A stretch of 64,000 nucleotides of DNA from Thermoproteota archaeon (GTDB lineage: Archaea; Korarchaeota; Korarchaeia; Korarchaeales; Korarchaeaceae). Position 1 is the first letter of the stretch, and each line of letters opens with the position of its first letter. The stretch is taken from contig JALSOH010000009.1 in NCBI GenBank assembly GCA_026986575.1, positions 1 to 64,000 of the forward strand, given 5' to 3'. Both the position numbers and the translations under genes were made by a program. The notes beneath the pieces are model-generated. The model saw only the letters and a program-made list of their open reading frames with translations, did no database searches and was not told where the DNA came from. Positions 1 through 64,000 of this stretch are shown here, piece by piece.

Positions 1-344
1 CTCCCGATCAGCCTCTCTATCTCCTTCAGGATCCTCGGATCCTCCAGATCCTTTATCTCCCTATCTATCAGGTTCAGGTGGGGGCGAGTGTTCACTTCTA
101 TCCGCGTCTCCCCCTCCACATGGAATATCTCCAAGAGCCCCAGCTTCTTCATCGTGAGTACGTTTGAGTAGAGGGTCGAGAAGCTTAGCGTCGGGAATTC
201 CGACCTCACTTCCTCGAATATCTTCTTAAGGGAGGGATGAGATGGACCCAGCTTCTCTATAACCTCCAGAAGGCGCATTCTCTGTGGTGTGAGCCTGAGA
301 CCCGCTTCCTTCAGCTTGCTTACCGCCAGCTCCTTCCAGCTCAC
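1..344 (-). CDS. Fur/PerR-family transcriptional regulator (3' end runs off the window)
   Basis: Not in the ORF track. Manual translation from GTG at 344 (GAGGAGGTG RBS upstream) gives MSWKELAVSKLKEAGLRLTPQRMRLLEVIEKLGPSHPSLKKIFEEVRSEFPTLSFSTLY, matching the Fur-family 'GLRLTPQR...HPS...S.STLY' winged helix. Divergent from dpsL. Confidence 0.9.
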   Translation of the reverse strand, partial: MSWKELAVSKLKEAGLRLTPQRMRLLEVIEKLGPSHPSLKKIFEEVRSEFPTLSFSTLYSNVLTMKKLGLLEIFHVEGETRIEVNTRPHLNLIDREIKDLEDPRILKEIERLIG

Positions 345-395
345 GGGGTTACACCTCCTCCTCGAGTATAAAAACTAACACTACTTAATAGTAAC

Positions 396-407
396 TTCTA
401 ATTAGAA
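396..407. promoter_or_regulatory. Perfect palindrome TTCTAATTAGAA between fur and dpsL; candidate Fur/PerR operator
   Basis: 12-bp palindrome in the AT-rich divergent promoter region. Function is inferred from the adjacent regulator. Confidence 0.5.
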
Positions 408-447
408 ATATTTATTAATTAGCAATGTCTTCTGTCTCGGTGATGGC

Positions 448-999
448 ATGCCCGAGAGGAACAGGAAACTGATCGAGGCGGCGGGAATAGACATCCAGAA
501 GCTTCTTGATCTACTGGTGAGGGCTGCGGCCGCGGAGTTCACCACCTATTATTACTACACGATTCTGAGAAACCATGCAACTGGTGTAGAGGGAGAATCG
601 ATAAAGGAGATAGTGGAGGACGCTAGAATAGAGGACAGGAACCACTTCGAGGCCCTCGTGCCCAGAATTTACGAGCTGGGTGGAGATCTCCCCAAGGACA
701 TAAGAGAGCTCGCGGACAAGGCGGCCTGCATGGACGCCTACCTGCCGGGGGAACCCACAGTAGAGAACATACTCAAGGTCCTGCTGGAGGCGGAGAGATG
801 CGCCGTGTCGATCTACACCCAGATATGTGAGTACACCCATGGCAAGGATCCGAGGACCTACGACCTCGCTCTAGCGATCCTACACGAGGAGATAGAGCAC
901 GAGGCGTGGTTCGAGGAGCTGTTAACCCGCAAACCAAGCGGCCACTTCAGGAGGAACAGGCCTGGGGAAAGCCCTTACGTATCAAAGTTCCTGAGGTGA
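448..999 (+). CDS. dpsL: DPS-like ferritin-superfamily protein (DpsL)
   Basis: [34 protein letters not shown] and [10 protein letters not shown] diiron motifs; C-terminal [17 protein letters not shown] typical of archaeal DpsL. Confidence 0.93.
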
Positions 1000-1156
1000 A
1001 GTGAGTGACCTCTCTTTCATCTTACCCCCCTACCTTACCCTTTTTGAATCGCTGCGATCCGGTCATATCTCTCACTTCCCTCGGATGACTCGCGGGTAGG
1101 ACCATCTTGCTCGATTAGTGGGAAATCTTAAATTCCCATCAACCCTAGATGGGACG

Positions 1157-1402
1157 ATGAATTTCGTGATCGAGGTGGATGAGAGGGGGAGGATCACGAT
1201 CCCCAAGAGGGTGAGGAACTCCCTCAGGATAGGTCGGAAGGTCAGGATGAGGGTTGAGGGCGACAGAATAATAATAGAGCCAATCGAGGATCCTCTAGAT
1301 GAGTTATCCGACCTCGTGAAGGGATCTAAGCTCAGCTCCAACAGGGCAGAGGAGATAGGGAGAGTAGCCTCGGGACAACTTCTCGAGGAGGCTCGACGAT
1401 GA
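1157..1402 (+). CDS. AbrB/MazE/SpoVT-family antitoxin
   Basis: VDERGRITIPKRVR motif; overlaps the PIN gene by ATGA. ATG 1157 preferred over GTG 1118, which lies inside the operator. Confidence 0.88.
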   Translation: MNFVIEVDERGRITIPKRVRNSLRIGRKVRMRVEGDRIIIEPIEDPLDELSDLVKGSKLSSNRAEEIGRVASGQLLEEARR

Positions 1403-1806
1403 AATGGATGGTGGAAACCGATATAATCTTCTCAGCGATATACAGAGAGGATCCCAACCACAATCTCTCTAGGGAGGTCCTCAAGGGACTTAGGAGGGTA
1501 GCCTTATCCCCGTACTCCCTTATGGAACTGGATCTCCTCATAAGATCAGGTAATCTGGAAGTGGAGAGTTACGAAGAGTTCTGGAGTTCCTTCGGTGAGT
1601 TCCTGAGTCAGTACGGAGTTAAGCTGATACCCTCCAAGCCATCGCACTTCTTGGAGGCTGAAGTGGTGAGGAAGACTCATGGCCTGTCCTATTTAGACAG
1701 CCTCCATGCAGCTGCAGCGATCCACGAGGGTGCGACGCTGATCAGCTACGATGAGTCTTACTCCAGAGTCGGCGGGCTCAGGCACATCCATCCAAAGGAA
1801 CTGTAG
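1399..1806 (+). CDS. PIN-domain (VapC) toxin
   Basis: MVETDIIFS...ELDL...SYLDSLHAAAA...LISYD acidic PIN pattern. Confidence 0.9.
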   Translation: MKWMVETDIIFSAIYREDPNHNLSREVLKGLRRVALSPYSLMELDLLIRSGNLEVESYEEFWSSFGEFLSQYGVKLIPSKPSHFLEAEVVRKTHGLSYLDSLHAAAAIHEGATLISYDESYSRVGGLRHIHPKEL

Positions 1807-2068
1807 GGCTATCATCGGAGGACACTTGGTAGCTTTCCCATTTGGAGTTGATGCCGGACCGGATCGAGATTTCACCGTCCGGATTGAGAGTCCGCGGTGT
1901 CCATTCACCCTTCCCCCTCCTCCATCTCCTGTGTGCATCTTTCGACCATCCAAGGCCCGCCTGAACGTGTCCCTTTTCCTTAGGATACCAGAAAGGGAAA
2001 GCCGCTATTATCACCGCCAGTATGATCACTAGGAGGAACCTTATCGCCTCCCACCTCTTACTCTTCAT
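1778..2068 (-). CDS. Small single-TM hypothetical protein
   Basis: MKSKRWEAIRFLLVIILAVIIAAFPFWYP: basic N-terminus plus one hydrophobic helix, GGTGA RBS upstream. The C-terminus is doubtful because it overlaps the PIN gene. Confidence 0.4.
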   Translation of the reverse strand: MKSKRWEAIRFLLVIILAVIIAAFPFWYPKEKGHVQAGLGWSKDAHRRWRRGKGEWTPRTLNPDGEISIRSGINSKWESYQVSSDDSPTVPLDGCA

Positions 2069-2167
2069 GCGATCCCCGGGGGCGCGATTCGGTTCCACAT
2101 TAATGTTCTTACGGACGTTTTGTCCATGACTGTACCCTAAAAAAGGAAGATATGGAAGTGTGGGCAA

Positions 2168-3754
2168 TCACTCCTTCTCTGGCAGGAAGAGACCCAACAC
2201 ATTCCTCAGACCGAACGTCTTTATCACATTCAGAAGGAAGGCTAGGAAACCAAGGGCCATCAGGGCGCCGAAGAACCACGCCCCGGCCATGTAGGGCAAG
2301 TACCTGTCGGTGAAGTAGAGGGTCCTCCTGAGCATTCCCTCCCTCCAAGCTAGCCCCATGGAGAGGGACATCCCAATACCGCCGATGACCCACAGCCAGA
2401 AGTGAATATTCCCCAGCTTCTCGTCCAGCTCCACGTTTGCCAGCATAGGGGTGAGCGCGTAAATGGCAGCGAACAGAATGCTGCTCAGCCCTGTCAGAAG
2501 GGTCTCGTGGAAGTGGAAGCCAGGGACCCACTGGGTGTTATGTATTATCACATTAAGCCCGTAGTTGGCCTGTATGAGGCCGGCCATTCCTCCTAACAGG
2601 AAGCCCACGATCCCTCCAAGCATGAACTTAATCGGCAGCGTTAACTTGAGGGGTCTGGCAAGCCAGAGGGTCATGAGCGCAGTGAAGAAGGTAAGGCCCA
2701 TGGTGAAACCCTCTCCCCAAGTTATGAACTGGCCACTGAAGAGCCTCAGGAACCAGGGTTGAGGCCTGTCTGAGAGCAGGTGGTGGCTCCATACACCCAT
2801 CGAGACTATCAGGTCGGCCAGTATGATGTACCTGACGACCTCCTCCGCGTAAAGCTTCCTGTTGGCCAGCAGGGGAGCGAGGAGATAGAGGGTTCCCGCG
2901 GTCCAGATGAGCACATCTCCATCGGCTATCATGTCGAGGCCCCACCAGTAGATGTTCTTGTAGATCAGCGGGTCTATCACGAGGGGGTTGATGGGACCCA
3001 CGAGCATCCTGTAGAGCATGAAGCCCGCTATTAACGCTCCCGCCCCCGCCAGCACCACGGCATTTATCACGGCATCTATTGAGCCTCTGAAGACGGCGAC
3101 CACGAAGACGGGCAGCTTTTCGGGCTCTCCCTTACCGTCGGTTAGCATAGGCCTCCCTATCCCCAGTCCGAGCTTCACTCTATTCACGAATCCGGTGATC
3201 AGCTTTAGAAAGCCGCCCAGACCGAAGGAAGCGAGCAGCATGGCAGCGACAGCCGATCTCGTGCTGAGGCCGGGCTTGGATACCCTGAGAATGGTGGCGA
3301 ATATGTTGAAGAGGAAGAGGAGTACCGAGATCTCCGTCAAGATCAATCCTAGAGAGAAGGTTAGGGCACCTGGTTCCGGGAAGTGCACGGGCAGGGGCCA
3401 GTATATGGTGTACAGGGAGCCGTAGTAGAACAGGAATCCTGAGAACCAAATAATGAGGACGCCAGCTGCTTGCAACCAGAGGTTGATGGATGCCAGCCTG
3501 ATGCTGAAGAGCTCTCTCTTGAGGAGAGTTGGTACTAGGAAGAAGAATGCACCCATCACCGCCATGTAGGCCCATCCGTAGGTGCCCACCAAAGGATGAA
3601 CGGTCATCACCGCGTAGTAGTGATGCTCGTCGATGAAAGGTATGTTCAGTAGCCTAGTACGCATCATCATACCCTCTATACCCGCGAGAGCGAGGAAGAG
3701 GGAAGCTACCACCACGTACCTGAGTGTCAGCTTCTCTAAGGTGAGCTTACTCAT
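2168..3754 (-). CDS. Heme-copper oxidase superfamily subunit I, B-family-derived, atypical active site (gNOR-like putative NO reductase)
   Basis: About 12 TM helices with His ligands TVHP, WSHH and GFHFH, plus HNTQW and MLRR. Helix VI reads YWWGLDMIADGD instead of WW.GHP.VY. Start set at ATG 3754. Confidence 0.88.
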   Translation of the reverse strand: MSKLTLEKLTLRYVVVASLFLALAGIEGMMMRTRLLNIPFIDEHHYYAVMTVHPLVGTYGWAYMAVMGAFFFLVPTLLKRELFSIRLASINLWLQAAGVLIIWFSGFLFYYGSLYTIYWPLPVHFPEPGALTFSLGLILTEISVLLFLFNIFATILRVSKPGLSTRSAVAAMLLASFGLGGFLKLITGFVNRVKLGLGIGRPMLTDGKGEPEKLPVFVVAVFRGSIDAVINAVVLAGAGALIAGFMLYRMLVGPINPLVIDPLIYKNIYWWGLDMIADGDVLIWTAGTLYLLAPLLANRKLYAEEVVRYIILADLIVSMGVWSHHLLSDRPQPWFLRLFSGQFITWGEGFTMGLTFFTALMTLWLARPLKLTLPIKFMLGGIVGFLLGGMAGLIQANYGLNVIIHNTQWVPGFHFHETLLTGLSSILFAAIYALTPMLANVELDEKLGNIHFWLWVIGGIGMSLSMGLAWREGMLRRTLYFTDRYLPYMAGAWFFGALMALGFLAFLLNVIKTFGLRNVLGLFLPEKE

Positions 3755-3755
3755 G

Positions 3756-4229
3756 CTAACCCCCTCTCGAGACCTGAATGGCCCCCTCAACGAACATGTA
3801 GGGATGCTGCGGGCCAGAGTACTCGGTGGACCTCACGGTGTAGTAGCCGGGCTTATCGAAGATCCATATAATGGAGTTCTCGTACTTCGGGACCACTTGC
3901 ATCTGGAATACCATCCTGCCCTCGGGATCGAAGACCCCGAAGCCGTAGGTGAGGTCCTCGCTCGTCGCCACGAACTTCACCGGCACTCCTGCCTCTATTG
4001 AGATGGTCCCGGCCTTGAGCGGCTTCAACCCATTTCCCTCCACCAGGAAGAACTTGTGGCCTTTTATGTGGACTCTGACGATTTGCTTGGGCTGCGGGGG
4101 ATTGAACAGGTCCCAGTGGACCCACGGGACGAGAGGCGAGAGGGTCACGACATTGAAAACTATGGCCACTAGCGCTATTATGCCCAGCCATATCTTCTCC
4201 TCCCTCTCCATCTTGACCACTTCAATCAC
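3756..4229 (-). CDS. Heme-copper oxidase subunit II homolog (cupredoxin fold) lacking CuA ligands
   Basis: One N-terminal TM helix. DLTYGF and STEYSGPQHPYM replace DV.HGF and C.EYCG..H..M. Confidence 0.88.
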   Translation of the reverse strand: MIEVVKMEREEKIWLGIIALVAIVFNVVTLSPLVPWVHWDLFNPPQPKQIVRVHIKGHKFFLVEGNGLKPLKAGTISIEAGVPVKFVATSEDLTYGFGVFDPEGRMVFQMQVVPKYENSIIWIFDKPGYYTVRSTEYSGPQHPYMFVEGAIQVSRGG

Positions 4230-4339
4230 CTCTTAGGTTTGGTCAGCTTTCTGGCATACCACGCCATGAACAGCATGACACCGGCGGCGTAGATCAGGTA
4301 AAACAGGTCGATGGCGTCCACAACGCTGAGCTGCAGCAT
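4226..4339 (-). CDS. 37-aa single-TM peptide; candidate subunit IIa-like accessory subunit
   Basis: Not in the ORF track. MLQLSVVDAIDLFYLIYAAGVMLFMAWYARKLTKPKR with AGGTG RBS; its TGA overlaps the GTG start of subunit II (GTGA coupling). Confidence 0.75.
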   Translation of the reverse strand: MLQLSVVDAIDLFYLIYAAGVMLFMAWYARKLTKPKR

Positions 4340-4386
4340 AGCGACACCTGATAACTATTGTCTTTACGTGTCAAATTAATATAGTG

Positions 4387-4462
4387 CGAACATGTTCGGT
4401 AAAAAATTTTGAAAAACGCTAGGGTTATATTGTATCTGGAAGATTATGACATGAGTCATAAT
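4387..4462. promoter_or_regulatory. Two inverted repeats in the divergent promoter: CGAACATGTTCG (4387-4398) and ATTATGAC-atga-GTCATAAT (4443-4462)
   Basis: Both are directly visible between the oxidase operon and the HTH-10 regulator. Confidence 0.55.
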
Positions 4463-5042
4463 GATGGTATGCTCCTCAGACCTTCCTGAGGGCTGCTGGC
4501 TCGGGGACCTAACTAGGGAACATCCCAAGGTGAGGGCTAAGGTGCTCTCCCTCTTCACGCGGCCTGGCGCTTGCACCTTCTCGCTGGTGCTGCTGACTCC
4601 TAGGGATGAGGAGGTCCTCTCCTACGTCAAGTCCCATAGAGCGGTTAAGGAGGTGAGGGACGAGGGCTCTTCAGTCATGAGGGTGAAGCATTACTGTCCT
4701 CTAGCTGAGATATTCGAGGCGACCGAACCGCCTCATCTCCCCTTCTCGGTGAGGATGGGAAGGGCCGAGTGGCATCACGCTCGAGAGTTCAAAGACCTCT
4801 GGGAGGCACTGAGGAGGAAAGGCCTCAAGGTTTCGGTCAGGAGGGAGAGGGGAAGGAAGCTGACCAAGAGGCAGAGGGAGATCCTGCTGAGGGCAATAGA
4901 GGAAGGATACTACGACTTCCCGAGGAGGGTGACCCTCTCGGAACTGGCGGAGAGGCTGGGCATCTCGAAGTCGTACCTTTCTGAGACGCTGATGAAGGTG
5001 GAGAGCAAGCTTCTACCCGAAGCCTTGCTGCATCACACCTGA
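4461..5042 (+). CDS. HTH-10 (bacterio-opsin activator type) transcriptional regulator
   Basis: C-terminal LTKRQREILLRAIEEGYYDFPRRVTLSELAERLGISKSYLSETL; N-terminal domain contains several Cys/His. Confidence 0.9.
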   Translation: MMVCSSDLPEGCWLGDLTREHPKVRAKVLSLFTRPGACTFSLVLLTPRDEEVLSYVKSHRAVKEVRDEGSSVMRVKHYCPLAEIFEATEPPHLPFSVRMGRAEWHHAREFKDLWEALRRKGLKVSVRRERGRKLTKRQREILLRAIEEGYYDFPRRVTLSELAERLGISKSYLSETLMKVESKLLPEALLHHT

Positions 5043-5046
5043 ACGG

Positions 5047-5487
5047 CTAATCTCCCGTTTTGGATCTCAGATATTCCCTGACGTACCCCGAAAATAGTTC
5101 TAAATCATCCAATTTCGTTTTTAAGAACTCCAAAAGTTTGTTCAAGTCGAGCTCACTGTACTGACGGGCTAGGATGTTCCTGAAACCAGGTATCTGAGCC
5201 AATCGGGTGGAGAAGTCTCTAGGAACTACTCCCATTTCACCCAACCTTAAGAAGGCCTCTCTGTAGGTTTCAGGCATTTCAACTCCTTCCTCAGAGATTG
5301 TCATCTCGCTTATGTCTATCGCAGCCTCTATAGCTATCTGGAAGTTTCTCTCGATGGCGCTTCTTAGCTCATAGTTACTCTGGAGGTCCTCTAAGGTGAT
5401 GTTCCGCCTGCTCCTCAAGTAATTCAGTGAGATCTCGAGATATCTTAGCTTCTCAGACACCTTCTCCCTGAAGAACATGTCTCTCAC
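5047..5487 (-). CDS. HepT-like (DUF86) HEPN RNase toxin; RX4H motif altered
   Basis: AIERNFQIAIEAAID...PETYREAF...GFRNILARQY (His replaced by Arg). Confidence 0.88.
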   Translation of the reverse strand: MRDMFFREKVSEKLRYLEISLNYLRSRRNITLEDLQSNYELRSAIERNFQIAIEAAIDISEMTISEEGVEMPETYREAFLRLGEMGVVPRDFSTRLAQIPGFRNILARQYSELDLNKLLEFLKTKLDDLELFSGYVREYLRSKTGD

Positions 5488-5867
5488 CTAGAGAGGATAA
5501 ATTCGGCCCTCCTACTGTCGTAATACCCCCTGTCCAAGTAGGTCCTCAGGGTGCGATAGATGAACTCCTTCCTCACCCTCTCGTCCCTAGAGAAGAGGAG
5601 CCTGCCCTTCAGCACCTCAAATGCCAGTCTGTAACCGGCGGTATTGAGCAGAACGACATCCACTTTGACATCCCTGAAGCTCAGGCGGCTGGCTATGTCC
5701 AAGAAGGTGTCCCACATGGCGTCTTGGGGTAGGGATGGATCGAGGTAGACAGCAACATCGACGTCACTCAGCTTCCCCGCCTCACCCCTAGCGTGGGACC
5801 CAAACAGGTAGGCGAAGATCACCTCGTCGCAATCCTTTAAGACCTTGACTATTTTCTCTACGAGCAT
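5484..5867 (-). CDS. MntA-type minimal nucleotidyltransferase antitoxin
   Basis: YLFGSHARGEAGKLSDVDVAV...VDVV; coupled to HepT. Confidence 0.9.
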   Translation of the reverse strand: MLVEKIVKVLKDCDEVIFAYLFGSHARGEAGKLSDVDVAVYLDPSLPQDAMWDTFLDIASRLSFRDVKVDVVLLNTAGYRLAFEVLKGRLLFSRDERVRKEFIYRTLRTYLDRGYYDSRRAEFILSR

Positions 5868-6015
5868 CCTCCCTCGGTCTATTTTTCAGACGCAAGTAAA
5901 AACGTATCTCTTTGACGTGAGCTTTGCGTCTCCAAGTCTGCTGCGTGCCAGTATCTACCCACCCAAAAAAGTAATGGGAAAGGGACCAAGGTATCGGTAC
6001 CACCGGCTAGCGGTC

Positions 6016-6897
6016 CTAAGGAGCTATCCCCTCCAGTATTCCCAGTCTGACGCCCTCCTCCCTGCATATCGCTATGGCCGTCGAGTAAAGCCTATCCTGA
6101 TACTCCTTAGAGGGGTAGCTCCCTCTAAATATCCTCCGATATCGATAAACGGAGTCCGGAAACCTAGATCTCACTACCCCGAGGAAGGTCCTTTTCAGGC
6201 TTCCCGGCAGGGTGAGAGCGCCCACGAAAACGTAGCTCGCTCTTCTCTTCCTAGCCTCCCTAATGGCCCGTCTTAACTCGTCCTCTCCATCGCTCAGGGA
6301 AGGTATCACCGGAATGAAAGCGACACCCGCCCCTATCCCCTCATCCCTCAGCCTCTCCAGAGCCTCAAACCTCTCGGAGGGGGAGGGGGCTCCGGGCTCT
6401 AGGAACTTGGCCAGTTCATCGTCAATGGTTGACATGGATATGGTGACCAGGGCACCGCTCACCCTGCCTTCTAGGTCGGGTGGGAGAACGGCCTTGCCAG
6501 CTATCTCCGCTAGCAGGTCCGAGTCCCTAGTGACTAGGGTGGACTTAGTGAGGACGTGCACGGGGAACCTGTAATGGGAGATGACGCTGAGCACCTTCCT
6601 CGTTATCTCCAGCTTCCTCTCTACCTCCATGTAGGGTTCCGTTGACGTGCCCAACGCTATGAACCCGTACTCCTTTCTAGAAGCCCTCCTCCTCAGCTGT
6701 CTGTCCAGCACCTCCGGCGCGTTCACCTTCGCGGCCAGCCTGTGTGGCTCCCTCCCGTAACTCCCTCCCCTAGTGTAGCAGTAGATGCACGCGAATTGGC
6801 AACCGTAGTAGGGGTTCACCGAGTAATCGTCGAGGAACCAGCTGTCCCACCTCTTATGCTTGTTCAGGACGCTCTTCACCCTGACCTTGGGGATCAA
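6016..6897 (-). CDS. Radical SAM protein, spore-photoproduct-lyase-like family
   Basis: NPYYGCQFACIYCY (CX3CX2C), TEPY..E, LTKS..V.RD, LEPGAPSPSERF. Confidence 0.88.
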   Translation of the reverse strand: MIPKVRVKSVLNKHKRWDSWFLDDYSVNPYYGCQFACIYCYTRGGSYGREPHRLAAKVNAPEVLDRQLRRRASRKEYGFIALGTSTEPYMEVERKLEITRKVLSVISHYRFPVHVLTKSTLVTRDSDLLAEIAGKAVLPPDLEGRVSGALVTISMSTIDDELAKFLEPGAPSPSERFEALERLRDEGIGAGVAFIPVIPSLSDGEDELRRAIREARKRRASYVFVGALTLPGSLKRTFLGVVRSRFPDSVYRYRRIFRGSYPSKEYQDRLYSTAIAICREEGVRLGILEGIAP

Positions 6898-6903
6898 GCA
6901 GGA

Positions 6904-7035
6904 TCACTCCCTCGGTTCGAATGCCTTCTTGGGACACTGGTCGGCTGGCATATCAGCGGGAACCACGTGACCGAAGCAGTCTCCCTTACTCTCATCAATC
7001 GGCTTGTACCACTTGCAATCCTTGCACGTGTACAT
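6904..7035 (-). CDS. 43-aa four-cysteine protein (putative Fe-S/Zn-binding)
   Basis: Not in the ORF track. MYTCKDCKWYKPIDESKGDCFGHVVPADMPADQCPKKAFEPRE with a GGAGGTGA RBS; fills the gap between the AbrB and rSAM genes. Confidence 0.8.
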   Translation of the reverse strand: MYTCKDCKWYKPIDESKGDCFGHVVPADMPADQCPKKAFEPRE

Positions 7036-7039
7036 CCCA

Positions 7040-7321
7040 TCACCTCCCTTCCCTCATCTTATCCTTAACCTTGAGGAAGAACTCTTCATCCTCGAGGAGC
7101 ATACTCATGAGCTCGTCCATCTTGTCCAGCTTTATGAGCACTATACCTGCGCCGTCCATCCTCCTGAGGACTAGAAGCTGATCTCCTTCTTTTATGTTTA
7201 GATCTGCTCTCAGATCGGCGGGAATGGATATCTGACCCTTGGATGTGACAGTCACCACTCCGTAGACGATCCTCTTCTTTCCCTCGGTGCACACACCCTT
7301 ACTCGAATTTTCCTTACTCAT
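7040..7321 (-). CDS. AbrB/SpoVT-family DNA-binding regulator
   Basis: YGVVTVTSKGQISIPADLRADLNIKEGD. The true start may be a GTG near 7293. Confidence 0.85.
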   Translation of the reverse strand: MSKENSSKGVCTEGKKRIVYGVVTVTSKGQISIPADLRADLNIKEGDQLLVLRRMDGAGIVLIKLDKMDELMSMLLEDEEFFLKVKDKMREGR

Positions 7322-7355
7322 GAGTATACTCCTTACTTATCTTACTTTTCTTACT
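7298..7355. repeat. Five CTTACT direct repeats; candidate AbrB operator array
   Basis: CTTACT at 7298, 7313, 7332, 7341 and 7350; the last three have a 9-bp period. Confidence 0.6.
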
Positions 7356-7483
7356 TAAAAGCACTGCGATCAGTTCAGGAAAACGATACTTGACGGGGGA
7401 CCCCGTCTCAGGTGACACTGTGGCGCATTCTTTCGCGTTATCGTAACTCATTTATAGTGAAGCTGTGAGGTTCTCTAGAGTAA

Positions 7484-7915
7484 GTGCTCTCGGGGATTAA
7501 TTTGGTATCCCGTTTCGGGGACTGGATGAGACAGGCGGAAAGAAACTTGAAATCGGCTACTGCAAATTATGACGCGGAACTTTACGAGGAGGCGTGCTAT
7601 GAGGCCCATCAAGCAGCGGAAAAGGCCATGAAGGGACTTCTCAACCTTCTGAATCGGGAAAGGAGGGGCCACTCAATCTCATTCCTTGCACTGGAGAGCG
7701 GGCTAAAGGTCCCTGAAGAAGTCCTCAAGTGCTTGAAGTACCTAGACAAGCACTATATCCCCACTAGATATCCTGATGTCTACGATGAGGGAGCGCCATG
7801 CGATTATTATACGAGAGAGGACGCGGATAAATGTCTAGAATGCGCAAAGAAAGTGATGGAGTGGGTAATTGAGAATGCCCAAAGAATTAGGGGATCTCCT
7901 AGCTCGTTATCGTAG
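7484..7915 (+). CDS. HEPN-domain protein
   Basis: YEEACYEAHQAAEKAMKG...GHSI...YIPTRYPD. Confidence 0.9.
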   Translation: MLSGINLVSRFGDWMRQAERNLKSATANYDAELYEEACYEAHQAAEKAMKGLLNLLNRERRGHSISFLALESGLKVPEEVLKCLKYLDKHYIPTRYPDVYDEGAPCDYYTREDADKCLECAKKVMEWVIENAQRIRGSPSSLS

Positions 7916-8261
7916 GTTCAAGCCCAAGCTAGTTGTATTGTTTGGATCTAGGGCTAGAGGAGACTATACCGATAGCAGCGATTACGACATCTTGGTCGTT
8001 TCTGATGACCTTCCGAGGGATCCTAGAGAAGCTTTTGACTTACTCTATGACTTGGATTATCCAGATGTCTCTCCGATAGGTATGAACACAGCTTCCTTCC
8101 TCAGGAAGCTTGAGGAGGGCAGCACATTCATTCTAGAGATACTGGAAGATGGCAAAGTCCTTTTAGCCGATGAAGATTTTCTGAGAGAGGTGATGACAAA
8201 GTTCAAAGAGATCAGAGGGAGGTTTAAGCGAGAGGGGAAAACTTGGATCCTTGTTAGATGA
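7869..8261 (+). CDS. Minimal nucleotidyltransferase (MNT)
   Basis: LFGSRARGDYTDSSDYDILVVS. Confidence 0.9.
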   Translation: MRMPKELGDLLARYRRFKPKLVVLFGSRARGDYTDSSDYDILVVSDDLPRDPREAFDLLYDLDYPDVSPIGMNTASFLRKLEEGSTFILEILEDGKVLLADEDFLREVMTKFKEIRGRFKREGKTWILVR

Positions 8262-8583
8262 ATGAGTCAGAATGCTTTAGGACCCACGATGCAAAAGCTC
8301 CTCCCATCCGCTTAATTTGCTGATCGCACATCTCTCACGAGTTGTCTCTCCATCTCTCTTCCCGGTGAGATGATCGGCGAGTACCCCAGTATCTGCCACT
8401 ATAACGAGGGAAGTGATTTCCAAATATCAGAAGCGTTTTCTCGCTGCTCGCTAGAGGCAGGTCTTCTTGACCCTTGGGCTATGTGCAAACGCATCTAATA
8501 GTCTTTCAGAACCTCCTTGCTTTACGAAGAGACCGGATAGCGCGTGGTCCAAGTTTTAATCTTATGACACTTCCTCCTACGAG

Positions 8584-9333
8584 ATGAAAATCAGTGACTT
8601 GGTGGAGGGTCTCCCGCCAACCGAGAAGCTGTACTTGGTGGACTCTTACTTAAGAAAAGCACCTACAAAACTGATAAGGGTGGTCAAGGAGAAGGGAAGC
8701 AGGTACTACGTGGTCCCAGCCCACTCTATATTTCATCCATTGGGAGGGGGGCAGCCTAGCGATAGGGGGTGGCTGACTGGCGACGTGAGGTTCGAGGTGA
8801 AGAAAGCGCTGGAAAGCGGAGGAGTAATCGTCCTCTATGGAAAGCTGGTGGAGGGCGAGCTCGTCGAGGGCATGGAGGTCACTCAAGAGCTGGACTGGGA
8901 GAGGAGGTACTACATAATGAGGCTTCACACCGCCGGCCATGTAATAGACAGGGCCGTTTCCGACGTGGTGGGTCGACGAGTTAACACTCTGGGTGCCCTT
9001 CACGGCCCGCCCAAGGCATACGTGGAGTATGGCGCCAGGATGGATGACCTCCTCCTCGGCGAGATAGAGGAGAGGGCGAATGAACTCTTGGATGAGAGAC
9101 GGGTCCTCATTCTGGAGGTCAGCAGGGATGAGCTCCCCAGCAAGATTTACGGCGCGCCCAATCTAGGAAGGCTTCCCGAAATGGACAGGTACAGGGTCGT
9201 TGAGATAGAAGGAGTGAACGCCATTCCCTGCTCCGGGACCCACGTGAAAAACACCTCCGAGATAGGTAGCATCAGACTGCTGGGGCTAGAGGAGATAGAG
9301 GGCGGAGTACGTCTCTTTTACGACGTTAAGTAG
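8584..9333 (+). CDS. alaX: Alanyl-tRNA editing protein AlaX-M
   Basis: FHPLGGGQPSDRG, HTAGH and CSGTH Zn motifs. Confidence 0.92.
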   Translation: MKISDLVEGLPPTEKLYLVDSYLRKAPTKLIRVVKEKGSRYYVVPAHSIFHPLGGGQPSDRGWLTGDVRFEVKKALESGGVIVLYGKLVEGELVEGMEVTQELDWERRYYIMRLHTAGHVIDRAVSDVVGRRVNTLGALHGPPKAYVEYGARMDDLLLGEIEERANELLDERRVLILEVSRDELPSKIYGAPNLGRLPEMDRYRVVEIEGVNAIPCSGTHVKNTSEIGSIRLLGLEEIEGGVRLFYDVK

Positions 9334-9488
9334 AATCTTATCCCGGCTCCCTCAATTGACTAGGACCGTCCTCACGCTCCGAACGGGTTCGGCTCCTTTC
9401 GTTGAAGGGTCCTCCAAGCGAGGAAACGGATGCGCCTGTCGATGGGATCTTTTTATACTATCACAGCATTAATCCGCAGGTGCAGAGC

Positions 9489-9905
9489 ATGAGCGAATCG
9501 ATTCCCGTGATGCAGGTTAAAAGTTTTATCAAGAGGACCGAGCCCGTCACCATACTCCCAGATGCCTCCCTGAGAGAGGCTGCTAGGAAGATGGCGGATG
9601 AGAAGGTTGGTTTCCTCGTTGTGGTTGATCCGAGCGATCCCATGAGGGTTTTAGGCGTGCTCTCAGAGAGAGACATAATAAATGCCTTCGGCTACGGGAA
9701 GGATGACTCGAAGGTCAGGGACGTGATGAAGACCGATGTAATCTCGGTCAGGTACGACGACACCGTCTACAAGGCAGCTAGACTTCTCAGCGAGAATAAC
9801 ATAAGGCACCTCGTGGTGTTGGACGAGGAGGGGAAGCTGAAGGGGGTCCTTTCCATAAAGGACCTCGCCTACGGTGAGGGGGCCTTGTTCTCCATAATCT
9901 TCTGA
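9489..9905 (+). CDS. Tandem CBS-domain protein
   Basis: GVLSERDI and IRHLVVLDEEGKLKGVLSIKD. ATG 9489 preferred. Confidence 0.88.
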   Translation: MSESIPVMQVKSFIKRTEPVTILPDASLREAARKMADEKVGFLVVVDPSDPMRVLGVLSERDIINAFGYGKDDSKVRDVMKTDVISVRYDDTVYKAARLLSENNIRHLVVLDEEGKLKGVLSIKDLAYGEGALFSIIF

Positions 9906-9973
9906 TCCCATCCCTTCCCGCCGAGGGAATTTTTTAATCAATAATTTTTTATTTCCTATAGGTTAAATAAATT

Positions 9974-12184
9974 GTGAATTCGCGGAATTCTCTCTTCTTA
10001 GTGATTATGATAGTATTTATGCTCCTCTTTCCCTCCCAGATCCCTACCAGACAGGAGATAATCTTAGAGAGTAACTCAGAACTAGTCATCTTGAGTAACT
10101 CGATCGACATAGGTTTGGCTGGAGACTTTCTTGAGGAGATGAGACAGCTTGGATTCGATGTTGTGAGCCTCCATCCCTCCCAATTCTCCACCCAGAGGAT
10201 GGCCGACCTGATAATCATTCTGGGCGGACCAGATGCCTACGAGGGAACTGGGGGAATAGTGGGATCACTCCTCAACTCCTCCATGATGTCAACGGTCAGG
10301 AAACGGGATGCGAGTTTCCTTCTAGAGTTGCACGATGTCTGGAAGGAGGGACAGATGGTCCTAATCGCTATGGGCTGCAATAGAAACGGCACTAGGAGGG
10401 CCTATCAAGAGGGGTACGATAGGATCCTCTCTACAATTGCCCCGCGCCTCCAGCTCGGAGGTGAGGTCAGGATCAAGGGGAAGGTAATCACCTCGTCCCT
10501 GAAGCTGGGTCCGGATACGACGGTTCACCTAGATGGAGACACGATGATCGTCTCCTTGGGCCCCTTGGAAATGACTGGAAGGGTTGTGGGGGAGTGCGCA
10601 GCTCTAGCTCTGATCTCCTCGTCTAACATCACCCTACAAGGTGAGGTGAATAACTCATGCCCATCCCACCCTCCTGAAGCGATACCTCCGAATCAAAGCA
10701 CGGAAAACGTTATCCTGCCCGGCGTACTCGTGTGGGGAGCTGGGAACGTCACGATAAAGGCAAACATCACCACCAGTGGGGAGATAATGGTTTCCGGAGG
10801 CCCGAACCCTTTAGAGGTCGGTAAGAGGCTAGAGAGCGGTCAGAATCTCAGTGGAGCATCTCATGTGCCTCCTAGTCAGGGAAACAAGCCGAAATGGCTC
10901 CCTTGGGTGCCGCCCAATCCTGTAAAACAGCAACAGCCGTTCAAGAACTTCGTAGTAGTGAAGAACTCGAAGTTCGTCCAGAGGGGGCAGAGGCGGCTGC
11001 GTGTGGCAGCGGCTCTTTAGACCCAAGAAGAGCTGGGTGCTCACGGCTTGGGGAGGTATCTACCTCAAGAACAGCTATTTCAAGTCGAGGGACGGTAGGA
11101 GCGGGTGTAACAGGACTGCTGATGGTAAGGCCGTTGCGGGTAGCGGGGAGCACGGAGTGGGCCTCTCGATGTTCGTTGAGGGCTTTAAACTCGGCCTAGG
11201 ACCGAGAGGGAACTTGGTAGTGGAGGATACGACCTTCAGGACCGGTAACGGCGGGAAGGGTGGAACCGCGATCGCCTTCCTTGGGAGGGATGGGAACGCC
11301 GAGGCGAAAGGTGGACCTGGCGGCTGGGGAGGCGAGTCCCTGATCGATGTGGATGGCTACTTGGAATTCAAGGGGACGGGCAAGGTAATCCTAGGTGGAG
11401 GAGGCAGGGGAGGAGATGCGATGGCCTCAGGAGCCAAGGGAGAGGGTGGCTGTCCTGGACGTAACGGCGGGGATGCGACGGCGGAGGCGGGAGATGGCGG
11501 AGGTGGATCCTACCGAGTGGTATCAGGTAGCTTCAGAGGTCCCGTTCCCTCGATAAGCGGAGGAATGGCCGGAAACGGAGGTGACGCTGGGACCATACCG
11601 GGTGATGGGGGTGACGGGAACGCCACTTCCTGCGACGGAGGTATGGGAGGTAAGGCTAAGGCGATAGCGGTAAAGGCGGTAATGCCGTACTTACTGCGCC
11701 CAGCGGAATCATCCCAGCATCGGGCTTCGAGGGAGGAAATGGAGGAAAAGCCTTTATATCTGGAGGAAACGGTGGGGGCGGAGCAACCGGGTGTATCTAC
11801 GGGAGCGAGATCTTCAAGGAAGGTGGCAAGGGAGGTAAAGGAGGTAACGTGACTGCTAAATCGGGAAACCACGGTATTGGAACACTGGGGAACGGGAAGG
11901 ACGGGACTGTCGAAGTGAAATCAGCCTCCAACGGCGGGAATGGTGGGGATGGAAATCCACCCGGCATTGGAGGGCTACCGGGCTCCGAGAACATAACTGA
12001 CCCGAGCGGAAAGACGTCCATCAAGGATTCATTCATTAGAGGACAGGCGGGAAATCCGTGTCTCGGGTCTATCTATCCCGGTCGTGCCATCAGGCTGGAA
12101 ATTGGTATTCCATGTGTTGATATGGGGGTCAGAACCCCCGACCCCCCTCAGGCTAGACTACCCTCCTCAGGTCCCTCAGCTTGA
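9974..12184 (+). pseudogene. Frameshifted secreted/surface protein: S-layer-like domain plus PGRS-like Gly-rich region
   Basis: Signal peptide and IILGGPDAY domain, then three consecutive frames. Restoring one G at about 11667-11670 continues the GGxGG repeats (GKGGNAVL...GGNGGGG...GGKGGKGGNVT). Another shift lies between 10962 and 11020. Confidence 0.7.
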
Positions 12185-13403
12185 CGCTGCCTAGGATGCT
12201 CCCGAGTATATCCGGCGGATAGTCTCCGAGGCCCACGATGACAGCCTTGCTCCTAGGCCAGACCACATCGGCCTCCAATGATATCTCGTAGTGTATCGCG
12301 AATTCGCTAGCGGGGACCTTGGCACGCACCTCCTCCCCAGGGAAGAGCACCTTGTTTACCTTGACCTCCTGATCGCCGCTCACAAGCTTTTCCACCTTGA
12401 TTGGTCTCTCCCATATATTCTTCATCATCGCCTCCTCGCCCTTCACCTCCACACCCAAATGATCTCCCAGCTGCAGGTACCTGCCGAACACCTTCACTAA
12501 GGGGACACTCCTGACGGTTCCCGAGAAGGTGGCTATCATCTGGAGCCTGTAGTCCACATCCAACACGTACAGGTACTTATCAGAGTACTCGGCCAGCACT
12601 CCTTGGTAAAGCTTCCTCTCACCCTCCACATCGTCAACCCTCACCGTGACTAGCCTACCTATACTGTTCTCTAACAGAGGATCGTAGGTCTGGGCGATCA
12701 GGGAGGTCACAGCTTTCTTTTCTGCCTCTTCCAAGTGGGCCCTCAGATCCTTGGGGACCGCAGGAGTCACCACGCTGACCGTGGATGTGAGGGACGAGGC
12801 CACCTTGTCCTTGACGTAGCTCAGGGCGTTGTAAACCTTCCTCTTGAACCTCTTGAGGAAGGGCCTACTGTAGAGCGAGGTGAACTCCTTCCACCTCCTC
12901 TTCCTCTCCTCTTCGCTCATGAAGTCCACGAAGCTCGCTATCATCCACAGATCTCCCAGCTCGTTGGAGTAGACCTTCCTAGAGACGAGGCTGGGAGGGG
13001 CCCAGGGATCTATCTTCACGTCCTCTATCTCGACATCCTGCTCCAACACACCCTTTTCCTTTAAGTAGTCGAGGATTAGCTTAGCCTTCTCAAGGAACCT
13101 CTCGTTCCCAGTCTCGTGGTAGTTCTCCACGAGGAACGCGACGAGGGACAGGGGATTCTCAACGGCAGCATCCTCGTAGAACACCTCGAACCCACCCTTA
13201 CTCCTAGGTGGGATGTGAAGCCTGCCATAGTGCGCCTCCTTGCCTAGGAAGACGAAGGCCCTCCTCCCTCTAACCAGCTTCAGGACCCTGTCGATAGAGA
13301 ACATCTCCACTAGGGAGAAGAGTACCGAGAGCACAACACCCAAGCCTAGTAGGTAGAGGAAGGGGGTGAGCTGATCGATAAGGGAGAGGGTCAGGGCCTC
13401 CAA
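12153..13403 (-). CDS. Membrane-anchored hypothetical protein (possible Sm/LSM-like domain)
   Basis: 416-aa ORF, N-terminal TM helix, 4-nt spacing downstream of the peptidase gene. Confidence 0.75.
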   Translation of the reverse strand: MEALTLSLIDQLTPFLYLLGLGVVLSVLFSLVEMFSIDRVLKLVRGRRAFVFLGKEAHYGRLHIPPRSKGGFEVFYEDAAVENPLSLVAFLVENYHETGNERFLEKAKLILDYLKEKGVLEQDVEIEDVKIDPWAPPSLVSRKVYSNELGDLWMIASFVDFMSEEERKRRWKEFTSLYSRPFLKRFKRKVYNALSYVKDKVASSLTSTVSVVTPAVPKDLRAHLEEAEKKAVTSLIAQTYDPLLENSIGRLVTVRVDDVEGERKLYQGVLAEYSDKYLYVLDVDYRLQMIATFSGTVRSVPLVKVFGRYLQLGDHLGVEVKGEEAMMKNIWERPIKVEKLVSGDQEVKVNKVLFPGEEVRAKVPASEFAIHYEISLEADVVWPRSKAVIVGLGDYPPDILGSILGSVKLRDLRRVV

Positions 13404-13407
13404 ACCA

Positions 13408-15306
13408 TCACCTCCCCGCTAGGTGATCATCCAGCCACCTGACTATTCTCTCCAACCTCTCGACCCTGTGCTTCGGCTTCCCTTTTCTGCTGAGGTCGTG
13501 ATCCTCCTCCGGGAAGAGGACCAGCTCCACCTCGACCCCTAATACCTTTAGGGCGGTGAAGAACTGGAGGGCCTGATCCAACCAGCACCTGTAGTCGTTC
13601 AAGCTGTGTATTACGAGGGTAGGCGTCCTCACTTTGGCCACATAAGCTAGGGGACTCTTCTCCCAGTAAGTCTCGAAGTTCTCCCAAGGGTGGCCCCCTA
13701 TCTGATCGGGGTTGAAGAAGAACCCTATGTCCGTGGTCCCATACTCGCTTATCCAGTTGCTTATCCCCCTCATCGTCACCGCAGCCCTGAACCTGTGGGT
13801 ATGTCCTATGATCCAGTTCGTCATGAAGCCACCGTAGCTGCCTCCCATCACTGCCAAGCTCTCCGGATCCGCTAGGCCACGGGATACCGCTTCGTCCACA
13901 GCTTCCATCAGGTCTTGGTAGTCCCTCTCCCCGTACCTCTCCCTTATATCCCTGAAGTCCTCACCATACCCCTCGCTTCCCCTTGGATTGACTGCCAGGA
14001 CCGCGTAGCCCTTTTCCCTGAGAAGGTGGAGTTCATGCATGAAAGCGTGTCCGAAAGCAGTTGCCGGACCTCCATGCACGTATAAAACGGTGGGATACGG
14101 CGGGTCACCTTCGGGCCTGTAGAAGAAGCCCTCAACCTCCATTCCATCGCTGGCCTTGAATCTGAACTCCTCCGGCTTCTTTAACCCGACTCTACTCAAG
14201 AATCCCTCATTAAAATGCGTCAACTTCCTGAGGGAGCCCATTCCCGCTGCTAGAGAGGCTTCGTACAATTCAGCGGGCTCGTCTATCCGCATCGCGGTCA
14301 AGAAGACCCTCCCACTCCTTATGTCGAAGCCCTCTATGGAGATCGGCCCCGATATGACCGATCTTGGATTGCCGTCGCTCTCGTAGAGGTGAACGGCCGT
14401 CCCCTCATGCACCAAGAAGTACCACCTGCCGTCCGCCCACCTGGGCCTCGTGTCCATGCCTCCCCTCACGTCGCTGTTCAGGCTGTTCCCCAAGCTCCCG
14501 TCCATGGGAGAGAGGTCAACAGGATCCCATTCATCCACTGAAGTTTCGTACAAGTGCTTGTTGGTAACGAGACCTCTCCTCTTGTCGTGTCCCACCACGG
14601 CAAGGGCCCTTCCGTCGCCTCGCCAGCTAACTTGGGTGAGGTACCAATTACCGGGCCCGATCTCCCTCACATCCTCCCCGTAAATATCTGAGACGAATAG
14701 GCTTACATCCAACTGCTTGGATCTGTCCTTAAGAACGAGGAACGCTACCTCTCTTCCGTCGGGAGAGGGCACGAAGTCCTTCACGTGCAGCTCGGGAGGA
14801 GAGATGGGCCACGTCTCGCCTGTGTTCAGGTCCACCCCCCTCAACCTGTTCACCGACCAGTAGGTCCACCCCTTCCCGTTCCACCAGAATGGGATCTCCC
14901 TAATAGTCTTCACATCCTCTTCCTTCTTTCCCTCAACGAACAGGGCTACCCCGATATCCTTGAACGCCCACTCCGCCCCCTCTATGCTGTTCTCATGCTT
15001 CAACACCTTGTACTCGGGGTATTCGCCGGTCCACACGTAGAGCTCGTTCCCATCATCAGTACCCCTGATGAAGAGGAATCTACTTCCACCAGGCTCCCAC
15101 GACGGATTTCCGTCCTTAGGACCTTCAGTCAACGGGAAGATCCTTCCTGAAACGGTATCGTACCCCCATATCCTGTAATCGTACTCGTTATCCTCTAGAA
15201 GAGCTCTTCCCACGCGGAACGCAACGAACTTCCCGTCCTGCCTCGCCCTCGGCGGTCCCATCAGGACTAGCTTGGAGAAGTCATCTAGTAGCAGCGACCG
15301 CGGCAT
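13408..15306 (-). CDS. S9 family acylaminoacyl/prolyl oligopeptidase
   Basis: Beta-propeller followed by VHGGP, GGSYGG (catalytic Ser), DYRC (Asp) and EDH (His). Confidence 0.95.
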   Translation of the reverse strand: MPRSLLLDDFSKLVLMGPPRARQDGKFVAFRVGRALLEDNEYDYRIWGYDTVSGRIFPLTEGPKDGNPSWEPGGSRFLFIRGTDDGNELYVWTGEYPEYKVLKHENSIEGAEWAFKDIGVALFVEGKKEEDVKTIREIPFWWNGKGWTYWSVNRLRGVDLNTGETWPISPPELHVKDFVPSPDGREVAFLVLKDRSKQLDVSLFVSDIYGEDVREIGPGNWYLTQVSWRGDGRALAVVGHDKRRGLVTNKHLYETSVDEWDPVDLSPMDGSLGNSLNSDVRGGMDTRPRWADGRWYFLVHEGTAVHLYESDGNPRSVISGPISIEGFDIRSGRVFLTAMRIDEPAELYEASLAAGMGSLRKLTHFNEGFLSRVGLKKPEEFRFKASDGMEVEGFFYRPEGDPPYPTVLYVHGGPATAFGHAFMHELHLLREKGYAVLAVNPRGSEGYGEDFRDIRERYGERDYQDLMEAVDEAVSRGLADPESLAVMGGSYGGFMTNWIIGHTHRFRAAVTMRGISNWISEYGTTDIGFFFNPDQIGGHPWENFETYWEKSPLAYVAKVRTPTLVIHSLNDYRCWLDQALQFFTALKVLGVEVELVLFPEEDHDLSRKGKPKHRVERLERIVRWLDDHLAGR

Positions 15307-15407
15307 ATGGGACGGTACCGGGTGAATGATTTAACTATCAGATCCGAGTCGGTAGATGCTCCAAGTGTCCGAAAGCTTAAGCTTCCACAGGCATTCAAAC
15401 ACGACGA

Positions 15408-15700
15408 TCAGGCCTCCGACGCAGTATCACTTGTCCCATGTCCAAAATAACTCATCAACACCTTCACTATGCCTCTCGCCCTTTCAAGGGAGATCTCAGC
15501 TTCTTCCCGACTGGCAAACTTTCCCAAATAGTCTGCTCTCTTCCTAACGTTATAAAACTTCCTGAAATCGCTAGAAAGCTCCTTAAAGCTTTGATTCTCG
15601 AATAGATTAGCCAGCTTACTTCTCTCCTGGGAATTGAAGGCTTTCTAGACCTGAGAGATAAAACCTACCACATCTTAGCGGCGAAGTAGCTTGCTGAGGC
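15408..15700 (-). pseudogene. Degraded HEPN gene remnant
   Basis: Manual translation gives ASYFAAK followed by a stop/shift, then ...SDFRKFYNVRKRADYLGKFASREEAEISLERARGIV (HEPN R..ADY...EEA pattern). No intact start. Confidence 0.5.
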
Positions 15701-15762
15701 ACTCTTATTGTAACTTATTGTAATTTCCAACTTTCAAGTCTATTCTATCTTCTTCTAGCAGT

Positions 15763-16080
15763 CTAGCGGCCTTCTCTACGCTCAAACCCCCTCCCCAGAC
15801 CTGCCTTCTCTATGAAGGCCTCCACTGCAGGATCGTCGGGCGTGGTTATCAGCGGACTTATGGTGTTCTTCTCACTGGACTTCCTCTCCACCTCCCTCTT
15901 CCAGCACCTCCGAGACCATGCACTCATCCCTTCCCTCATGACCACCAGTACGTCGCTCTCGTAGAACAGGGGCTCCTCCTCATCGAGGGCCGCCGACATG
16001 ACGAGCCGATCACCAGCTTTGGAGGAGAGTTTTTCAGCGAAGATCAGAACGGATCTTCCCCAGAGATCCCCGTCCTCCTA
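15763..16080 (-). pseudogene. Degraded nucleotidyltransferase-like partner of the HEPN remnant
   Basis: Open stretch LWGRSVLIFAEKLSSKAGDRLVMSAALDEEEPLFYESDVLVV directly upstream of the HEPN remnant. Confidence 0.35.
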
Positions 16081-16711
16081 ACTAGGAGGCTCAGGAGATG
16101 CATCTAGACAATCTGGGAGGGTGGACCTGAAACCTAATTGCATACCTCTATGCGAGAATCTCCTTAACAGAAAAGGTCCGAGCCATTCACTCAACACTAC
16201 TCAGACTCGAAGCAGATTTCTCAGCGTCCGGCATCTTCCAAGACAATTAGCCGCCCATCAAATCTTAAGGAACTCATTGATTGTTGAGAGGACTCCATCA
16301 TCGCCAGCGGCGATTCTCCTGACTGGAGCACTATGACCTCCCCTCAAGAACGGTGTCCTCATGTGTACACCTCTGGACCTCAGCAGGGAGGCAAAGCACC
16401 TGGCTTGGTGGTTGACCCATCAGTCACTCATTCTCACGACGGATCACTCAGGGTGGATGTGATTAGGATGAATAAAAGGGAGCGTTCCGGTACAAGTAGA
16501 ACACCCAACTGGAGGCATCTGAATCCCCCAAATTACAATTTCGATCCTAGGTAGGCTTGACTCGCCCGTTAGATAGCTTTGGAGAGCTCCGCATGACCCT
16601 AATGTCCCCTAACTATGGAACGGAATCTCGTGCATGGCGCGATCGCGCAAGTAAAAAATGAGAATTTTTAATTCTCAAGCTTTTTATATGGTTGAGAGAA
16701 GGTAACTCTCA

Positions 16712-17932
16712 ATGGAGGAGCTGATCGAGTCCCTCAATCCATGGTGGATGGGCGAGGAAGACCCCGCTCTAGCGAGATGGAGGGCTCTCCGTTTCAAGGT
16801 TGTTCCTAATTGGATACGTAAGCTGTCACTCGACCCCTTCTCACTAAACTTCGTGGTGGGTCCCAGGCAGGTCGGTAAGACTACAGGGATCAAGCTCCTG
16901 ATAAGGGAACTCCTGAATCCGAATTCCATAAACCCAGCATCAATCCTGTACTTGAACTGTGAGATATTCCCCTCCTTCAGGGATCTGCTGGATATCCTGA
17001 GATGGTACTTAGAATTCAGGAGGAGGAAGGGAGCAGGTCACTCCTACATATTCTTGGACGAGGTCACCTCTCTGGAGGGGTGGTGGAGGCCGATCAAGGT
17101 CCTAGTAGACTCAGGAGATCTTCTAGGGGATGTCATAGTTGCAACCGGCTCCTCGTCGATTAAAGTTAGGAGGGACGCCGATTTCTTCCCAGGAAGGAGA
17201 GGAGCGGGAAGGACGGTGGAGGTGATCCCCCTATCATTCAGGGAGTACGCGAGGATGATGGGAGCAGATACAGATAGCCAGGTGAGGAGGGCCTTCCAGG
17301 AGTACTTGGAGGTGGGCGGTTTCCTGTCCAAGATGAACGGCATGCCCGATGCGGAGTTGATAAGTGGATACCTGAACGAGATGGTGAGATTCGGGAAGAG
17401 CCTAGAGATAGTGAAGGAGATCGTGGCATCCCTTTTCAGAAAGGCCCCATCAGCTGTGAGCTACCGCTCCCTCGCTGCCGATACATCGGGTTACTCATAC
17501 AAGGTAGTCCAAACGTATCTGGAATTTCTGAAGGACCTCTATCTGGTAGGAATAGCTTATCTAAAGGATGATGGAGTGAAGTACAGAAAGGAGAGGAAGT
17601 TCTTCTTCAGGGATCCTGCACTAGCTAGGGTGTTCAGTCAGTGGGCAGATCAGAAATTTTTGGAGTCCGCTCTCTACGAATGGGTGGTCCAGGAACACGT
17701 CTACAGGGAGTACGGAAGGGTATTCTACTACAGGAATGGCTACGAAATAGATGTGGTGGCAGATGGCCTCAAGGTAGAAGTGAAGGCGGGAAAGCCGCAC
17801 AGGAGATACCCCAAGGGGGTGATCCTGCTGGACGAGTCCAACATATGGAAATTCCTGCTGGACTTGGGTGGTGATCTCTGGATAGGCGGAGGTGAGGAAC
17901 CCGGTCCCATCGATTTCGATGGGCTTTTGTAG
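16712..17932 (+). CDS. AAA_14/DUF4143 ATPase
   Basis: NPWW, GPRQVGKTT, FLDEV, ATGSS, PGRR, PLSFREY, KFFFRDP, EIDVV...VEVK. Confidence 0.92.
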   Translation: MEELIESLNPWWMGEEDPALARWRALRFKVVPNWIRKLSLDPFSLNFVVGPRQVGKTTGIKLLIRELLNPNSINPASILYLNCEIFPSFRDLLDILRWYLEFRRRKGAGHSYIFLDEVTSLEGWWRPIKVLVDSGDLLGDVIVATGSSSIKVRRDADFFPGRRGAGRTVEVIPLSFREYARMMGADTDSQVRRAFQEYLEVGGFLSKMNGMPDAELISGYLNEMVRFGKSLEIVKEIVASLFRKAPSAVSYRSLAADTSGYSYKVVQTYLEFLKDLYLVGIAYLKDDGVKYRKERKFFFRDPALARVFSQWADQKFLESALYEWVVQEHVYREYGRVFYYRNGYEIDVVADGLKVEVKAGKPHRRYPKGVILLDESNIWKFLLDLGGDLWIGGGEEPGPIDFDGLL

Positions 17933-17950
17933 GAGGACCCAGCTGTTTAG

Positions 17951-19030
17951 ATGGTGGTCCCCCAAAGAGCACTGAAACTCAGGAACATGGAGCTGATACC
18001 TGTCTGGGCTGATTCACTGGGAGCCAAGTCCTTCTGCACCCTCGTCAGAACTCCCGACACCTCCATCGTGGTGGATCCGGGGATAGCGATAATGCATCCC
18101 TCCTTCCCCGCGTCGTGGGAGATGAAGGAGAGGTGGCTGATTGAGGGTTATGAGGCTATTTCCGAGGCAGTGAAGGATGCGGACGTGATAGTCATAACTC
18201 ACTACCATTACGACCACTACACGGACTTCGAAGAGCTCTTCTACAGGGGAAGACTGATCCTAGCCAAGTCCCCGAACGAGTACATAAATGATTCTCAGAG
18301 GGAGAGGGCCCTGCACTTCTTCACCAATCTGTTCTCCATGGAGGGGATCGAGCTCGATGAGGTTATGGAGGAGCCCTCTGAGCTGGAGATCGGAGATCCG
18401 TTGGAGCAGATTCCTCACGCCATGAGTTTGGACTACGCCGACTACTCGGAGAGGAAGAGAGAACTGCTGGATAAGGGGATGAAGTGGTTCTCAAAGAGGG
18501 TCGAGAGGTGGAGGAGGTATGATAGGATACCGGAGCACGATGGCGGGGTCTTCAGGTTGAGGTTCGCCGATGGGAGGGAGTTCACCTTCGGCGAGACCAA
18601 GTTGAGGTTCACTCGGCCCATGTTCCACGGAATTGAGTTCAGCAGGGTCGGCTGGGTTATCGGCTTGACAGTGGAGAGGGCCGGCGAGAAGGTCCTGTAC
18701 ACTTCGGATGTGAACGGGCCCATAATAGAGGACTACGCTGACTGGGTGATAGAGGAAGGACCAAAGGTGGCGCTGATAGACGGGCCGGCCACCTACACCT
18801 TGGGTTACATGCTGAACCGGATAAACCTGGGGAGGGCCGTCGAGAACCTGAAGAGGATAGTCAGGGAGGCCGGATGCGATCTGATCCTGCTGGATCACCA
18901 CCTCCCTAGGGAGCCTAGGTTCAGGGAGAGGCTCAGGGAAGTATACGAGCTGGCTGAAAGAGAAGGGGTTCGCGTTGTCACGGTGGCAGAGCACCATGGA
19001 AAGGTGCCTGTGGTCCTCTCATCTGGCTAG
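17951..19030 (+). CDS. Metallo-beta-lactamase-fold hydrolase (archaeal UPF0282-like)
   Basis: ADSLGAKS, VDPG, ITHYHYDH, TSD, DGPATY, LDHH. Confidence 0.88.
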   Translation: MVVPQRALKLRNMELIPVWADSLGAKSFCTLVRTPDTSIVVDPGIAIMHPSFPASWEMKERWLIEGYEAISEAVKDADVIVITHYHYDHYTDFEELFYRGRLILAKSPNEYINDSQRERALHFFTNLFSMEGIELDEVMEEPSELEIGDPLEQIPHAMSLDYADYSERKRELLDKGMKWFSKRVERWRRYDRIPEHDGGVFRLRFADGREFTFGETKLRFTRPMFHGIEFSRVGWVIGLTVERAGEKVLYTSDVNGPIIEDYADWVIEEGPKVALIDGPATYTLGYMLNRINLGRAVENLKRIVREAGCDLILLDHHLPREPRFRERLREVYELAEREGVRVVTVAEHHGKVPVVLSSG

Positions 19031-19652
19031 GCCCTTTCAGATTCCCGTGATCTCCATCCAACCAAGCGCGCCGCTCGATCTTTGTCCACACTTGAACTTT
19101 AGCTGATTAACGAATCTCTCATGACAGATGACTTAGAGATCTTAGAGAGGAGATAGTAGACCTCTGGAGCGGTGAAGTTTAATAGAAAGGCGGCCACAAT
19201 TGCCTGCTAACTTACAGATTTCATCCTCTATTAGCTGCGTAGACTATTGAAGTGAGATGCTCACCAGATCGAGGTTAGAGATATTCCGAAGTGGTGATGG
19301 GGAGCCTTCACAGAGTGAAAACCCCTGCCAGCGAGGAGGGGGGTACACCCTGCCGGAGAGGGCGCTCACGATACAGGATGTCTACGACCACGCCTGCCTC
19401 TTGACCGAGGATCAGAGGGAGGAACTGTGCAGGGAGTTCTACAAGGTGAATAAGGGGACCTCTGGGGGGACGAGGGTGACGGGACGGAAACTTAGCACAT
19501 CTCCTCATAATGAGGTCCTCCCTCTCCAGCTAACCTGATGGTGCATGCGTAGTGCTCTCGAAGACAGCGACAACACTAGCAAAAACTTGGAGTTCACTGT
19601 GGCCACCCTCTACAAGTATTATAAACTCCAATTTCCATATATACAGGTAGAA

Positions 19653-20231
19653 ATGAACAGAGAGGAGCTCAAAGTCAGGATAAGGAGGATCTTAGGCTCG
19701 CTGATAAAGCTCACCATTGCAATGATCGCCTTAGCCGCCCTAGATGCCATGTTCGGGGGAATGAAGTTCGAGGCCTTCGGCCTCCTTCTGGACACTAGCG
19801 AGATCCTAGGAGGAGTTAGGCTCCTAGCGATCATATACTACGGGTACTGGGTCCTGAGGGACTCGCTCTTCTTCTTAGACGTGTTGAGTGACATCCTCGC
19901 GAGGAGGTTCGGTCTGGGGGAGAAGGGGAATTTGAGGAGGGCAGGCTTGGACTTCCTCTACTTGCTATCCACGGCCCTAGCGTGGTTCGGCCTCTCACCC
20001 TTCTTCAGACTACTGCCGGACACGGTGATCAGGATTATCTCCGTCCTATTCATCCTGATCTCACTACTCTTCGTCTACGATCTGGTGAAGACCGTGTACT
20101 CGATGCTCAAGATAAGCTTCGAATCCTTGGTGGAGACCCTTTCCGACCTGTTGGGGAGGGAGCTGGTGGGGAGATCAGGGGAAGAGGAGGAGAAAGTAAA
20201 TCTCGCTCACGACAAGGTGAAGGAAGGTTAG
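19653..20231 (+). CDS. 4-TM hypothetical membrane protein
   Basis: Four hydrophobic segments. ATG 19653 follows a TATA-like element. Confidence 0.7.
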   Translation: MNREELKVRIRRILGSLIKLTIAMIALAALDAMFGGMKFEAFGLLLDTSEILGGVRLLAIIYYGYWVLRDSLFFLDVLSDILARRFGLGEKGNLRRAGLDFLYLLSTALAWFGLSPFFRLLPDTVIRIISVLFILISLLFVYDLVKTVYSMLKISFESLVETLSDLLGRELVGRSGEEEEKVNLAHDKVKEG

Positions 20232-21428
20232 TGGAGCTCCGTACTTGGTGAATTCCATCGGGTTGAGTCCTTCCTCCTTCTGGAGGACTCCAACAGCCAC
20301 GAGGGAGGGGGGCGAGGCGAAGTAGGTCAGGTTACCTCCTATATTAGCTCCCACCGCCACCGCGTAAGGGAGGACCTTGGTGAGGGAGGGCATCGCCTTC
20401 AGTATCGAGGTGAAGGTGAGGGCCACGGGTATGTTATCCACGAACCCGCTCAACAGCCCAGAGGACCACAATGTCAGAGTCAGGAAGGTGAGGGGAGTCT
20501 CCCTCAACCCACCCATGTAAGAGGAGATATAGTTTAAGAGGTCAGCCTTCTCCACGCCTCCCACCACCACGTAGAAGGAGGCTAGGAAGAAGACGGTGGA
20601 CCAGTCCACGTTGGAGAATATCTCGTCCGGATCGGCCCCACCCATCCAGAGCATGAGAGTAGCCATGAGGAACGCGACGAGGTCCATGGGGAATTGAGGT
20701 AAGTTGGCCACGATCAGGGCGAGGAAGGCGGAGAAGATCAGGAAGGACCTGACGAGCTTCCCCCTCGCGAAGGAGCTCCTAGTGGCGGTGAGCTCACCTC
20801 CTCCCTCTCGGTAGAGGCCACCAGTCGCCACCCCCACCAACGCAGTTACGGTCGTGAGTAGGAGGGATAGGGGCAGGGCCACCCTCAGGAACTCGTTGAA
20901 GCTTATCCCGAAGTTGAGCGCGACGATCAGGTTGGGTATGCTACTTATCATCAGGCCCATGGCCCCGCTGTTTGCGATCACGGCTTCGTAGATGATCCAC
21001 TTCTTCAGGTTGATGCCTAGTCGATCCCTGAGGCTGGTGGTAATTGCAGCCATGACCAGCATGGCTGGGAAGTTCGCTAGGAAGAGGGTGACCGCCAAGG
21101 TTAGGTACATGAAGGACACGAAGAGAAGGTTCCTCCTCCTAGCGAGGGCTCTCGCTACGAGAAGGCCCATCGCTTGGAAGAGTCCCGACTCGGAGAGCCC
21201 CTCCACTAGGATGAGGACTCCCACAATAAAGAGGAGGGTGTGCCAGTCAATGAAGTTGAAAACCTCCTCGGGCGAGAAGAGCCCGTAGACATAGGCGCCG
21301 AAGTACACCATGATGGCGGCGCTGATCATGGCTGAGGTGGCCCTGTGGTACTTCTCGGTGACTAGGAGGAGTATCGATAGTAGGAAGACTCCCAAAATCG
21401 CGAGCTGAGGATCAGTCAGCTGGATCAT
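20175..21428 (-). CDS. ArsB/NhaD/CitMHS (IT superfamily) anion transporter
   Basis: IDWHTLLF, SSIPNLIV, VDWSTVFF, SGFVDNIP, GANIGGNLT. Confidence 0.88.
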   Translation of the reverse strand: MIQLTDPQLAILGVFLLSILLLVTEKYHRATSAMISAAIMVYFGAYVYGLFSPEEVFNFIDWHTLLFIVGVLILVEGLSESGLFQAMGLLVARALARRRNLLFVSFMYLTLAVTLFLANFPAMLVMAAITTSLRDRLGINLKKWIIYEAVIANSGAMGLMISSIPNLIVALNFGISFNEFLRVALPLSLLLTTVTALVGVATGGLYREGGGELTATRSSFARGKLVRSFLIFSAFLALIVANLPQFPMDLVAFLMATLMLWMGGADPDEIFSNVDWSTVFFLASFYVVVGGVEKADLLNYISSYMGGLRETPLTFLTLTLWSSGLLSGFVDNIPVALTFTSILKAMPSLTKVLPYAVAVGANIGGNLTYFASPPSLVAVGVLQKEEGLNPMEFTKYGAPLTFLHLVVSEIYFLLLFP

Positions 21429-21729
21429 TCCGTTCCCCAGCCGATCTAGCCAGCTCCTCCACCTTACTCAGGAAGTTCTCGTCCTGTTCAAGCCCCCTCG
21501 CATCCTCAACTGGTATATCGAGGGGAATTATGAGGAAAGAAGCACCTTTCTTCTCTAAGAAGAGGTGTGTCAGCCTCTCCACCCTCTCTAAGTAATACTT
21601 GTTCTTAAGGAGGTTTTCCAACCTCTCCTGATCCACTTCTCCCTTAAGATATATTTTCACCCTGACGAAAGGCCTTATAGCTCTCTCCACCTCATCTCGG
21701 AGATCCTCATACTTGTTGAGTTTGCTCAT
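21412..21729 (-). CDS. Hypothetical soluble protein coupled to the transporter
   Basis: ATG 21729 (MSKLNKYEDLR...); overlaps the transporter start. Confidence 0.65.
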   Translation of the reverse strand: MSKLNKYEDLRDEVERAIRPFVRVKIYLKGEVDQERLENLLKNKYYLERVERLTHLFLEKKGASFLIIPLDIPVEDARGLEQDENFLSKVEELARSAGERNDPAD

Positions 21730-21830
21730 CGAGTCGTCTTCATCAGATAAAGCTAAAAAGTTGCTTTTCCAGCCGCTAACTGACACTTCCGTCAAGGACG
21801 AGTTATTTTGTCTCCCTACCCATCTGAAGT

Positions 21831-22727
21831 ATGTTACTGAGTACGGATGTTGGAGCCCTTGATAGAGTATCGGCACTGATATCAGGCCTAGGCCTCTCGC
21901 GAGATAAGTACGAGGATCCTCTTTTCTTCCCACCTAAGGATGATTCGGTGGAGAGGCAGCTCGGCTTCTTTCTATCAATGGTTGCCATAGATCATCGTAC
22001 CCGCACAGAGCTCACCGACTTCTCCGCTGAGATAGAGGGCAGGGAGCTGGTAGGAGCTGATCTCCTTTACTACCTCGGGATGGGCGTATATGAGGACAGG
22101 AGATCATTCACACCGGAATGGCTCGCTCACCTGACCCCGGAGGAGGCCAAGCGATTACTTTGCTTCGAGGAGAATTGCGTCTGGGATTTCTACACGAGGA
22201 TATTCCTGCTCAGGGATCTGGGTAGGAAGGTGAGAGAGAGCTTCGCTGACCTGCTGCTCGTCGATGGCTTGGAGGAGCTGATATCTAACCTGTCGAGCTT
22301 CAGGGCCTTTGAGGATCCGGTGAGGAAGAAGGCGTTCCTTCTCGCTAAGTTCCTTGATGGCAGGGATTTGGTCAGGCTCGAGGGTGAGAGGCAAGTCCCC
22401 GTGGACAATCACCTGATCAGGATAGCGATGAGGCTGGGCATGGCCGATCCATCCGAGGATCTGCTTGAGAGAATGCGTAGAGATATAGAGCTCACGAGAG
22501 AGGAAGATGTGGAAGTCAGGATGACTGTCAGGGAGATTTGGAAGGAGGTATCAAATAGGAGCGGGGTAGAACCTTTCACACTTGACGATTTCTTATGGCC
22601 TTTCGGTAGATCCACATGTAAGGAAAAACCTAACTGCAGAAAGTGCCCTCTATCAGAGGTGTGCAGGGCTAATTCCACGGGAAGATACTGGAAGGAGCCG
22701 AAGCACACCCTCACTTGGTACTACTAG
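21831..22727 (+). CDS. HhH-glycosylase / queuosine-salvage-like protein with C-terminal [4Fe-4S] loop
   Basis: FEDPVRKKAFL, VPVDNHLIRIAMRLG, LDDFLW, CKEKPNCRKCPLSEVC. Confidence 0.75.
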   Translation: MLLSTDVGALDRVSALISGLGLSRDKYEDPLFFPPKDDSVERQLGFFLSMVAIDHRTRTELTDFSAEIEGRELVGADLLYYLGMGVYEDRRSFTPEWLAHLTPEEAKRLLCFEENCVWDFYTRIFLLRDLGRKVRESFADLLLVDGLEELISNLSSFRAFEDPVRKKAFLLAKFLDGRDLVRLEGERQVPVDNHLIRIAMRLGMADPSEDLLERMRRDIELTREEDVEVRMTVREIWKEVSNRSGVEPFTLDDFLWPFGRSTCKEKPNCRKCPLSEVCRANSTGRYWKEPKHTLTWYY

Positions 22728-23070
22728 GCGCGAACACCAGCCAGGATGGGTATCTCCAGCATGTCAGGCAGTTAGAGGTATCGGTTCGCTGATAGATAGG
22801 CCAATTTTGCCCTGCCTCCTTTCTTAAAACCCTTTGACACGCCCAACAGCCGGTCCCATGATTCTGTCATTTTTAACCTGCAACTGATGCCAGAAGGTCC
22901 GCGAAAACATTTGGAGGATTTAATTTCCGAGAACTTCACTGCTGTTCAATAGACAGTGGCGCTGCTGACGACTGAGAGACAGTGATCTAAGGTGTTCGAT
23001 ATGCCCTGATTAACGTACGTACCCGATTCTCAGGCATCCATCACTCTGCCTAAACTCTAATTTCATGTAA

Positions 23071-23814
23071 CTACCTCTCATAAATCGGAGCATCCAAGAA
23101 TCTCCCATACAGCCTCAGGATTTCCTCCTCGCCCTCGCTCTCGTCACCGTAGATGAGGACCCCCTCGTCAACTATGGTCTTAGCTAGGGCTAGGTCCACC
23201 TCTAAGTTTAGCACAACCAGATCGACCCGAGCCTTAAGTAGGTCCTCAAGCTCCACTTGGAGTCTCCCTACGTCTAGCATGCTTCTGGGTTTCTCTTCCA
23301 GCTTAACGGCCAGATCCACGTCATTACCGCATCCCTCCCTAGCTAGTGAGCCGAAGACGAACGCTAGCCTTATGCCCAGCTCCCTAGCTCTCTCCCTTAT
23401 CCTCTCTCTAACACTGTCCAAGCATGGATCTTCAGCTAACCTGCTCAGACGCTCTATCAACTCCGGGACCTTCTCAGCGAGTTCCTCAAAGGCCCTCGTC
23501 TCCATCTCCCTGTCTATGTCACCGTACATGTGAACTAGGATATTTCTGAACCCCGCTACTCCCTCTAGGAACTCCCTTAAGCTAGGATCTACGACATCCG
23601 ACAGCCATCTTGCGAGGTCCTTGTACGTATCCGGTTTTCTCCCCTGCCTCTTTGAAGCGAGGACTGCTGCGAAGTCCAAAATTACTTGGGATATCAGCTG
23701 AGCGAGCCGCTCGACCGCATAAACACTCTCTGTTCCCGACCGGTAATTGCTCAGAGCCTCTACGAACTCTCTATAGTAATACTCCAACTTCTCCAACAAT
23801 TTCTTGAGCTTCAT
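23071..23814 (-). CDS. HepT(DUF86)-MNT fusion protein
   Basis: N-terminal VERLAQ...PDTY...GFRNILVHMY; C-terminal VFGSLAREGCGNDVDLAV...VDLV. Confidence 0.88.
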   Translation of the reverse strand: MKLKKLLEKLEYYYREFVEALSNYRSGTESVYAVERLAQLISQVILDFAAVLASKRQGRKPDTYKDLARWLSDVVDPSLREFLEGVAGFRNILVHMYGDIDREMETRAFEELAEKVPELIERLSRLAEDPCLDSVRERIRERARELGIRLAFVFGSLAREGCGNDVDLAVKLEEKPRSMLDVGRLQVELEDLLKARVDLVVLNLEVDLALAKTIVDEGVLIYGDESEGEEEILRLYGRFLDAPIYER

Positions 23815-23958
23815 TATGATATCTCAAGGGGCTGATCTAAAAGACCTTACCGTGTACAGGGATGCAATTCACCTTCTAGGGTTCGCATCCCAATTCCTCA
23901 GGGCCTATTCGTACAGAGATCTATTAAAGGACTCCCACTCGACAGTAATCACGCAAAC

Positions 23959-24369
23959 TCACCCCCTTTCACGCTTTACTATGTTCTTTATAACCTCATC
24001 TAGGTCATAGTACTCCAGATCGTTCACGAGAGCCGTAGCTGCGTGAATTGAATCGAAGAAGGAGAGTTGGGAGTACTTAACCCTCAGCTCAGCAGCACCC
24101 GATATTATCTCGAATGTCAGTTCAGGGAAGGAGGGCCTTGTATACCTCCTTATTAAGGATTCCATGGCAGCGAGAGCCCGACTAATTCCCTCCTCAGGCA
24201 ATCCCTTAGACTTAAGTATCAAGGAAAGCTCAACGAGCGAGGCAGGAGAGATAAAGATCTTCACTTCACCTTCCCTCGCCTGCTTCAGCAGATCGACGGC
24301 CCACCCACGATTCCTGTCCCTCGGATTCAAAGAGACCAAGAACCCCGTTTCTAGTAGGACTTTTGTCAA
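23959..24369 (-). CDS. PIN-domain (VapC) toxin
   Basis: LLETGFL...ELSL...SFFDSIHAATA. Confidence 0.88.
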   Translation of the reverse strand: MTKVLLETGFLVSLNPRDRNRGWAVDLLKQAREGEVKIFISPASLVELSLILKSKGLPEEGISRALAAMESLIRRYTRPSFPELTFEIISGAAELRVKYSQLSFFDSIHAATALVNDLEYYDLDEVIKNIVKRERG

Positions 24370-24608
24370 GCGGACACCTCTTCCAAGGCCTGCTGCTCAG
24401 CTACCCTCCTGAGCTCCCTAGAGAACGTGAGATCACCCAACAGCTCCTCTAATACCTTCTCCGGATCTTCCAGCTTTTTTATGAGGATTCCACTCTTCTC
24501 TAATGTTATAACTACCTTGTCACCTTCCCTCAAGCCAAGCTTTTCCCTCACCTTCTTCGGGAGCACTATCCTCCCCTTACTGTCTACCACCGCTTGCATC
24601 GTATTCAT
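24366..24608 (-). CDS. AbrB/MazE-family antitoxin
   Basis: VVDSKGRIVLPKKVREKLGLREGD; overlaps the PIN start. Confidence 0.9.
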   Translation of the reverse strand: MNTMQAVVDSKGRIVLPKKVREKLGLREGDKVVITLEKSGILIKKLEDPEKVLEELLGDLTFSRELRRVAEQQALEEVSA

Positions 24609-25346
24609 TAGTGGGTCCCACCTATAAATAATTTCCCACCTCACCTCAGGTGTTCAGCACAGATGTCCTAGAATGTCGAAAGAAACACCGAAAGAATCAC
24701 CCTTTAACCGCTGAGTATTCTTCCACATGAGCTTGACCCTCCCGTAGTAGATCCTGATAAAACTTCCCAAGAAAAAGTAAAATGGAACTCTACTATCCTC
24801 AGTAAGGAATAGAATTAGCTGGTGGTGAGGAACTCTCGGCTCCCATAGAGGAATTCATTGAGGTCGTCGATTCCTTTACCTAAGCTGGATCTCAACTGAG
24901 TCGATATTTACGGAAGAATGCCTTCTATTGCTTCTACGGGATCATCCTCGAGTTCAGGTATCTTCATCGGAGACAGCTGAGATCCAGAGCGAGATCGTCT
25001 CCCCACCTCCCGCTTAGTGATCCTCCGGTGTGACCGAACCTCTTCATGATCGACTCTTTGAACCATCTTCTCTGGTCTGGCTGTCCATGCTCACTCAGAT
25101 CGTTGCTGGAATTAGGCTCCCGTTATTTTTCACTTATCGCCACTTAGCCATACGCAGCAATAATTCCCGGATATCGACCTTCTCCAACCCAGAGTCGGGC
25201 GACCCGAAACATTGGGACCCGACCTATAGAGAGGAACGATCTTCAGATCCAAGCCTCCCCTTTAATCCACTTAGCTTCCGGCCTCATGGAAAGGTGAGAA
25301 ACAGGCCCTGCTCTCTTCCAGCCTGTTATAATTGCGAGAGGGATCC

Positions 25347-26366
25347 TCAGTGCAGGGGAAACCACCTCCTCACCTCTATCTCGAACTCCCTCCCGGGTAC
25401 TCTGGGGAGCCACACCTCCATCTCCTCACGCGAGAACTCGGATCTGACCTTCACCCTATATCCGGAGCGCCACCTCGAGATGGCCTCGACCTCGACGGGC
25501 AGGCCCTCGCCCAGCCCCACGTCCTCCGGATAGAATCCGATCCTCAGCTTCCCCAGCCCCACCTCGTACCTGACGGTGAGCCTACCGGCGCCGTAAACCC
25601 CCGGGGAGACCTCCACCAGCTCCACAACGTTGGCACCTAAAAAGGAGGCGACGAAGACCGTTCGAGGATCGCTCACCACCTCCTCCACGCCCCCCTCCCT
25701 CACGATCCTGCCCTCATTCATAACGGCCAGCCTGTCTGCTATGGCCATGGCTTCGGACTGATCGTGCGTCACGTGTATTGCAGTGAACCCGTTCTCCTCC
25801 CTCAGCCTCCTGACCTCCCACAGGAGCTCCTCCCTGAGCTTGGCGTCGAGCGAGCCGAAGGGCTCGTCCAGCAGGAGGATGCGCGGGTCCGGAGCTAATG
25901 CCCTAGCGATGGCGACCCTCTGCTGCTGTCCACCCGAGAGCTGGTGTGGATACCTGTCCTCCAGCCCCTCCAACCTGAGCATCTCCAACACCTCCCTCGC
26001 TCTCTCCTTTGCCTCTCCTCTAGGCATTCCCCTGGCCTCGAGCCCGAATGACACATTCTCGAGGACGGTCATGTGGGGGAAGAGCGCGAGATCTTGGAAG
26101 ACCATTCCAACACCCCTTTCCGAGGCCGGCGCGTCAGTGACGTCCACCCCGTCGAAGTACACCCTACCTTCATCCGGCGTCTCCAGCCCGGCTATCACCC
26201 TGAGCAGGGTCGTCTTTCCCGAGCCGCTCGGGCCGAGTACGGCGGTTATCATCCCATCCGGAGCCGTCAGATCGACCCCGTCCAGTGCCTTGGTACCTTG
26301 GAACCTTTTCCTCACATCAACTACCCTGATCTCCGCCACGCACCTCACCCGTCCTCTCACGCGCAC
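25347..26366 (-). CDS. thiQ: ABC transporter ATPase (thiamine, ThiQ by context)
   Basis: GPSGSGKT, LSGGQQQR, LLLDEP, VTHD; downstream of thiB/thiP. Confidence 0.85.
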   Translation of the reverse strand: MRVRGRVRCVAEIRVVDVRKRFQGTKALDGVDLTAPDGMITAVLGPSGSGKTTLLRVIAGLETPDEGRVYFDGVDVTDAPASERGVGMVFQDLALFPHMTVLENVSFGLEARGMPRGEAKERAREVLEMLRLEGLEDRYPHQLSGGQQQRVAIARALAPDPRILLLDEPFGSLDAKLREELLWEVRRLREENGFTAIHVTHDQSEAMAIADRLAVMNEGRIVREGGVEEVVSDPRTVFVASFLGANVVELVEVSPGVYGAGRLTVRYEVGLGKLRIGFYPEDVGLGEGLPVEVEAISRWRSGYRVKVRSEFSREEMEVWLPRVPGREFEIEVRRWFPLH

Positions 26367-26472
26367 CTCCTTCGGAGATCGCAGTCAAGGCGTCCCACTT
26401 AATCACTATGTCTTCCCGTGTGCCGAACTTTACCATTACCATCAGCCCTCAAGTCGCACACAGACTCCCCAG

Positions 26473-28017
26473 TCACTCCCTCACCCACCTCAGCCTAGAC
26501 TCCACCCTGCCCTTCACCCAGAGGAAGAGCCAAGTCAGCCCCATGACGAGTACGGAGGCCGCTGATGCCAGTTGGAACCTTCTAGCACCGGAGTACCTCA
26601 AAGCTGCGACGGTGAGGGTCATGGTCTCGGGAGTGGCTAGAAGGGTGGACGCAGAGGTCTCGGAGAGAGATATGGCCAGGGAGTAGAAGGCCGAGGAGAG
26701 GACGGTCGGCATCGCTGCCGGGAGGACGACCTTGAAGATCGTGTCGAGCCTGCTCAGACCTAACGTCTCGGCAGCATCCATGAGGTGGGGCGACAGTCCC
26801 GCTACTCCGGATTCCAGCACCTTCAGGGAGAACGGGAAGGCGATGAGGAAGTGACTTAGAACTATCGCGACCCAGCCGGGGATCCCCACCCTGTAGCTGA
26901 GCAGCAACAGCCCCAAGGCTAGGGTGATGGGCGAGGTTCCGAGTGGTAGGATGGAAAGAGAGCTGGCCAGCCTCATTGCCCTCCTCGAGAGGAGAAGGAC
27001 GGAGGAAATGGTCAGCACGATGAGGGAGGTCATCACCGCGTAGTAAATACTGTTCAGGAGTGGCCTCAAGGGAGAGACGCCGATGGCGGGATCGTAGGAA
27101 GGGCTCAGCAGCCTCAGGTACACCCAGGGGTTGAACTCGCCGGTAAAGGGGTTGTAGAGGGACCTGATAACCAAGTAGGCCATGGGATAGGAAGAGATGA
27201 GGGTCAGCGCGTAGGGGAGGAGGGCAACGCCAGCCCTAGCAGAACGGCGCCTCCTCACCTCCAGCGACCTAGCCTCCACCCCCCTCATGGTGAGCAGGAA
27301 GGTCAGGGCCATGGTCACGATCAGTTGGAGGATCGCGGCCGAAGAAGCCCTCTCCTCATCTAGGAAGACCTTGTAAAGTGAGTAGATCTCCACCTCCAGC
27401 GTCCTGGAACCGGGACCGCCCAGCAGCAGGGGTACGGCGAAGCTGGTGAAGCTGAGGGTGAATGTCAGGGCGAACCCATAGGAGACACCCCTGAAGGCAA
27501 GAGGGATTATCACCCTCTTCCATACCATCCACCTGCTCGCTCCCATGACCTCAGCAGCCTCCTCTAGACGCTTGCCCACCGATAGCAGGGAGGAGGAGAC
27601 AAGTGAGGCGCAGAAACCGAAGTTGAAGTAAGCGTTAGCCAAGGAGATGGCCAGAAGGCCGGGAGGGAGCAAGCCGGATCTGACTATGAGGAGGAAGGCC
27701 AGGGCCACCGACACTGTGGGCATGGTGAAGGGAGCTAGGGTAATCACCTCAACGAGCCTCCTGCCGGGATAGTCGAAGGAGGCATTGACGTATCCCAGAG
27801 GTATCCCGACGCCGACGGCGATTATTGATGCGAGGAGGGCCTGCTCGAAGGAGAAGAGAAGCGCAGACATTATGGCGGGATCCGTAAACACTTCGGGAAT
27901 GTGGGTAACGCCCGAGACCATGAGCGGGAGGAAAGCGATGGCCCACAAGAGGGGAGCTAGTGAAGCGGATGCCAGCGCTGCCAGATGCTCCCCCCTCCCA
28001 CCCATGTCACGAGGCAC
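26473..28017 (-). CDS. thiP: ABC permease with duplicated BPD_transp_1 domains (ThiP)
   Basis: Two EAA loops (LEEAAEVMGAS, LMDAAETLGLS) and TLEVEIY. Confidence 0.85.
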   Translation of the reverse strand: MPRDMGGRGEHLAALASASLAPLLWAIAFLPLMVSGVTHIPEVFTDPAIMSALLFSFEQALLASIIAVGVGIPLGYVNASFDYPGRRLVEVITLAPFTMPTVSVALAFLLIVRSGLLPPGLLAISLANAYFNFGFCASLVSSSLLSVGKRLEEAAEVMGASRWMVWKRVIIPLAFRGVSYGFALTFTLSFTSFAVPLLLGGPGSRTLEVEIYSLYKVFLDEERASSAAILQLIVTMALTFLLTMRGVEARSLEVRRRRSARAGVALLPYALTLISSYPMAYLVIRSLYNPFTGEFNPWVYLRLLSPSYDPAIGVSPLRPLLNSIYYAVMTSLIVLTISSVLLLSRRAMRLASSLSILPLGTSPITLALGLLLLSYRVGIPGWVAIVLSHFLIAFPFSLKVLESGVAGLSPHLMDAAETLGLSRLDTIFKVVLPAAMPTVLSSAFYSLAISLSETSASTLLATPETMTLTVAALRYSGARRFQLASAASVLVMGLTWLFLWVKGRVESRLRWVRE

Positions 28018-28264
28018 CGTCCGGTAAGAGAGAGGAAAAAGATAAGCTTGCTACTCCTCGAGGAACCTTCCACATCCTCTTCACGGCATACGAGATGTAG
28101 TAGAGGATTCTGGTCTTTCGCTGGAACCTCCTCAACTCCGAGAGGACCCCTTGACCTCTAAGGAGAGGGAGTAGCGCTTCTCCCAAGTCGATCAGTGATG
28201 GCTCCTCACCGACCGAGTAGTAGGGAGGAATGGGTTTAGTTAGGTCTGCCTTAATTTTGATCAC
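28007..28264 (-). CDS. Short hypothetical ORF between thiB and thiP
   Basis: 85-aa ORF on the operon strand overlapping the thiP start; no motif recognised. Confidence 0.3.
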   Translation of the reverse strand: MIKIKADLTKPIPPYYSVGEEPSLIDLGEALLPLLRGQGVLSELRRFQRKTRILYYISYAVKRMWKVPRGVASLSFSSLLPDGAS

Positions 28265-28325
28265 TGGGGAGCTTACGATTTAAGGTTCAGCAGCTGGCTT
28301 AACCCAAAAGAGATGAGGAGGGAGA

Positions 28326-29429
28326 TCAGGAACCCACTGCCCTCCTCCACTCATCTAACCACGTCTTTAGGTTTTTCCCCACCTCCTCAGTAGGTAAGAC
28401 TTCGTTCAGCAGCTTTATCTTGGTTGGATCGAGCGCGTACTTCACGTACTCCTCGGGCAGCTCTACGTTCTTGTTAGCAGGATACATCCAGTTGTTGAGG
28501 GGTATGTGCCTCTGCACCTCCTCGCTGATGAAGTACTCCACGAACCTCTCGGCCAGCTCCCTGTGGGGCGCGTTCTTCACCACCCCAAGCCCCTCTATCT
28601 GCAGCCATCCCCACTCCTCGCCGTTGAGCGTGATCAGCGCAGCCTTGTATCTGGTCTCATTGTAGAAGTGGTAGGAGTAGGCCCCGTCAGTTCCGTAGCT
28701 GACTACTATGGGTCTGCCCTGCTTTTCGTCGAGGAAGACGTCGTAGGCGTCGCCCCAGCTCCCGGTGACGAGCAGCCCGTTGGCCTTCGCTTCCTTCCAC
28801 CACTCAGTCCAGTCACCGCCTTTCACCTTGTAGTAGGCGATCTGCCAGAGGAGGAAGTTTAGGCCGGTGCTGCTCACCGTCGGGTCCTCAGCCACTAGCT
28901 TTGAGGCGTACCCCTTACTCGCCAGTTTCTCGAAGGTGAGACCCTCCATCTTATCCTCGGGCATCCTCTTGCTGTCGTAGACTAGGGCTATCAGCCCGTA
29001 GTCGTAGGGCACTACATGGTAGGAGGGATCCAGCGACTTCACGAGCCACTCATGGATCTCTCCCACGTTCTTGGGCTTGAACTTCTCCAGCACTCCCTCC
29101 TTCAACGCCTCGTGGATCAGCACGTTATCGATCCCTATTATGACATCCGCCCTCGGCCTGTCCCTCTCCTGTATGACCGTCAGCAGAGCCGTCCTCGCAT
29201 CGTCGAACTCCCTTATCTCCACCTTGCAGTTGTACCTGCGCTCGAACTCGCCGAACACAGCCTGCCTCGTCGCGTTGGGGTCGTCCCCCCACTTGAGAAG
29301 GCTCTCGTATGTGTAAATAACGAGCTTCCTCTCGCCGCTGGGCTGGGAGGTCAGGTACCAGTAAGAAATACCCAAAACGACTATGACTACTATGGCTAGG
29401 GCCAATATGACCTTCCCACTCCACCTCAT
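28326..29429 (-). CDS. thiB: Thiamine ABC substrate-binding protein (ThiB/TbpA)
   Basis: N-terminal anchor, LVIYTYES, ADVIIGIDN, PYDYG, SSTG, VVSYGTD, QIEG, NWMYP. ATG 29429 lies just downstream of the riboswitch. Confidence 0.92.
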   Translation of the reverse strand: MRWSGKVILALAIVVIVVLGISYWYLTSQPSGERKLVIYTYESLLKWGDDPNATRQAVFGEFERRYNCKVEIREFDDARTALLTVIQERDRPRADVIIGIDNVLIHEALKEGVLEKFKPKNVGEIHEWLVKSLDPSYHVVPYDYGLIALVYDSKRMPEDKMEGLTFEKLASKGYASKLVAEDPTVSSTGLNFLLWQIAYYKVKGGDWTEWWKEAKANGLLVTGSWGDAYDVFLDEKQGRPIVVSYGTDGAYSYHFYNETRYKAALITLNGEEWGWLQIEGLGVVKNAPHRELAERFVEYFISEEVQRHIPLNNWMYPANKNVELPEEYVKYALDPTKIKLLNEVLPTEEVGKNLKTWLDEWRRAVGS

Positions 29430-29437
29430 CACCGCTG

Positions 29438-29459
29438 CCCTCCAGCGGGCACTGGAGGG
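29438..29459 (-). promoter_or_regulatory. RBS-sequestering hairpin (riboswitch expression platform)
   Basis: CCCUCCAG-UGCCCG-CUGGAGGG; the 3' arm carries GGAGGG 8 nt before the thiB ATG. Confidence 0.7.
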
Positions 29460-29481
29460 GCCGCCAGCATAAGGAGCTGCC

Positions 29482-29586
29482 GCGGGCACGCTCCCTACGC
29501 CGGCATTACCCGGATCAGGTTCGAGGGGTCGGCGGCAGACTAGCCGCCCTCTCAGCCGGGTTCTCCCCAGCTCCCCCGGTGCCCGC
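29482..29586 (-). ncRNA. TPP (THI-box) riboswitch aptamer
   Basis: Minus strand: GCGGGCAC(P1)-CGGGGGAGCUG...GGCUGAGAGGGCGGC...GCCGCCGACCCCUCGAACCUGAUCCGGGUAAUGCCGGCGUAGGGAGC-GUGCCCGC(P1'). Conserved CUGAGA, ACCUGAU, GUAAU and GCGUAGGGA elements are present; located upstream of thiB. Confidence 0.95.
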
Positions 29587-29759
29587 CAGACCTTAAAGTC
29601 GGTAAACCTTGAAATATTTTACGCTCCACGCGGGCGCCATCCTGCTCCCGTCGGAGTATACAGCAAGGCCAGATTCCCACGATAACTTGCACGACCGAGA
29701 ATATCTTGGACCCCACATGCGGAGAAAACCCTTGTGAACCTTCCCCATGCGTGTTAAAG

Positions 29760-30200
29760 TCAATCTCCATACTCCCTAATGTGCTTAAGGGAGGGTTCCT
29801 TCCCTACCAGTTGCCGAACGACCCTCTCATCCGCTGTATATAGGATGGCCCCAAGCTTGCGGGCCAGCACCATGTAGTAGGCGTCGTACACAGTAAGACC
29901 CCTCTCTAAGGAATAATCCAGCGCCTTTCTCACGAGTTCCTCGTTCTCCTCTATCATCACCGGGGCGGACTCCACGAGGAGATCGAACACCTCCCTCATC
30001 TCCCTTTCTCCAATGATCCCCCTGACTCGGTACTTCCTCAACACATTCGCGAATTCAAGAACGGCGTATCGGGGTATGACTACCTCAACCCTCCCGTATA
30101 GATGGTCCTCCAGAAGGGCCTTTGCCTCCTCGTGGTAATCCTCCGGAATGAACCATTTCACCAAGATGTTGGAGTCGACAACGATTCTCTTTCCCTTCAT
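29760..30200 (-). CDS. PIN-domain (VapC) toxin
   Basis: VVDSNILVKWF...LEFANVL...TVYDAYY...LYTAD. Confidence 0.92.
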   Translation of the reverse strand: MKGKRIVVDSNILVKWFIPEDYHEEAKALLEDHLYGRVEVVIPRYAVLEFANVLRKYRVRGIIGEREMREVFDLLVESAPVMIEENEELVRKALDYSLERGLTVYDAYYMVLARKLGAILYTADERVVRQLVGKEPSLKHIREYGD

Positions 30201-30427
30201 CTGTCCTCCCTATCTTCTCTCACGAGTTCAACGGATAGATTACCCTCTACCCTCCCGATGGACCTCTCCAATTCCCTTAATCTCCTCATTATTCTCTCTG
30301 CCCTCTTTCTCCTGACTAAATCCTCTAGAAATTTCCTTATTTCCTCTGAATAGTTGATCTCCAACTTTTCCAGCTCCTCCTTAAGCTTCTTCGGGACCCT
30401 TACTCCTATCACTGCGCTCGTGTTCAC
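30197..30427 (-). CDS. RHH/CopG-type VapB antitoxin
   Basis: VIGVRVPKKLKEELEKLEINYSEEIRKFLE...SVELVREDRE. Confidence 0.88.
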   Translation of the reverse strand: MNTSAVIGVRVPKKLKEELEKLEINYSEEIRKFLEDLVRRKRAERIMRRLRELERSIGRVEGNLSVELVREDREDR

Positions 30428-30466
30428 ACCGGTTGTTAACTGTAAGTGTTAACATTTATTGTTTAC
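30421..30466. repeat. Four TGTTNAC boxes at an exact 13-bp period; candidate antitoxin operator
   Basis: TGTTCAC 30421, TGTTAAC 30434, TGTTAAC 30447, TGTTTAC 30460. Confidence 0.65.
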
Positions 30467-30579
30467 TAGTAGACTTGAACCAAGGGGAACGGTCGGCGAT
30501 CTATTCAGCTCATTAGACCTGGAGACGGAGATCTCCGTTGCTCGCGTGGAGGGCGAATGTGTCGATTCACCAAATCCCC

Positions 30580-31395
30580 TCAATTCATTAGGAGGAGAAC
30601 CACCAATCCGAGCGCGAAGCAGTAGTAAGCGAAGAGGTGAAACTCCCTCCTCCTGATCACCGCGAGCAGGGCCTTGATGGCGATCACCCCGACAGCGAAC
30701 GAGCTGACGAATCCCACGAGGTTTGCGGGCGCCATCACCTCTCTAAGTGGAGATCTTATAACCTCTAGAGTCAACGCTCCGGCTATAGCCGGGACGGACA
30801 ACAGGAAGGAGAATGTGACGGCCTCATCCCTCTTCAGGCCACTGATCATGCCGGCGGAAATCGTGCTACCGGACCTCGAGATCCCCGGGACTATCGCCGC
30901 GACTTGGGCGAGCCCCACGATCAGGGAGGTCCTCAGATCTAAGGATTTACCCTCCTTGGAGCGCTTGGTGGCGAGCAGGAGGAACCCCGTGATGAACAAG
31001 CCTATCCCCGCGATTTCGGGGTTGGAGAACATCGCCTCGACCGCATCGGCAAGCAGGAGACCAGCTAAAACGATCGGTACGGTGCCCACCAATGTGTACC
31101 AAGCGAGCCTCTCCTCAGGGGTAAGGGATCTGTGAGTGATAGTTGCTAGGGGTAAGGAGAGGAGACCCCTCACGAGTCCCAGCACCTCCGTCCTGAAGAC
31201 CACTATAACTGCTAGGAGGGTTCCCCCGTGCACCATGGCGTCGAAGAGCACGGACTCGTAGGATATCACCCTCTGAACTATGACTAGGTGTCCAGAGCTG
31301 CTCACTGGCAGCCACTCAGTCACTCCCTGCAGGGCACCGAGCAGCGCGGCCCATATTAGGTCCAGATGGATCCCCCGTCCGTCTGGAGATCTCAA
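30580..31395 (-). CDS. uppP: Undecaprenyl-diphosphate phosphatase (BacA/UppP)
   Basis: LQGVTEWLPVSSSGHL, PGISRSGSTI, FSFLLSVPAI. Confidence 0.93.
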   Translation of the reverse strand: MRSPDGRGIHLDLIWAALLGALQGVTEWLPVSSSGHLVIVQRVISYESVLFDAMVHGGTLLAVIVVFRTEVLGLVRGLLSLPLATITHRSLTPEERLAWYTLVGTVPIVLAGLLLADAVEAMFSNPEIAGIGLFITGFLLLATKRSKEGKSLDLRTSLIVGLAQVAAIVPGISRSGSTISAGMISGLKRDEAVTFSFLLSVPAIAGALTLEVIRSPLREVMAPANLVGFVSSFAVGVIAIKALLAVIRRREFHLFAYYCFALGLVVLLLMN

Positions 31396-31529
31396 CTTAA
31401 AACCCCGCCCGCTCTCGAACGTCGGTCAGCTAGGTCGTTCCTCGGGCTCACACATAAGTGGTCCTTTTGATTAACTGAAACATCATATATTAGCAAAGAT
31501 TTTTAAGATAAAACTGATCAACTTATCCG

Positions 31530-33776
31530 ATGAGGGGAAGAATATACGCTTACTCCCTCCTTTCCTTGACGTTCATGACGCTGATCCCACCCATTCCCGC
31601 CAACGCTGGATCGAGCACCCTTAAGATCACGGGAAGGGTGATCAGCGCCGCTATATCCTCCTCTAGGTACTTGGCCTACACAGACTTCTTGGGGTACGCT
31701 CACCTGCTATCTCCAGACGGAAGGGAACTCTGGAGGGTCAAAGTGACTAACGCGACGAAGTACGCCTATGTGGATATATCCGAGGACAGTAAGGTGGCCG
31801 TGCTCTCGGAGGAGAGGATTTCAGTCCTCTCTCCGGAGGGAAAGGTGATCTGGAGCAGGGAAAATCCCCACAAGGTGCACTGCTGGATGACCTATCCCAT
31901 CAAGATATCCCCCGATGGTCGCATCGTTGTCGTCGCTTGGGAGGGAGACAGGTACATAGCAGGCTTCTCCGGGAGTGACGGGAAGATCCTCTGGCAGAAG
32001 ATCCTGAAAAGCGTGGACGGAGCTTATCACTCCTCCAAGGGCAAGTACCTAGCTGTGCTGGAGGATTACGTTCTGACGGTGTTCAACACCACCACAGGTG
32101 AGAGGGACCCTCACTTCAAGGAGGTTTTCACCATGGAGCCCCTAGTGGACGACGAGGGATACTACGCGATCATAGAAATGAACACGGTGACCCTTTACTC
32201 CCCCTCAGGAGACGAGATCTGGTCCCAGAGCTTCCACGGCATAATATTCGGGGGAACCTTCCTCCCTGATCACAGGAGAATGGCCATCACGATACCCATG
32301 GGGAACGGTACTCAGGTTCTGATACTGAATGAAACTGGAAACACGGTTGAGGAGTTCAGAAAGCCGTTTTTCGTCAGGGGAATAAAGACATCGCCGGACG
32401 GGAGCCACATGATCCTATGGGGAGATTCCAGGGCCATGTACATTCTCGACAAGACGGTCAGGATGCTTGGAGACGAGGGAATGCTGATGGACCCTGGGAC
32501 TCAGGTCGATGATCTCCCCCACGACGAGGGGATCACGGTAGCTGTTGGCTCCGTTGGGAGAATTTCCGTCTACGACACCAGTGGGAGAAAGTGGTCCGTC
32601 CTCTTGCCCTACGGGCTCTTCGACTTTCCCGGATCGATTCGATTCTCATATTTGGGCGAGGTGGTGACGGCTTCCCTTATCAACGGTACCGTTCTGGTCC
32701 TTAACTCGACGGATGGATCAGTCGTCTGGAGGGTAGATAGGGAGGTCGCGTTCCCCGAGCGCGCATTCTCATCGGACGATGCTAGGTACCTCCTAGCCGT
32801 CTTCGACGATGACACGATTTTTGTCTACGAGAACTCGAACGGGAGCGCTGAAGCCCTCTTCGCTAAGTCATGCGACGAACCCTTGGCCCTTCCCTCACCC
32901 GACTGGCGGACGATAATCTTCACCTCCGGGAAGGAGGTATTTCTAACATCCCTGAGGGGCGAGATTAAGTGGAGGCTCGATCTGGACTCCTATCCGAACA
33001 TATTGGTCACCTTGCGCGATCGATACCTCCTGTCAACCGGTGAGAGGACAGCTTACCTGCTCTCCACAGGCGGCACCATTGTGAGGTCGCTCCGGATCGA
33101 TGGGAACCTCTCAAACTTCATCCCCATTGGGGAGAACGACGCACTACTACACATTTACAGGAGCGGTGGAACTGCCTTCGAGTTGATGCGAATGAACTTG
33201 TCGACGGGGGAGATCACTTGGTCCAAGAATTTCGATCTAAATCAGTACCCGGTTTGGTGGCGTGGACTGTGCGCGGGCAGGGAGGGAATATTGTTGGGAG
33301 ACATCACGGGCAGGGTGTACATGCTCGCTGATGACGGCTCCCTGAAGCAGGTCAGGGAGCTGGAAGGAGGCGTAGATGGCCTGTTCTGTGGACCGAAGGG
33401 ACCCGCTCTGGTCCTCCTGACGGTAGGGGAGATCGAGGTACGAGGAACAGGAGTGAAAGCTGAAGAGAGGGGAGTGTCCGGAGCAGTACCTCCAGGTTCA
33501 GGCACCGCGGTGCGGTCCACGCGGGTATCTGCGTCGGTGTCGGGGGAGCGGATATCTGCCGCTTTTGGGATCGTGGGTATCGTGCTACTGGTTTTCCTGC
33601 TGGGTACATGGCTGCGTCTGAGGTCAGCCTCCAAGTGGGGAGAGTTCCTGAGAGGAGTATCAGAGGCGGGTGGAAGGGCTGGCGATAGTAGAAGGGGGGT
33701 CAGTAGGAGGGGAACTCCACCCCCTTCTCCCTCAAGACCGCGTGAGCAGCGGCAAGCCTGGCCACGGGCACCCTGA
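31530..33776 (+). CDS. Secreted PQQ/WD40-like beta-propeller repeat protein with C-terminal TM anchor
   Basis: Signal peptide, repeated 'G..lW' and 'SPDG' blades, hydrophobic C-terminal helix. Confidence 0.8.
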   Translation: MRGRIYAYSLLSLTFMTLIPPIPANAGSSTLKITGRVISAAISSSRYLAYTDFLGYAHLLSPDGRELWRVKVTNATKYAYVDISEDSKVAVLSEERISVLSPEGKVIWSRENPHKVHCWMTYPIKISPDGRIVVVAWEGDRYIAGFSGSDGKILWQKILKSVDGAYHSSKGKYLAVLEDYVLTVFNTTTGERDPHFKEVFTMEPLVDDEGYYAIIEMNTVTLYSPSGDEIWSQSFHGIIFGGTFLPDHRRMAITIPMGNGTQVLILNETGNTVEEFRKPFFVRGIKTSPDGSHMILWGDSRAMYILDKTVRMLGDEGMLMDPGTQVDDLPHDEGITVAVGSVGRISVYDTSGRKWSVLLPYGLFDFPGSIRFSYLGEVVTASLINGTVLVLNSTDGSVVWRVDREVAFPERAFSSDDARYLLAVFDDDTIFVYENSNGSAEALFAKSCDEPLALPSPDWRTIIFTSGKEVFLTSLRGEIKWRLDLDSYPNILVTLRDRYLLSTGERTAYLLSTGGTIVRSLRIDGNLSNFIPIGENDALLHIYRSGGTAFELMRMNLSTGEITWSKNFDLNQYPVWWRGLCAGREGILLGDITGRVYMLADDGSLKQVRELEGGVDGLFCGPKGPALVLLTVGEIEVRGTGVKAEERGVSGAVPPGSGTAVRSTRVSASVSGERISAAFGIVGIVLLVFLLGTWLRLRSASKWGEFLRGVSEAGGRAGDSRRGVSRRGTPPPSPSRPREQRQAWPRAP

Positions 33777-36357
33777 AGGGGGAGGCGCTCACGTAGTCGA
33801 GGCCTATGCGGTGGCAGAACTCTATGCTCCTAGGATCTCCACCGTGCTCCCCGCATATGCCTATCTCCAAGTCGGGGTTGGCGGTCCTACCCTTCCCAAC
33901 GGCAATCCTCATAAGCTCGCCCACCCCGTCGAAATCGAGGGACTGGAAGACGTCGAAGTCCAGTATTCCCTTCTCCAAGTAGTCGTGCATGAACTTGTTC
34001 TCCACGTCGTCCCTGCTGAAGGTGAAGGTGCCTTGGGTCAGATCGTTGGTCCCGAAGCTGAAGAACTCGGCCTCCCTCGCTATCTTGTCAGCGGTGAGGC
34101 ACGCCCTGACAACCTCTATCATGGTGCCTATCGCGGCCTTAACACCCAACTCCTCCAGCACGGGCTCGATAGCGTGCTCCTTGACGTACCCTATCTCCCT
34201 GTAGTCACACACCTGAGGTATCATTATCTGAAGATGGAGGTCCTTGCCCTCCCTCCTCAGCTCTAGGTAAGCCTCAGCTATGGCTCTGGTCTGAGCCTCG
34301 TATATCTCGGGATTGGTTACGCCGAGCCTCACGCCCCTGTGTCCCATCATGGGGTTGGCCTCCTTCAGCTCCCTGACCCGCTTAAGCACGGCCTCCAGCC
34401 TCTCCACCTCGGCCTCATTCCCTCTGAGTTTAGCATCGCATATCCTCTCGAGGAGCTCCTCCGGGCTGGGAAGGAACTCGTGCAGTGGTGGGTCGAAGAG
34501 CCTCACAGTTACTTTCAACCCCTCCATCACCCTGAATATCTCTAGAAAGTCCCTCTTCAGGTGAGGGATGAGCTCTCTCAGGGCTTCCCTCCTCTCCCCC
34601 TCGTCCCTAGCCATTATCACGCGCTGGAATATCTCAAGTCTCTCCGGCTGTCTGAACATCCTCTCCGTCCTCAGCAGTCCAATGCCCTCGGCCCCGAACT
34701 CCCTAGCTATTTTCGCGTCCTCGGGCGTGTCGGCATTTGCCCTCACGCCCAGCCTCCTCACCTCATCAGCCCATCTGAGCAGCTCGAAGAACTCCTCGGG
34801 CAATTCACTCTTTGCAGTGGGTATCTCGCCCAAGTAGACGTTCCCAGTGAAGCCATCTATGGTTATGACATCCCCCTCCCTGACCACTAGATCGCCGACG
34901 CGGAACTCCCTCCTCTCCAGATCTATCTTTATGTCCTCAGCGCCCACCACAGCTGGCTTCCCTATCGCCCTAGCAACGACTGAGGCGTGACTGGTCATGC
35001 CTCCCCTGCTGGTGAGTATGCCCTGAGCCGCGTAGAAGCCGTGCACATCATCGGGCTTGGTCTCCTCCCTGACCAGTATCACCTTTTCGCCCCTCTCCGC
35101 CCATTCCACGGCCGTGTCGGCGTCAAAGACAACCCTTCCAGTGGCCGCTCCGGGCGAGGCGTTCAATCCCCTGGCTATTGGCTCGATACCCCTCTCCCTC
35201 ACGTACTTCTCATCTATTCTCGGGTATAGGAGTCCCATGATGTGTTCCGGTTTTACCCTAGCCAATGCCTCCTCCTTGGTGAGCAGGCCCTCCCTGACCA
35301 TAGCTACTGCGGTCCTCACCCTAGCGAGGGGCGTCATCTTGCCGTTCCTCGTCTGCAACAGGTACACCTTCCCCCTCTCGATGGTGAACTCTATGTCTTG
35401 GACCTCCTTCTTCACCCTCTCGAGCTTCTTCGCCATCTCGTACAGCTGCTGGTAGAGGTCCGGCCTTTCCCTCTTCAAGTCATCTATGCTCTTGGGGGTC
35501 CTAATGCCAGCGACGACGTCCTCGCCCTGGGCGTTGGGCAGGAACTCTCCGTACAGCACATCCTCACCGGTGGCCGGATCCCTGGTGAAGAGCACCCCCG
35601 TTCCTGAGTCCCAGCCCATGTTCCCGTACACCATGGCCACCACGTTCACGGCCGTTCCATCGGCTATATCCGGGGTGATCTTGTTGGCTTTCCTGTAGTA
35701 AACAGCCCTAGGGGAGTTCCATGACCTGAATACCGCCTCTATGGCCAGTTCGAGCTGCTTCCACGGGTCTTGGGGGAACCTATCGCCCAGCACTTCCTTG
35801 TATCTCCTCACCACCTCCTTCAGGTCCTCCGCCGTGAGTTCGGCATCTGTCTTTGCCCCTCTGAGGGCCTTCACCTCCTCCAAAATGTCGTCGAATACCT
35901 TGCGATCTATGCCGAGGACGGTCGTGCCGAACATCTGAAGGAAGCGCCTATACACGTCGTAGGCAAACCTCACATCCCCAGTCATCCTAGCCAAGGACTC
36001 CACTATCTCGTCATTGATTCCCAGGTTGAGTATGGTGTCCATCATCCCCGGCATCGACACGGGAGCGCCGCTCCTCACCGACACTAGGAGAGGGTTCGAG
36101 GGGTCGCCGAACCTCTTTCCCGTCTTGGACTCCAGCCACCTCATGGCCTCCCTTACCTGATCCATCAGGCCCTCCGGAAGCCTCTCGCCCCTTCTGTAGA
36201 ACTCCCTGCATGCCTCCGTTGTTATTGTGAATCCCGGAGGCACGGGGAGCCCTTGCTTGTACATGAGAACTAGTCCGGCGCCCTTACCACCCAGCAGCTT
36301 CCGGTTCTTGGGATCCGCCTCATCATACGTGTATACCAGCTTCTTCACAACATCCAC
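33700..36357 (-). CDS. ppdK: Pyruvate, phosphate dikinase
   Basis: LGGKGAGL, SVRSGAPVSMPGMMDTILNLG, GGMTSHA (phospho-His), FSFGTNDLTQ, GICGEHGGDP. Confidence 0.97.
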   Translation of the reverse strand: MDVVKKLVYTYDEADPKNRKLLGGKGAGLVLMYKQGLPVPPGFTITTEACREFYRRGERLPEGLMDQVREAMRWLESKTGKRFGDPSNPLLVSVRSGAPVSMPGMMDTILNLGINDEIVESLARMTGDVRFAYDVYRRFLQMFGTTVLGIDRKVFDDILEEVKALRGAKTDAELTAEDLKEVVRRYKEVLGDRFPQDPWKQLELAIEAVFRSWNSPRAVYYRKANKITPDIADGTAVNVVAMVYGNMGWDSGTGVLFTRDPATGEDVLYGEFLPNAQGEDVVAGIRTPKSIDDLKRERPDLYQQLYEMAKKLERVKKEVQDIEFTIERGKVYLLQTRNGKMTPLARVRTAVAMVREGLLTKEEALARVKPEHIMGLLYPRIDEKYVRERGIEPIARGLNASPGAATGRVVFDADTAVEWAERGEKVILVREETKPDDVHGFYAAQGILTSRGGMTSHASVVARAIGKPAVVGAEDIKIDLERREFRVGDLVVREGDVITIDGFTGNVYLGEIPTAKSELPEEFFELLRWADEVRRLGVRANADTPEDAKIAREFGAEGIGLLRTERMFRQPERLEIFQRVIMARDEGERREALRELIPHLKRDFLEIFRVMEGLKVTVRLFDPPLHEFLPSPEELLERICDAKLRGNEAEVERLEAVLKRVRELKEANPMMGHRGVRLGVTNPEIYEAQTRAIAEAYLELRREGKDLHLQIMIPQVCDYREIGYVKEHAIEPVLEELGVKAAIGTMIEVVRACLTADKIAREAEFFSFGTNDLTQGTFTFSRDDVENKFMHDYLEKGILDFDVFQSLDFDGVGELMRIAVGKGRTANPDLEIGICGEHGGDPRSIEFCHRIGLDYVSASPFRVPVARLAAAHAVLREKGVEFPSY

Positions 36358-36403
36358 CGGTAAATGGAGGGAAGAAGGAACTTTTATTCGTTCATGATGG
36401 GGG

Positions 36404-36679
36404 TCAGAACTTCTCTATCTTTGAGTAGAGCTCATCACCCTCGAGCGAGAGTGTCACGTAGTTCTTGGCACCCTTTACTATCTCCACGGGAACCCTCCCC
36501 TTGGCCCTAAACCCAAACTTGGAGCCGAGTTTCTTGGCGACGCTCCTCTCAAGACTGACTATCAGCCACCCGACCCTCCAATCATCGTCCAGCTCCAAGT
36601 CCTCTACCTCACCTATGAACTCGCCGTCTAGGGCCACGACCTTCTCTCCTATTATCTCCTTGGCCCTCATCTCCTTCAC
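36404..36679 (-). CDS. PRC-barrel domain protein
   Basis: IIGEKVVALDGEFIGEVEDLELD. Confidence 0.85.
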   Translation of the reverse strand: MKEMRAKEIIGEKVVALDGEFIGEVEDLELDDDWRVGWLIVSLERSVAKKLGSKFGFRAKGRVPVEIVKGAKNYVTLSLEGDELYSKIEKF

Positions 36680-36708
36680 CCGGTTCTGATCCCCTTAGAG
36701 GATATAAA

Positions 36709-37515
36709 TCATCCTTCTAGGAGACTGGGAGGTTTCAGGTCCTCCACTTTCCAGGCGTCTCGGGGCCTCATCCCCATTATTATTCCAGCGCTCTGATCCG
36801 ATAGGATGGGGAAGTACTCCACATCCTCGAAGAAGGCCCAGACCAAGGCGGACATGAGCGAGAGGTTCCACTGGTATACCCCGTACTCCACTGCCTCGCC
36901 CGTCTTGGGGGAGACCATGACCCTCCTCATGGATCCTCCCCTCGTGTCGTATCCCCTAAAGAGGCTCAGGGTGAGGTCACCGTCGAAGAAGAAAGGATAT
37001 ACTTCCCCGGAGGGATGCAGGTAGCCCTCCCAATACACCTGATCCAAGTGGTGTATCAGGATCGCCCCCTCCGGTTTCGTGATCTCCCTGATCGAGTTAA
37101 GGAGGAGGATCGTTCTCCAAGGATCGAAGTGAGGCATCGTCAACCCATAGACTAGGACCACATCCGCTCGCTCCACCAGCTCGTGGGCGAGGAAGGCATC
37201 CCCCTCTATCAGCTCCGGGATCTGCCCCAGCTCTTCCAGAACGAAATCCTTGGCCTTAGAGAGAGCATCCTCCCTCAAATCCAGTATAACAAGTTCAATC
37301 CCCTTTCCAGCCTCTTTAAGCACTTTACAAAGTGCCACCCCGCCTATCCCGACCCCTCCCATCAGATCTAGCACTTTGAATGAATCCCCTGAGAAGTAGG
37401 GATGCTTCACGACCTCCCTGAAGTACCCTATCGCCCTCTCGTATCTCTCCCTTCCAGGTCCCTCCGGATCTTCGGGCCATGGGAAGAGCGAGTAGAACCT
37501 CTTCATGTCCCCCAA
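36709..37515 (-). CDS. Class I SAM-dependent methyltransferase
   Basis: VLDLMGGVGIGG, ILDLR, GDA, YGLTMPHFDPW. Confidence 0.85.
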   Translation of the reverse strand: MGDMKRFYSLFPWPEDPEGPGRERYERAIGYFREVVKHPYFSGDSFKVLDLMGGVGIGGVALCKVLKEAGKGIELVILDLREDALSKAKDFVLEELGQIPELIEGDAFLAHELVERADVVLVYGLTMPHFDPWRTILLLNSIREITKPEGAILIHHLDQVYWEGYLHPSGEVYPFFFDGDLTLSLFRGYDTRGGSMRRVMVSPKTGEAVEYGVYQWNLSLMSALVWAFFEDVEYFPILSDQSAGIIMGMRPRDAWKVEDLKPPSLLEG

Positions 37516-37519
37516 GGTA

Positions 37520-38323
37520 TCACCTCAGCATTGATGGGAGCTCCAAGTCCTCGGGTCTGAGCTTCCTCCTCGGTCGCCTCGCCAGCAGGATGAACCTCCT
37601 ATAATCTAGGGAATGTAAGTCCACCTCCTTGAAGAAGAGCCACATCAGGGACAGGAAGTCCGCGACTCCCCAGAAGTAGACCTCGAGCTCGGCAATCTCT
37701 CCTCTAAGTAGAGAGAAGTGAGCCCGCCTGAATGTCCCCCTCTTGAAGTCGTATCCCTTGTGCATGCTCAGGATGGGCTCATCTCCCTTGAACTCAGCCA
37801 TTACATCCTTGTATCCGGTCATGTAGAACACCCAGTACCTCCTGTCCGCCTCCTCGACCAACAGGACCCCATCGTCCTTCAGTGACTCGCTTATGGAAGC
37901 TAGGAGGAGACTCGCCCTCCAGGGATCGAAATGTGGGGTAGAGAGCCCGTACATCAGGACCAGATCAAGGTCCTTCAACACCTCGTGGACTCTCGTGGCG
38001 TCGTGGACTAGGATCTCGCCCTCCTCGCCCAGCTCCTCCCTTGAGAACCGTCTAGCTACCTCCAGCGCCTTCTCCCTCAGGTCCAATAGGTACAGCCTCA
38101 CCCTCCTATCCAGAGACTTGGAAAGGGCCACCCCTCCTATCCCCTCACCGCTCAGTATGTCCAGTATGCGGGGCTCTTCAGGTAGCTCGCTCAGGAATGG
38201 ATGATTCTTGAGCTCTGAGAACTCTTTCAAAGCCCTCTCGTACCTCTCCCTCCCCTCAGGCGTATACGGATCCCCGTGCCATGGTAGGAGGGAATATACA
38301 CCGTCAAGTTCCGATCCCTTCAG
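37520..38323 (-). CDS. Class I SAM-dependent methyltransferase (tandem paralog), probable CTG start
   Basis: ILDILSGEGIGG, YGLSTPHFDPW. The frame stays open upstream of TTG 38230 and encodes YSLLPW...GRERYERA, homologous to the paralog N-terminus. GGTGA RBS 4 nt before CTG at 38323. Confidence 0.8.
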   Translation of the reverse strand: MKGSELDGVYSLLPWHGDPYTPEGRERYERALKEFSELKNHPFLSELPEEPRILDILSGEGIGGVALSKSLDRRVRLYLLDLREKALEVARRFSREELGEEGEILVHDATRVHEVLKDLDLVLMYGLSTPHFDPWRASLLLASISESLKDDGVLLVEEADRRYWVFYMTGYKDVMAEFKGDEPILSMHKGYDFKRGTFRRAHFSLLRGEIAELEVYFWGVADFLSLMWLFFKEVDLHSLDYRRFILLARRPRRKLRPEDLELPSMLR

Positions 38324-38409
38324 GAGATCACCCTTACAACCCGACCGTCACAGACTAAAACTTTCTTCATGGAGGGTGGACGCAGGCACAGAAAAATAGG
38401 GAGATGAGC

Positions 38410-38967
38410 TCAACCCTTTAACATCTTGATGAACTCTCTCATCCAAGCAGGCAGGTCCGGCCACGCTCTGGCGGTTACGAGGTTCTCGTGGACGACCACC
38501 TCCTGATCGACGTACTCAGCCCCATGGGCCTTGACGTCGGGGCTCACGGCCACATATGATGTCATCTTCATACCCGGACTTATCAACTTGTATCCAGTTA
38601 GGAGGAGTGGGCCGTGGCATATCGCAGCGATAGGCTTCTTGGCCTCCATGAAGTGCCTGACGATCCTCTCCAAGTCAGGATTCAGCCTGATGTACTCAGG
38701 CGCCCTGCCTCCAGGTATGACAAGCCCGTCGTACTCCTCTGGGTTCACCTCCTTGAACTCCTTGTCCACCCATCCGAACCTGTATCCGGGCTTCTCGGTG
38801 TAGGTCTCCCAGCCGGGCTCGAAGTCATGAACGACGGTCATCAGGGTTTTCTTGGTTGGGGCCGCAACGTGGACCTCGAATCCCTCCTCCTTGAGGCGCC
38901 AGTATGGGTAAAAAAGCTCTTGGGCCTCCACAGCATCCCCGGCTACAATAAGGACCTTCTTGGTCAT
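38410..38967 (-). CDS. DJ-1/PfpI family protein
   Basis: EAQELFYP, PGGRAPEY, AICHGP, TARAWPD. Confidence 0.92.
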   Translation of the reverse strand: MTKKVLIVAGDAVEAQELFYPYWRLKEEGFEVHVAAPTKKTLMTVVHDFEPGWETYTEKPGYRFGWVDKEFKEVNPEEYDGLVIPGGRAPEYIRLNPDLERIVRHFMEAKKPIAAICHGPLLLTGYKLISPGMKMTSYVAVSPDVKAHGAEYVDQEVVVHENLVTARAWPDLPAWMREFIKMLKG

Positions 38968-39060
38968 GTGGTCACCTAATTATCAAGGAATCGAGGGAGA
39001 GATAACGATTTCCCCACTATAGTAAAAATTTTGAGGGAAAGCTCTGAAATACTGCGACTA

Positions 39061-39975
39061 CTAAGTTCCCTCATTTCCCCTCTTGGATGTGAGGAAAGCC
39101 CAAGCGAGTATGACCAGTATCAGCACTAGGGACAGTCCAGTAGGCAGGTGAATACCGAAGGCAGTGAGCAGGAAGGCCACTCCTAGATAGAGCAAGTATA
39201 CGGCTAGCCCCTTGCCCAAATTCTCTAGGCGCTTGACTCCATGTTCCAAAACGAAGTAGAGGGATCTTAGACCCAGAACCGCGAGTATGTTGGACGTGTA
39301 GGCCGTGAAGAACTCCCTAGTTATCGCGAGAACTGCGGGCACGGAATCGAAGGCGAACATTATATCGGTAGTCTCTATAGCTAGGAGCACGAGCACCAAG
39401 GGGGTGAACACCCTCCTGCCGCTCCTGACTACGATGAACCGGTCTCCCTCATACTCGTGGGTCAGGGGGAGGAACCTCTTAGCCAGCTGAACGACCTTAT
39501 TCTTACCCGGATCTACGCTCTCTGCGCCGCTCTTAGCCATCTTGTATCCGGAGTATATCAGTATGGCGCCGAACACGTACACCATCCAGTGGTACCTCTC
39601 CAGAAGCGCAACGCCTACGATTATGAATAACCCCCTGAAGAGGGCGGCGAATATTATACCTAACAGGAGGACGAAGGGCCTTGAGTGATACGGCACGGAG
39701 AAGTAGGTGAATATTGCTAGGAAGACGAACACGTTGTCCATTGACAGCGTGTACTCGGTTACATAGGCTGTTATGTACTTGATGAACTCCTCCAGACCGT
39801 AAATGTCCAGAATAAAAACGGAAAAAGCTAGTCCGATTGATATCCAGATAGCCACCCATTTTAAACTATCCTTCAACGTGACCTCTGTCTTCTTGTAGTG
39901 TCTGAGGTCCAAGTAGAGGAAGACCACGATCATCGCGTGGAATGCTATCCAGAAGGTGGGAGAGGTCACCTCCAT
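39061..39975 (-). CDS. TerC/Alx family membrane protein
   Basis: EYTLSMDNVFVF, IETTDIMFAFDSVPA, SNILAVLGLRSLYF. Confidence 0.92.
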   Translation of the reverse strand: MEVTSPTFWIAFHAMIVVFLYLDLRHYKKTEVTLKDSLKWVAIWISIGLAFSVFILDIYGLEEFIKYITAYVTEYTLSMDNVFVFLAIFTYFSVPYHSRPFVLLLGIIFAALFRGLFIIVGVALLERYHWMVYVFGAILIYSGYKMAKSGAESVDPGKNKVVQLAKRFLPLTHEYEGDRFIVVRSGRRVFTPLVLVLLAIETTDIMFAFDSVPAVLAITREFFTAYTSNILAVLGLRSLYFVLEHGVKRLENLGKGLAVYLLYLGVAFLLTAFGIHLPTGLSLVLILVILAWAFLTSKRGNEGT

Positions 39976-40159
39976 TTCAATCCATTAGCCCGAATGAGGC
40001 TCTATTAAAAAGTTAATTGGGGAAAGGGGAGAATGAGCCGCGGAAATTGGTTGAGACGTTGAGAGGGGCTGTCCAGTCGCTTCGGAAAGGCTTTCACTTC
40101 TAATATGAAAATTTATTCATCCATAATTAGCTCGAAGGAAAAAATAGGGAGGGTATGTC

Positions 40160-41662
40160 TCAGCCACCTAGGAACTGGACGTTGAGGTAGAGAGCGAAGG
40201 CGTAGGTAAACATTATGGCGCTTATGAGCATGAAGATGAATGGTATCCACGAGGGCCTGACCACCTTGCCGGCCGGGTGTATCTTAGGCAGCATGTACCA
40301 GTTCTGGTAGAGGAAGAGCCAAGTGTAGATCACCATTATGAACATGTTGGTGACACCGGTGAGTATTATCAGGAAGCCCGGCCTCTGGAGCAGCACAGTT
40401 ATCGCTCCTATCACCGTATATATGGTTATCAGGTAGTAGTAGATCTTCCTGTACTCTATCTTCTCGGGCACGCCCGGTAAGGTGTAGGCGTTGCTGGCGA
40501 ATATCCTACCGACTCCGTCCAAAGCGGTTATGTAGGCATCGACCAAGAAGAAGAACCCTATCAGGTAGAGAGCAGCCCTTCCTGCATCTCCCCAGAGGTG
40601 ACCGAACCACTCGGCCTGCACGACCACCAATTTAAAGCCCTTAGGCAGCGCTTCAGCTCCCTTCTGGAGGTATTCTGGTCTGAGGACGGCATAGGTCAGC
40701 AGGGTCGTGAGCACTATCGTGAGGGTGTTCAACGCGACTCCGAATAGGTTGTCAACCCAGAGCCAAGTCATCCAATCCTTCCATCTCTTCCTGTTCTCTG
40801 GCGTGTCAGGGAAAGCTACTCCGACTCCGGGTATGGGCTCTGGCTCACCAGTTATGGGGCTGGTCACCCTGCCTATGTGGGCAGACATACCGGCGTTCTT
40901 GTCTCTAACCCAGAAGCTGTACAGGAGGTTCCATATACCTCCAGCTCCCGTGTAGGCTATCAGCGTTATGAAGATGCCCATGTCAGCCTTGTCGAAGTTG
41001 GAAGGAAGTAGGTTGAATCCTTGGCTGAAGGGTATCAGGGCGGGGAAGTACTCGCCAACGACCTTACCTACGGCAGGCGAGAAGAGCACGACGAGAAGCA
41101 TGCCGCCGAATGACACTATAGCAGCTAAGCTCTCTATGTACTCCACTATCTTGTAGGCCACGGGACCTATCATGAACATGACCCAAATGAGGAAGATCGC
41201 CACTTCGGACCAGAACCTGGTCTGGCCTGCAGCATCCCATCCCGGTGGGAACTTTGTGAGCGCAGCTAATGCGGTCGCACCGCCTGATACATAGCCTCCT
41301 ACCCACAGATAGACCACGAGAGCCACGAAGAAGGCGAACCATCCGTAGAGCCTATTAACCCTGTGGAATCCCTCGAATATGGACTCACCAGTGGCCATGG
41401 TATACCTAGCAATCTCTAGGTTGACCCAGTACTGGAGGGAGGCGTAGAAGAGGAGCCATCCGAGGAAGAAGAGGCCGTACTTGGCCACCATGTAGGGCCA
41501 CCATATGAGCTCTCCGCTTCCTTGGGAGAGCCCTGCCCACACCAAGCCCGGTCCGAACATCGCAGCCCATCCTGGGAAGTCTGGGAGATCCTTCACGTCA
41601 AAGGGCTTAGTGAATCTCCCAAAAATGAGGCTTCCACCTTCCTCCTTAGCCATAGATAGCAC
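40160..41662 (-). CDS. Nramp-related (APC fold) transporter of unknown substrate
   Basis: GPGLVWAGLSQGSGELIWWP, EIARYTMATGESI; about 11 TM helices. Confidence 0.78.
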   Translation of the reverse strand: MLSMAKEEGGSLIFGRFTKPFDVKDLPDFPGWAAMFGPGLVWAGLSQGSGELIWWPYMVAKYGLFFLGWLLFYASLQYWVNLEIARYTMATGESIFEGFHRVNRLYGWFAFFVALVVYLWVGGYVSGGATALAALTKFPPGWDAAGQTRFWSEVAIFLIWVMFMIGPVAYKIVEYIESLAAIVSFGGMLLVVLFSPAVGKVVGEYFPALIPFSQGFNLLPSNFDKADMGIFITLIAYTGAGGIWNLLYSFWVRDKNAGMSAHIGRVTSPITGEPEPIPGVGVAFPDTPENRKRWKDWMTWLWVDNLFGVALNTLTIVLTTLLTYAVLRPEYLQKGAEALPKGFKLVVVQAEWFGHLWGDAGRAALYLIGFFFLVDAYITALDGVGRIFASNAYTLPGVPEKIEYRKIYYYLITIYTVIGAITVLLQRPGFLIILTGVTNMFIMVIYTWLFLYQNWYMLPKIHPAGKVVRPSWIPFIFMLISAIMFTYAFALYLNVQFLGG

Positions 41663-41942
41663 CCTGTCTGTTGTCTAACATTCCTTAGGCAATTAATATA
41701 AAGATGGCTCTCCGGTCCCCGCTGAGCCCAAGGCCAAGCTTCAGGAACCGTTGCTCGAAATGGCCATCTTTTTAACGTTAAGTTTCAGCATTAACTCCTC
41801 CTAAATCTTATCAATATATGTTGTAATATCTGGGGTATGATGATTATTAAAATGAAAAGACGCCCTAATAGAAACATATATGTTTCATGGAGTATCCGAG
41901 CAAAGATTAATATCGTTTCCGGCCCTTATCCGCGGTGATGAT

Positions 41943-42290
41943 ATGTATAAGATGGTTAGGAGGGTCGAGGCCAAGCCATATGAGACCTGGCCGGGCGTCA
42001 CTCGGAGAGCCCTCGCGCTGGGTGAGAAAATACTCCTCTTGGAGATTTCACTGGGGAAAGGGGCAGTAGCGCCTGCTCACTCCCATCCTAACGAGCAGTC
42101 AGGTTACATCGTGAGAGGAAGGCTCAGGATAAGGATAGGAAGCGAGACGCATGAGCTTAATCCAGGTGATGCCTACATAATCCCCCCTTATGTTGAGCAC
42201 GAGGCGGAGGCTATGGAGGACACGGTAGTGGTTGAGGTGTTCTCTCCCCCTCACGAGCTCCTGAAGAAAGATCTAACGGGTGAGGTGTGA
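41943..42290 (+). CDS. Cupin (KdgF-like)
   Basis: HSHPNEQSGY...IPPYVEH...VEVFSPP. Confidence 0.85.
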   Translation: MYKMVRRVEAKPYETWPGVTRRALALGEKILLLEISLGKGAVAPAHSHPNEQSGYIVRGRLRIRIGSETHELNPGDAYIIPPYVEHEAEAMEDTVVVEVFSPPHELLKKDLTGEV

Positions 42291-42709
42291 TTATGCCTAA
42301 GTATGTGGTTAGCCCTGAGGAGATTACTGGTGGCGCTCCCATGGAGAAGGGGGCTGGTGAGAGGAAACCCGTGAGGGACCTGAAGATAATATATCCGGAG
42401 AACGTGGATCCGGATCCCAAGACCCTCATTCTGGGAGTGGTGGAGGTAGATCCGGGCCATCACACCCCCTTGCACAGGCATAGGTGCGAGGAGGTTTACT
42501 ACATCCTGCAAGGGGAGGGAGAAGTGGAAATAGAAGGCCAGAAGTATCCGGTGAAGGCCGGTTACGGAGTTTTCCTGCCTGAGGGTGTGAGGCACAGGAT
42601 TCACAACACCGGGAAGGAGGTGCTCAGGTATGTGGCAGTTGGCGGTATAATGATGGTCCCCTTAGTACCTAAATGGCCTACAGAGTCTCCCTACGAGATA
42701 CTGGAGTGA
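42287..42709 (+). CDS. Cupin_2 protein
   Basis: HRHRCEEVYYILQGEG...PEGVRHRIHNTG. Confidence 0.88.
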   Translation: MIMPKYVVSPEEITGGAPMEKGAGERKPVRDLKIIYPENVDPDPKTLILGVVEVDPGHHTPLHRHRCEEVYYILQGEGEVEIEGQKYPVKAGYGVFLPEGVRHRIHNTGKEVLRYVAVGGIMMVPLVPKWPTESPYEILE

Positions 42710-42730
42710 TTAGTCACCATCTACCTTTTT

Positions 42731-43228
42731 ATGTGTGGTGGGGAGGTCCGCTGGATGTACAAGGCTCCCCCGAAATTCATCTACGTAAGGTGGATAGGTC
42801 TGCTCTGTACCCTAGTACCGATGATCGCCTTTCTCGTGGTTACTGTACTATCGAGCGGATACCACGGGGTTCCCTATACCTTGGCTAGCTTCCTACCCCT
42901 GCTCGTCCTCTCATACTACCTCGATAGGATAGTAGGGGCTCTTCCCCTTCCGGAGAGGCTCAGGCACCCCTATTTATTGATTGCACTAGCTTGGCTCTTG
43001 GCTTATCCCTTGGCTAGGCTAATGATCACTGAGCCCATGCTGATAGTCCTAGGATATCCCACCTTGGCCTTCAACGGATTGATGGGCGCCCTACTGATAC
43101 TTCTGGGATTGGCTTTCTTAGGGTTCGCGTACGGGACCTTCTTCTACACAGCATACATAACAATCTTCAGGATCTATCTCAAGAGGAAGCTGAAAAAAGG
43201 AGAGGTACCTAAGGAGCTCACCGAGTGA
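42731..43228 (+). CDS. 4-TM hypothetical membrane protein
   Basis: Hydrophobic segments; follows the cupins. Confidence 0.7.
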   Translation: MCGGEVRWMYKAPPKFIYVRWIGLLCTLVPMIAFLVVTVLSSGYHGVPYTLASFLPLLVLSYYLDRIVGALPLPERLRHPYLLIALAWLLAYPLARLMITEPMLIVLGYPTLAFNGLMGALLILLGLAFLGFAYGTFFYTAYITIFRIYLKRKLKKGEVPKELTE

Positions 43229-44873
43229 TGCTCAGATCAGGTCTCATCACGGCCCCGACATCAGCTGAGGCTGCCAGCATGGAGTAAATTGCTAGGAACC
43301 CACTCTCTTTTTGAGGAGGTGGCGTCCACCTCTTTCTCCTCTCCTCCAGCTCGTCTTCGTCCACCAAGAGGTCGAGCCTCCTGTTCGGTACATCTATGAG
43401 GATTTCGTCACCCTCCTCTACTAAAGCTATTGGCCCACCCTCAGCAGCTTCTGGTGAGACATGTCCTATAGCTGGACCCCTCGTGGCCCCCGAGAACCTC
43501 CCATCTGTTATGAGGGCAACCCTCTTGAGTCCCATGCCCATTATAGTTGCGGTAGCCGTGAGCATCTCCCTCATCCCGGGACCCCCCTTCGGTCCCTCGT
43601 ACCTTATCACCACCACATCGCCCTCTGCTATCCTCCCGTCGAATATTGCCTGAACAGCATCCTCTTCCGAGTCAAAGGGCTTGGCTCTTCCCCTGAAGAC
43701 TAGCATCTCCGGGTCGACGGCGGTCTGCTTTATCACAGCTCCTCTCGGGGCCAATGATCCCCAGAGGATCGCTAGACCACCCTGCTCATGGTAAGGATCG
43801 CTCTTAGGCCTTATCACGTTCCTATTTCTTATCTCGGCCCTCTTCACTATTTCCGACCAAGTCTCCCCTGCGACAGTGAGCTGATCGAGGTGCATCAGCT
43901 CGGCCAGCTCCTTGAAGACAGCTGGCACACCGCCAGCGTAGTGGAGGTCCCGGACGTAGTGCGGGCCTGCAGGATTGAGGTTGGTGATGTGGGGCGTCTC
44001 TCTACTTATCTCGTCGAAGAGCTCTAAGGGGAGATCTACTCCTGCCTCCTTGGCTATCGCCATCAGGTGGAGCACCGCGTTAGTGGATCCACCTAGGGCC
44101 ACATCGACCCTTATGGCATTCTCGAAGGCCTTCCTCGTCATCAGATCCCTTGGCTTTATGCTCCTCCTCAACAGATCCATCACGGCCCTTCCAGCTGCTC
44201 TCCCAGCCCTGATCCTCTCCGCCGAGACGGCTGGTATGGTGGATGTCCACGGAAGAGCCATACCCAGAGCCTCGGCTGCTATGGCCATGGTGTTGGCCGT
44301 GTAAAGGCCCGCACAGGATCCGGGGCCAGGGACGGCCATGGATTCAATCCTCCTCAGTTCTTCCTCACTTATCTTCCCAGCTTTGTACTGACCAACGGCC
44401 TCGAACACGTGGCTGACCGCCATTTCCCTCCCATCCACCACTCCAGGCAACATGCACCCGCCATTGACTAGGACAGCAGGGATGTTGAGCCTAGCTGCCG
44501 CCATGAGCATTCCCGGGGTTATCTTGTCACACGAGGTTACCAGCACTAGGGCGTCGAAAGCGTGAGCCTTTGCCATCAGCTCAACACTACCGGCTATCAA
44601 CTCGCGGCTGGGAAGTGGAGCCTTCATGCCCTCGTGTCCCATAGCTATACCGTCGCATATCGCAATGGTGTTGAACTCCAGAGGAGTCCCACCAGCTTCC
44701 CTCACACCCTGCTTCACGGCCTCAGCCACTCTATCTAAATGAACGTGGCCAGGAACTATCTCATTCCACGAGTTAGCTATACCTATGAGGGGCTTACTGA
44801 GGTCCTCATCATCAAGACCTGCAGCCTTAAACAAGGATCTCTGGGGGGCCCTCTCTGGCCCCTCCGTTACCAT
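43218..44873 (-). CDS. ilvD: Dihydroxy-acid dehydratase (IlvD/Edd family)
   Basis: ICDGIAMGHEGM, CDKITPG, GSCAGLYTANTM, YEGPKGGPGMREML, TDGRFSG, GHVSPEA. Confidence 0.92.
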   Translation of the reverse strand: MVTEGPERAPQRSLFKAAGLDDEDLSKPLIGIANSWNEIVPGHVHLDRVAEAVKQGVREAGGTPLEFNTIAICDGIAMGHEGMKAPLPSRELIAGSVELMAKAHAFDALVLVTSCDKITPGMLMAAARLNIPAVLVNGGCMLPGVVDGREMAVSHVFEAVGQYKAGKISEEELRRIESMAVPGPGSCAGLYTANTMAIAAEALGMALPWTSTIPAVSAERIRAGRAAGRAVMDLLRRSIKPRDLMTRKAFENAIRVDVALGGSTNAVLHLMAIAKEAGVDLPLELFDEISRETPHITNLNPAGPHYVRDLHYAGGVPAVFKELAELMHLDQLTVAGETWSEIVKRAEIRNRNVIRPKSDPYHEQGGLAILWGSLAPRGAVIKQTAVDPEMLVFRGRAKPFDSEEDAVQAIFDGRIAEGDVVVIRYEGPKGGPGMREMLTATATIMGMGLKRVALITDGRFSGATRGPAIGHVSPEAAEGGPIALVEEGDEILIDVPNRRLDLLVDEDELEERRKRWTPPPQKESGFLAIYSMLAASADVGAVMRPDLSITR

Positions 44874-45204
44874 CCGGCTTCTCCACTTGAGATCCAGGGA
44901 AACACCCTAGGAGAGAGACCGGAGTTAGATATAGCTTTTTTGTGCGGGCTAGAAGCTACTTTTCAGCGAACTGATCTCTCAGAGGTCGAGCAAATATATG
45001 ACAGCTACAGTGGCTAATCGGCGTAATACTCTCATCGATTTTTAATTGGTATGTAACATTAATCCCGAACTGTCGAGCGGATATTTCAATCTATGTTTGT
45101 GAAAAAGCGTGATTTTCACGCCGGTTTTATATTTAACTGCCTTGGATGAGCAAATTATTTATTTAGCTTGTCTCGATAATTTTTTTCAGGAGGTGGGAAG
45201 TAAA

Positions 45205-46209
45205 GTGAAGTTAAGTAGGATCACTGTCTTCCTCGCCGCTGCGCTACTGGTGTCGAGCTACGCTCTGGCATCGGCTTCTCCCGTTAAACCTCCCACTGCG
45301 ACCATACTTCCTCCCCCAATACAGCTGCCGACCCCCGTACCGATACCGATAATCACTGTAACCAAGACGGAGCCTACCGTGACCATACCCAAGCCTCCAA
45401 TCACGATAATACCTATACCAACCGTCACTATTCAGCCGACCACCGCGACCTTCAGGAAGTTACATGAGGTGATCATCGAAGTGGATCCTCCCTATGCGGG
45501 GGAGGTGAAGCCCCTCGGCCAAGGAAAGCACTCCATGAAAGAGGGTAAGAGGATAGTCCTGAGGGCCGTTCCCAACGCCGGATATAAGTTCGACCACTGG
45601 ACGCTAGATGGTCATCGCAAAGTATACAGCAGGGTACTCAGGTTGCAGGTCAAGAAGGATCATGTGATCGTTGCTCACTTCGTCAAGGCCTCAAGTAGTA
45701 CTAGGAGCCCCCCTAAAATACCCACTGGATCACCATCTCCCGCAAGGGAAAGTTCCCCGGCCGGGTGCATCCTACCCAGCGACTTTCCGAAGTCTATGGC
45801 TTACTCCGGTATGTACGCTGATCTGCTGTACAACGAGGACCTGCTAGCGGGATTCGGAGAGGGAGTTGCGGGCAAGGTCATAATAGGGAGGGAGGCAGTG
45901 AGACCGCAACCCTGGCACAGTTACGGTGTGGAGATGGGCGACCTGATCCTGCGGGTTAATGGGACTAGGTACAGGGCGAGCTTCGGCTCTGAGGACTACG
46001 GCATAATATACCTTAAGTGTGAGGGCGGCCAACTCACCATAAGAGTCGCCGGATTGACTAGGTACGGCACCAGAGCGGCGCTGCTTTACCTCCTCAACCA
46101 TCCGGAGGTTGTGAACGGCAAGGTGCTTATCGTCCTAGAGTGGAAGGACTCTAACTCCAACAGAAAAGTTGAGTTGGAGGAGGTACTCCCCTTGGTATCG
46201 GTACCCTGA
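45205..46209 (+). CDS. Secreted surface protein: Pro/Thr/Ile-rich stalk, InlB-B-repeat-like domain, S-layer-like C-terminal domain
   Basis: Signal peptide after a GGAGGTG RBS; PTVTIP-like repeats; AVPNAGYKFDHW; DYGIIY...VAGLTRYGTRAA. Confidence 0.75.
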   Translation: MKLSRITVFLAAALLVSSYALASASPVKPPTATILPPPIQLPTPVPIPIITVTKTEPTVTIPKPPITIIPIPTVTIQPTTATFRKLHEVIIEVDPPYAGEVKPLGQGKHSMKEGKRIVLRAVPNAGYKFDHWTLDGHRKVYSRVLRLQVKKDHVIVAHFVKASSSTRSPPKIPTGSPSPARESSPAGCILPSDFPKSMAYSGMYADLLYNEDLLAGFGEGVAGKVIIGREAVRPQPWHSYGVEMGDLILRVNGTRYRASFGSEDYGIIYLKCEGGQLTIRVAGLTRYGTRAALLYLLNHPEVVNGKVLIVLEWKDSNSNRKVELEEVLPLVSVP

Positions 46210-46213
46210 TCCC

Positions 46214-47032
46214 TCATACCTCCTCCATCATCTTCTCTATCCACGATTTTTCTCTCCTAACTCTCAGACCCCTGAACCTAGCGAGAGCGTCAAGTATCTT
46301 GGTCTGGCCCAAGAGCAAGACTAAGGAGACAGCCATGTAGAGGAGGTTCAAGGCCCATCCTTTCATGAGGGAGAGGTAGGTTTCATAGATCCCTAGGGGC
46401 TCCTCTATTAACGCCATTGGAACCAGCTCAAGGAGGAACTCGCCTGCCAAGTTAATGAATCCTATGATGGCCGTCCCTATTATGAAGCTCAGGACCCTCA
46501 GACTCTTCGTTCTCCTATATATCATGGCAAATAGTACCTCACCAGCTAGGGCTATGACGAAGAGTATGGAGATTCCAAAGGTTACAGACACTCTCATAAT
46601 ATCAATAGACCTTACATATTCCAAGAAGACGGCCCTGAAGAGGTAATACGTGTAGAAGAGCACGTAGAAGACGAAGAGGAATATCATCGTTGGAACTAGG
46701 TAGAAAACCCTGAACTCCATTAGGTATACCGCAAGCGTAGCTACTGCTGCGGATGATAGGAGGAGGAAGCTCAGAGCTAGGAACCAGCTGAATATCTTCA
46801 CTGTGGTCTCGGCGTAAACCAGAAAGACGCTCCTGTTTAACCAGTAGTAAAATACCAAGGAGAACTCTGAGAGGGCAAAGACTAGGAATGTGCTCAGAGA
46901 GAGGAGTAACCTCCTTTCTCTTGTCCGGAGTATCTCCGCGAATATGTAAAGAGAGATCGCTATCTCGGATACCAATCCCACCAAATGGGCTAGGGGATAG
47001 GGACTCATCAGGATGGACAACAGGGGAGCCAA
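46214..47032 (-). CDS. Seven-TM integral membrane protein
   Basis: Seven hydrophobic segments counted by eye; GGAGGTGA RBS 11 nt after the upstream gene. Confidence 0.78.
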   Translation of the reverse strand: MAPLLSILMSPYPLAHLVGLVSEIAISLYIFAEILRTRERRLLLSLSTFLVFALSEFSLVFYYWLNRSVFLVYAETTVKIFSWFLALSFLLLSSAAVATLAVYLMEFRVFYLVPTMIFLFVFYVLFYTYYLFRAVFLEYVRSIDIMRVSVTFGISILFVIALAGEVLFAMIYRRTKSLRVLSFIIGTAIIGFINLAGEFLLELVPMALIEEPLGIYETYLSLMKGWALNLLYMAVSLVLLLGQTKILDALARFRGLRVRREKSWIEKMMEEV

Positions 47033-47043
47033 AGTATCACCTC

Positions 47044-47502
47044 CTACATGAAGAAGAGGCCCCTAGATCTCTCAAGGGCCTTATCTACTATTCCCCGATC
47101 GTATCTCTTCTCCTCTCCCGAGGCCTCATAGCTCTCAAGCGTCCTGAATATGTCTGGGAGTATACTCTTCAGGAGTTCCTTAGTCAGCGCCTTGTTCTCG
47201 CTCAACTGCCTGTAGACTTGAATCAGCCCACCTTCCAGCCTCGAGACATCACCCTGATTCTTAGAAACTGCTAGGAGGGACGCTATCCCCGCTCGCGGCC
47301 TCTCTCCTTCCAGCCTCATGGTTATACCAACGAAGTAGAACCCTCCATGGACAAACTTGACGATCTCCCCTCCCTTAGCTGAGAATGGGAAGGACCTAAG
47401 GGGGACCGTTCCCATCTCATCTGAGAAGCTCTTTGGATAGCCAGCAATGATCTCTAGACCTCCCGGCTCGAGCGAGGCGAGCAGTAGATACTCAAGCCCC
47501 AT
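47044..47502 (-). CDS. Hypothetical protein, uDENN/longin-like fold (inferred)
   Basis: LLLASLEPGGLEIIAGYP...VPLRSFP...GEIVKF...YFVGITM...ASLLAVS followed by helices; resembles the uDENN 'G..I...YP...FP' pattern. Confidence 0.6.
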   Translation of the reverse strand: MGLEYLLLASLEPGGLEIIAGYPKSFSDEMGTVPLRSFPFSAKGGEIVKFVHGGFYFVGITMRLEGERPRAGIASLLAVSKNQGDVSRLEGGLIQVYRQLSENKALTKELLKSILPDIFRTLESYEASGEEKRYDRGIVDKALERSRGLFFM

Positions 47503-47599
47503 AATCCTCCACTCTCAACTACTCTGGAATAATAAAAGGATACCAGCGTGTCAGATCACAGATGTTTCAGGAGAGCGAGGGCTTAGAAATACTCGTTGG

Positions 47600-48490
47600 T
47601 CACTCGGCGTACCTGGCCATCATGTCAATAAGAATGTCCTTCACTTTACTGTAGTCCTTGGTCTTCGATATGCTGTTGATCACATCCATTAAAAGGGCCC
47701 TGACTTTGCTCTCTGGGGACCTCTTTGGTATCAAGGCAGCTGCAAGCAGCCCCTTCTTGTAGGCTATCACGATCTTCCTGTCCTTCATTTCTATGGACTG
47801 GGGGATGTCCCTCAAGGCATCCTCCGTGTAGTTCTTAGTGAGGGATAGAAACGCGCTCAGAGTGAGGCTCCTAGATGAAGATGTCGACACCAGAGGGTTG
47901 CCATGCTCGTCGAGGATCACGAGCTCCTCGATCCTCATTGGATGAATGACTTCTCCACCGGTGAGCTGCTCGTAGAGCCAAGCGAACGCCTCAAACAATC
48001 CAAAGCCCGTAAGGGCGCTGGTCCATACCACCTGCCAAGGTATCCCTTCCAGCTTGGTCAGGTCGAAGTAGTCTATCACCTCCATGACCGTGGCAGCATC
48101 CTCCAGATCCGCCTTGTTGGCCAGCACTAGAAGGGGGATGTTCCTCTTCATCATCGAGATAACGTTCCAGAGCTCCGCCTTTGCCTCATCAAATCTCTCT
48201 CTATCGGCGGAGTCGATGACGAATATTATGGCATCTGCCTTCTCTGCGTACTCAGCCCAGATCCTTCGGAGGGACCTCTGTCCTCCAAGATCCCATACAT
48301 TAAATTCGAGGTTCCTGACTCTGAGCCTCTCGTAGTTCGCTCCCACCGTCGGTATCGTCGATCCAGGCTCTCCCTTCCTTAAGTAGTTCAGTAGGGTGGT
48401 CTTACCGGCCCCATCAAGTCCCAGAATGACCAGAGTTGCTGACCTCCTGAAGAGGCCCAGCAGATTTGAGATGAGTCTTCCGAAGGGCAT
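47600..48490 (-). CDS. Arf-family small GTPase fused to a C-terminal longin/roadblock-like domain
   Basis: GLDGAGKTT, TIPTVG, WDLGGQRSLRRIW, ANKAD, SALTG; N-terminal amphipathic helix; about 120-aa C-terminal domain IEELVILDEHGNPLVS...LSAFLSL...QSIEM.KIVI.LLAAAL. Confidence 0.92.
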   Translation of the reverse strand: MPFGRLISNLLGLFRRSATLVILGLDGAGKTTLLNYLRKGEPGSTIPTVGANYERLRVRNLEFNVWDLGGQRSLRRIWAEYAEKADAIIFVIDSADRERFDEAKAELWNVISMMKRNIPLLVLANKADLEDAATVMEVIDYFDLTKLEGIPWQVVWTSALTGFGLFEAFAWLYEQLTGGEVIHPMRIEELVILDEHGNPLVSTSSSRSLTLSAFLSLTKNYTEDALRDIPQSIEMKDRKIVIAYKKGLLAAALIPKRSPESKVRALLMDVINSISKTKDYSKVKDILIDMMARYAE

Positions 48491-48558
48491 CGGGATACTG
48501 TGGAGTGATATTCTAAAATAGTTTTTCTAGGGTAGGCAGCTCTTTTTGTAAAATATTT

Positions 48559-48948
48559 TTAATTAATCTCCGACCCATCGCCTCCAAGGTACGACCTGAG
48601 CTCCGATATCAGGTAGTCTATCTTCTCCTTCATGTCATTGTAATCCCTCACTCCAAGCCCCAGGTAGACATCCTTCCCTACTGTGGCAAGCACCATGCAA
48701 CCGTTCTCAGATCTCAGAAGGCACATATTGAAGCTTCCCAAGCCAGCGTGTTCTGAGAGAGACCGGGATATCTCGACTATGGCTGCGCTTGAGGCAAGGA
48801 AGAAATCCTTAACCATCTCCTCGGAGAGGGAATCGTAGAGAGATATCCCGTCGGGAGTGAACAGCCCTATAAAGAGCAAGTCCTCCCCCGCATCGTCCGC
48901 GAACCTCTCAAGTATGGCCCTGAATTCCTTAGTCAGCTCGGGCATCAT
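48559..48948 (-). CDS. Roadblock/LC7 (MglB-like) protein
   Basis: Helix-FIGLFTPDGISL-helix(LASSAAIVEISRSL)-GLGSFNMCLLRSENGCMVLATVGKDVYLGL-helix. Confidence 0.85.
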   Translation of the reverse strand: MMPELTKEFRAILERFADDAGEDLLFIGLFTPDGISLYDSLSEEMVKDFFLASSAAIVEISRSLSEHAGLGSFNMCLLRSENGCMVLATVGKDVYLGLGVRDYNDMKEKIDYLISELRSYLGGDGSEIN

Positions 48949-49688
48949 TCACCACCGCGCGGGAAGATGACTGAGCTGCTCCTCAGCTCATCAAGGTACC
49001 TAGCCACTCCAGGAGCCAACTGCCTGTACTTCCCCACCAAGAACCTGAGGTATCCGAGGATCTCCATGAGGTCCTTGATCTTGTTAGCGATCTCCCTCTC
49101 CTCGAAGTCGCTGTAGACCTCCCTAAGTACCTCACCTATCTCATCGAGCTTGTCGGCTATGGACTCAACATCCCCGTCGTAGGGAGGAAGCATGTCCCTC
49201 ATCAGGTCCACCAGCATCTCCAAATAGTTGCTTGGCATGTAACTGAGCTTGGCTGGTGCCTCGTTTACCCTCGCTGCTAGGAACCTTATCTCGGCTCCTG
49301 CATCCGGCATCCTCCTGAGCACCTCTCCTAAAACGGACGTCGCAAGCTCTATCTCTCGCTCTATCTGGGTGAGTAGGTCGCCTATCCTATTCCTCATCCT
49401 CCTGATATCTTCCCTGAGCCTTCTCATCTCCTCCCTCTTCGGAAGTTCCCCCTCGGCTCGATCGAGAACTCTGCTCATTCCATTTATCAGGAGGGACACC
49501 TCCCTCTCTAGTTCATTGAGCTCTCTGTCGAAGCTCCTCCTGAGAAGGGGGCTCGAGGCCTTGAGGAGGCTGTCAGCTCTCCTGAGGTCATTCACCACAT
49601 AATAAACGTCCTCATAGAGTGAGAGAATGAGTAACTTCATTTCCAACCTTTTCGCTTCATCTTCCTCCAAATATCTTTCCAACATCAT
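48945..49688 (-). CDS. All-helical/coiled-coil hypothetical protein
   Basis: Heptad-rich E/R/L sequence; ATGA-coupled to the roadblock gene. Confidence 0.8.
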   Translation of the reverse strand: MMLERYLEEDEAKRLEMKLLILSLYEDVYYVVNDLRRADSLLKASSPLLRRSFDRELNELEREVSLLINGMSRVLDRAEGELPKREEMRRLREDIRRMRNRIGDLLTQIEREIELATSVLGEVLRRMPDAGAEIRFLAARVNEAPAKLSYMPSNYLEMLVDLMRDMLPPYDGDVESIADKLDEIGEVLREVYSDFEEREIANKIKDLMEILGYLRFLVGKYRQLAPGVARYLDELRSSSVIFPRGGE

Positions 49689-49747
49689 GCGTAAGGGACA
49701 CTAGGATGCATTTATATTTTGGGTGGACCACGACTCCCTGATAATGG

Positions 49748-51436
49748 ATGGAACCGAAGACCTTGGAGGAGATACTCAATCACCTGAGGAATTCTGGCCT
49801 TCCCCCCGAGAGGATAAATAAGTTCGTTAACCTGTTGAGGAAGGACGGAGTTCTAGATGTGATTGTGAGGGTCCTCAGCAGGTGCCGATCCTTGGAGGAT
49901 GCGCTTAAGGAGATCTCCAGCCTAGGAGGAATGGCCGATGTCTCTAAGGAGATCTCCCACAAGGTCAGTATAGTCAGGAACTTCGTCCTCACGTCCCTAG
50001 TGAATCTTTCCGTTGACAAGTCCTACATGAGGAGTTTCTTCAGGAAGAAGTCTAAGGCTAAGAAGCTAAGAGAGATACTTGTATCTACCGAGGAGGAGCT
50101 TAAGGAGACAGAGGCTCGTCTCTTAGAAGCCGTGAGGGGTGTACTCCTCAAGACCCTAGAATCCCTTGAGATCAGGGATGGAACACTCAAGGCTGAGATA
50201 GAAGGAATAAAAAGCCTTCAGGATCTAGAGATAGCCAAGAAAATTTGGAATAAGATTAAGCCCGAGTTAGAAAGGGCTGTGGATGGGACCAAGTCTCAAG
50301 GCCAAGTGAGAAGGGGCGAGGAGGCCGTGCTGATAACAGACGATTTACTCAACGAGATACTCGAAGCCTTGGCGAGGATGGAAGACAACAGGAAGGAGCT
50401 AGAGCTGAGAGGGTGCACCTTCCTCCTCCTCTCTGAGGTATCATCCCTCAAGGATCAGATCCTAAGCTGGCTCTCTTCTAACTTCGGGAAGGAGTCTTAC
50501 GGGGTAACTAGTCTCCTTAAGATAATAAGAAGGCTATCCGACGACTCGGAAACCCTCCTCTCTACTTCCATTAGACTGCTGAACTTGAGGTCCGAGCTTG
50601 AGGCGGTCAAGAGGGAGGTCTTGGATAAGATCAGCCGGAAGATGCCCCATCTCACGGAGGCCATATCGATGATAGGACTGAGCTCACCGAGGCTCCCCTG
50701 CATCATCTCCATGCCCGAGGAGATAGCCAGCCTGAGGTACGAGGTTTCAAGGCTTGGAGACACGGTGAATGCCCTCAAAGAGCTCAGCAGCGAGCTGGAT
50801 CACTTCACTGACGAGATCAAGTTCCAGCCGGAGAAGCTGTCCTACAGAACAGAGTCCGACTTCCTGAAGAGCCTAATAGAGACTCTCAGGGCCTTCAGAC
50901 TCTCTAGAGGACTCCCAAGCACGGCTTACTCTCTACCAGGTCTAATGGAGGAGCTGCTCTCCCTCTATCCGAGATGGAGGGAGTACGTGAAAGAACAACT
51001 GGAGGAAAAGGGCTACCTTGAGATAGGGGAACTCTCATTCATACCGGAGATGTGGAGAGAGTGGTTCCTTTCTAACTTGGAGGAGGAGGGGCTTACCACA
51101 ATCTCCGATGGGAAGATACTCCCCAGAGCTCCCAGTTCCGAACTAAGAAAGCTCAGAATGAAATTCGAGTTCCTGAAGGACACCTACGAGGACATGAAAC
51201 CCATATTCCAGAAGGCGGGGATAAGCGAGCAATACTTAAACTCCTTGGAGAGGAAGCTAGCCCTCCTGATGGATCCCAACTATGGGGGTGAAGATAGAGA
51301 GAAGCTGCAAAGGGAGGTTGAGGAAGGCATAGAAAGGGCCCTGAACGTTCTCAAGGGTGGTGGGGTGCCCGATGAGAAAGATGAGACTGGTGGTGATGGG
51401 CCCGCACCAAGCTGGCAAGTCCACCTTGATTCATAG
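49748..51436 (+). CDS. Long coiled-coil hypothetical protein (possible winged-helix segment near the C-terminus)
   Basis: 562 aa, helical; segment QLEEKGYLEIGELSF...LSNLEEEGLTTISDGKI. Confidence 0.8.
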   Translation: MEPKTLEEILNHLRNSGLPPERINKFVNLLRKDGVLDVIVRVLSRCRSLEDALKEISSLGGMADVSKEISHKVSIVRNFVLTSLVNLSVDKSYMRSFFRKKSKAKKLREILVSTEEELKETEARLLEAVRGVLLKTLESLEIRDGTLKAEIEGIKSLQDLEIAKKIWNKIKPELERAVDGTKSQGQVRRGEEAVLITDDLLNEILEALARMEDNRKELELRGCTFLLLSEVSSLKDQILSWLSSNFGKESYGVTSLLKIIRRLSDDSETLLSTSIRLLNLRSELEAVKREVLDKISRKMPHLTEAISMIGLSSPRLPCIISMPEEIASLRYEVSRLGDTVNALKELSSELDHFTDEIKFQPEKLSYRTESDFLKSLIETLRAFRLSRGLPSTAYSLPGLMEELLSLYPRWREYVKEQLEEKGYLEIGELSFIPEMWREWFLSNLEEEGLTTISDGKILPRAPSSELRKLRMKFEFLKDTYEDMKPIFQKAGISEQYLNSLERKLALLMDPNYGGEDREKLQREVEEGIERALNVLKGGGVPDEKDETGGDGPAPSWQVHLDS

Positions 51437-52016
51437 GCTCGATCCTTGGGCCGTCAGGATGGACTACTCCAAGGGCACCTTCTCAACCACCGTTGGCTTC
51501 GACTACGGCATAGTCCTCTGGGACGCTACTGAGGACAGGATATACAGGAGGGATCAGATAGATCTCGTGGACCCCTCGAACGAGATATGGAAGGTCACCA
51601 TAACCGGAACTCCGGGACAGATAGCCTTCGCCCCTGTGAGGAAGGTGCTGGCTAAGGGTAAGGATGGGGTGATGCTCGTGATCGACAGCGCACGTCCAGT
51701 TCAGATGGTCTACGCGTTGAGCCAGTATCAGGAGGCGAGGGAGTCTGCTGGTTCCGTGCCTCTCATAATACTCGCTAATAAGCAAGACCTTCCACATGCT
51801 AAGAGTGCCGAGACGATAGCCTCCCTCTTGGGCATAAGGTGCAGAGTCGTCCCGATATCCGCGCTGAAGGGGACCAATGTGGAGGAAAGCTTTCTCCAGT
51901 TTCTCAAGGAGGTAAGGAGAAGCATCCTCGCTAAGTCCATATCGGAGAGATTGGCCGAGAGAAAGGAGTCAAGGTGGATATCTTGGATGAGAAGAAAGCT
52001 AGCATCATCCGTTTGA
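51372..52016 (+). CDS. MglA/COG2229-type small GTPase
   Basis: GPHQAGKST, TTVGFDYG, TGTPGQ, ANKQD, SALKG; ATG 51372 after a GGGGTG RBS. Confidence 0.9.
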   Translation: MRKMRLVVMGPHQAGKSTLIHRLDPWAVRMDYSKGTFSTTVGFDYGIVLWDATEDRIYRRDQIDLVDPSNEIWKVTITGTPGQIAFAPVRKVLAKGKDGVMLVIDSARPVQMVYALSQYQEARESAGSVPLIILANKQDLPHAKSAETIASLLGIRCRVVPISALKGTNVEESFLQFLKEVRRSILAKSISERLAERKESRWISWMRRKLASSV

Positions 52017-52546
52017 GGGCTGACCTTTCTTTTAGACCCAAACCCAAATGCACGCTTACCTCCTCGGGTTACCGCGTCGAGGTGCTACCGATGGGATGTT
52101 CCTCTACCTGCGCCTCAATAATGATGGTCTCCTCCCTACCTACCCTCCGTCCCGAGGTCAGATTGATCGTCTGCGAAGAGGCGATCTCCATCAAATTGAG
52201 TGGTGTCCCGATACCCAAATCAAACCCTATCCTCATAGTACACAACAGATGCGACTTGGAGCTCGGCGGGAGGACGCTCGTGCTTCCCTGTGGGGAGGGG
52301 GCCCTCCCCACCTACTTGGAGGTCAGTAGCGTTAGAGAGGAGATGCAGGAAATAGGTCTCAATTTAAGGGGAAAGGTACTCTACAAAGGCGATCTCTCGA
52401 TATACCTCCTTCAACTGCCCACCGGAGGAGAGTTAATAGCAGGAGCAGGAGGTTCGATCATATTCAACCCTGGCAGCTACCTACTGATCACTGAGGCAGG
52501 AAGATCTAGACTCAAAGTAGATGGGGAAGAACTGATCCTCCCCTGA
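51974..52546 (+). CDS. Beta-rich hypothetical protein
   Basis: 190-aa ORF overlapping the GTPase 3' end; no motif recognised. Confidence 0.6.
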   Translation: MDILDEKKASIIRLRADLSFRPKPKCTLTSSGYRVEVLPMGCSSTCASIMMVSSLPTLRPEVRLIVCEEAISIKLSGVPIPKSNPILIVHNRCDLELGGRTLVLPCGEGALPTYLEVSSVREEMQEIGLNLRGKVLYKGDLSIYLLQLPTGGELIAGAGGSIIFNPGSYLLITEAGRSRLKVDGEELILP

Positions 52547-52548
52547 AA

Positions 52549-53061
52549 TCAAGGAACTTCAACGCTTTTGGAGACAATTTTCCCATTATCTAGGGTACCC
52601 CCTACCACCAGGATCTTACCGCTGGGTACGTACTCGGAAGGAATGAAAAGGGAGAGCTCCAAGCTTTCCTTAGGGTCAAGAGGGGCATCTAGTTGATAAC
52701 CACCCGTCACATTCTCTCCTGTGATGAGGTACACCTCTCCCCGCCCGAAGCCTAGGGTCTTGAATTGAAGCTTAACTATGGGGGAGCTACCTGCGTTACT
52801 AATCCTGAGATCTATGGCGTATCCACCCGTTGGATCCCTTAGGTAGCCGTATAGAGATGTAGGATATGAAAAGCTATAGATAGCATCGCTCGCGAGGTTA
52901 AAGGGTGGCTCAGGGAGATACTCAGATCTCAGTATCCTCACGTAAATGTCCTCTTCCAGCTCTCTAGCGGAAATAGTGGTCTGATACGCTATGAAGAGAC
53001 CTACAACGATCGAAATAGCGAGGACAATCGCTATCCAGCTCACATTCTCCGCGGTCTCCAT
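52549..53061 (-). CDS. Type IV pilin-like protein
   Basis: METAENVSWIAIVLAISIVVGLF; Ig-like C-terminal domain (ISNAG); paralog of 55174-55605. Confidence 0.75.
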   Translation of the reverse strand: METAENVSWIAIVLAISIVVGLFIAYQTTISARELEEDIYVRILRSEYLPEPPFNLASDAIYSFSYPTSLYGYLRDPTGGYAIDLRISNAGSSPIVKLQFKTLGFGRGEVYLITGENVTGGYQLDAPLDPKESLELSLFIPSEYVPSGKILVVGGTLDNGKIVSKSVEVP

Positions 53062-53081
53062 TTTGAACCTCCCATTGGAGA

Positions 53082-54677
53082 TCAGCGATAGAGCGCGAAG
53101 AGTGCCGGGGAGACCAGCGAATGAATAACCACTATCATTATCATCGAGACTATCGCGTATAATATACTCTGAATGTTTCCATGCCTAGTACCATCTGAGA
53201 CGCTGCTTGTGAAGATCCCGAATATGAAGATGAACATAACGGCGAATAGAAAGTAAACATCGATTATCCACGTCTTCGCCTTGAGGAAGGAGAGCAGCAT
53301 CAACATACCCTGCATCCCCGTGGCTATCTGGGTTCCCGCGTGTTGGACCTGAGCCATGGATTCGGACACCTTCTCACCTAGGAAGGCCATGAGGTCAACG
53401 AAGAGCATGCTGAAAGAGAGACTAACTGCCATCAGAAAGCTGTTCATGGAGAGAGTACCCCTTATCTTTTCGTAAACGGTGGACATGAGAGCTATTATCG
53501 TTCTGACGTTAAGAAGCGCTTCGTATCCGTAGATTCCCTTCTGGAGATCCGTTATCAGCTTCTTATATATCTTGTAAACGTAAATCCTCTCGAAGTCCTT
53601 CTTCTCAGGTATCTCCCCCACATTAACTAGGTTACCTAGGCTGAATTTGAGGACCTTCGAGAACCTCCCGTAAATGTCTAGGGGCATCGAGGTCACAGCC
53701 TCGGTGAATGTCTGCCCTATACTTATCCTCCCTCCCAAATCGGCTAGGAAAACCGGAAGGAACGTGTAGGTGTCCTTTCTCAGCCCAATGTACTCCTTAG
53801 TAGCTAGATATCCTACGATGAAAAAGGTCAGGACCCCCAAGAACAGGGAGTAAGTGCCGATTATGAAGTAACCAGCTACAGAGACCAGAGCGGCGAAAAT
53901 CAGCTGGATGAAGAACAACTTCCCACTGAACATTATTTGCTCGGGGTAGTACAGGAACTTGTTCTCTGAGAACAGGAGTATGAGCCCGACACCAAGCCCT
54001 AGGGCGAGGTTGATGAATAAGTACTCGACGAAGGGCATGTTGGCCACTCCACCGAGGAGAACCAGCATGAGGGGGGTCATTATGATGAAGGGCATGAGAC
54101 CGCTCAGGAAGGAGTTTATGAACCGTTCGAATGTCTCAATATTCCTCTGACTGTCTATGATCTCCTGCTGTATAACCATACTGAAAATCCCCTTGGTATC
54201 AATTCCCGTTGTCATCCCGTTGTATATGCTCGTCAGGAAGCTCTTGAAGCTCACTCCCAGTCTCTTTTCCTCTTGGAGAACCCTATTGATAGCTTCCCTC
54301 AGGTCCATGCCCATAAAGTAGAAGTAACCCATGATCTTCCTGAAGACATAGCTCCCCTCATATTCCCTCATTCGGGCGAACTGGTCAAATATGCCCGTGA
54401 CATCGAAACCTGCGTTGGCTAGTATGAAGCCATGCAACGCGAAGAGCACAGTCTCTCTGTTCACGAGCCCGTAATCCCTCCCCGTGGTGAAGAGACCGTA
54501 AAGGAGCATGATGGCGAAGAGAGGGATGAGGACGAGCACAACGTAATAGCCCGTTACGTAAGCGAGCACTCCGAGTAGCAGTGAGGAGGCGATTACCTTC
54601 TTTATGGCCCCCTCGAGCCTCTCCTTAGCGTTATATACTCCCCTCTTTTCAAGCTCAAGGGCTATAGCATCTAACAA
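53082..54677 (-). CDS. T4P/archaellum membrane platform protein (TadB/TadC/ArlJ-like)
   Basis: Two cytoplasmic T2SSF-like domains (MGMDLREAI; LPVFLADL...GQTFTEAV...YGRFS) alternating with TM bundles. Confidence 0.8.
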   Translation of the reverse strand: MLDAIALELEKRGVYNAKERLEGAIKKVIASSLLLGVLAYVTGYYVVLVLIPLFAIMLLYGLFTTGRDYGLVNRETVLFALHGFILANAGFDVTGIFDQFARMREYEGSYVFRKIMGYFYFMGMDLREAINRVLQEEKRLGVSFKSFLTSIYNGMTTGIDTKGIFSMVIQQEIIDSQRNIETFERFINSFLSGLMPFIIMTPLMLVLLGGVANMPFVEYLFINLALGLGVGLILLFSENKFLYYPEQIMFSGKLFFIQLIFAALVSVAGYFIIGTYSLFLGVLTFFIVGYLATKEYIGLRKDTYTFLPVFLADLGGRISIGQTFTEAVTSMPLDIYGRFSKVLKFSLGNLVNVGEIPEKKDFERIYVYKIYKKLITDLQKGIYGYEALLNVRTIIALMSTVYEKIRGTLSMNSFLMAVSLSFSMLFVDLMAFLGEKVSESMAQVQHAGTQIATGMQGMLMLLSFLKAKTWIIDVYFLFAVMFIFIFGIFTSSVSDGTRHGNIQSILYAIVSMIMIVVIHSLVSPALFALYR

Positions 54678-55161
54678 CTTCTACATCACCAGACTCCAAC
54701 CACATTATCACGAGGTAGTAGTCCTCTGATGGGTAGGAGGATATGGAGGGGAGATCTGTTAGGTTGACATCCACTTCAACCAATTCCTTCGCTGGGAACG
54801 ATATGACAGTTCCGTTCACCTCTGAGTACTTGGTTCCATTGTAGTAGATCGTGAGGTTCTCCCCGGTTTCACTGTAGAACACGGATATCCTGTCGGTGTA
54901 AACCCAGTCTCCGTAGTTGTAGAAGTGTATGGCAGTGTAATTGTGATCGGGGACGAGGCTTCCCCCGCTCAAGCGGTAGGTGGTGTTGGTATAGCAGGCC
55001 ACGACCGCTATGGATTTGCTGGAAGCCTTGGATGAGAGCCTGCTTATGTATGTGTGGGCCTCGGAATACTGGCTGTATGCCTTGATAAAAGCAGTAGAGA
55101 CTATAGCTAAGGCAACCAAAACTATACCTACCATAGCGAGCTTGGAAAAAGAGAGTTCCAA
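54655..55161 (-). CDS. Pilin-like protein
   Basis: N-terminal hydrophobic helix, FYNYG motif, several N-glycosylation sequons. Confidence 0.7.
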   Translation of the reverse strand: MELSFSKLAMVGIVLVALAIVSTAFIKAYSQYSEAHTYISRLSSKASSKSIAVVACYTNTTYRLSGGSLVPDHNYTAIHFYNYGDWVYTDRISVFYSETGENLTIYYNGTKYSEVNGTVISFPAKELVEVDVNLTDLPSISSYPSEDYYLVIMWLESGDVEVVRCYSP

Positions 55162-55173
55162 GGGGAGGTCCCC

Positions 55174-55605
55174 TTACGGAATCTCTATAGTCTGGGCAGC
55201 GGTCGTTCCATCACTGAAAGTAGCAGTTATCACCAAGGATTTGCTTCCAGAGACGTACCCTCCAGAGACCTTCACAGTGATATCCATTGTACCCTTCGGC
55301 GGTATGTTCAGAGTGGTGAGGTCAGCGGGACTTATTGGAGTCACGGAAGCGCCAGAGCCGAACCCGACGGGAGAGAGGTCTATACCAGTCAGCGTGTTTC
55401 CTCCTTCACCGGTGTTCACTATTCTGAAGCTGATGACGTAGGAGGAGTCAGCATCGGAGTACTGGCTGTTTATCAGCCTAACATAGAACCTCTGCCCGAC
55501 CTGCTGAGCTCCAGTGAGCACCTGACCCATCAGGAAGAGACCCACGACTGCCACAACCACCAGTACCAAGGCGATCCACACGACCTTTTCCACGGTTATC
55601 TGCAA
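55174..55605 (-). CDS. Probable major type IV pilin
   Basis: MQITVEKVVWIALVLVVVAVVGLF...IVNTG...ITATFSDGT; preceded by its own 255-bp AT-rich promoter region. Confidence 0.8.
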   Translation of the reverse strand: MQITVEKVVWIALVLVVVAVVGLFLMGQVLTGAQQVGQRFYVRLINSQYSDADSSYVISFRIVNTGEGGNTLTGIDLSPVGFGSGASVTPISPADLTTLNIPPKGTMDITVKVSGGYVSGSKSLVITATFSDGTTAAQTIEIP

Positions 55606-55860
55606 GGACTATACACCCTCCTTTATCATCTGCCATCCAAATAAAAAGATAGCCTTTCTTTTCCTAGAGCAATCGCCGACGTCCCTTATTTTTCTTTAAA
55701 GACAGTTTAGATCTGGAAAATTTGTAGGAAAAAAGAGAACAGAGGCTCTCCACGCAATCATGTCTTTATGGTAAACCCAATTATATAGATTAATTAGTGA
55801 CTGGTTGAATGCACAATATAATCAGTTCTAATGGCTAAGATTCAAAAATTTCAGGGATGT

Positions 55861-56232
55861 TCAAAGGCCCACGTTGTACTGGAACACGTGCTTTCCAACA
55901 TTCACGGCTATGATTACAACATCTCCTCTGAGATTCCCGTCACAGTAGCCGAACAACTTGACGGTCCTCTCTGTGTATGAGATCTCGCTCACATTGCATG
56001 GAGATCCATTAGTTTTCATAACCGTAATATTCTGAATTTCGCTATCTGATGTAATAGAAATGATGAACCAAGTTCTATTCTGTGAGAATTCAGAGTCCTC
56101 GACTCTAACCATTATACCCGGCTCCATGATCTTCATTTGGGTGGGGAGGACCTCAAACACTATGGATCCCACTACGATGATTGACGTAAGAGCTATCACG
56201 ATGAGGGATATGGTCTCTAGTGTTATCTCCAA
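55861..56232 (-). CDS. Pilin-like protein
   Basis: MEITLETISLIVIALTSIIVVG; GGAGGTGA RBS 4 nt before the TTG. Confidence 0.72.
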   Translation of the reverse strand: MEITLETISLIVIALTSIIVVGSIVFEVLPTQMKIMEPGIMVRVEDSEFSQNRTWFIISITSDSEIQNITVMKTNGSPCNVSEISYTERTVKLFGYCDGNLRGDVVIIAVNVGKHVFQYNVGL

Positions 56233-56236
56233 GGGC

Positions 56237-57814
56237 TCACCTCCTGTAATACCACCTGACCAGCTCCCTGTAGAAGTCCTCCAGCTCTAAGTCCATGTGA
56301 GTGAGTAGGAAGTCCAGCCTGTCCTCGAACTCATCCCTGAGATCGCTGACGGGTACGTTGGTTCTGGAGTGCAGCTGCCACAGGAACCTGTCCAGATCGA
56401 AGTCGGTGGGGTGCTGGTACACACGTATCATATCACCCGTGCTTATGTCTACCATGTAGATCTGGTCCAAGACCCTCCTGTCCTCCTTTATATTCAGGAA
56501 GAGGAGGGACCAGAGCTCCCTCATCACCGAATTGATCAGCTCCTCACTGGCGTTCTCTCCGTAGTACATCCTGAGGAGCATCCTGACCCTCAGCTTGAAT
56601 TCCTCCACCGTGTTGGCGTGTATGGTGAAGGCCAGCCCGTGACCGGTCTGAGAAGCGATCACATCCCCCAGCTCCCTTCCCAAGACCTCAGCCAGTATCA
56701 GGAGGTCGGGGGTGATTCTGAGGGCGAACTTCACTATCTCGTAGAATTCCCCTCCCCTAGCGTAGTAGGGGACCCAACTGTTACCCTTGAACCTCAGAGC
56801 GAGCTCCTCAATGTCCTCTATTGTTACCAGCTTCTTTCTCGGATCGAACATGGCCAGGGCGGCGTTGAGGAGGGTGGTCTTGCCCGTACCCACTGGGCCC
56901 GAGTAGGCGACCTTGCCCTTGTGGTCGACCATCATCCATATGGCCACGGCTGCCTCGGGTGAGAGGGACCCGAACTTTATCAGGTCATTGAATAGGAACG
57001 GTTTAGCGGGGAACTTCCTTATCTGCACAGTGGTCTGCTCGCTCTTAACCCCGCCGAAGCTCGCAGCCACTCTGAATCTGAGGCTCCCGTCCTTGCTCTT
57101 GTACATGAAGGAGACGAGCGGGGTGGCCTCGCTTATACCCCTCCCGTAGAGCGAGGCGATCCTAGAGGTGAACCTCCTAAGAGCTATCTCCGTCGGGAAC
57201 CTGACGTTGGTGTTTATCCACCTGCCCGCGAAGCGCCTCATCTTCACCCTGACAGGCTCCGTTCCCTTAACATCGATGTCAGTTATGTTCCAATCGTATA
57301 TGAGGGGCTGGATCATGCCGAAGCCTATGGTGTCCCTCAGCACGTAGTACATGACCACATCTTTCCTCAGGTTGAACTCGGTCTCAAGCCTGTACTTCCT
57401 GACTATGTCCTGTATAACCTCCTCAAGCCTACCAGCCACGAGTTTGTCGTAGTACTGCTCTTGGAACATCATCACGTCCGAAAGTATGAGGTTGATCAGT
57501 TTCTTGTCGTTCTTGGTGAGCATCCACTCGTTGACCACGTACCTGTAGCTTCCATCAGACTCCCTCACTAGGACGTTGGTGAAGCCCGTCCCCTCGGCCC
57601 TCATCAGTTCCCTACCAGGAGGAACTTCCTCCCTGGTTACGTAGATCTCCTTACCTATGATTGGTATCTTAAGCTCTTCCTGTTCCTTTCTCCTTCTTTC
57701 CTTCTTGCTCTCCAGATCGACCGATTCCAACCCCTCTATGACGCTGACCATATTCAGATTCAGGGAAATTCCCCTGAGAGGAAACCTCAACTTCCCGATC
57801 CCTAACATAAGCAC
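56237..57814 (-). CDS. Type II/IV secretion ATPase (TadA/ArlI/VirB11 family)
   Basis: IGFGMIQPL, IRKF, GPVGTGKTT, TIEDIEEL, LLILAEV, TGHG..TIHA. Confidence 0.93.
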   Translation of the reverse strand: MLMLGIGKLRFPLRGISLNLNMVSVIEGLESVDLESKKERRRKEQEELKIPIIGKEIYVTREEVPPGRELMRAEGTGFTNVLVRESDGSYRYVVNEWMLTKNDKKLINLILSDVMMFQEQYYDKLVAGRLEEVIQDIVRKYRLETEFNLRKDVVMYYVLRDTIGFGMIQPLIYDWNITDIDVKGTEPVRVKMRRFAGRWINTNVRFPTEIALRRFTSRIASLYGRGISEATPLVSFMYKSKDGSLRFRVAASFGGVKSEQTTVQIRKFPAKPFLFNDLIKFGSLSPEAAVAIWMMVDHKGKVAYSGPVGTGKTTLLNAALAMFDPRKKLVTIEDIEELALRFKGNSWVPYYARGGEFYEIVKFALRITPDLLILAEVLGRELGDVIASQTGHGLAFTIHANTVEEFKLRVRMLLRMYYGENASEELINSVMRELWSLLFLNIKEDRRVLDQIYMVDISTGDMIRVYQHPTDFDLDRFLWQLHSRTNVPVSDLRDEFEDRLDFLLTHMDLELEDFYRELVRWYYRR

Positions 57815-57821
57815 ACCCCCC

Positions 57822-58970
57822 TCACGGTAAACCGGGAGATCCCTCCATGAACTCGGACGAGAAGACCCTGCCGAGATCAGTAACTATCTCCACAGCCGTT
57901 ATCTTGTTCCTCGCATCCTCGAAGGAAAACCTAGAGTAAGTGGCAGGGCTCAGACCCTCAGGCAGATCCCCGAAGGAGAGCTTCCTCACCTGAGGGGGAG
58001 TGAGATACGTGGGTGCAGCGAATATCTCATCAAACCAAGCATCATCGGCCATGCTGGTGCTCTGAGGAAGATTTATCTGGTTCAGATTGGGCTGGAAGCC
58101 GCTATCTATCTCGGATTCGAAGTCCACAATTCGCCCGTTGACGAGGAAGTAGAACTCACTGATCCAGTTAGTGCCATTCCAGTACCTCCTCGTGGTCACG
58201 CAGTAGTGGTTCCATTCATCCGGAGCCGCTACTCTCTCATCGGGCTGATCCAGTTCCATCCCGTTGGTTATCTTCGCGATGATTCTGGGACTACCTGAGT
58301 GCGGGTCCACCCAAAACTCGAAATCCTGAAGCTTCAGCAGGAGCCAAGGAGATCCCGATCCCTTGGGATTCCTGACCATGATCCAGGAGCATCCGGTGTA
58401 GTTGTAACTCGAGGGGAGCTGGAAGTGACCCACTCCCCAGTTATCGTAATTTAGATCCACGTGCAGAGAGAAGCCCCTCAGCCCCGCCTCCAGCCTAGCT
58501 GCGATGGGGTTGTTCCCCCACCTGAGATCCCCCACACCCCTATCATCATAAATGGTGACGAACCCTGTGCAATCGGGCTGATCACACTCTAGATGGGGCC
58601 TTACGTACTCCAAGAGGCTCACCTTCACGGATTCACCTTCCCCGAGCGGAACCCCCGGACCGGTCCATGTGCCAGCGGGAAGGTTAGTGTCGTTTATCGA
58701 GAGTTCCTTGAAGAAGGTGGGTGTCCTTGATCCGTTGATGTGGACGTAGAGATACCTTAACACCGTAGATCTTCCCCTATTAACTACCAGGAGGCTATAC
58801 CTGTCTAACCATCTTATGAGAACGCTCTCTTTGGATCTCTCCCTCTCCATCTCCAGTTTCTTCCTCATCTTGACCACTGACTGACTCGCGGAAGTCTGCG
58901 CGCTAAGGAAGAAGGAGAGAGCTATCACTGTCAAAAAAACAAAGAAGATGAGGCCGATGGCGCTGTCCAC
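57822..58970 (-). CDS. Minor pilin/adhesin with inserted LamG (concanavalin-A-like) domain
   Basis: Pilin helix plus ERSKE, WNHYC, FLVNG, FDEIF, C-terminal VTDLGRVF. Confidence 0.75.
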   Translation of the reverse strand: MDSAIGLIFFVFLTVIALSFFLSAQTSASQSVVKMRKKLEMERERSKESVLIRWLDRYSLLVVNRGRSTVLRYLYVHINGSRTPTFFKELSINDTNLPAGTWTGPGVPLGEGESVKVSLLEYVRPHLECDQPDCTGFVTIYDDRGVGDLRWGNNPIAARLEAGLRGFSLHVDLNYDNWGVGHFQLPSSYNYTGCSWIMVRNPKGSGSPWLLLKLQDFEFWVDPHSGSPRIIAKITNGMELDQPDERVAAPDEWNHYCVTTRRYWNGTNWISEFYFLVNGRIVDFESEIDSGFQPNLNQINLPQSTSMADDAWFDEIFAAPTYLTPPQVRKLSFGDLPEGLSPATYSRFSFEDARNKITAVEIVTDLGRVFSSEFMEGSPGLP

Positions 58971-58979
58971 CTAAGTCCC

Positions 58980-61796
58980 CTAGCCCTTCCACACGTAGCT
59001 CCCCGAGAAGGGAACCTGGTAGCTCTCCACCCCACCGCGTCCCTTGAAGAACACGTTGAGGGTGAATGAACTCAGCTCGTGGCTCAGATGCAGCGTGAAC
59101 GTCCCGTCAGGACTGACTATCACCGCATCGCCCGTCTCAGCCACCACTACCTGCACGAACTCCCACTCGTTCTGCGGCCTGAACTCCGTTCCATCGTCCC
59201 ACACTAGCCTACCGGTCACGGTGGTACCTGATACCTGCACATCGTCGAATCTCAGCGTTCCAACCCTAGCGTTGACCCTCACAGTGTAGCCATCAGTCCT
59301 CACGAGCTCTATGGTCACGTTGTTGCCTATGAGGGACATGGCCTCGCCGGGATGCTCCAGCAGATCGTACAGCGGGAAGAACTGCAGACCCTTACCTCCG
59401 CTGGTATCCACGTAGGTCTTGTTCTCCACCTCGTTGTACACCATCGGCAGGCCGGTCACGTAGGTGGAGCCGTTCCAGTACTTCGCGTACTTGGAGACGA
59501 TTATGTAGGTCCCACTAAAGTTGCCCGGAAGCTCCACGTCAAGCCATCCGCCAAGTATCACTCTGGTGTTGTAATTCGCACCAGCGGTGATCTCGGTAGT
59601 GGCGTTCGGGTTCCTCACGAGGCGCAGGGTCACTTCGGAGGTGAGGTTGTCGGAGGTCAGGGCTATGGTCAAATTGGACGGGAAGTAACCCTCCTTAGAT
59701 GCGGTGATCAGCCAGGTCCCCTCATCGGAGGAGAAGTAAGCCGTACCATTCGCATCGGTGTAGGAGAAAGCGCTCATCCCATCAGATTCCTTGGTCATGA
59801 CGACGTAAGCCTGATCTATAGGTCCAGAAGTCTCGTTGTCCACGACATGCACCGTGAGCACTCCCTCAGCCCTCTGAAGCCTCATCTCATAGATCCCGGA
59901 GTGGTCTATGAGTATAGTCTCATTCCTCGGTAGGTAGCCCTCCTTGTAGGTGTAAACCCAGTAGAGTCCGGGGTCTATGGGATGGTCGGGCTGCCACATA
60001 CCTGTTCCATCTGTGGTACCTTCAAGTCTGACATCTGGGGAGCCTATAATGACAGTTGCGCTGGGGATGACTTCGCTCGTCTCGTTGTCGAGGACCTTTA
60101 TCACAGGCGTGACCTTGTGGTCGGGCTTGGTGAACAGCACTATCGCATCCGAGTAGAGCAGATTGTTGTAGGCCAGCAGCGCTATGCCGCTGAAATCTTT
60201 ACCATTCAGGTCGATGGTCCCCTCGAAGACGTAGACGTTGTGGTAGCTGTGATGGCATCCACATCCCCATCCATGCCCGCTCTCCACCAAGTGGCCCGGC
60301 AGCTCGTACTCATCAGATACGGTGAACTTGAAGAGGGAGCCAGCGTAAGAGTGCCATATCATCTCATCTATGTCTCTCTCCTTCTCAAACGAGGAGATCA
60401 CAAGTAGCTTAGCCTTGGTGAAGTTGTTCTCCCACACGATGTTCGGATCCACCCAGAGCTTCACATGGTATCTCTTCGGCCCGATCGTCTCAATGGTGTA
60501 ATTGAGGATGGTCGGCCTCAGGACGGGACCGTAGACGATCTTCCTTTCCATACCATCGGTGGTATTGAGGGATGCGATGAACACAGGGAGGTCCTCGTTG
60601 TAGAAGAGCACATCCTCCACGCTAGCGGAGGCCGTGGCCTCGACGCTCCTGTGGTAGAAGGTCAGGTGATCCGTCACACTCTCCGAATCTATCTCCCTGA
60701 TAGGAGCGTCATCCAAGCTCGGATAGACGAAGGAGTCTTTGTACACCAGATCGTTAGAGAAGAGGAACCAGCGGAAGTAGTGATGCCACCACCTCCATCC
60801 CCAAGTGGTGACGTTGGAGTAGAAGTACCTGAACATGTGTCCCTCATCGGTGTCCCAAGATCTCTTCCTCTCGTAGGCCACGCTTCCATACCTGTACGCT
60901 GGGCACGGGGTGAGCATCATCGATATCCTAGTGGTGGTCGGGTTGCAGTGACAGTAATTCATAGCCTCCTCATGTGTCAGGAACCTGTTGGAGGTCACGT
61001 TGAAGTAGAAGAACGCGAAGCTGTAAGCTATCCCGTTGACATTCAGGTGTGGGAAGAAGCCCGATACCACGTCGCTGGAGGAGCAGCTACCGCAGTGTCC
61101 GCAGTGCCCGAAGAGGTGGAATTTCTCCGTGCGGAGGAGCTCCCACTTGCCGTAGTTGTTGAACCACACCGACACATTGGCGTACCTGCCTCCGCAGCAC
61201 CCTCCTTCCTCCACCTCAGCCGTTATCTTGAATGGTCCGCAGACATTCCCGAAGCACTGGCTCACATTGAAGGTGGCGAATGTAGGGGCAGCCTTCAGCA
61301 GGGAGTGCCCTATCGCGAATGCCCTGAATGGCTCGCGATTCAGGACGTGGTCCTCCCATCCTGGGCGGAACAGGAACTCGTACTTGTTATAGAGGTGCTT
61401 GATATAGTTGGAGTCTATCGCTCCAATGAACGCCTCCGCTGTAACTGGTACGTCCATATCTCTAGCATCCCATCCACAGCAGCTGGCCCTCAATCCGGAC
61501 TCGACGTCAAACCTGAGACCGTGGTGAGATATGAGCAGATCCACATCTAGGTCCTTGCTACAGTGACATGCCGGGGAAGCTGGGCAGCCTATATCACCCT
61601 CGTGAACCTCGTAGGTGAAGATGCTCCAGAATGGGTGCAACGGATTGCTGTATACTGGAAGAACCGGGACTATAAGGATCGATAATGTCAGAATAAGGAT
61701 AATCCTTTTCCAAAATCTTCCATCCAAATTCCTCCTCAGGGCTTTCATTTCCATCTCCGCGCTCGTGCGCTCGGTAACTCTTATTAACCTTCTCAT
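58980..61796 (-). CDS. Large secreted adhesin-like protein: Cys/His-rich N-terminal region and carboxypeptidase-regulatory/PEGA-like repeats
   Basis: Signal peptide; two V.DNET..I..A.V...TD..G...KEGY.P repeats; multiple CC/CHC/HCGHC clusters. Confidence 0.78.
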   Translation of the reverse strand: MRRLIRVTERTSAEMEMKALRRNLDGRFWKRIILILTLSILIVPVLPVYSNPLHPFWSIFTYEVHEGDIGCPASPACHCSKDLDVDLLISHHGLRFDVESGLRASCCGWDARDMDVPVTAEAFIGAIDSNYIKHLYNKYEFLFRPGWEDHVLNREPFRAFAIGHSLLKAAPTFATFNVSQCFGNVCGPFKITAEVEEGGCCGGRYANVSVWFNNYGKWELLRTEKFHLFGHCGHCGSCSSSDVVSGFFPHLNVNGIAYSFAFFYFNVTSNRFLTHEEAMNYCHCNPTTTRISMMLTPCPAYRYGSVAYERKRSWDTDEGHMFRYFYSNVTTWGWRWWHHYFRWFLFSNDLVYKDSFVYPSLDDAPIREIDSESVTDHLTFYHRSVEATASASVEDVLFYNEDLPVFIASLNTTDGMERKIVYGPVLRPTILNYTIETIGPKRYHVKLWVDPNIVWENNFTKAKLLVISSFEKERDIDEMIWHSYAGSLFKFTVSDEYELPGHLVESGHGWGCGCHHSYHNVYVFEGTIDLNGKDFSGIALLAYNNLLYSDAIVLFTKPDHKVTPVIKVLDNETSEVIPSATVIIGSPDVRLEGTTDGTGMWQPDHPIDPGLYWVYTYKEGYLPRNETILIDHSGIYEMRLQRAEGVLTVHVVDNETSGPIDQAYVVMTKESDGMSAFSYTDANGTAYFSSDEGTWLITASKEGYFPSNLTIALTSDNLTSEVTLRLVRNPNATTEITAGANYNTRVILGGWLDVELPGNFSGTYIIVSKYAKYWNGSTYVTGLPMVYNEVENKTYVDTSGGKGLQFFPLYDLLEHPGEAMSLIGNNVTIELVRTDGYTVRVNARVGTLRFDDVQVSGTTVTGRLVWDDGTEFRPQNEWEFVQVVVAETGDAVIVSPDGTFTLHLSHELSSFTLNVFFKGRGGVESYQVPFSGSYVWKG

Positions 61797-61868
61797 CCAT
61801 TATTTAGCTCCAAAATCACAGGAGGCGGCTCCCTCATGAAAAAAATGTCGCTCAGCGAGTGCTGTTCG

Positions 61869-63014
61869 CTACCCAGGTATTAAACTCTGAGGGGTACTGG
61901 AAGCGAATATCACGCCGAGATCGGTCACTAGATCGATCCTAGTGATGATATTAGGGAGCCTATCGAAGGAGAAGTATATGTACGGCACTCCTGGATCGAA
62001 TATCGCGTTAGCGGCTAGGGCCCTCACCGCGCTGGGTTCGAGGTATCTCCTAGCGATGTAAAGATCGTCGAACGCAGCCACCTCAGCCTTTTCATACTGC
62101 TGGTGAGGTAACTGGATGTAAGAGACACTCAAAGGAGAGGGCTGGCTCTTCATGTCCACCACTCTACCGTTCACGTAGAAGAGCATGTGAGTACCATTGG
62201 AGACGAGGCAGTAATGGTTCCAGTTGGTGGCATTCGCGTAGTCCGTTCCTTGGACTAGGTCGGTTCCAGCGACCCTCAGGAAGACCCTAGGGTGATATTC
62301 CCCCCCATCGAAGTTGGGATCCACCATAATCTGAATAGAGTCCATATCCAATACCGTCCACGGGCTCCCCCAGTTCTTGTGATCTATGATCTTAAGCCAG
62401 AGACAGACGGTCCAATTCTCTCCAGACGAGAGCCCTGTGTCCACCCTTGGCCTTGTGACGGCAGACAGATTCCTATACAGCGCGTAACCATCAGCCCCGA
62501 AGTCTAACCAGCTTGCGTTCAGGAACTGCTCGTCAGGGAAGTATTTGGAGGGATCCGTATCTGAGGGAATGGGGACCTGCAGCAAAGAGGAAGAACCACT
62601 AGCTATCTGCTCCAGATTGTAGAGAATCCTCCAGTGCCCGAACTGCTCTAAGTTTAATCTCACCCTGACGTTAGGACCCAGTAGAAGGCCTTCTGAGTAG
62701 TAGTGAGGTCTCAGGGTACCATTGACGATAGCTACCAGATCTTCTACTTTCAAGCGGAAGTTCGGCACCCTTGAGCCGTTGACGTAAATGTAGATGTACC
62801 TTACGCTGGTATTGGTGCCGAGATTCCTCAATGTAACGTCATATCTCCCCATCCAATTTATCTCAGCGTTTTCCTTCGCCCTTTCCCTCTCAAGGGCTAG
62901 GATCTTCTGCACATTATTTGAAAGAGAGAGGAAATCTGTCTGTATCTGGACGACCAAGCCGATCATGAGCAGTATTATGATGGCAAAGAATAGTAGAGCT
63001 ATGGCACTTTCCAC
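61869..63014 (-). CDS. Minor pilin/adhesin with LamG domain (paralog of 57822-58970)
   Basis: ERERAKE, YVNGSRVP, GSPW, WNHYC, FYVNGRVVD, FDDLY, VTDLGVIF. Confidence 0.75.
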   Translation of the reverse strand: MESAIALLFFAIIILLMIGLVVQIQTDFLSLSNNVQKILALERERAKENAEINWMGRYDVTLRNLGTNTSVRYIYIYVNGSRVPNFRLKVEDLVAIVNGTLRPHYYSEGLLLGPNVRVRLNLEQFGHWRILYNLEQIASGSSSLLQVPIPSDTDPSKYFPDEQFLNASWLDFGADGYALYRNLSAVTRPRVDTGLSSGENWTVCLWLKIIDHKNWGSPWTVLDMDSIQIMVDPNFDGGEYHPRVFLRVAGTDLVQGTDYANATNWNHYCLVSNGTHMLFYVNGRVVDMKSQPSPLSVSYIQLPHQQYEKAEVAAFDDLYIARRYLEPSAVRALAANAIFDPGVPYIYFSFDRLPNIITRIDLVTDLGVIFASSTPQSLIPG

Positions 63015-63171
63015 TTTTCGCAGCCCCCTTTCCCGTCAGTATGGAACACCTCCAATATATCCCTAACTTACAATTCTTTCTGTTCCTGTCCAACGGTAAA
63101 AATTAGATGGGATTGGGTGGACCCTTTACTTCCGCGTTTTACCCTTTTAAGCATCATACATATCACAATGA

Positions 63172-63927
63172 GTGAAAATGAAAATTCCACCGTCGCACTT
63201 GAAGTTGGGCTTGGTGGTTCTATTAGTAATCCTATGCATCCCTCTAGTGAGGAGCTTTGCTACGGAGGGATGGATAACTGGTATAAGCACGGAGGAAACC
63301 CCCACCAACGAGACGGCTGTTAAAGTCACCGTCGAAATCGGAGTTAAGGTCCAGTTTGACTCTCCTGGCTATTACGTGGTACTTATAAGGGACGACTCGA
63401 CTGGCGAGTACCTCGCGGAATCCATCAGGTACTCGGTGGGGGCCATATCAGAGGAGAAGACGATAACTCTGCACTTCGAGAGACCAACAGACCCCGGAAC
63501 TTATTCATACACCGCCATTTTGAAGATGAAGGATTCATCCTCTGGATGGTTCGATGCTGACACGGAGCACTTCTCGATCGTGGTACCGGTCCCTCAGACC
63601 ATCACAAACGTTACCACAGTCACCCTGACGGAGACAGTGACTAAAGCCTTGGAATACCTTCAAACTGTAACCCAGACGGTTACTGCAACGGAGACGACAA
63701 CGTACACTCAGATTAACATAACTACCCTCACGATCCTCAGGACGGTGATCCAAAACCTCACAAAAACAGCCACCCTGACTAGGAACATCACCCTGACCAA
63801 GGTAATCACGGTAACGGTTACTCCCGTATCCCAAGAGAGTCCATCAATGGATGTTCGACTGATCGGTTTGGGGGTTATTGGCGTTCTAGTGGCTATTCTC
63901 TTGGTGATGGCCCTGAGGAGGAGGTGA
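63172..63927 (+). CDS. Surface protein: Ig-like domain, Thr-rich stalk, C-terminal TM with RRR tail
   Basis: Signal peptide; TVTxT repeats; LIGLGVIGVLVAILLVMALRRR. Confidence 0.8.
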   Translation: MKMKIPPSHLKLGLVVLLVILCIPLVRSFATEGWITGISTEETPTNETAVKVTVEIGVKVQFDSPGYYVVLIRDDSTGEYLAESIRYSVGAISEEKTITLHFERPTDPGTYSYTAILKMKDSSSGWFDADTEHFSIVVPVPQTITNVTTVTLTETVTKALEYLQTVTQTVTATETTTYTQINITTLTILRTVIQNLTKTATLTRNITLTKVITVTVTPVSQESPSMDVRLIGLGVIGVLVAILLVMALRRR

Positions 63928-63957
63928 TAGAGATCTAGAGAGCTGGAGGGCCCCGCC

Positions 63958-64000
63958 ATGAAGAAGATGAAGATCGTGGTGATAGGACCCCATCAGGCCG
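63958..64000 (+). CDS. Second MglA-type small GTPase (5' fragment)
   Basis: GGAGG RBS, then MKKMKIVVIGPHQA, closely matching MRKMRLVVMGPHQA of the 51372 GTPase. Confidence 0.75.
   Translation, partial: MKKMKIVVIGPHQA

Follow-up and report, generated by a model that had tools for sequence, protein, structure and literature searches.

What becomes of a heme–copper oxidase (HCO) once both the CuB histidine and the cross-linked tyrosine of its active site have been replaced? The question is raised by a three-gene operon on the minus strand (4339–2168) of a 64,000-nucleotide stretch of archaeal DNA, referred to here as the window. The operon encodes a membrane peptide of 37 aa, a cupredoxin subunit II of 157 aa, and subunit I of a heme–copper oxidase (Table 1). 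An initial annotation, made from the letters of the window alone, had described it as gNOR-like and had proposed a probably quinol-fed NO reductase, or an enzyme with other chemistry, in place of a cytochrome c oxidase.

Operon structure and gene starts

Subunit I matches Pfam COX1 with E 3.8e-63 and is therefore not a chance ORF. Its AlphaFold (AF2) model (pLDDT 85.2, pTM 0.88) aligns by Foldseek with oxidase subunit I chains at TM 0.75–0.78. The ORF was listed as 2168–3790, minus strand, with 540 aa from a TTG; the true start is likely the ATG at 3754, one base past the subunit II stop, giving 528 aa. Residue numbers for subunit I follow the 540-aa version. The upstream coupling of the 37-aa peptide that was initially described is visible as an overlap between its TGA and the GTG start of subunit II (GTGA); a second candidate, an ATG 18 nt further in with GGTGA upstream of it, is also present. 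Reading by eye places an A/T-rich, TATA-like box some 35–45 nt before the first ATG of the operon, and an AGGTG a few bases ahead of that ATG. An ORF at 1778–2167 was considered as a further part of the operon and rejected: it belongs to no Pfam family, related loci keep no counterpart of it beside the operon, and its sole blast match, in the related locus L002, lies about 5 kb off.

Table 1. Features of the operon and its surroundings, in window coordinates.
Feature	Position	Strand	Basis
Dps-like ferritin	448–999	+	Pfam Ferritin 6.1e-23
MazE/PIN pair, between ferritin and operon	1118–1806
Subunit I, 12-helix heme–copper oxidoreductase core, 528 aa (likely start)	2168–3754	−	Pfam COX1, ba3 alignment
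Subunit II, one membrane helix and cupredoxin domain, CuA-less remodelled site	3756–4229	−	ba3 CuA-domain alignment
Subunit II start candidates	GTG at 4229 or ATG at 4211	−
Small subunit, 37-aa single-helix membrane peptide, operon gene 1	4226–4339	−	ORF list
Promoter region (probable)	4340–4400	−	read by eye
HTH_10 (Bat-like) DNA-binding protein, divergent from operon	4461–5042	+	Pfam HTH_10 6.5e-20

The small third subunit

The 37-aa peptide recurs well beyond the window. When a profile built from eight archaeal copies was scanned against 80 related loci, a copy was recovered just 5' of subunit II in 51 of them at E<1 (25 at E<1e-3), and in four loci (L054, L009, L008, L059) the peptide forms the N-terminus of subunit II itself; the same profile returned no match in the PDB. 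In a predicted complex, the peptide packs against helices of subunit I and against subunit II with a score of 0.92 (best control 0.00), partner pLDDT of at least 84, and contacts agreeing between runs at 94% or above. Of 157 solved complexes, 116 reach the mark used for such scores, as do 2 of 215 mismatches; the pass obtained here may be owed to resemblance to solved ba3 complexes. Conservation, the fusions, and the model together support binding of the peptide as a conserved third subunit, whose role would be structural, supplying the membrane helix that longer forms of subunit II carry themselves. The three-subunit layout is likewise that of the Thermus thermophilus ba3 oxidase, in which subunit IIa is a small membrane peptide and the analogue of the one found here; in both, the peptide measures approximately 34–37 aa.

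Active site of subunit I

The motifs of interest in subunit I are WWGLDMIADGD (282–292), WSHH (334–337), TWGEG (357–361), and HFHE (426–429). From the tryptophan pair onward, phmmer alignments with the Thermus ba3 chains 4n4y_A and 4g7r_A contain no gaps; D286 falls under the CuB histidine and D290 under the cross-linked tyrosine, while H336 and H337 align with the other two CuB histidines, and both enzymes have an HH...D motif in helix VII. Alignments with A-family oxidases open a one-residue gap that brings L285, not D286, under the histidine. In neither register does a histidine or a tyrosine occupy the CuB-histidine and tyrosine positions.

Both aspartates are invariant in all 78 sequences of the subunit I family, as are the heme ligands H65, H426, and H428, the metal ligands H336 and H337, and E360. 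The reading that was first made from this one sequence, with Asp for the CuB/FeB histidine, no tyrosine, and the WSHH and HFH ligands retained, is borne out. The claim of additional acids divides: E360 of TWGEG is kept throughout, and E429 of HFHE in just 5 of 78 sequences; D292 is similarly poorly kept (11/78).

A histidine–tyrosine pair could in principle be supplied from elsewhere in the protein. However, the only histidines invariant among the 78 sequences are the five canonical ligands and H417, which aligns with the histidine of an HDT motif conserved among the A-family oxidases, a position that we take to serve in the Mg/Mn site. No tyrosine stands at the +4 position of helix VI in the family, where D290 is found, and position 330, six residues ahead of H336 and presumably the helix VII place of the cbb3 tyrosine, is a serine. 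No substitute pair is therefore evident. Y302 is matched to another tyrosine in helix VI of ba3, taken from its numbering to be the K-channel residue Tyr248 that is listed in Dataset S1 of PMC11214002. A fragment query with helix VIII returned no alignment to ba3.

Subunit II and comparison with characterized enzymes

The closest solved relatives of subunit II are the CuA domains of Thermus ba3 (E 1.4e-4 to 1e-3). In these alignments Y95 lies under the first CuA histidine and S134 and S138 under the two cysteines, while H142 and M145 of the CuA site are kept, so that the predicted loss of both cysteines to serine and of one histidine to tyrosine is borne out. The remodelled site is strongly conserved in its own right: all 74 homologues have its Tyr, Ser, Glu (E136), and Ser, 72 of them keep its His and 73 its Met, and conservation along the subunit is highest in the R-S-T-E-Y-S-G-P loop.

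These replacements distinguish the operon from the B-family O2 reductases exemplified by ba3, in which the CuB histidine and cross-linked tyrosine are present, CuA is complete, electrons are received from cytochrome c, and O2 is reduced; here D286 and D290 stand in for His and Tyr, and Y95, S134, and S138 for the CuA ligands. The view that the enzyme is not a cytochrome c oxidase is supported. The A-family quinol oxidases bo3 and aa3-600, which rank among the top matches of subunit I in both sequence and fold, share the CuA-less cupredoxin subunit II and are quinol-fed, but retain CuB and the His–Tyr cofactor, missing here, and reduce O2. Their quinol-site arginine is not conserved in the window protein; by eye, E39 alone, an acid, aligns with the aspartate of that site.

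The cNOR and qNOR enzymes likewise have a heme and a non-heme metal site without the tyrosine, and qNOR is quinol-fed. The tyrosine position is Glu in those families and Asp in gNOR, according to a table in PMC8756737. In place of a cupredoxin subunit, however, cNOR and qNOR have either a heme c subunit or an N-terminal fusion domain, and the text of PMC11214002 ascribes to them an FeB bound by three His and one Glu together with a heme c or fused quinol domain, whereas the window operon has two histidines and a cupredoxin partner. Any mechanistic likeness between gNOR and cNOR/qNOR would be convergent.

Membership in the gNOR family

In the text of PMC11214002 (Murali et al. 2024), gNOR is defined by an Asp that replaces an active-site His, its subunit II is described as a cupredoxin without CuA ligands, and quinol is named as the likely donor; Dataset S5 of the same source marks the tyrosine as absent. 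The window operon combines an HCO fold carrying both heme-ligand sets with the Asp-for-His replacement, the missing cross-link Tyr, and a CuA-less cupredoxin, and no conflicting feature was found. Its subunit I is 62% identical to the HCO of Ca. Hecatella orcuttiae JdFR-11 (locus L074), a genome for which Dataset S6 of PMC11214002 gives GNOR=1 and zero for every other HCO family. Both sequences fall within one nine-row archaeal group (SH-aLRT 96) in a quick IQ-TREE phylogeny restricted to this family, which ties the operon to gNOR indirectly. The published features and this grouping identify the operon as a new member of gNOR, a previously described branch of the heme–copper oxidase superfamily, as the initial annotation had supposed. 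Work by Hemp and Gennis from 2008 is reportedly cited for this family.

The accompanying statement, that gNOR is described mostly from bacteria, is at odds with PMC11214002, whose text places the family in Bacteria and Archaea and whose Dataset S8 assigns gNOR to 14 of the 28 Thermoproteota rows listed. With at least 14 Thermoproteota genomes so listed, the presence of gNOR in an archaeon is not new, and the picture of the family, known from Thermoproteota, Chloroflexota, and sulfidic habitats, is unchanged by this operon. The third subunit, the strict conservation at the replaced CuA sites, and the missing heme synthesis of many archaeal holders, described below, go beyond the text of PMC11214002, and some of this may stand in its supplementary information or figures.

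Heme, nitrogen oxides, and respiration in the genome

The genome (1.91 Mb, 99.69% complete) contains subunit I as its sole HCO. Searches of it for nirK, nirS, and Hcp gave no match, and neither did those for ALAD (HemB), porphobilinogen deaminase (HemC), and the heme A synthase CtaA. The SirC-HemB-HemC-CobA/HemD-AhbAB cluster of a congener has no tblastn match in this genome, while both genes on its upstream flank do, at 76%. A heme O synthase was recovered (252.8 bits; cut-off 210.3), so that, among the heme and nitrite genes that the initial annotation had singled out as informative, one heme-modifying step is present, and HemB, HemC, and the nitrite reductases are absent. As heme O synthase occurs in 17 of 18 sampled congeners, with or without gNOR, it is not specifically tied to the gNOR enzyme.

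It might be supposed, then, that the operon is a transferred passenger, never built into a holoenzyme in a heme-auxotrophic host. Its distribution is patchy (5 of 18 sampled congeners and the window's own genome), toxin–antitoxin modules flank it, and HemB and HemC were not found in the genome; no RNA is among the sequencing runs listed for the operon DNA, which is evidence neither way. Against this, all three frames are intact and hold every family-invariant residue, and the genome keeps a cytochrome bd, the cytochrome b subunit of Fdn, and heme O synthase, which imply a supply of heme. The combination also recurs: 9 of the 14 archaeal gNOR-holding genomes, whose completeness is not given, have no match to ALAD. 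We therefore regard a non-functional passenger as very improbable.

Menaquinone synthesis is indicated by two genes, a menaquinone decarboxylase (498.4 against a cut-off of 495.9) and an adjoining UbiA-type prenyltransferase. A match resembling MqnA (23.6 bits, below cut-off), considered as a sign of the futalosine pathway, proved to be an NMT1-type ABC binding protein. The genome also encodes an FdnGHI-like formate dehydrogenase with FdhE. A nitrate reductase was likewise considered and set aside, since at two of three sites the molybdopterin enzymes have formate dehydrogenases, and neither Nar nor Nap, as their best matches.

Gene neighborhood

The HTH_10 protein transcribed divergently from the operon keeps this position in L002 (58% identity) and L003 (56%), the closest pair of loci extending far enough to show it, and weaker relatives occur in L008 and L080; on position, it is a candidate regulator of the operon. 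A Dps-like ferritin 88% identical to that of the window directly adjoins subunit I, as a convergent neighbor, in L001 and L002, and may be functionally tied to the operon; in the window the MazE/PIN pair and an unconserved ORF stand between the two. Over the 80 loci, hemerythrin-domain proteins occur near the operon in 14 (4 archaeal) and Crp/Fnr regulators in 12; in other systems, both kinds of protein take part in the sensing of NO or O2. A neighbor "family" spread over 15 loci and lying antisense to subunit I was dropped as a shadow ORF. Near the operon, the window contains no nitrogen-cycle genes.

Ferritin, hemerythrin, and Crp/Fnr neighbors fit a response to O2 or peroxide as well as they fit a response to NO. 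The enzyme could accordingly serve a strict anaerobe in the low-capacity scavenging of O2 or peroxide, as part of an oxidative-stress island, in place of reducing NO. To the ferritin that adjoins the operon in its closest relatives, and to the hemerythrin and Crp/Fnr genes at other loci, this reading can add the lack of nitrogen-oxide genes in window and genome and the cross-reaction of HCO enzymes between NO and O2 noted in the text of PMC11214002. The same text, however, states that the His–Tyr cofactor is required for O2 reduction, and that cofactor is missing in 78 of 78 family sequences. The genome, moreover, already has cytochrome bd for O2, and an active site that was remade with carboxylates and has since been held constant points to new and specific chemistry over a decayed oxidase. 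A scavenging role is, on balance, unlikely.

Proposed function

The best explanation of the operon is, in our judgment, a quinol-fed gNOR that detoxifies external NO with scavenged heme, a reading to which we assign a probability of about 0.6. In the proposed enzyme, subunit I would hold a low-spin heme on H65 and H428 and a high-spin heme on H426; adjacent to the latter, H336, H337, the carboxylates D286 and D290, and the nearby helix VIII residue E360 would form a non-heme metal site. Such a hard-ligand, carboxylate site should bind iron in preference to copper, like the FeB site of cNOR and qNOR. Lacking the His–Tyr cofactor, the proposed enzyme would be incapable of four-electron reduction of O2; the reaction would instead consume two electrons (2 NO + 2 e- + 2 H+ -> N2O + H2O). 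Since subunit II has no CuA and there is no cytochrome c domain, menaquinol is the most likely electron source, and the FdnGHI-like dehydrogenase could fill the quinol pool. Because neither a nitrite reductase nor a tetrapyrrole pathway was found in the genome, the NO removed would come from neighbors or abiotic chemistry, and the heme would be scavenged only, by putative uptake, and partly converted by the heme O synthase. A plausible setting is sulfidic vent sediment; the sequencing runs containing this DNA are labelled hydrothermal vent metagenome.

NO reduction is a prediction for the whole gNOR family: in the text of PMC11214002, eNOR alone was assayed, and the case for gNOR is made from an inorganic mimic of the site and from context. 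A further reading is therefore that the gNOR name is a misnomer, and that the heme and non-heme iron catalyze some other reaction, whose substrate might be N2O, a sulfur compound, or a different small molecule common in sulfidic vents. The family is reported chiefly from sulfidic habitats in that text, 10 of the 14 gNOR genomes listed for Thermoproteota in Dataset S8 have neither nirK nor nirS, and the remodelled pocket of subunit II is strictly conserved, all of which would suit such a reading. But nothing positive points to any particular substitute substrate, the acid at the tyrosine position has a counterpart in the Glu that cNOR and qNOR carry there (table in PMC8756737), and the chemical mimic did reduce NO, as the text of PMC11214002 relates. 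A different substrate thus seems improbable, and removal of NO is preferred.

The NO-detoxifying reading can be carried further, although more doubtfully. The operon may represent a stand-alone, three-subunit, quinol-fed NO defence running on borrowed heme in anaerobic archaea that are heme auxotrophs free of nitrite reductase, with the former CuA pocket (Tyr, Ser, Glu, Ser, His, Met) turned into a new functional site, for example for quinol or a mononuclear metal, and with a catalytic site of two histidines and several carboxylates unlike that of any assayed HCO. We offer this extended form tentatively, as possible and on present evidence the less probable version. The recurrence of the operon in archaea in which a heme pathway is not detectable does argue for dependence on external heme, and its recurrence where nitrite reductase also is not detectable argues for defence, not denitrification, at least in those organisms.

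The gNOR enzymes are one of several predicted groups of nitric oxide reductases, and may explain much unrecognised N2O production. The operon described here is compact, intact, and derived from a thermophile, and is usable for expression and structural work, in which the conserved third subunit needs to be co-expressed. The predicted metal site is carboxylate-rich, and the strictly conserved residues at the replaced CuA positions are worth mutagenesis.

Active site and family assignment

The heme–copper oxidase (HCO) encoded by the three-gene operon in the window almost certainly belongs to gNOR, a predicted NO-reductase branch of the HCO superfamily; every gNOR-defining feature that was tested was found. 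A phmmer alignment of subunit I residues 261–348 (540-aa numbering, unless stated) with the Thermus B-family O2 reductase ba3 (chains 4n4y_A and 4g7r_A) is gap-free from the WW pair onward, placing D286 at the CuB His, D290 at the cross-link Tyr, Y302 at another helix VI Tyr, and H336 and H337 at the two helix VII His. In A-family alignments, a one-residue gap matches Gly residues and shifts L285 under the His. The ungapped B-family register is preferred, since the region lies within a membrane helix, and in both registers His and Tyr are missing at the CuB and cross-link positions.

Of 80 related loci, 79 yielded a match; 77 ORFs, each 450 aa or longer, were taken from these and aligned with the window sequence. 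Across these 78 sequences, W282, W283, G284, L285, D286, A289, D290, and G291 of the helix VI region are invariant, as are H336, H337, E360, H417, N418, H426, and H428; H65 occurs in 77, with a gap in the remaining one, and position 292 is Asp in 11 and Asn in 67. The exchange of the helix VI His for Asp and the loss of the cross-link Tyr, both described in the initial annotation, are therefore borne out by D286 and D290. The same annotation had pointed to extra acidic residues in the TWGEG and HFHE motifs; E360 of the former is universal, but E429 of the latter is Glu in only 5 of 78 sequences, and neither it nor D292 is a family feature.

The invariant His number six: the five canonical ligands and H417, which pairs with the HDT-motif His of A-family oxidases, presumably a Mg/Mn-site ligand. 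Position 330, six residues ahead of H336 and, we assume, the site at which cbb3 oxidases carry their Tyr, is an invariant Ser. No spare invariant His or well-placed Tyr that could rebuild the His–Tyr pair was found among the 78 sequences, and therefore a pair supplied from elsewhere, the possibility that the initial annotation had set against its own reading, has no counterpart at the sequence level.

According to Murali et al. (2024; PMC11214002), gNOR is the first HCO family with an active-site His replaced, by Asp; it has a cupredoxin subunit without CuA residues, may oxidize quinol, and occurs in Bacteria and Archaea of mostly sulfidic habitats (156 GTDB genomes, 913 IMG metagenome hits). 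Dataset S5 of that study records no cross-link Tyr for gNOR, and Dataset S6 scores Bathyarchaeia JdFR-11 (GCA_002011035.1) as GNOR=1 and 0 for all other HCO families; a table in PMC8756737 gives the key residue as "D" in gNOR versus "E" in cNOR and qNOR. The homolog in JdFR-11 (L074, Ca. Hecatella orcuttiae) is 62% identical to the window's subunit I. The 78 sequences, which represent the 80 best of at least 595 species genomes with a match, were placed in a quick maximum-likelihood tree without an outgroup; there, the window protein, L074, and further Thermoproteota sequences share an archaeal group (SH-aLRT 96). The gNOR assignment made initially is thus supported by the helix VI Asp, the absent Tyr, the CuA-less subunit II, and the grouping with the JdFR-11 HCO. 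In this same quick tree without an outgroup, a Methylomirabilota sequence (L053) nests in an archaeal group beside Bathyarchaeia L046 and L068, which suggests transfer between domains. Earlier publications already describe gNOR in Thermoproteota, together with the Asp substitution and the subunit that lacks CuA. In 28 Thermoproteota rows of Dataset S8, gNOR is marked in 14, with nirK in 4 of these 14 and nirS in none; archaeal gNOR had thus been reported before, even where no nitrite reductase accompanies it (PMC11214002).

Subunits of the operon

Subunit I is matched by Pfam COX1 (3.8e-63) and, far below their cut-offs, by the NCBIfam models for oxidase subunit I. Its AlphaFold model (pLDDT 85.2, pTM 0.88; 89-row alignment) superposes over the whole length on oxidase subunit I chains, with TM scores of 0.75–0.78. 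The subunit II TAG is followed, after one base, by an ATG at 3754, from which subunit I would have 528 aa, the length of its nearest database protein.

Coordinates of the operon and other features discussed
Feature	Location	Strand	Basis or content
Small ORF, 37 aa	4226-4339	-	ORF call; head to tail with the next two
Subunit II ORF, 157 aa	3756-4229	-	ORF call
Subunit I ORF, 540 aa as listed from TTG	2168-3790	-	ORF call
Toxin–antitoxin-type modules	1118-1806, 5047-5867, 7040-7321, 7484-8261, 23071-24644, 29760-30427		
296-aa protein	47600-48490	-	Pfam Arf 3.8e-53
Second small GTPase	51357-52016	+	Arf 2.8e-11, Ras 6.7e-11
FdnGHI-like membrane formate dehydrogenase (window's genome, L092)	G000:C4:599108-605225		1210-aa alpha, beta, cytochrome b gamma, FdhE
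Heme cluster of congener G003 (L094)	G003:C7:5000-19220		SirC-like, HemB, HemC, CobA-HemD, AhbA/B, then radical SAM

Subunit II matches no Pfam family and the SoxA and CoxB subunit II models weakly; its closest solved relatives are ba3 CuA domains (E 1.4e-4 to 1e-3). Against these, Y95 aligns with the first CuA His ligand, and S134 and S138 with the two CuA Cys, in agreement with the initially reported loss of both Cys to Ser and of one His to Tyr; H142 and M145 are retained. In the 74 subunit II sequences (the window and the 73 of 80 loci with a match), the residues Y, S, E, and S are invariant, and the pocket His and Met are found in 72 and 73, respectively. The 29 near-invariant positions of 157 are concentrated in precisely the two former CuA loops, and residues 92–100 and 133–145 are the most conserved part of the subunit in archaea and bacteria alike. 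This clustering argues that the former CuA pocket was remodeled and then frozen, not left to decay. Such strict conservation may be new; we found no mention of it in the running text of the gNOR literature searched.

The translational coupling noted initially between the 37-aa peptide and subunit II is visible in the DNA as GTGA, in which the TGA of the small ORF shares bases with the GTG of the subunit II gene; an alternative subunit II ATG lies 18 nt downstream of the GTG, with GGTGA ahead of it. With a profile of eight archaeal copies, the peptide was located just 5′ of subunit II at E<1 in 51 of 80 loci (42 at E<0.01, 25 at E<1e-3), including seven seed members, whose match is built in. 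The segment is fused to subunit II as its N-terminal part in four loci (L054 Firestonebacteria, L009 Methanomethylicia, L008 Thermoprotei, and L059). Conserved in the alignment are an acidic residue, a Tyr, and an F–M pair within a single hydrophobic helix, behind which lie basic residues; a search of the PDB with the profile gave no sequence match. In a three-chain complex model, the peptide scores 0.92 and the best of three controls 0.00, with peptide pLDDT of at least 84 and at least 94% of contacts shared between runs; it contacts subunit I residues 360–413 and 460–471 (528-aa numbering) and subunit II. The score mark is reached by 116 of 157 solved complexes versus 2 of 215 mismatches, counts that hold only roughly given user-supplied alignments, and resemblance to solved ba3 complexes may account for the pass. 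We take the peptide to be a genuine third subunit, presumably equivalent to subunit IIa of ba3 oxidase. A conserved small subunit may likewise be new, as no mention of it was found in the running text of the gNOR literature searched.

Distribution and gene neighborhoods

A word-index search gave 1211 proteins at E<=0.001 among 8000 scored candidates; the best 120 of these, from Thermoproteota, Chloroflexota, and others, have 81–98% query coverage and at least 51% identity. A pattern scan of one genome per species recovered at least 598 stretches, at least 595 of them confirmed. Within the window's lineage, gNOR occurs in 5 of 18 sampled congeners and in none of 12 more distant relatives sampled, and so is an accessory gene there. 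A silent passenger would suit such patchiness; with all three frames intact and the family-invariant residues kept, we regard this reading as very improbable. Two congeners carry a gNOR match with one in-frame TGA each (G005:C77:1186-2769 and G007:C71:10787-12370), which may stem either from reading through the junction between subunits II and I or from breakage of the gene.

The operon is surrounded by toxin–antitoxin pairs, a radical SAM protein, and transporters, with no nitrogen-cycle genes around it in the window. A divergent HTH_10 protein is retained in loci L002 and L003, and a Dps-like ferritin directly adjoins subunit I in L001 and L002. Across the 80 loci, neighbors include hemerythrin-domain proteins (14), Crp/Fnr regulators (12), and a UbiA-family gene, likely heme O synthase (8). 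Such neighbors would also suit an O2 or peroxide scavenger, but the enzyme has no His–Tyr pair; we consider this role unlikely. Reaction on another substrate is equally unlikely.

Genome content and proposed function

In the window's own genome (1.91 Mb, 11 contigs, 99.69% complete, 2.48% contamination), the only HCO is the operon's subunit I. Searches for the heme-synthesis and nitrite-reductase genes to which the initial annotation had pointed gave no match to HemB (ALAD), HemC (porphobilinogen deaminase), nirK, or nirS, nor to Hcp or CtaA (heme A synthase); heme O synthase is present above its curated cut-off. The genome also encodes cytochrome bd (CydA and a CydA-like partner), one hemerythrin-domain protein, and menaquinone genes, with a decarboxylase barely over cut-off beside a UbiA-type prenyltransferase. 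An FdnGHI-like formate dehydrogenase, adjoining hypE, is a plausible quinol source for gNOR and cytochrome bd.

For five genes of the heme cluster of congener G003, tblastn gave no hit in the window's genome, although the two upstream flanking genes match it at 76%. The missing siroheme-route cluster, alongside retained heme O synthase and heme proteins (cytochrome bd, the Fdn cytochrome b subunit, and gNOR), suggests heme auxotrophy. Judged by its gene content, the organism seems incapable of producing either heme or NO, yet keeps several heme enzymes. ALAD is found in 2 of 18 congeners, both without gNOR, and in none of the genus's six gNOR holders, the five congeners and the window's genome; among 14 archaeal genomes behind gNOR loci, of completeness not given, 5 have ALAD and 9 have no match. 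The recurrence of gNOR in genomes free of the tetrapyrrole pathway may also be new, no mention of it having been found in the running text of the gNOR literature searched. Cytochrome bd is present in 14 of 18 congeners; heme O synthase is above the curated cut-off in 17, yet only 5 of these hold gNOR.

We put at roughly 60% the whole functional statement: that the enzyme would be a quinol-fed, three-subunit NO reductase, with a predicted non-heme site of two His and several carboxylates, that would remove external NO and depend on scavenged heme.

Toxin–antitoxin-type modules (MazE/PIN, HepT/MNT, and HEPN/MNT pairs) are dense in the window, and one MazE/PIN pair separates the operon from the Dps-like gene that adjoins it in relatives. 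The 296-aa protein of this Thermoproteota genome strongly matches Arf, a small GTPase of the eukaryotic type; the second small GTPase lies 3 kb from it, amid ORFs without a Pfam family.

Follow-up and report, generated by a model that had tools for sequence, protein, structure and literature searches.

A korarchaeal gene cluster that probably joins an Asgard-type ArfR module to an MglA-like GTPase module

The eight genes between positions 46,214 and 52,546 of the window (the 64,000 nt of contig JALSOH010000009.1, from a hot-spring archaeon, analysed here) encode two small GTPases on opposite strands, and the question is whether they act as one signalling system. The original prediction was a self-contained receptor-GEF-GTPase-GAP switch of an undescribed kind, in a Korarchaeia-like organism. 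This interpretation is partly supported. The ORF check found all eight genes where they had been placed, with the 59-bp divergent spacer between the two strands (Table 1), and the source names of the close homologs agree with the organism. The single switch, on the other hand, gave way to two units: the locus is probably a composite of two small-GTPase modules with different histories, ArfR-g2-g1 and an MglA-like g6-g7-g8 set with g5 and g4, because the trio stands alone at other loci of the genus and in Asgard archaea, and homologs of g6, g7 and g4 occur together where ArfR was not found.

Table 1. Genes and other features of the two-GTPase locus (positions in the window).
Feature	Position	Strand	Length	Description
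g1	46214-47032	-	272 aa	ORF; polytopic membrane protein; third gene of the ArfR trio
g2	47044-47502	-	152 aa	ORF; unnamed ArfR-associated family; candidate longin-type regulator
g3	47600-48490	-	296 aa	ORF; Arf-family GTPase (ArfR) with C-terminal domain
g3 G domain, residues 1-180	47951-48490	-		Pfam Arf; N-terminal amphipathic segment
g3 C-terminal domain, residues 181-296	47600-47950	-		Longin/roadblock-superfamily, fused to the GTPase; weak profile matches
g4	48559-48948	-	129 aa	Roadblock/LC7-type (profile level); probable MglB-like partner of g7
g5	48945-49688	-	247 aa	ORF; no family assigned
Divergent intergenic region	49689-49747	.	59 bp	TATA-like element 49710-49720
g6	49748-51436	+	562 aa	ORF; no family assigned; conserved partner of g7
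g7	51357-52016	+	219 aa	Small GTPase, MglA-type G3 motif; probable start 51372
g8	51974-52546	+	190 aa	ORF; no family assigned; invariant Cys/His

The ORFs are more than chance, since all eight co-occur in 9 of 12 loci fetched from other genomes of the genus, with tblastn identities from 23 to 99% (locus L044 is counted among the nine although the contig end cuts its g8). The gene order is kept as well, with g4 immediately before ArfR at all loci of the genus; in more distant species g8 is found between g4 and g5. Taken as longest ORFs, g5 and g4 overlap by 4 nt, g7 and g8 by 43 nt, and g6 and g7 by 80 nt, or by 65 nt if g7 begins at ATG 51372, the position where its orthologs begin. The A/T run in the spacer lies about 27 nt from the start of g5 and about 33 nt from that of g6, and the spacer may function as a bidirectional promoter.

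The product of g3 is, from its sequence, firmly an Arf-family GTPase, as predicted. Residues 11-175 match Pfam Arf (E 3.8e-53, 180 bits). In the PDB, Arf/Arl chains match at around 1e-39, the best being the ADP-ribosylation factor 6pta_A (E 2.5e-39). The full set of Arf nucleotide-binding motifs is present, with GLDGAGKT, WDLGGQ (Q71) and NKAD kept across 18 aligned sequences. The N-terminus appears modestly amphipathic: its maximum hydrophobic moment is 0.58-0.88 across orthologs, and 9% of shuffles reach the value of the window. The korarchaeal Arf has already been named ArfR, and its horizontal transfer from Asgard archaea inferred, in the accessible text of a preprint (bioRxiv 10.1101/2024.02.28.582541), so the GTPase itself is not new; our literature search found no report of the g2 family or of its linkage to ArfR and a membrane protein in Asgard archaea. 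Our tree came from a quick search, contains several long branches and did not resolve the Asgard sister class of the korarchaeal clade; in it the 48 rows of g2-linked ArfRs all group together (SH-aLRT 87), separate from eukaryotic Arf/Arl.

The C-terminal domain of g3 is homologous, as judged by profile comparison, to that of the 298-307-aa ArfRs of Asgard archaea (hhalign 84%, E 7e-6). It had been predicted to be a longin domain, and the evidence for a longin/roadblock-type fold, like all fold assignments here a reading of sequence, is weak to moderate. A profile of 19 sequences matched four distinct PDB sequences of MON1 in their first longin domain (E 0.0037-0.094), followed by dynein roadblock chains (E 0.5-0.6). 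In Pfam, 4 of the 19 members matched Fuz_longin_1 (best E 0.0065) and 3 matched Robl_LC7 (best E 3.7e-4); the domain of the window itself had no Pfam match.

For g2 no Pfam family and no PDB sequence match were found. Among 1.84 billion representatives there were 25 matches at E<=0.001, and the named remote ones are Heimdall/Asgard hypothetical proteins; together with an hhalign probability of 98.7% to the partner in Asgard class A loci, the sequences identify g2 as a member of an Asgard protein family. Its signature in 58 distinct sequences is P23, P39 and G45 (57/58 each) and R70 (55/58). The predicted longin likeness is weakly to moderately supported. A comparison with 29 Folliculin-type longins from Asgard archaea gave 80.8% (E 1.3e-5) in hhalign and at most 6.5% for 12 controls, and the single-class profiles gave 0.3% (korarchaeal g2), 26.8% (class A) and 16% (class B). 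A 46-sequence profile found no match at E<=10 to solved folliculin, SMCR8 or NPRL2 chains, no match between g2 and Pfam NPR2 was seen in five Asgard genomes, and the Pfam Folliculin matches in Asgard genomes fall on ORFs other than g2, mostly longer ones. We regard g2 as a candidate regulator of ArfR.

The third gene of the trio, g1, encodes a predicted protein of about seven transmembrane segments, as proposed; hydrophobic segments number 6-8 in a crude hydropathy scan. Beyond the last of them comes a C-terminal tail rich in K and R (5-9 per 20-32 residues), with a conserved WIE+MMEE-like stretch at its end. Searches of Pfam and NCBIfam assigned g1 to no family, and homology with the Asgard membrane partners was not demonstrable by hhalign (23.5% and 4-10%). 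As a lead only, its closest Atlas clusters (score 0.94) consist of Asgard hypothetical proteins 240-284 aa long.

Of 21 genomes from the window's genus, 15 gave strong ArfR matches (E<1e-99), whereas 19 genomes from elsewhere in the class gave none. Thirteen of the 15 carry ArfR-g2-g1 with g1 after g2; in one exception (G024) the contig ends inside ArfR, and in the other (G020) g2 is placed upstream of ArfR, with no g1 detected. The g2 family occurs in 36 of 251 sampled Asgard genomes, and for 34 of 47 Asgard g2 genes (46 fetched loci) a same-strand ArfR-like gene lies no more than 1.6 kb away. All 16 class A loci read g2, ArfR, 4-8-TM protein. The 14 class B loci have a g2-like gene, two genes for membrane proteins of about 215 aa and a 298-307-aa ArfR on one strand (including L176, where one membrane-protein gene is cut to 166 aa), and two of them, L163 and L184, show the order of the window, ArfR, g2, membrane proteins.

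The GTPase of the other module, g7, is supported by its sequence as MglA-type, as predicted. It matches Pfam Arf (2.8e-11) and Ras (6.7e-11), its G3 motif GTPGQ is invariant in 10 aligned homologs, and GPxQAGKS and NKQD are also present; the PDB matches include MglA at 3.7e-7 and are not specific to it. At E<=1e-10, g7 turned up in 25 of 40 genomes belonging to the class. The predicted roadblock identity of g4 is supported at the profile level only: 5 of 8 orthologs match Robl_LC7 (best 1.1e-6) and the PDB chain that matches best is 9jue_D, a 'Roadblock/LC7 domain protein' (E 4e-4), while g4 of the window falls below the Pfam cut-off (E 0.0017). In 3 of 3 loci of another korarchaeal genus, labelled 'genus g5', a g7-like GTPase gene is immediately followed by a g4-like one, and in all three a g6-like gene (E 1e-22 to 1e-26) adjoins the g7-like gene; no ArfR was found in that genus. 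Thus g7 and g4 look like a native MglA/MglB-like pair, and dedicated regulation of Arf is a less likely role for g4 than that of MglB-like partner to g7; the place of g4 directly before ArfR makes a role with ArfR possible too.

No family or PDB match was found for g6 or g8; in g8 the residues C42, C46, C67, H90 and C93 are invariant across 8 orthologs. The gene g5 is conserved in 9 loci and gave sub-threshold coiled-coil-type matches only. L044 has a second g5/g6 pair between ArfR and g2, so the two genes were duplicated as a unit.

It is conceivable that all eight genes form one switch after all, in which g4, g2 and g1 work both for the Arf GTPase and together with the MglA-type one. The co-occurrence of the eight genes, the constant place of g4 and the common divergent spacer speak for this, as does a Heimdall locus (L138) where a g7-like GTPase gene divergently adjoins a g2-ArfR pair. 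We find it unlikely, as the trio lacks g4-g8 at the paralogous loci L041 and L042 and in the examined Asgard loci, g6, g7 and g4 homologs stand together in 'genus g5', and g8 shifts its place between species. Nor do we expect the MglA-like module (g5-g8 and g4) to control an adjacent type IV pilus-like locus with the Arf trio as a mere neighbour, which is an improbable explanation. In its favour, a cluster encoding small pilin-like proteins begins 3 nt from the end of g8; among its other products are a polytopic protein of 531 aa and an ATPase of the T2SSE family (E 6.4e-21). Immediately past the far end of this cluster, at contig position 63949-64551, comes a second paralog of g7 with 68% identity, and in bacteria MglA controls pilus polarity, as the abstract of PMC9481161 states. 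Against it, the pilus-like genes are adjacent just in the closest relatives (L039, L040 and L043), with no tblastn match to them in L033-L037, and our literature search found no experiment tying MglA-type GTPases to archaeal pili.

The linkage could also be due to co-transfer or hitch-hiking only, with neighbours that do not work with ArfR, as the published reading of the korarchaeal ArfR as horizontally transferred (same preprint, accessible text) and the 13 of 47 Asgard g2 genes with no ArfR inside the fetched 3.5 kb might suggest. This is very improbable, because hitch-hiking would not maintain the ArfR-g2 pairing over three gene orders, two ArfR architectures and lineages between which g2 identity is about 20%. 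A more serious competitor, less likely than not to be correct but well worth considering, concerns g2 itself, which may act on ArfR as a GEF, as a chaperone that shields its helix or as an effector/adaptor, and not as a GAP, with the membrane protein as a regulated target, for instance a transporter. Longin proteins acting on GTPases are mostly GEFs or scaffolds, as far as the accessible text of PMC12290439 goes, the best match of the g3 C-terminal domain is a longin domain of the GEF MON1, and the G-P said to mark GAP-type longins is G-L in g2 of the window and present in just 2 of 58 family members. On the other side, the loop in which Folliculin-type longins carry their Arg also holds the near-invariant Arg of g2, within 1-2 positions and not exactly aligned, and the Folliculin type is the only specific link of g2 among the profiles compared.

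In the two-module explanation, ArfR-g2-g1 would be an Asgard-type Arf-related switch common to this korarchaeal genus and Asgard archaea, probably imported as a block in a direction that we infer. As in the experimentally studied Asgard ArfRs, GTP binding would free the N-terminal helix of g3, placing ArfR on the membrane. The fused longin-type domain and g2 may form a regulatory platform resembling the paired longin domains of eukaryotic GEF/GAP complexes, a GAP role for g2 being the leading guess, and g1 may be the membrane anchor, receptor or target. The GEF, GAP and receptor roles are assigned by analogy, and we likewise infer the folds, the binding and the membrane recruitment. The second module would be a native korarchaeal MglA-like GTPase, g7, with the MglB-like roadblock protein g4 and accessory proteins. 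Since ArfR, a small partner and a membrane protein recur together in Asgard archaea, the trio points to the native partners, long sought, of the proteins ancestral to eukaryotic Arf.

All eight open reading frames of the original prediction were found where it had placed them when the sequence was read for ORFs, and the divergent spacer between the two gene groups is 59 bp long, as had been claimed. The spacer contains an A/T-rich, TATA-like run at 49710-49720, and we infer that it is a bidirectional promoter. The source genome is 1.91 Mb and 99.7% complete, the window belongs to its contig C9, and close homologs of the window's proteins carry the names 'Candidatus Korarchaeum sp.' or 'Korarchaeota archaeon'. 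No Pfam or NCBIfam family matched g1, g2, g5, g6 or g8. A crude hydropathy scan gave g1 6-8 hydrophobic segments, and profiles of g6 and g8 had no match among PDB sequences. The residues C42, C46, C67, H90 and C93 of g8 are invariant in 8 orthologs, which suggests a metal site. In another part of the window a TPP riboswitch match (29474-29587, minus strand; 66.1 bits, E 9e-11, above the Rfam gathering score) overlaps the annotated start (29489) of a 387-aa ORF at 28326-29489, minus strand.

Genes of the korarchaeal locus, with positions in the window
Gene	Position	Strand	Product	Evidence
g1	46214-47032	-	polytopic membrane protein	ORF
g2	47044-47502	-	small candidate partner of ArfR	ORF
g3	47600-48490	-	Arf-family GTPase ArfR	ORF
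g4	48559-48948	-	probable roadblock-type protein	ORF
g5	48945-49688	-	no known family	ORF
g6	49748-51436	+	no known family	ORF
g7	51357-52016	+	small GTPase with MglA-type G3 motif	ORF
g8	51974-52546	+	no known family	ORF

Residues 11-175 of g3 score 180 bits with the Pfam Arf family (PF00025; E 3.8e-53), whose cut-off is 22.3, as compared to 29.9 bits for Gtr1_RagA. Among PDB chains an ADP-ribosylation factor (6pta_A, E 2.5e-39) matches best, and solved Arf/Arl chains are found at about 1e-39. The protein has a GLDGAGKT P-loop, a switch II with WDLGGQ and an NKAD motif, all conserved across 18 aligned homologs, in which D26, K30, T31, D67, G70, N125, K126 and D128 are invariant and Q71 of switch II is nearly so, being present in 90% or more of the sequences. 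The N-terminus has a conserved hydrophobic pattern with a hydrophobic moment of 0.58-0.88; 9% of shuffles reach the value of the window's protein. A profile of the C-terminal domain, made from 19 sequences, matches the first longin domain of MON1 (4 distinct PDB sequences, E 0.0037-0.094), with dynein roadblock chains ranking after MON1 among the PDB matches. In Pfam, Fuz_longin_1 was found in 4 and Robl_LC7 in 3 of the 19 members, and neither of them in the window's own C-terminal domain. The korarchaeal domain also aligns with the C-terminal domain of the class B ArfRs, from one of two gene arrangements seen in Asgard archaea (hhalign 84%). Judging from these profile matches, g3 probably ends in a longin-type domain, so that the 'Arf-longin' of the original prediction is confirmed in its Arf part and is probable in its longin part. 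The g2 and g4 proteins and the C-terminal domain of g3 showed no relation when compared with one another by hhalign (0.4-0.8%).

Within the window's genus, 15 of 21 genomes have a strong match to ArfR; elsewhere in the class, 19 genomes were searched and none has one. The survey of the neighbourhood that the original prediction had proposed showed the eight-gene set together in 9 of 12 fetched loci of the genus; in L044 g8 is cut by the contig end, and in the more distant species g8 is located between g4 and g5. The trio of ArfR, g2 and g1 was present in 13 of the 15 ArfR-bearing genomes, all loci counted. In the two exceptions the contig ends in ArfR (G024), or g2 is located upstream of ArfR and g1 was not detected (G020). 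Two loci (L041 and L042) have an ArfR paralog, 52% identical, followed only by homologs of g2 and g1. A second, diverged g5/g6 pair (26-29% identity) lies between ArfR and g2 in L044 (4702-7163), and g5 and g6 therefore duplicate as a unit.

Across the class, 25 of 40 genomes have g7 (E<=1e-10), among them 5 of 5 from another korarchaeal genus (labelled g5, as distinct from the gene g5) in which ArfR was not detected. In 3 of 3 loci of this genus the g6-like, g7-like and g4-like roadblock genes are together, and the g4-like gene comes directly after the g7-like GTPase. Since the trio stands alone at L041 and L042, and homologs of g6, g7 and g4 occur together where ArfR was not found, we conclude that the locus is composite: a native MglA-like/MglB-like module, formed by g7 and g4 with g6 and probably g5 and g8, and a separate ArfR trio. 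One self-contained eight-gene switch, as originally predicted, was not borne out.

The trio has counterparts beyond the Korarchaeia. Among 1.84 billion representatives, a profile of the g2 orthologs had matches at E<=0.001 to only 25 proteins; of the remote ones, those with a name are annotated as hypothetical proteins from Heimdall or 'Asgard group' archaea. A wider alignment revealed the g2 family in 36 of 251 sampled Asgard genomes, a single genome having as many as nine copies. From 65 g2-family matches in Asgard we took 46 loci, mostly the higher-scoring ones; every match with E above 1e-11 was excluded, as was the majority of those that had internal stops or were at contig ends. The loci contain 47 g2-family genes; for 34 of these an ArfR-like gene lies no more than 1.6 kb away on the same strand, in 19 cases within 100 bp. 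In class A (16 of 16 loci) a g2 of 136-178 aa is followed by an ArfR of 162-206 aa and a 260-349-aa protein with 4-8 hydrophobic segments. In class B (14 loci) g2 is followed by two paralogous membrane proteins of about 215 aa and then by a 298-307-aa ArfR with a C-terminal domain; this set is present twice in L173, and the first membrane protein is cut to 166 aa in L176. The order ArfR, g2, membrane proteins, matching the window, was found in L163 and L184. The korarchaeal g2 aligns with the class A partner at 98.7% in hhalign. The membrane proteins of the module are kept in position only, and homology of g1 to the Asgard membrane partners was not demonstrable by hhalign (23.5% and 4-10%).

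Some other features were observed in the Asgard loci. In at least 10 loci (L164 1144-3251), genes for a 250-aa protein and a 421-aa FAD-dependent oxidoreductase stand ahead of the class B ArfR cassette. The 250-aa protein has weak longin matches (Fuz_longin_1 E 0.0027, Sybindin 0.032), and its comparison with g2 gave 0.1% in hhalign. A g2-linked ArfR of a Heimdall archaeon (L141 5929-6357) is in two short ORFs of 60 and 82 aa and may be a pseudogene or an assembly error. In a genome titled Bathyarchaeota (G044; L144 4850-6329) a 310-aa ArfR with C-terminal domain is followed by a g2-like gene over two frames. This contig is 6.9 kb, the name Bathyarchaeota is that of the record title, and the available text of the ArfR preprint (10.1101/2024.02.28.582541) warns that such cases were misassigned.

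As to the native module, the window's g4 scores 18.5 bits against Pfam Robl_LC7, where the cut-off is 23 (E 0.0017). Five of 8 orthologs match the family (best 1.1e-6), and the ortholog profile, from which L036 was left out because of an internal stop, matches a solved roadblock protein in PDB (9jue_D, E 4e-4). The roadblock assignment is probable at the level of the ortholog profiles, with the window's own protein below the Pfam cut-off. Two more roadblock-type genes, on opposite strands, are located in the same genome outside the window (G000:C9:164375-165024), one of them above the Pfam cut-off (E 5.9e-10). The g7 protein is a small GTPase (Pfam Arf 2.8e-11, Ras 6.7e-11) with the G3 motif GTPGQ, of the TxxGQ type with Thr replacing Asp, invariant in 10 aligned homologs. 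Loss of the G3 aspartate is a mark of the MglA family in the available text of PMC4316618, and the motif supports the predicted MglA type. Like MglA of the bacterial MglA/MglB polarity switch, g7 also has a probable roadblock gene within four genes: g4 is three genes away in the window, and its counterpart follows directly in genus g5. The solved chains closest to g7 are an Asgard 'Arf GTPase' (8oul, 3.6e-11) and Rab11, with MglA at 3.7e-7. The same source reports that the single korarchaeal genome sequenced by then encodes one MglA of the archaeal Group 4, and describes Group 4 as being without conserved neighbours; g7 differs from these in having g6 and a roadblock gene as conserved neighbours across two genera.

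Two other connections of g7 were considered. The MglA-like module could be linked to a type IV pilus-like cluster downstream of g8 (52549-63014, minus strand). Besides several small proteins that have a hydrophobic segment at the N-terminus, this cluster encodes a polytopic protein of 531 aa without Pfam family, an ATPase of the T2SSE family (56240-57814, E 6.4e-21) and large LamG/CarboxypepD_reg surface proteins. Just past the far end of the cluster is a second g7-type GTPase (63949-64551 of the contig), 68% identical to g7, and within about 9.5 kb downstream of it the profiles of g4-g8 had no match. However, the cluster adjoins the module only in close relatives, and therefore the link to the pilus is a minor rival reading. 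The other connection is the ArvA-ArvB-ArvC vesiculation operon of Euryarchaeota, which deforms membranes and whose ArvA has homologs in eight Korarchaeota, according to the accessible text of PMC10927574. With a small GTPase that has an amphipathic N-terminal helix, and two conserved operon partners, it also resembles the ArfR trio, but the partners at the window locus belong to other families. ArvB (OapB, PF09846) had no match in the window's 99.7% complete genome, and Haloferax and Methanosarcina controls did match; because ArvB is absent, we rejected the identification of g7 with the ArvA system.

The origin of g3 also has an alternative. After archaea, its best full-database matches are eukaryotic Arl1 proteins with 44-48% identity. 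In a quick maximum-likelihood tree of 103 G domains, with limited eukaryotic sampling, all g2-linked ArfRs are in one group of 48 rows (SH-aLRT 87), made up of 16 from class A, 16 with a C-terminal extension (15 from class B loci and L185), 15 korarchaeal ones and 1 from the 'Bathyarchaeota' bin; the branching order within the group is not settled by the quick tree. A recent gain of g3 from a eukaryote was rejected, since the eukaryotic Arf/Arl form a separate clade (support 97) and the partner genes are archaeal. Other Asgard Arf-like GTPases, from named records (L066-L090), have C-terminal extensions of about 146-166 aa and form a clade of their own outside the g2-linked group (20 rows, SH-aLRT 97). 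Six class B Asgard ArfRs examined (L164 5513 and others) start with Met-Gly, as in the Gly2-myristoylated Arfs of eukaryotes, and the korarchaeal ArfRs mostly do not.

According to the available text of preprint 10.1101/2024.02.28.582541, the korarchaeal protein was the first ArfR noticed and already bears this name, and therefore the Arf GTPase itself is not new. The preprint describes korarchaeal ArfR as limited to a terminal branch and nested among Asgard homologs, and proposes a fairly recent single-gene transfer from an Asgard donor; the distribution found here, in one genus of the class, agrees. With the Asgard ArfR/AArf proteins g3 shares the Arf-family G domain and a probable N-terminal amphipathic segment. 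The linkage to g2 and a membrane protein is an addition to this work: the strings operon, neighbo and synten have 0 occurrences in the preprint's main text, where the C-terminal domain is likewise unmentioned. What the original prediction had observed is confirmed, and its interpretation holds in part; the locus is composite and the GTPase already published.

The fusion in g3 is of the same kind as in Rag/Gtr and in Asgard fusions, a small GTPase and then a roadblock/longin-type domain, which in g3 is a probable one, but unlike Rag/Gtr its G domain scores as Arf. In the part of PMC10933270 available, such fusions are reported in Asgard proteins annotated as Arf by sequence, genome layout is said to rarely help in pairing Asgard GTPases with regulators, and the GTPase genes of strain MK-D1 generally do not share an operon with roadblock or longin genes. 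In contrast to these, the g2-linked ArfR subfamily does have an operon-like linkage of this kind, with g2 as the candidate longin gene. A conserved archaeal operon with a small GTPase and regulators of the roadblock/longin superfamily is known from Asgard (bioRxiv 10.1101/2020.10.19.343400), consisting of a LAMTOR1-like roadblock protein, a Rab-like GTPase and a DENN protein. It differs in that the GTPase is Rab-like and not ArfR and the partners are a full DENN and a LAMTOR1-like protein, and the available text mentions no polytopic membrane protein.

We made quick profile comparisons of g2 with longin proteins. The g2 family (58 members) aligns with 29 Asgard Pfam-Folliculin proteins over 106 columns (hhalign 80.8%, E 1.3e-5), and 12 control comparisons gave at most 6.5%; profiles of single g2 subfamilies gave 0.3-26.8%. 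One sequence, L142, was left out of g2 profile A9 as it is N-terminally truncated. P23, P39, G45 and R70 are near-invariant in the family, R70 being present in 55 of 58 sequences, and the R70 loop aligns with an ARGG stretch of the Folliculin-type set, the Arg falling within 1-2 positions. The available text of PMC12290439 gives a GP motif and an arginine finger as the marks of GAP-type longins. The strict GP motif before the second strand is absent from the window's g2, which has G-L; across the family the position is GP in 2 of 58, NP in 13 class B rows and G-L/F/I in most others. Other searches gave no family for g2: HMMER against Pfam gave nothing consistent, none of 24 members matched Pfam Folliculin or NPR2, the PF11704 matches in Asgard genomes were on ORFs other than g2, and PDB matches of the g2 profiles were at chance level, with no FLCN, SMCR8 or NPRL2 chain at E<=10. 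An NPR2 lead (Atlas score 0.88, 19% of one cluster) was rejected, PF06218 being absent in 5 Asgard genomes. Stand-alone Asgard longins of the Pfam-Folliculin type with open frames of only 174-188 aa, a size near that of g2, were also observed (L200, L203, L208 and L226).

The known longin GAP complexes are folliculin-FNIP, GATOR1 NPRL2-NPRL3 and C9orf72-SMCR8 in eukaryotes, with FLCN/SMCR8-type relatives in Asgard; C9orf72-SMCR8 acts on Arf, and its catalytic pocket is built by two longin domains (PMC12290439, available text). The likeness of g2 to the Asgard Folliculin-type longins is in the alignment and the near-invariant Arg in the corresponding loop. Unlike the complexes, g2 is stand-alone, about 150-180 aa, without a DENN part and with the GP motif mostly replaced. 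Our reading of the sequences is that g2 would be a minimal longin-like regulator of ArfR, with that of a candidate ArfR GAP as its leading role. The fused longin-type domain of ArfR may pair with g2, by analogy with the pairing of longin domains in the eukaryotic complexes. It is possible, though as a whole rather unlikely, that one ArfR subfamily is natively regulated and recruited to the membrane by the g2 family together with the polytopic membrane proteins encoded beside it. In this view g2 would be a minimal longin equipped with an arginine finger and would act as ArfR GAP, alone or paired with the ArfR-fused longin-type domain, and a thermophilic korarchaeal genus would have received all three parts as one block from an Asgard archaeon. 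In the Sar1-Sec12 and Arfrp1/Arl3p-Sys1 pairs an Arf-family GTPase is recruited or activated at the membrane by a dedicated integral membrane protein, to which the trio can be compared by analogy only, with no sequence relation claimed.

The Arf GTPases that initiate membrane budding in eukaryotes have ancestors traced back to the ArfRs of Asgard. The conserved module of ArfR, g2 and membrane protein, and its presence in Asgard, appear to be undescribed in the literature searched, supplements apart. The identities of the native ArfR regulators remain to be established according to the available text of PMC11914678, and that of PMC12290439 raises the question of whether Asgard GAP-like longins have ArfR or Rag proteins as partners. 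Here the trio offers testable and specific candidates for one defined ArfR subfamily, namely a single small protein family plus a group of polytopic membrane proteins. The version from a thermophile should suit expression, GTPase assays and structure work. If the broader and less likely reading is true, in which g2 is the ArfR GAP and the three parts moved together, g2 would be a relative, in prokaryotes, of the eukaryotic longin GAPs for Arf and Rag, and the korarchaeal trio a thermostable, compact version for biochemistry. Should g2 prove to be a longin-type GAP, this would imply that longin-domain regulation of Arf predates eukaryotes.

Follow-up and report, generated by a model that had tools for sequence, protein, structure and literature searches.

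In a few bacteria, Ras-like GTPases organise cell polarity and the placement of pili; in eukaryotes they organise membrane traffic. For archaeal small GTPases, roles are almost unknown, one tested case being vesicle formation in Haloferax (PMC10927574). The window analysed here, positions 1 to 64,000 of a 267,443-bp contig (C9) from the 1.91-Mb, 99.7% complete genome (G000) of a Korarchaeum-type archaeon, raises the question of whether such switches might also act on an archaeal surface filament. Pilus control by the two GTPases that flank its type IV filament (T4F) locus is possible.

Two GTPases and the locus between them

The first-pass annotation described a pilus operon bracketed by two MglA-type GTPase paralogs, an arrangement that stands on closer inspection (Table 1). 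The nine minus-strand pilus ORFs, among them a T4F ATPase, are collinear from 52549 to 63014, and the stop codons of pilin170 and p190 converge 2 bp apart, as had been described. On the other side, the surf251/GTPase2 pair and the pilus operon diverge across a 157-bp intergenic region. The downstream ORF, which might have proved incomplete, was read beyond position 64,000; its ATG at 63958 opens MKKMKIVVIGPHQA, and it runs to C9:64560 as a complete 200-aa GTPase with the expected P-loop, so that both GTPase ORFs are complete.

Table 1. Positions of the features discussed in the text, with the basis for each assignment.
Feature	Positions	Strand	Basis
ArfR-like GTPase, ~115-aa C-terminal extension, upstream module	47600..48490	-	Pfam Arf 3.8e-53
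Roadblock/LC7-like protein, candidate MglB-like partner	48559..48948	-	Robl_LC7 E 0.0017, 18.5 bits (cut-off 23 bits)
cc562, 562-aa helical/coiled-coil protein, predicted GTPase1 partner	49748..51436	+	complex prediction
GTPase1, MglA group 2-5 type, 214 aa	51372..52016	+	motifs; Pfam Ras/Arf; TIGR00231
194-nt tract identical to C9:64021-64214 in GTPase2, codons ~22-86	51435..51628		repeat comparison, read depth
p190, two-beta-sandwich, conserved Cys/His, module member	51974..52546	+	AF2 model, alignment
pilin170, pilin-like, 170 aa	52549..53061	-	paralog of pilin143/pilin123, common N-terminal motif
Probable T4F platform protein, polytopic, 531 aa	53082..54677	-	Atlas cluster neighbours
Pilin-like protein, 168 aa	54655..55161	-	N-terminal hydrophobic helix; non-significant Pilin_N E 0.094
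pilin143, pilin-like, 143 aa	55174..55605	-	AF2 model and Foldseek
pilin123, pilin-like, 123 aa	55861..56232	-	paralog of pilin143/pilin170, common N-terminal motif
T4F assembly ATPase	56237..57814	-	T2SSE 6.4e-21
Pilin-like N-terminus and LamG-type lectin domain, 382 aa	57822..58970	-	Laminin_G_3 E 9.8e-4, below cut-off; paralog of 61869-63014 protein
Large secreted/anchored protein, 938 aa	58980..61796	-	CarboxypepD_reg 5.6e-12
Pilin-like N-terminus and LamG domain, 381 aa	61869..63014	-	Laminin_G_3 6.2e-9; BasB match at N-terminus 6.9e-4, below cut-off
surf251, putative surface protein, first gene of GTPase2 pair	63172..63927	+	hydrophobic N-terminal segment, Thr-rich region, hydrophobic C-terminal segment
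GTPase2, 200 aa, start within window, end C9:64560	63958..64000	+	ORF read past window end

GTPase1 begins MRKMRLVVMGPHQAGKST and contains the motifs GPHQAGKST, STTVG, GTPGQ, NKQD and SAL. It is 68% identical to GTPase2 (134/198 residues, E 2e-102), with which it has the P-loop GPHQAGKST in common, and the two are the only strong copies in the 1.91-Mb genome, the third match having an E value of 2.3e-4. In both paralogs G3 reads TGTPGQ, without the conserved Asp of DxxGQ; across 23 family members P81 and G82 are invariant and G79, T80 and Q83 nearly so. G2 is FSTTVGFD, with a Thr replacing the intrinsic Arg finger, and T40 is invariant in the alignment. The Arf score of the two GTPases is 43 bits, versus 180 for the ArfR-like gene, and a PDB profile search is non-discriminating (Arf 2.2e-16, Ypt1 6.3e-15, MglA 1.6e-13). 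In the sections of Wuichet & Sogaard-Andersen (2014, PMC4316618) drawn on here, a GTPGQ G3 with a Thr-Thr G2 is the signature of MglA groups 2-5, and a TVPGQ G3 with an intrinsic Arg finger in G2 that of group 1. By its motifs, GTPase1 is classified as a switch of the MglA group 2-5 type, which agrees with the earlier "MglA-type" label, and group-1 identity is ruled out for both paralogs. To our knowledge, a role in pilus polarity is established for group-1 MglA only. No roadblock gene was found among the listed ORFs around GTPase2.

The island between the GTPases, whose T4F identity is borne out, encodes an ATPase, a probable platform protein, four small pilin-like proteins, two pilin-LamG proteins and one large surface protein. 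The ATPase matches PF00437 (T2SSE) with 74.8 bits (cut-off 24.9, E 6.4e-21), and its best NCBIfam matches, BasE (2.2e-46) and FlaI (4.2e-38), are both far below their cut-offs. The platform protein has no match to Pfam T2SSF (PF00482), and 29 of its 30 nearest Atlas clusters are archaeal T2SSF (score 0.97). An AF2 model of pilin143 (pLDDT 86.6) features an N-terminal helix (residues 5-36) followed by a beta-sandwich, with full-length Foldseek matches to the archaeal type IV pilins 8fk7 (E 8.6e-5) and 8q30 (6.8e-4) and further matches to the archaeal pilins 8tib and 6w8x. The small pilins have an unusual leader, M-(E/Q)-x-T-x-E, which contains no basic residue and lacks a G/A cleavage context, and the Pilin_N match of the 168-aa protein is not significant (E 0.094). 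The pilin-like proteins thus have no typical class III leader, which leaves the filament type itself uncertain. The genome has a prepilin peptidase gene outside the locus (C7:4391-4708; PF01478 35.6 bits, over the cut-off). Two other T2SSE ATPases are encoded elsewhere in the genome and occur in all 21 genus genomes, so the island ATPase is an extra, third one. Orthologs of it, at 67% identity or more, fall into 10 clusters, with the next relative at 33%.

Conserved module and accessory island

GTPase1 lies in a module comprising the membrane protein memb272, p152, the ArfR-like GTPase, the roadblock-like gene and cc247, followed divergently by cc562, GTPase1 and p190. The roadblock-like gene, two genes from GTPase1, scores below the Robl_LC7 cut-off, and the roadblock genes next to the GTPase or close by in other genera (G022 contig C1 and G021) score above it, with 38.9 and 55.2 bits. 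In these other genera the GTPase adjoins roadblock genes, without pilus genes. The ArfR-like gene is kept beside the roadblock gene in the loci of eight relatives. The cc562 gene, whose product matched no Pfam family, immediately precedes the GTPase gene in clades A and B; in G022 the two genes diverge. The p190 protein has the invariant residues C42, C46, C67, H90 and C93, and its AF2 model (pLDDT 86) has no specific fold match (Foldseek E at least 1.9e-3, VIA Z at most 5.4).

All five neighbourhoods read among island-less genomes (G012, G015, G016, G017 and G001) contain a GTPase1-type module, with the gene content memb272-p152-ArfR-roadblock-p190-cc247/cc562-GTPase preserved. A GTPase of this family is encoded without an ortholog of the island ATPase in nine genomes of the genus, six of which are 96% complete or better, absence being defined as no match at E <= 1e-20. 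These comparisons indicate that the module is conserved across the genus and that GTPase1 belongs to it and not to the island. Because family GTPases occur without the island ATPase in these nine genomes, and without pilus genes in other genera, GTPase1 is independent of the pilus.

The island was detected in 8 of 21 genus genomes, which marks it as accessory in the genus. It abuts the module in each of the six testable genomes (G000, G020, G011, G005, G010 and G019); in G007 and G003, the other two ATPase-positive genomes, contigs end too early, and none contradicts adjacency. Gene order differs in G019, where the platform gene is followed by cc562. GTPase2 was seen in island-bearing genomes only, always with surf251 (G000, G020, G011 and G007; 4/4 island-positive). 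Absence of the linkage from relatives had been named beforehand as grounds for abandoning the proposed connection, and the outcome is divided: the linkage is kept wherever the island is testable and GTPase2 is confined to island-bearing genomes, but the GTPase1-type module also exists in relatives without the island. G020 has a further insertion of about 4.2 kb just downstream of GTPase2.

It is possible, if somewhat unlikely, that the two units adjoin with no functional connection, a variable region beginning on the 3' side of the GTPase, where the island arrived once, the GTPase was duplicated at that time and later conversion between the copies (vide infra) was neutral. The island-less clade is syntenic with G000 from the ilvD side through the GTPase and no further, as this explanation would have it, and the GTPase genes lie as direct repeats (271 nt, 90%, spacing 12,586) on either side of the island, with no other notable repeat in 17.5 kb. 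Duplication could have occurred by, for example, recombination within the GTPase gene, leaving direct repeats 12.6 kb apart. The accessory distribution of the island (8/21) and the extra insertion in G020 fit as well, as does the limitation of the adjacency to close kin, since one ancestral arrangement could explain all cases. However, the island borders showed neither an integrase nor a tRNA, the adjacency has outlived rearrangement of the module (the order in G019, G008 and G003), and GTPase2 is kept with surf251 in four species. A tree of the C-terminal half separates GTPase2, GTPase1 and single-copy clades (SH-aLRT 99, 96 and 97), and dN/dS for GTPase2 between G000 and G020 (0.034/0.449) indicates purifying selection. 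GTPase2 is thus an old paralog under purifying selection, and not a recent by-product.

Identical tract, predicted partner and possible link to the filament

A tract of 194 nt spanning switch I, a family-specific insert and G3 is identical between GTPase1 and GTPase2. Short-read assemblies cannot phase an exact repeat of this length, and contigs of several relatives stop inside GTPase genes, which might suggest that mis-assembly of a metagenome bin created the tract or the second GTPase. This is extremely improbable. In run X1 the tract forms a separate 194-nt contig at a depth of 32.5, with flanks at 13.6-16.5, and in run X2, from a different study, contigs break at the same four points; the doubled depth and repeated breakpoints mean that the repeat is real. 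Each paralog also has the same pairing of N- and C-terminus in G020, G011 and G007, whose tracts are less than fully identical.

Homogenisation of this region is seen in all four species with both copies. Over nt 61-240 the two paralogs of a genome are mostly 76-100% identical, with the lowest single 30-nt bins at 53-60%, compared with roughly 35-77% downstream (4/4 species); dS is 0.02-0.50 within the tract, and flanking dS is mostly saturated. In G007, both copies carry substitutions that are absent from other species. This pattern indicates gene conversion between GTPase1 and GTPase2 across codons ~22-86. As the tract is the most conserved part of the GTPase family in the alignment, conversion there may have no selective value and simply follow from similarity.

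A complex between cc562 and GTPase1 is predicted with an ipSAE of 0.67 (runs 0.67, 0.62 and 0.68), the best of three controls reaching 0.00, with contact agreement of at least 57% and partner pLDDT of at least 76. The benchmark for the ipSAE mark (116 of 157 solved complexes reach it, as do 2 of 215 mismatched pairs) holds roughly, since our own alignments were used. The predicted interface on GTPase1 comprises 35 residues, 18 of them inside the tract, and tract residues take part in 24 of the 25 contacts with the lowest error; the tract is thus predicted to hold about half of the surface that docks cc562. Of the 17 interface residues outside it, GTPase2 shares 7, the complex having been predicted for GTPase1 only.

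The best explanation of the whole, with a probability of about 0.5, is a conserved module beside an accessory island, with cc562 as a shared partner and GTPase2 linked to the filament. GTPase1 would serve the conserved cellular function of the module, cc562 would be an effector or regulator common to both GTPases, and GTPase2 may connect this partner, or the same regulators, with the surface filament of the island, for instance in its placement or assembly. The connection of GTPase2 and cc562 with the pilus proteins is suggested by position and co-occurrence within one genus. In a stronger form, which we consider unlikely, the paralogs would compete for or share cc562 through a docking surface kept by conversion, and GTPase2 would be dedicated to the island, placing or switching on the filament as an archaeal Ras-like T4F switch. 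More doubtful still is the reading, in line with the original suggestion, that both GTPases form the output of the Arf/roadblock module and act directly in placing or activating the pilus, in the manner of MglA and SofG in Myxococcus. The island does lie beside the module in all six testable genomes, in two gene orders, the GTPases have an MglA-type G3 motif with a candidate roadblock gene near, and cc562 could parallel the helical protein SgmX that is reported to connect Myxococcus MglA with pili. Nevertheless, family GTPases persist in nine genomes without the island ATPase ortholog and in other genera without nearby pilus genes, the two genus-conserved T2SSE loci lie elsewhere, and neither TVPGQ nor the Arg finger of group 1 is present.

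Should GTPase2 act on the filament, Archaea too would have GTPase control of type IV filaments; if the switch reading is true, this would be the first small-GTPase control of an archaeal surface filament, and a case of concerted evolution preserving a shared protein interface. In either case, neither the conserved ArfR/roadblock/MglA-like/coiled-coil module nor the interface-confined conversion is described in the main texts of the literature searched. As a system open to experiment, the locus is compact and has three parts: an MglA-like switch and its predicted coiled-coil partner, a neighbouring ArfR-like GTPase with a roadblock protein, and a paralog present only with the optional island.

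Comparison with known systems

ArvA of the Haloferax vesiculation operon is likewise an archaeal small GTPase, with homologs reported in 8 Korarchaeota (PMC10927574, as far as consulted). An ArvABC operon was rejected here, as the neighbours are different and no OapB/ArvB (PF09846) match was found at E <= 1 in the 99.7%-complete genome. With the Sulfolobales T4F (bindosome BasABC-EF, Aap, Ups) the island has in common a minimal archaeal T4F core; BasE is the best family match of its ATPase, the pilin143 fold matches Aap and Saccharolobus pilins, and the pilin-like N-termini fused to LamG recall the class III signal peptides fused to binding proteins there. Bindosome identity was rejected (BasB 19.6 bits versus a cut-off of 230), and at 158.7 bits versus a cut-off of 1000 the ATPase is not a BasE equivalog. 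Unlike the bindosome, the island lacks ABC-transporter binding proteins, and leaders are almost absent. The main text of a 2026 survey (PMC13705601) reports no small GTPases beside such T4F loci.

Korarchaeal ArfR GTPases are described in a preprint (10.1101/2024.02.28.582541), in the main text of which the strings "roadblock", "gene neighbo" and "synten" are absent. The gene at 47600-48490 resembles korarchaeal and Asgard ArfR, being a Korarchaeum Arf-family GTPase in the module of GTPase1, whereas GTPase1 and GTPase2 belong to the other family by their Arf scores (43 bits vs 180).

MglA/MglB/SgmX and SofG of Myxococcus xanthus also feature a Ras-like GTPase without the G3 aspartate, and a roadblock gene nearby, for which the roadblock-like gene is the candidate here. 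MglA there is reported to reach the type IV pili by way of SgmX, a helical protein; here, cc562 is predicted to be a large helical partner, and a type IV filament machine is adjacent. The korarchaeal GTPases differ from Myxococcus group-1 MglA in having GTPGQ and not TVPGQ at G3, a Thr and not an Arg finger in G2, and an additional insert that separates G2 from G3. The machine here is an archaeal T4F with one ATPase, and the GTPase is also found in relatives that lack the island locus.

MglA groups 2-5, including the actinobacterial conservon CvnA-D, resemble the korarchaeal system in GTPGQ, Thr-Thr and a conserved multi-gene module, with a candidate roadblock gene within four genes of GTPase1, although the histidine kinase of the conservon has no counterpart here. 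A "Group 4 MglA" was reported for the single korarchaeal genome then known (PMC4316618), and this protein may belong to the GTPase1 family or be ArfR-like. Whereas no conserved neighbours are reported for group 4 in the consulted sections of that work, the GTPase described here lies in a conserved 8-gene neighbourhood.

Layout of the island and its flanking GTPases

The window lies on a 267-kb contig of a 1.91-Mb genome (G000, 99.7% complete), and the close homologs of its proteins carry the source names Candidatus Korarchaeum sp. or Korarchaeota. Nine collinear genes, all on the minus strand (52549-63014), form a type IV filament (T4F) island that is flanked by genes for two paralogous small GTPases. 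The ORF map agrees with the first-pass annotation that this operon converges on the operon of GTPase1 and p190 with a 2-bp gap. The second GTPase, which that annotation had allowed might prove an incomplete ORF, is a complete 200-aa protein. A divergent gap of 157 bp separates the island operon from surf251.

Genes of the island and its flanks (numbers in names are lengths in aa)
Gene	Position	Strand	Remarks
cc562 (coiled-coil protein)	49748-51436	+	overlaps GTPase1 start by 65 nt
GTPase1	51372-52016	+	214 aa
p190	51974-52546	+	directly after GTPase1
pilin170	last gene of the nine-gene set, 52549-63014	-	stop 2 bp beyond p190 stop
platform candidate	next to pilin170 in island	-	531-aa polytopic membrane protein
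pilin168, pilin143, pilin123	between platform candidate and ATPase genes	-	
T2SSE-family ATPase	between pilin123 and pilin-like/LamG genes	-	
two pilin-like/LamG proteins	either side of 938-aa protein gene	-	
938-aa protein	between the two pilin-like/LamG genes	-	CarboxypepD_reg domains
surf251	63172-63927	+	N-terminal hydrophobic segment, Thr-rich region, hydrophobic C-terminal segment
GTPase2	63958 onward	+	30 bp after surf251; completed beyond the window

No tRNA was found at the borders of the island locus, no inverted repeats in a repeat search of 17.5 kb, and no integrase among the downstream ORFs with family matches. A promoter and terminator scan of bacterial type, which does not suit archaea, returned sites no more numerous than in shuffled sequence.

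Conservation of the module and the island in relatives

Eight genes (46214-52546), namely memb272, p152, an ArfR-like GTPase, a roadblock-like protein, cc247 and, divergently oriented, cc562, GTPase1 and p190, form a module conserved throughout the genus, in island-bearing and island-free genomes alike. The ArfR-like GTPase has a C-terminal extension of ~115 aa, and the roadblock-like protein of G000 scores 18.5 bits against a Pfam cut-off of 23. In G000 ilvD and the module are separated by a Pro/Thr-rich ORF of 366 aa (45109-46209); it is absent at that position in the relatives G012 and G015, where ilvD adjoins memb272.

For comparison, 41 genomes were searched with GTPase1 and the ATPase, and 30 neighbourhoods were read by tblastn with the window proteins. 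The series memb272, p152, ArfR-like GTPase, roadblock, p190, cc247 and then divergent cc562 and GTPase is kept in five genomes (G012, G015, G016, G017 and G001) with no ATPase match at E <= 1e-20. Nine genomes of the genus, six of them at least 96% complete, have a GTPase of this family without an ortholog of the island ATPase; two further T2SSE ATPases are encoded at other places in every genome of the genus. Conserved gene order places GTPase1 in the module and, judged by gene content, the island is not needed for it. The position and strand of p190 vary between clades; G012-type genomes have it flanked by cc247 and roadblock. The GTPase gene of G012 shares 4 nt with cc562 (L031:10265-10268), an overlap that suggests translational coupling, and in G000 a C-terminal extension of cc562 creates the 65-nt overlap with GTPase1 (51372-51436).

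An ortholog of the island ATPase (at least 70% identity) is present in 8 of 21 genomes of the genus, and in six of the eight (G000, G020, G011, G005, G010 and G019) the island abuts the module. The contigs of the other two, G007 and G003, end before the junction, and no genome contradicts the adjacency. The module order differs in G019, G008 and G003 (GTPase, cc247, cc562); in the rearranged G019 the platform gene faces cc562, so the neighbourhood survived rearrangement. In G009 a pilin170-like gene stands at a contig start beside p190, and no ATPase was found in that assembly. By these gene orders, genomes that carry the island have kept it next to the module. GTPase2 and surf251 occur together in G000, G020, G011 and G007, all island-positive, and the pair adjoins the LamG end of the island in G000, G011 and G020; on this distribution GTPase2 is the only island-specific GTPase. 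The small ORF downstream of GTPase2 (G000 contig 64760-65158) is interrupted in G020 by an insertion of ~4.2 kb (L043:4899-9430), so that this flank is also variable.

The linkage proposed in the first-pass annotation was thus found in relatives wherever contigs permit, but the GTPase1-type module persists without the island, and the interpretation given there is supported in part. It is possible, though less likely than the reading favoured below, that island and GTPases are adjacent with no working link: the accessory nature of the island and an adjacency seen among close kin would fit such a reading, and purifying selection on GTPase2 and the survival of the adjacency through a rearrangement speak against it. 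In other genera of the family, a roadblock-V4R-GTPase operon occurs in G021 (L038:7041-8754), a cc562-like gene with a GTPase-roadblock arrangement on contig C1 of G022 (L036:7744-10820), and a GTPase among metabolic genes on its contig C3; no pilus genes were found near the family GTPase in these three neighbourhoods.

By PPDK identity, the island-positive G000-like genomes form one clade (93-96%) and the island-negative genomes another (81-84%); G003 and G002 gave no match to the marker, and G019 fell outside that sample. Identities of ilvD (83-84%) give no order for the three clades, that of G019 and G003 included, and the two markers do not separate an ancestral island lost in clade B from one gained later. 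A locus search with the ATPase found no genomes beyond the seven representative ones already found. The longest contig is 190,582 nt in both GTPase cluster P0019 and ATPase-ortholog cluster P0036, and 29,551 nt in both GTPase cluster P0020 and ATPase-ortholog cluster P0034, which may point to additional genomes that carry the two genes on the same contig.

Family assignment of the GTPases and the filament proteins

Both GTPases contain the motifs GPHQAGKST (G1), STTVG (G2), GTPGQ (G3) and SAL (G5), with NKQD or NKHD as G4. Across 23 family members, P81 and G82 of G3 are invariant, and G79, T80 and Q83 nearly so. MglA groups 2-5 are described as having in common GTPGQ in G3 and a Thr that replaces the intrinsic Arg finger, and group 1 (Myxococcus and Thermus MglA, SofG) as having TVPGQ and the Arg finger (Wuichet & Sogaard-Andersen 2014, PMC4316618). 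The label "MglA-type" from the first-pass annotation therefore holds at the motif level, since GTPGQ and the Thr-Thr of G2 fit groups 2-5; however, the korarchaeal GTPases differ in both features from the group-1 proteins behind what is known of pilus polarity. A single-sequence search gave Arf at 3.9e-11, Rab11 at 3.2e-9 and MglA at 3.6e-7, and a 23-sequence profile placed Arf, Rab and MglA structures all within about three orders of magnitude. Because plain similarity does not separate these structures, the MglA assignment rests on motifs. An ArvA reading was rejected, no OapB family match being found in the genome.

The GTPase family is small, with 31 protein clusters (E <= 1e-5, 5.8 billion sequences), the named ones nearly all korarchaeal; a search with GTPase1 gave matches in 18 of the 24 genomes that belong to its taxonomic family and in 1 of 16 outside it. 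An Asgard protein named ADP-ribosylation factor-like at source (P0030) is 38% identical to GTPase1 with the same G2-G3 insert region, and from it the family may have Asgard relatives. The stronger version of the original interpretation, in which both GTPases directly regulate the pilus, draws on the MglA-type motifs and the bracketing of the island, but the proteins are not of group 1 and GTPase1 is independent of the island; we regard it as improbable.

The island ATPase matches Pfam T2SSE (6.4e-21), and its best NCBIfam matches are BasE (bindosome ATPase) and FlaI (archaellum ATPase), both far under the equivalog cut-offs. A Pfam T2SSF search with the platform protein returned nothing; by language-model features (Atlas), 29 of its 30 nearest clusters are archaeal T2SSF (score 0.97). 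Three small pilin-like proteins (pilin170, pilin143 and pilin123) are paralogs with an N-terminal motif in common. Pfam searches with the pilin-like proteins at E <= 10 gave non-significant matches only. The AlphaFold model of pilin143 (pLDDT 86.6) has a long N-terminal helix and a beta-sandwich, and Foldseek aligns it over its full length with archaeal type IV pilins from Pyrobaculum (8fk7, 8.6e-5), Saccharolobus (8tib, 6w8x) and Sulfolobus (Aap, 8q30, 6.8e-4); all these rows stand among generic Ig-like matches. A prepilin peptidase gene is present in the genome outside the locus. The leaders of the small pilins are almost missing (M-(E/Q)-x-T-x-E), an uncommon trait among class III signal peptides. 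Glu at position 6 is invariant in the three aligned paralogs (genes within 52549-56232), with no basic leader, and would become +5 if only Met were removed; bacterial type IV pilins have Glu at +5. The fusions to LamG suggest a filament for adhesion or binding and not a motility pilus.

Gene conversion and a proposed common partner

Window positions 51435-51628 are exactly identical to contig positions 64021-64214 over 194 nt, with flanks ~50-73% identical. No other notable repeat was found in 17.5 kb; the two copies are direct, with a spacing of 12,586 nt. An assembly artefact is a very remote prospect: in read run X1 the tract forms a separate 194-nt contig at depth 32.5, with neighbouring contigs at 13.6-16.5, and run X2, from another study, has contig boundaries at the same four positions. 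The repeat is no artefact.

In all four species with both copies assembled, the paralogs are far more alike over nt ~61-240 than over the rest of the gene; their dS is 0.02-0.50 in the tract and mostly saturated in the flanks. In G007 the two copies have substitutions in common that are not seen in other species. The C-terminal half yields a tree with three well-supported clades (GTPase2, GTPase1 and single-copy), and in the tract tree the G000 paralogs pair together, as do those of G007. Purifying selection acts on GTPase2 (dN/dS about 0.08, G000 vs G020). Judged from these comparisons, concerted evolution is confined to codons ~22-86, which include switch I, the family-specific insert and G3, and conversion may simply follow the most conserved segment of the family. 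The tract repeats could also loop out the whole island to leave a chimeric GTPase; a joint of this kind did not appear in the four runs, which all consist of contigs, and contigs drop rare variants.

For complex prediction with GTPase1, cc562 was chosen because no other gene is as tightly coupled to the GTPase. The predicted complex has an ipSAE of 0.67 (runs 0.67, 0.62 and 0.68), against 0.00 for the best of three controls. Among solved complexes 116 of 157 attained the ipSAE mark, and among mismatched pairs 2 of 215, counts that apply approximately here, as own alignments were used. At least 57% of contacts recur across the runs, the partner pLDDT is at least 76, and model confidence supports binding of cc562 to GTPase1. 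The predicted interface involves residues ~397-486 of cc562, including part of its best-conserved stretch, and residues 26-76, 109-117 and 183-194 of the GTPase. On the GTPase side the interface comprises 35 residues; the conversion tract contains 18 of them, which are for that reason identical in GTPase2, and 7 of the 17 outside it are identical too. Tract residues take part in 24 of the 25 contacts with the lowest error. From this model, made with GTPase1, we infer that both paralogs can probably dock on cc562.

The model of p190 has two beta-sandwich domains (pLDDT 86), and its invariant residues C42, C46, C67, H90 and C93 may form a metal site. Searches of Pfam and NCBIfam assigned p190 to no family, and Atlas gave no usable match; Foldseek gave weak bicupin-like rows only (best E 1.9e-3, TM ~0.3), and VIA-align generic beta-sandwich rows (Z <= 5.4) with no specific fold match.

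The reading that we favour, at a probability of about 0.5, is a composite one. In it, cc562 would be a common effector or regulator of both GTPases, with roadblock, p152 and p190 as candidate regulators; GTPase1 would run the conserved cellular task of the module, and GTPase2 would couple the same partner to the island filament, the link to the pilus being one of position among close kin.

No paper describing a small GTPase next to an archaeal T4F locus turned up in a literature search, though supplements might hold relevant gene tables. The main text of a 2026 survey of archaeal T4F machineries (PMC13705601) does not mention GTPase, MglA, roadblock or Korarchae, and neither pili, GTPase nor Arf occurs in a korarchaeal phylogenomics preprint. 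A 2024 preprint (10.1101/2024.02.28.582541) describes korarchaeal ArfR, and its main text nowhere contains 'roadblock', 'gene neighbo' or 'synten'. One 'Group 4 MglA' has been listed in the then only korarchaeal genome, in a group described as having no conserved neighbours (Wuichet & Sogaard-Andersen 2014, PMC4316618), and at abstract level MglA is described as acting on pili through SgmX. The MglA-like switch module and the archaeal T4F island are kinds already known, of which the G000 locus is a variant, and the new testable leads that it offers are the predicted coiled-coil partner, cc562, and conversion confined to the interface.
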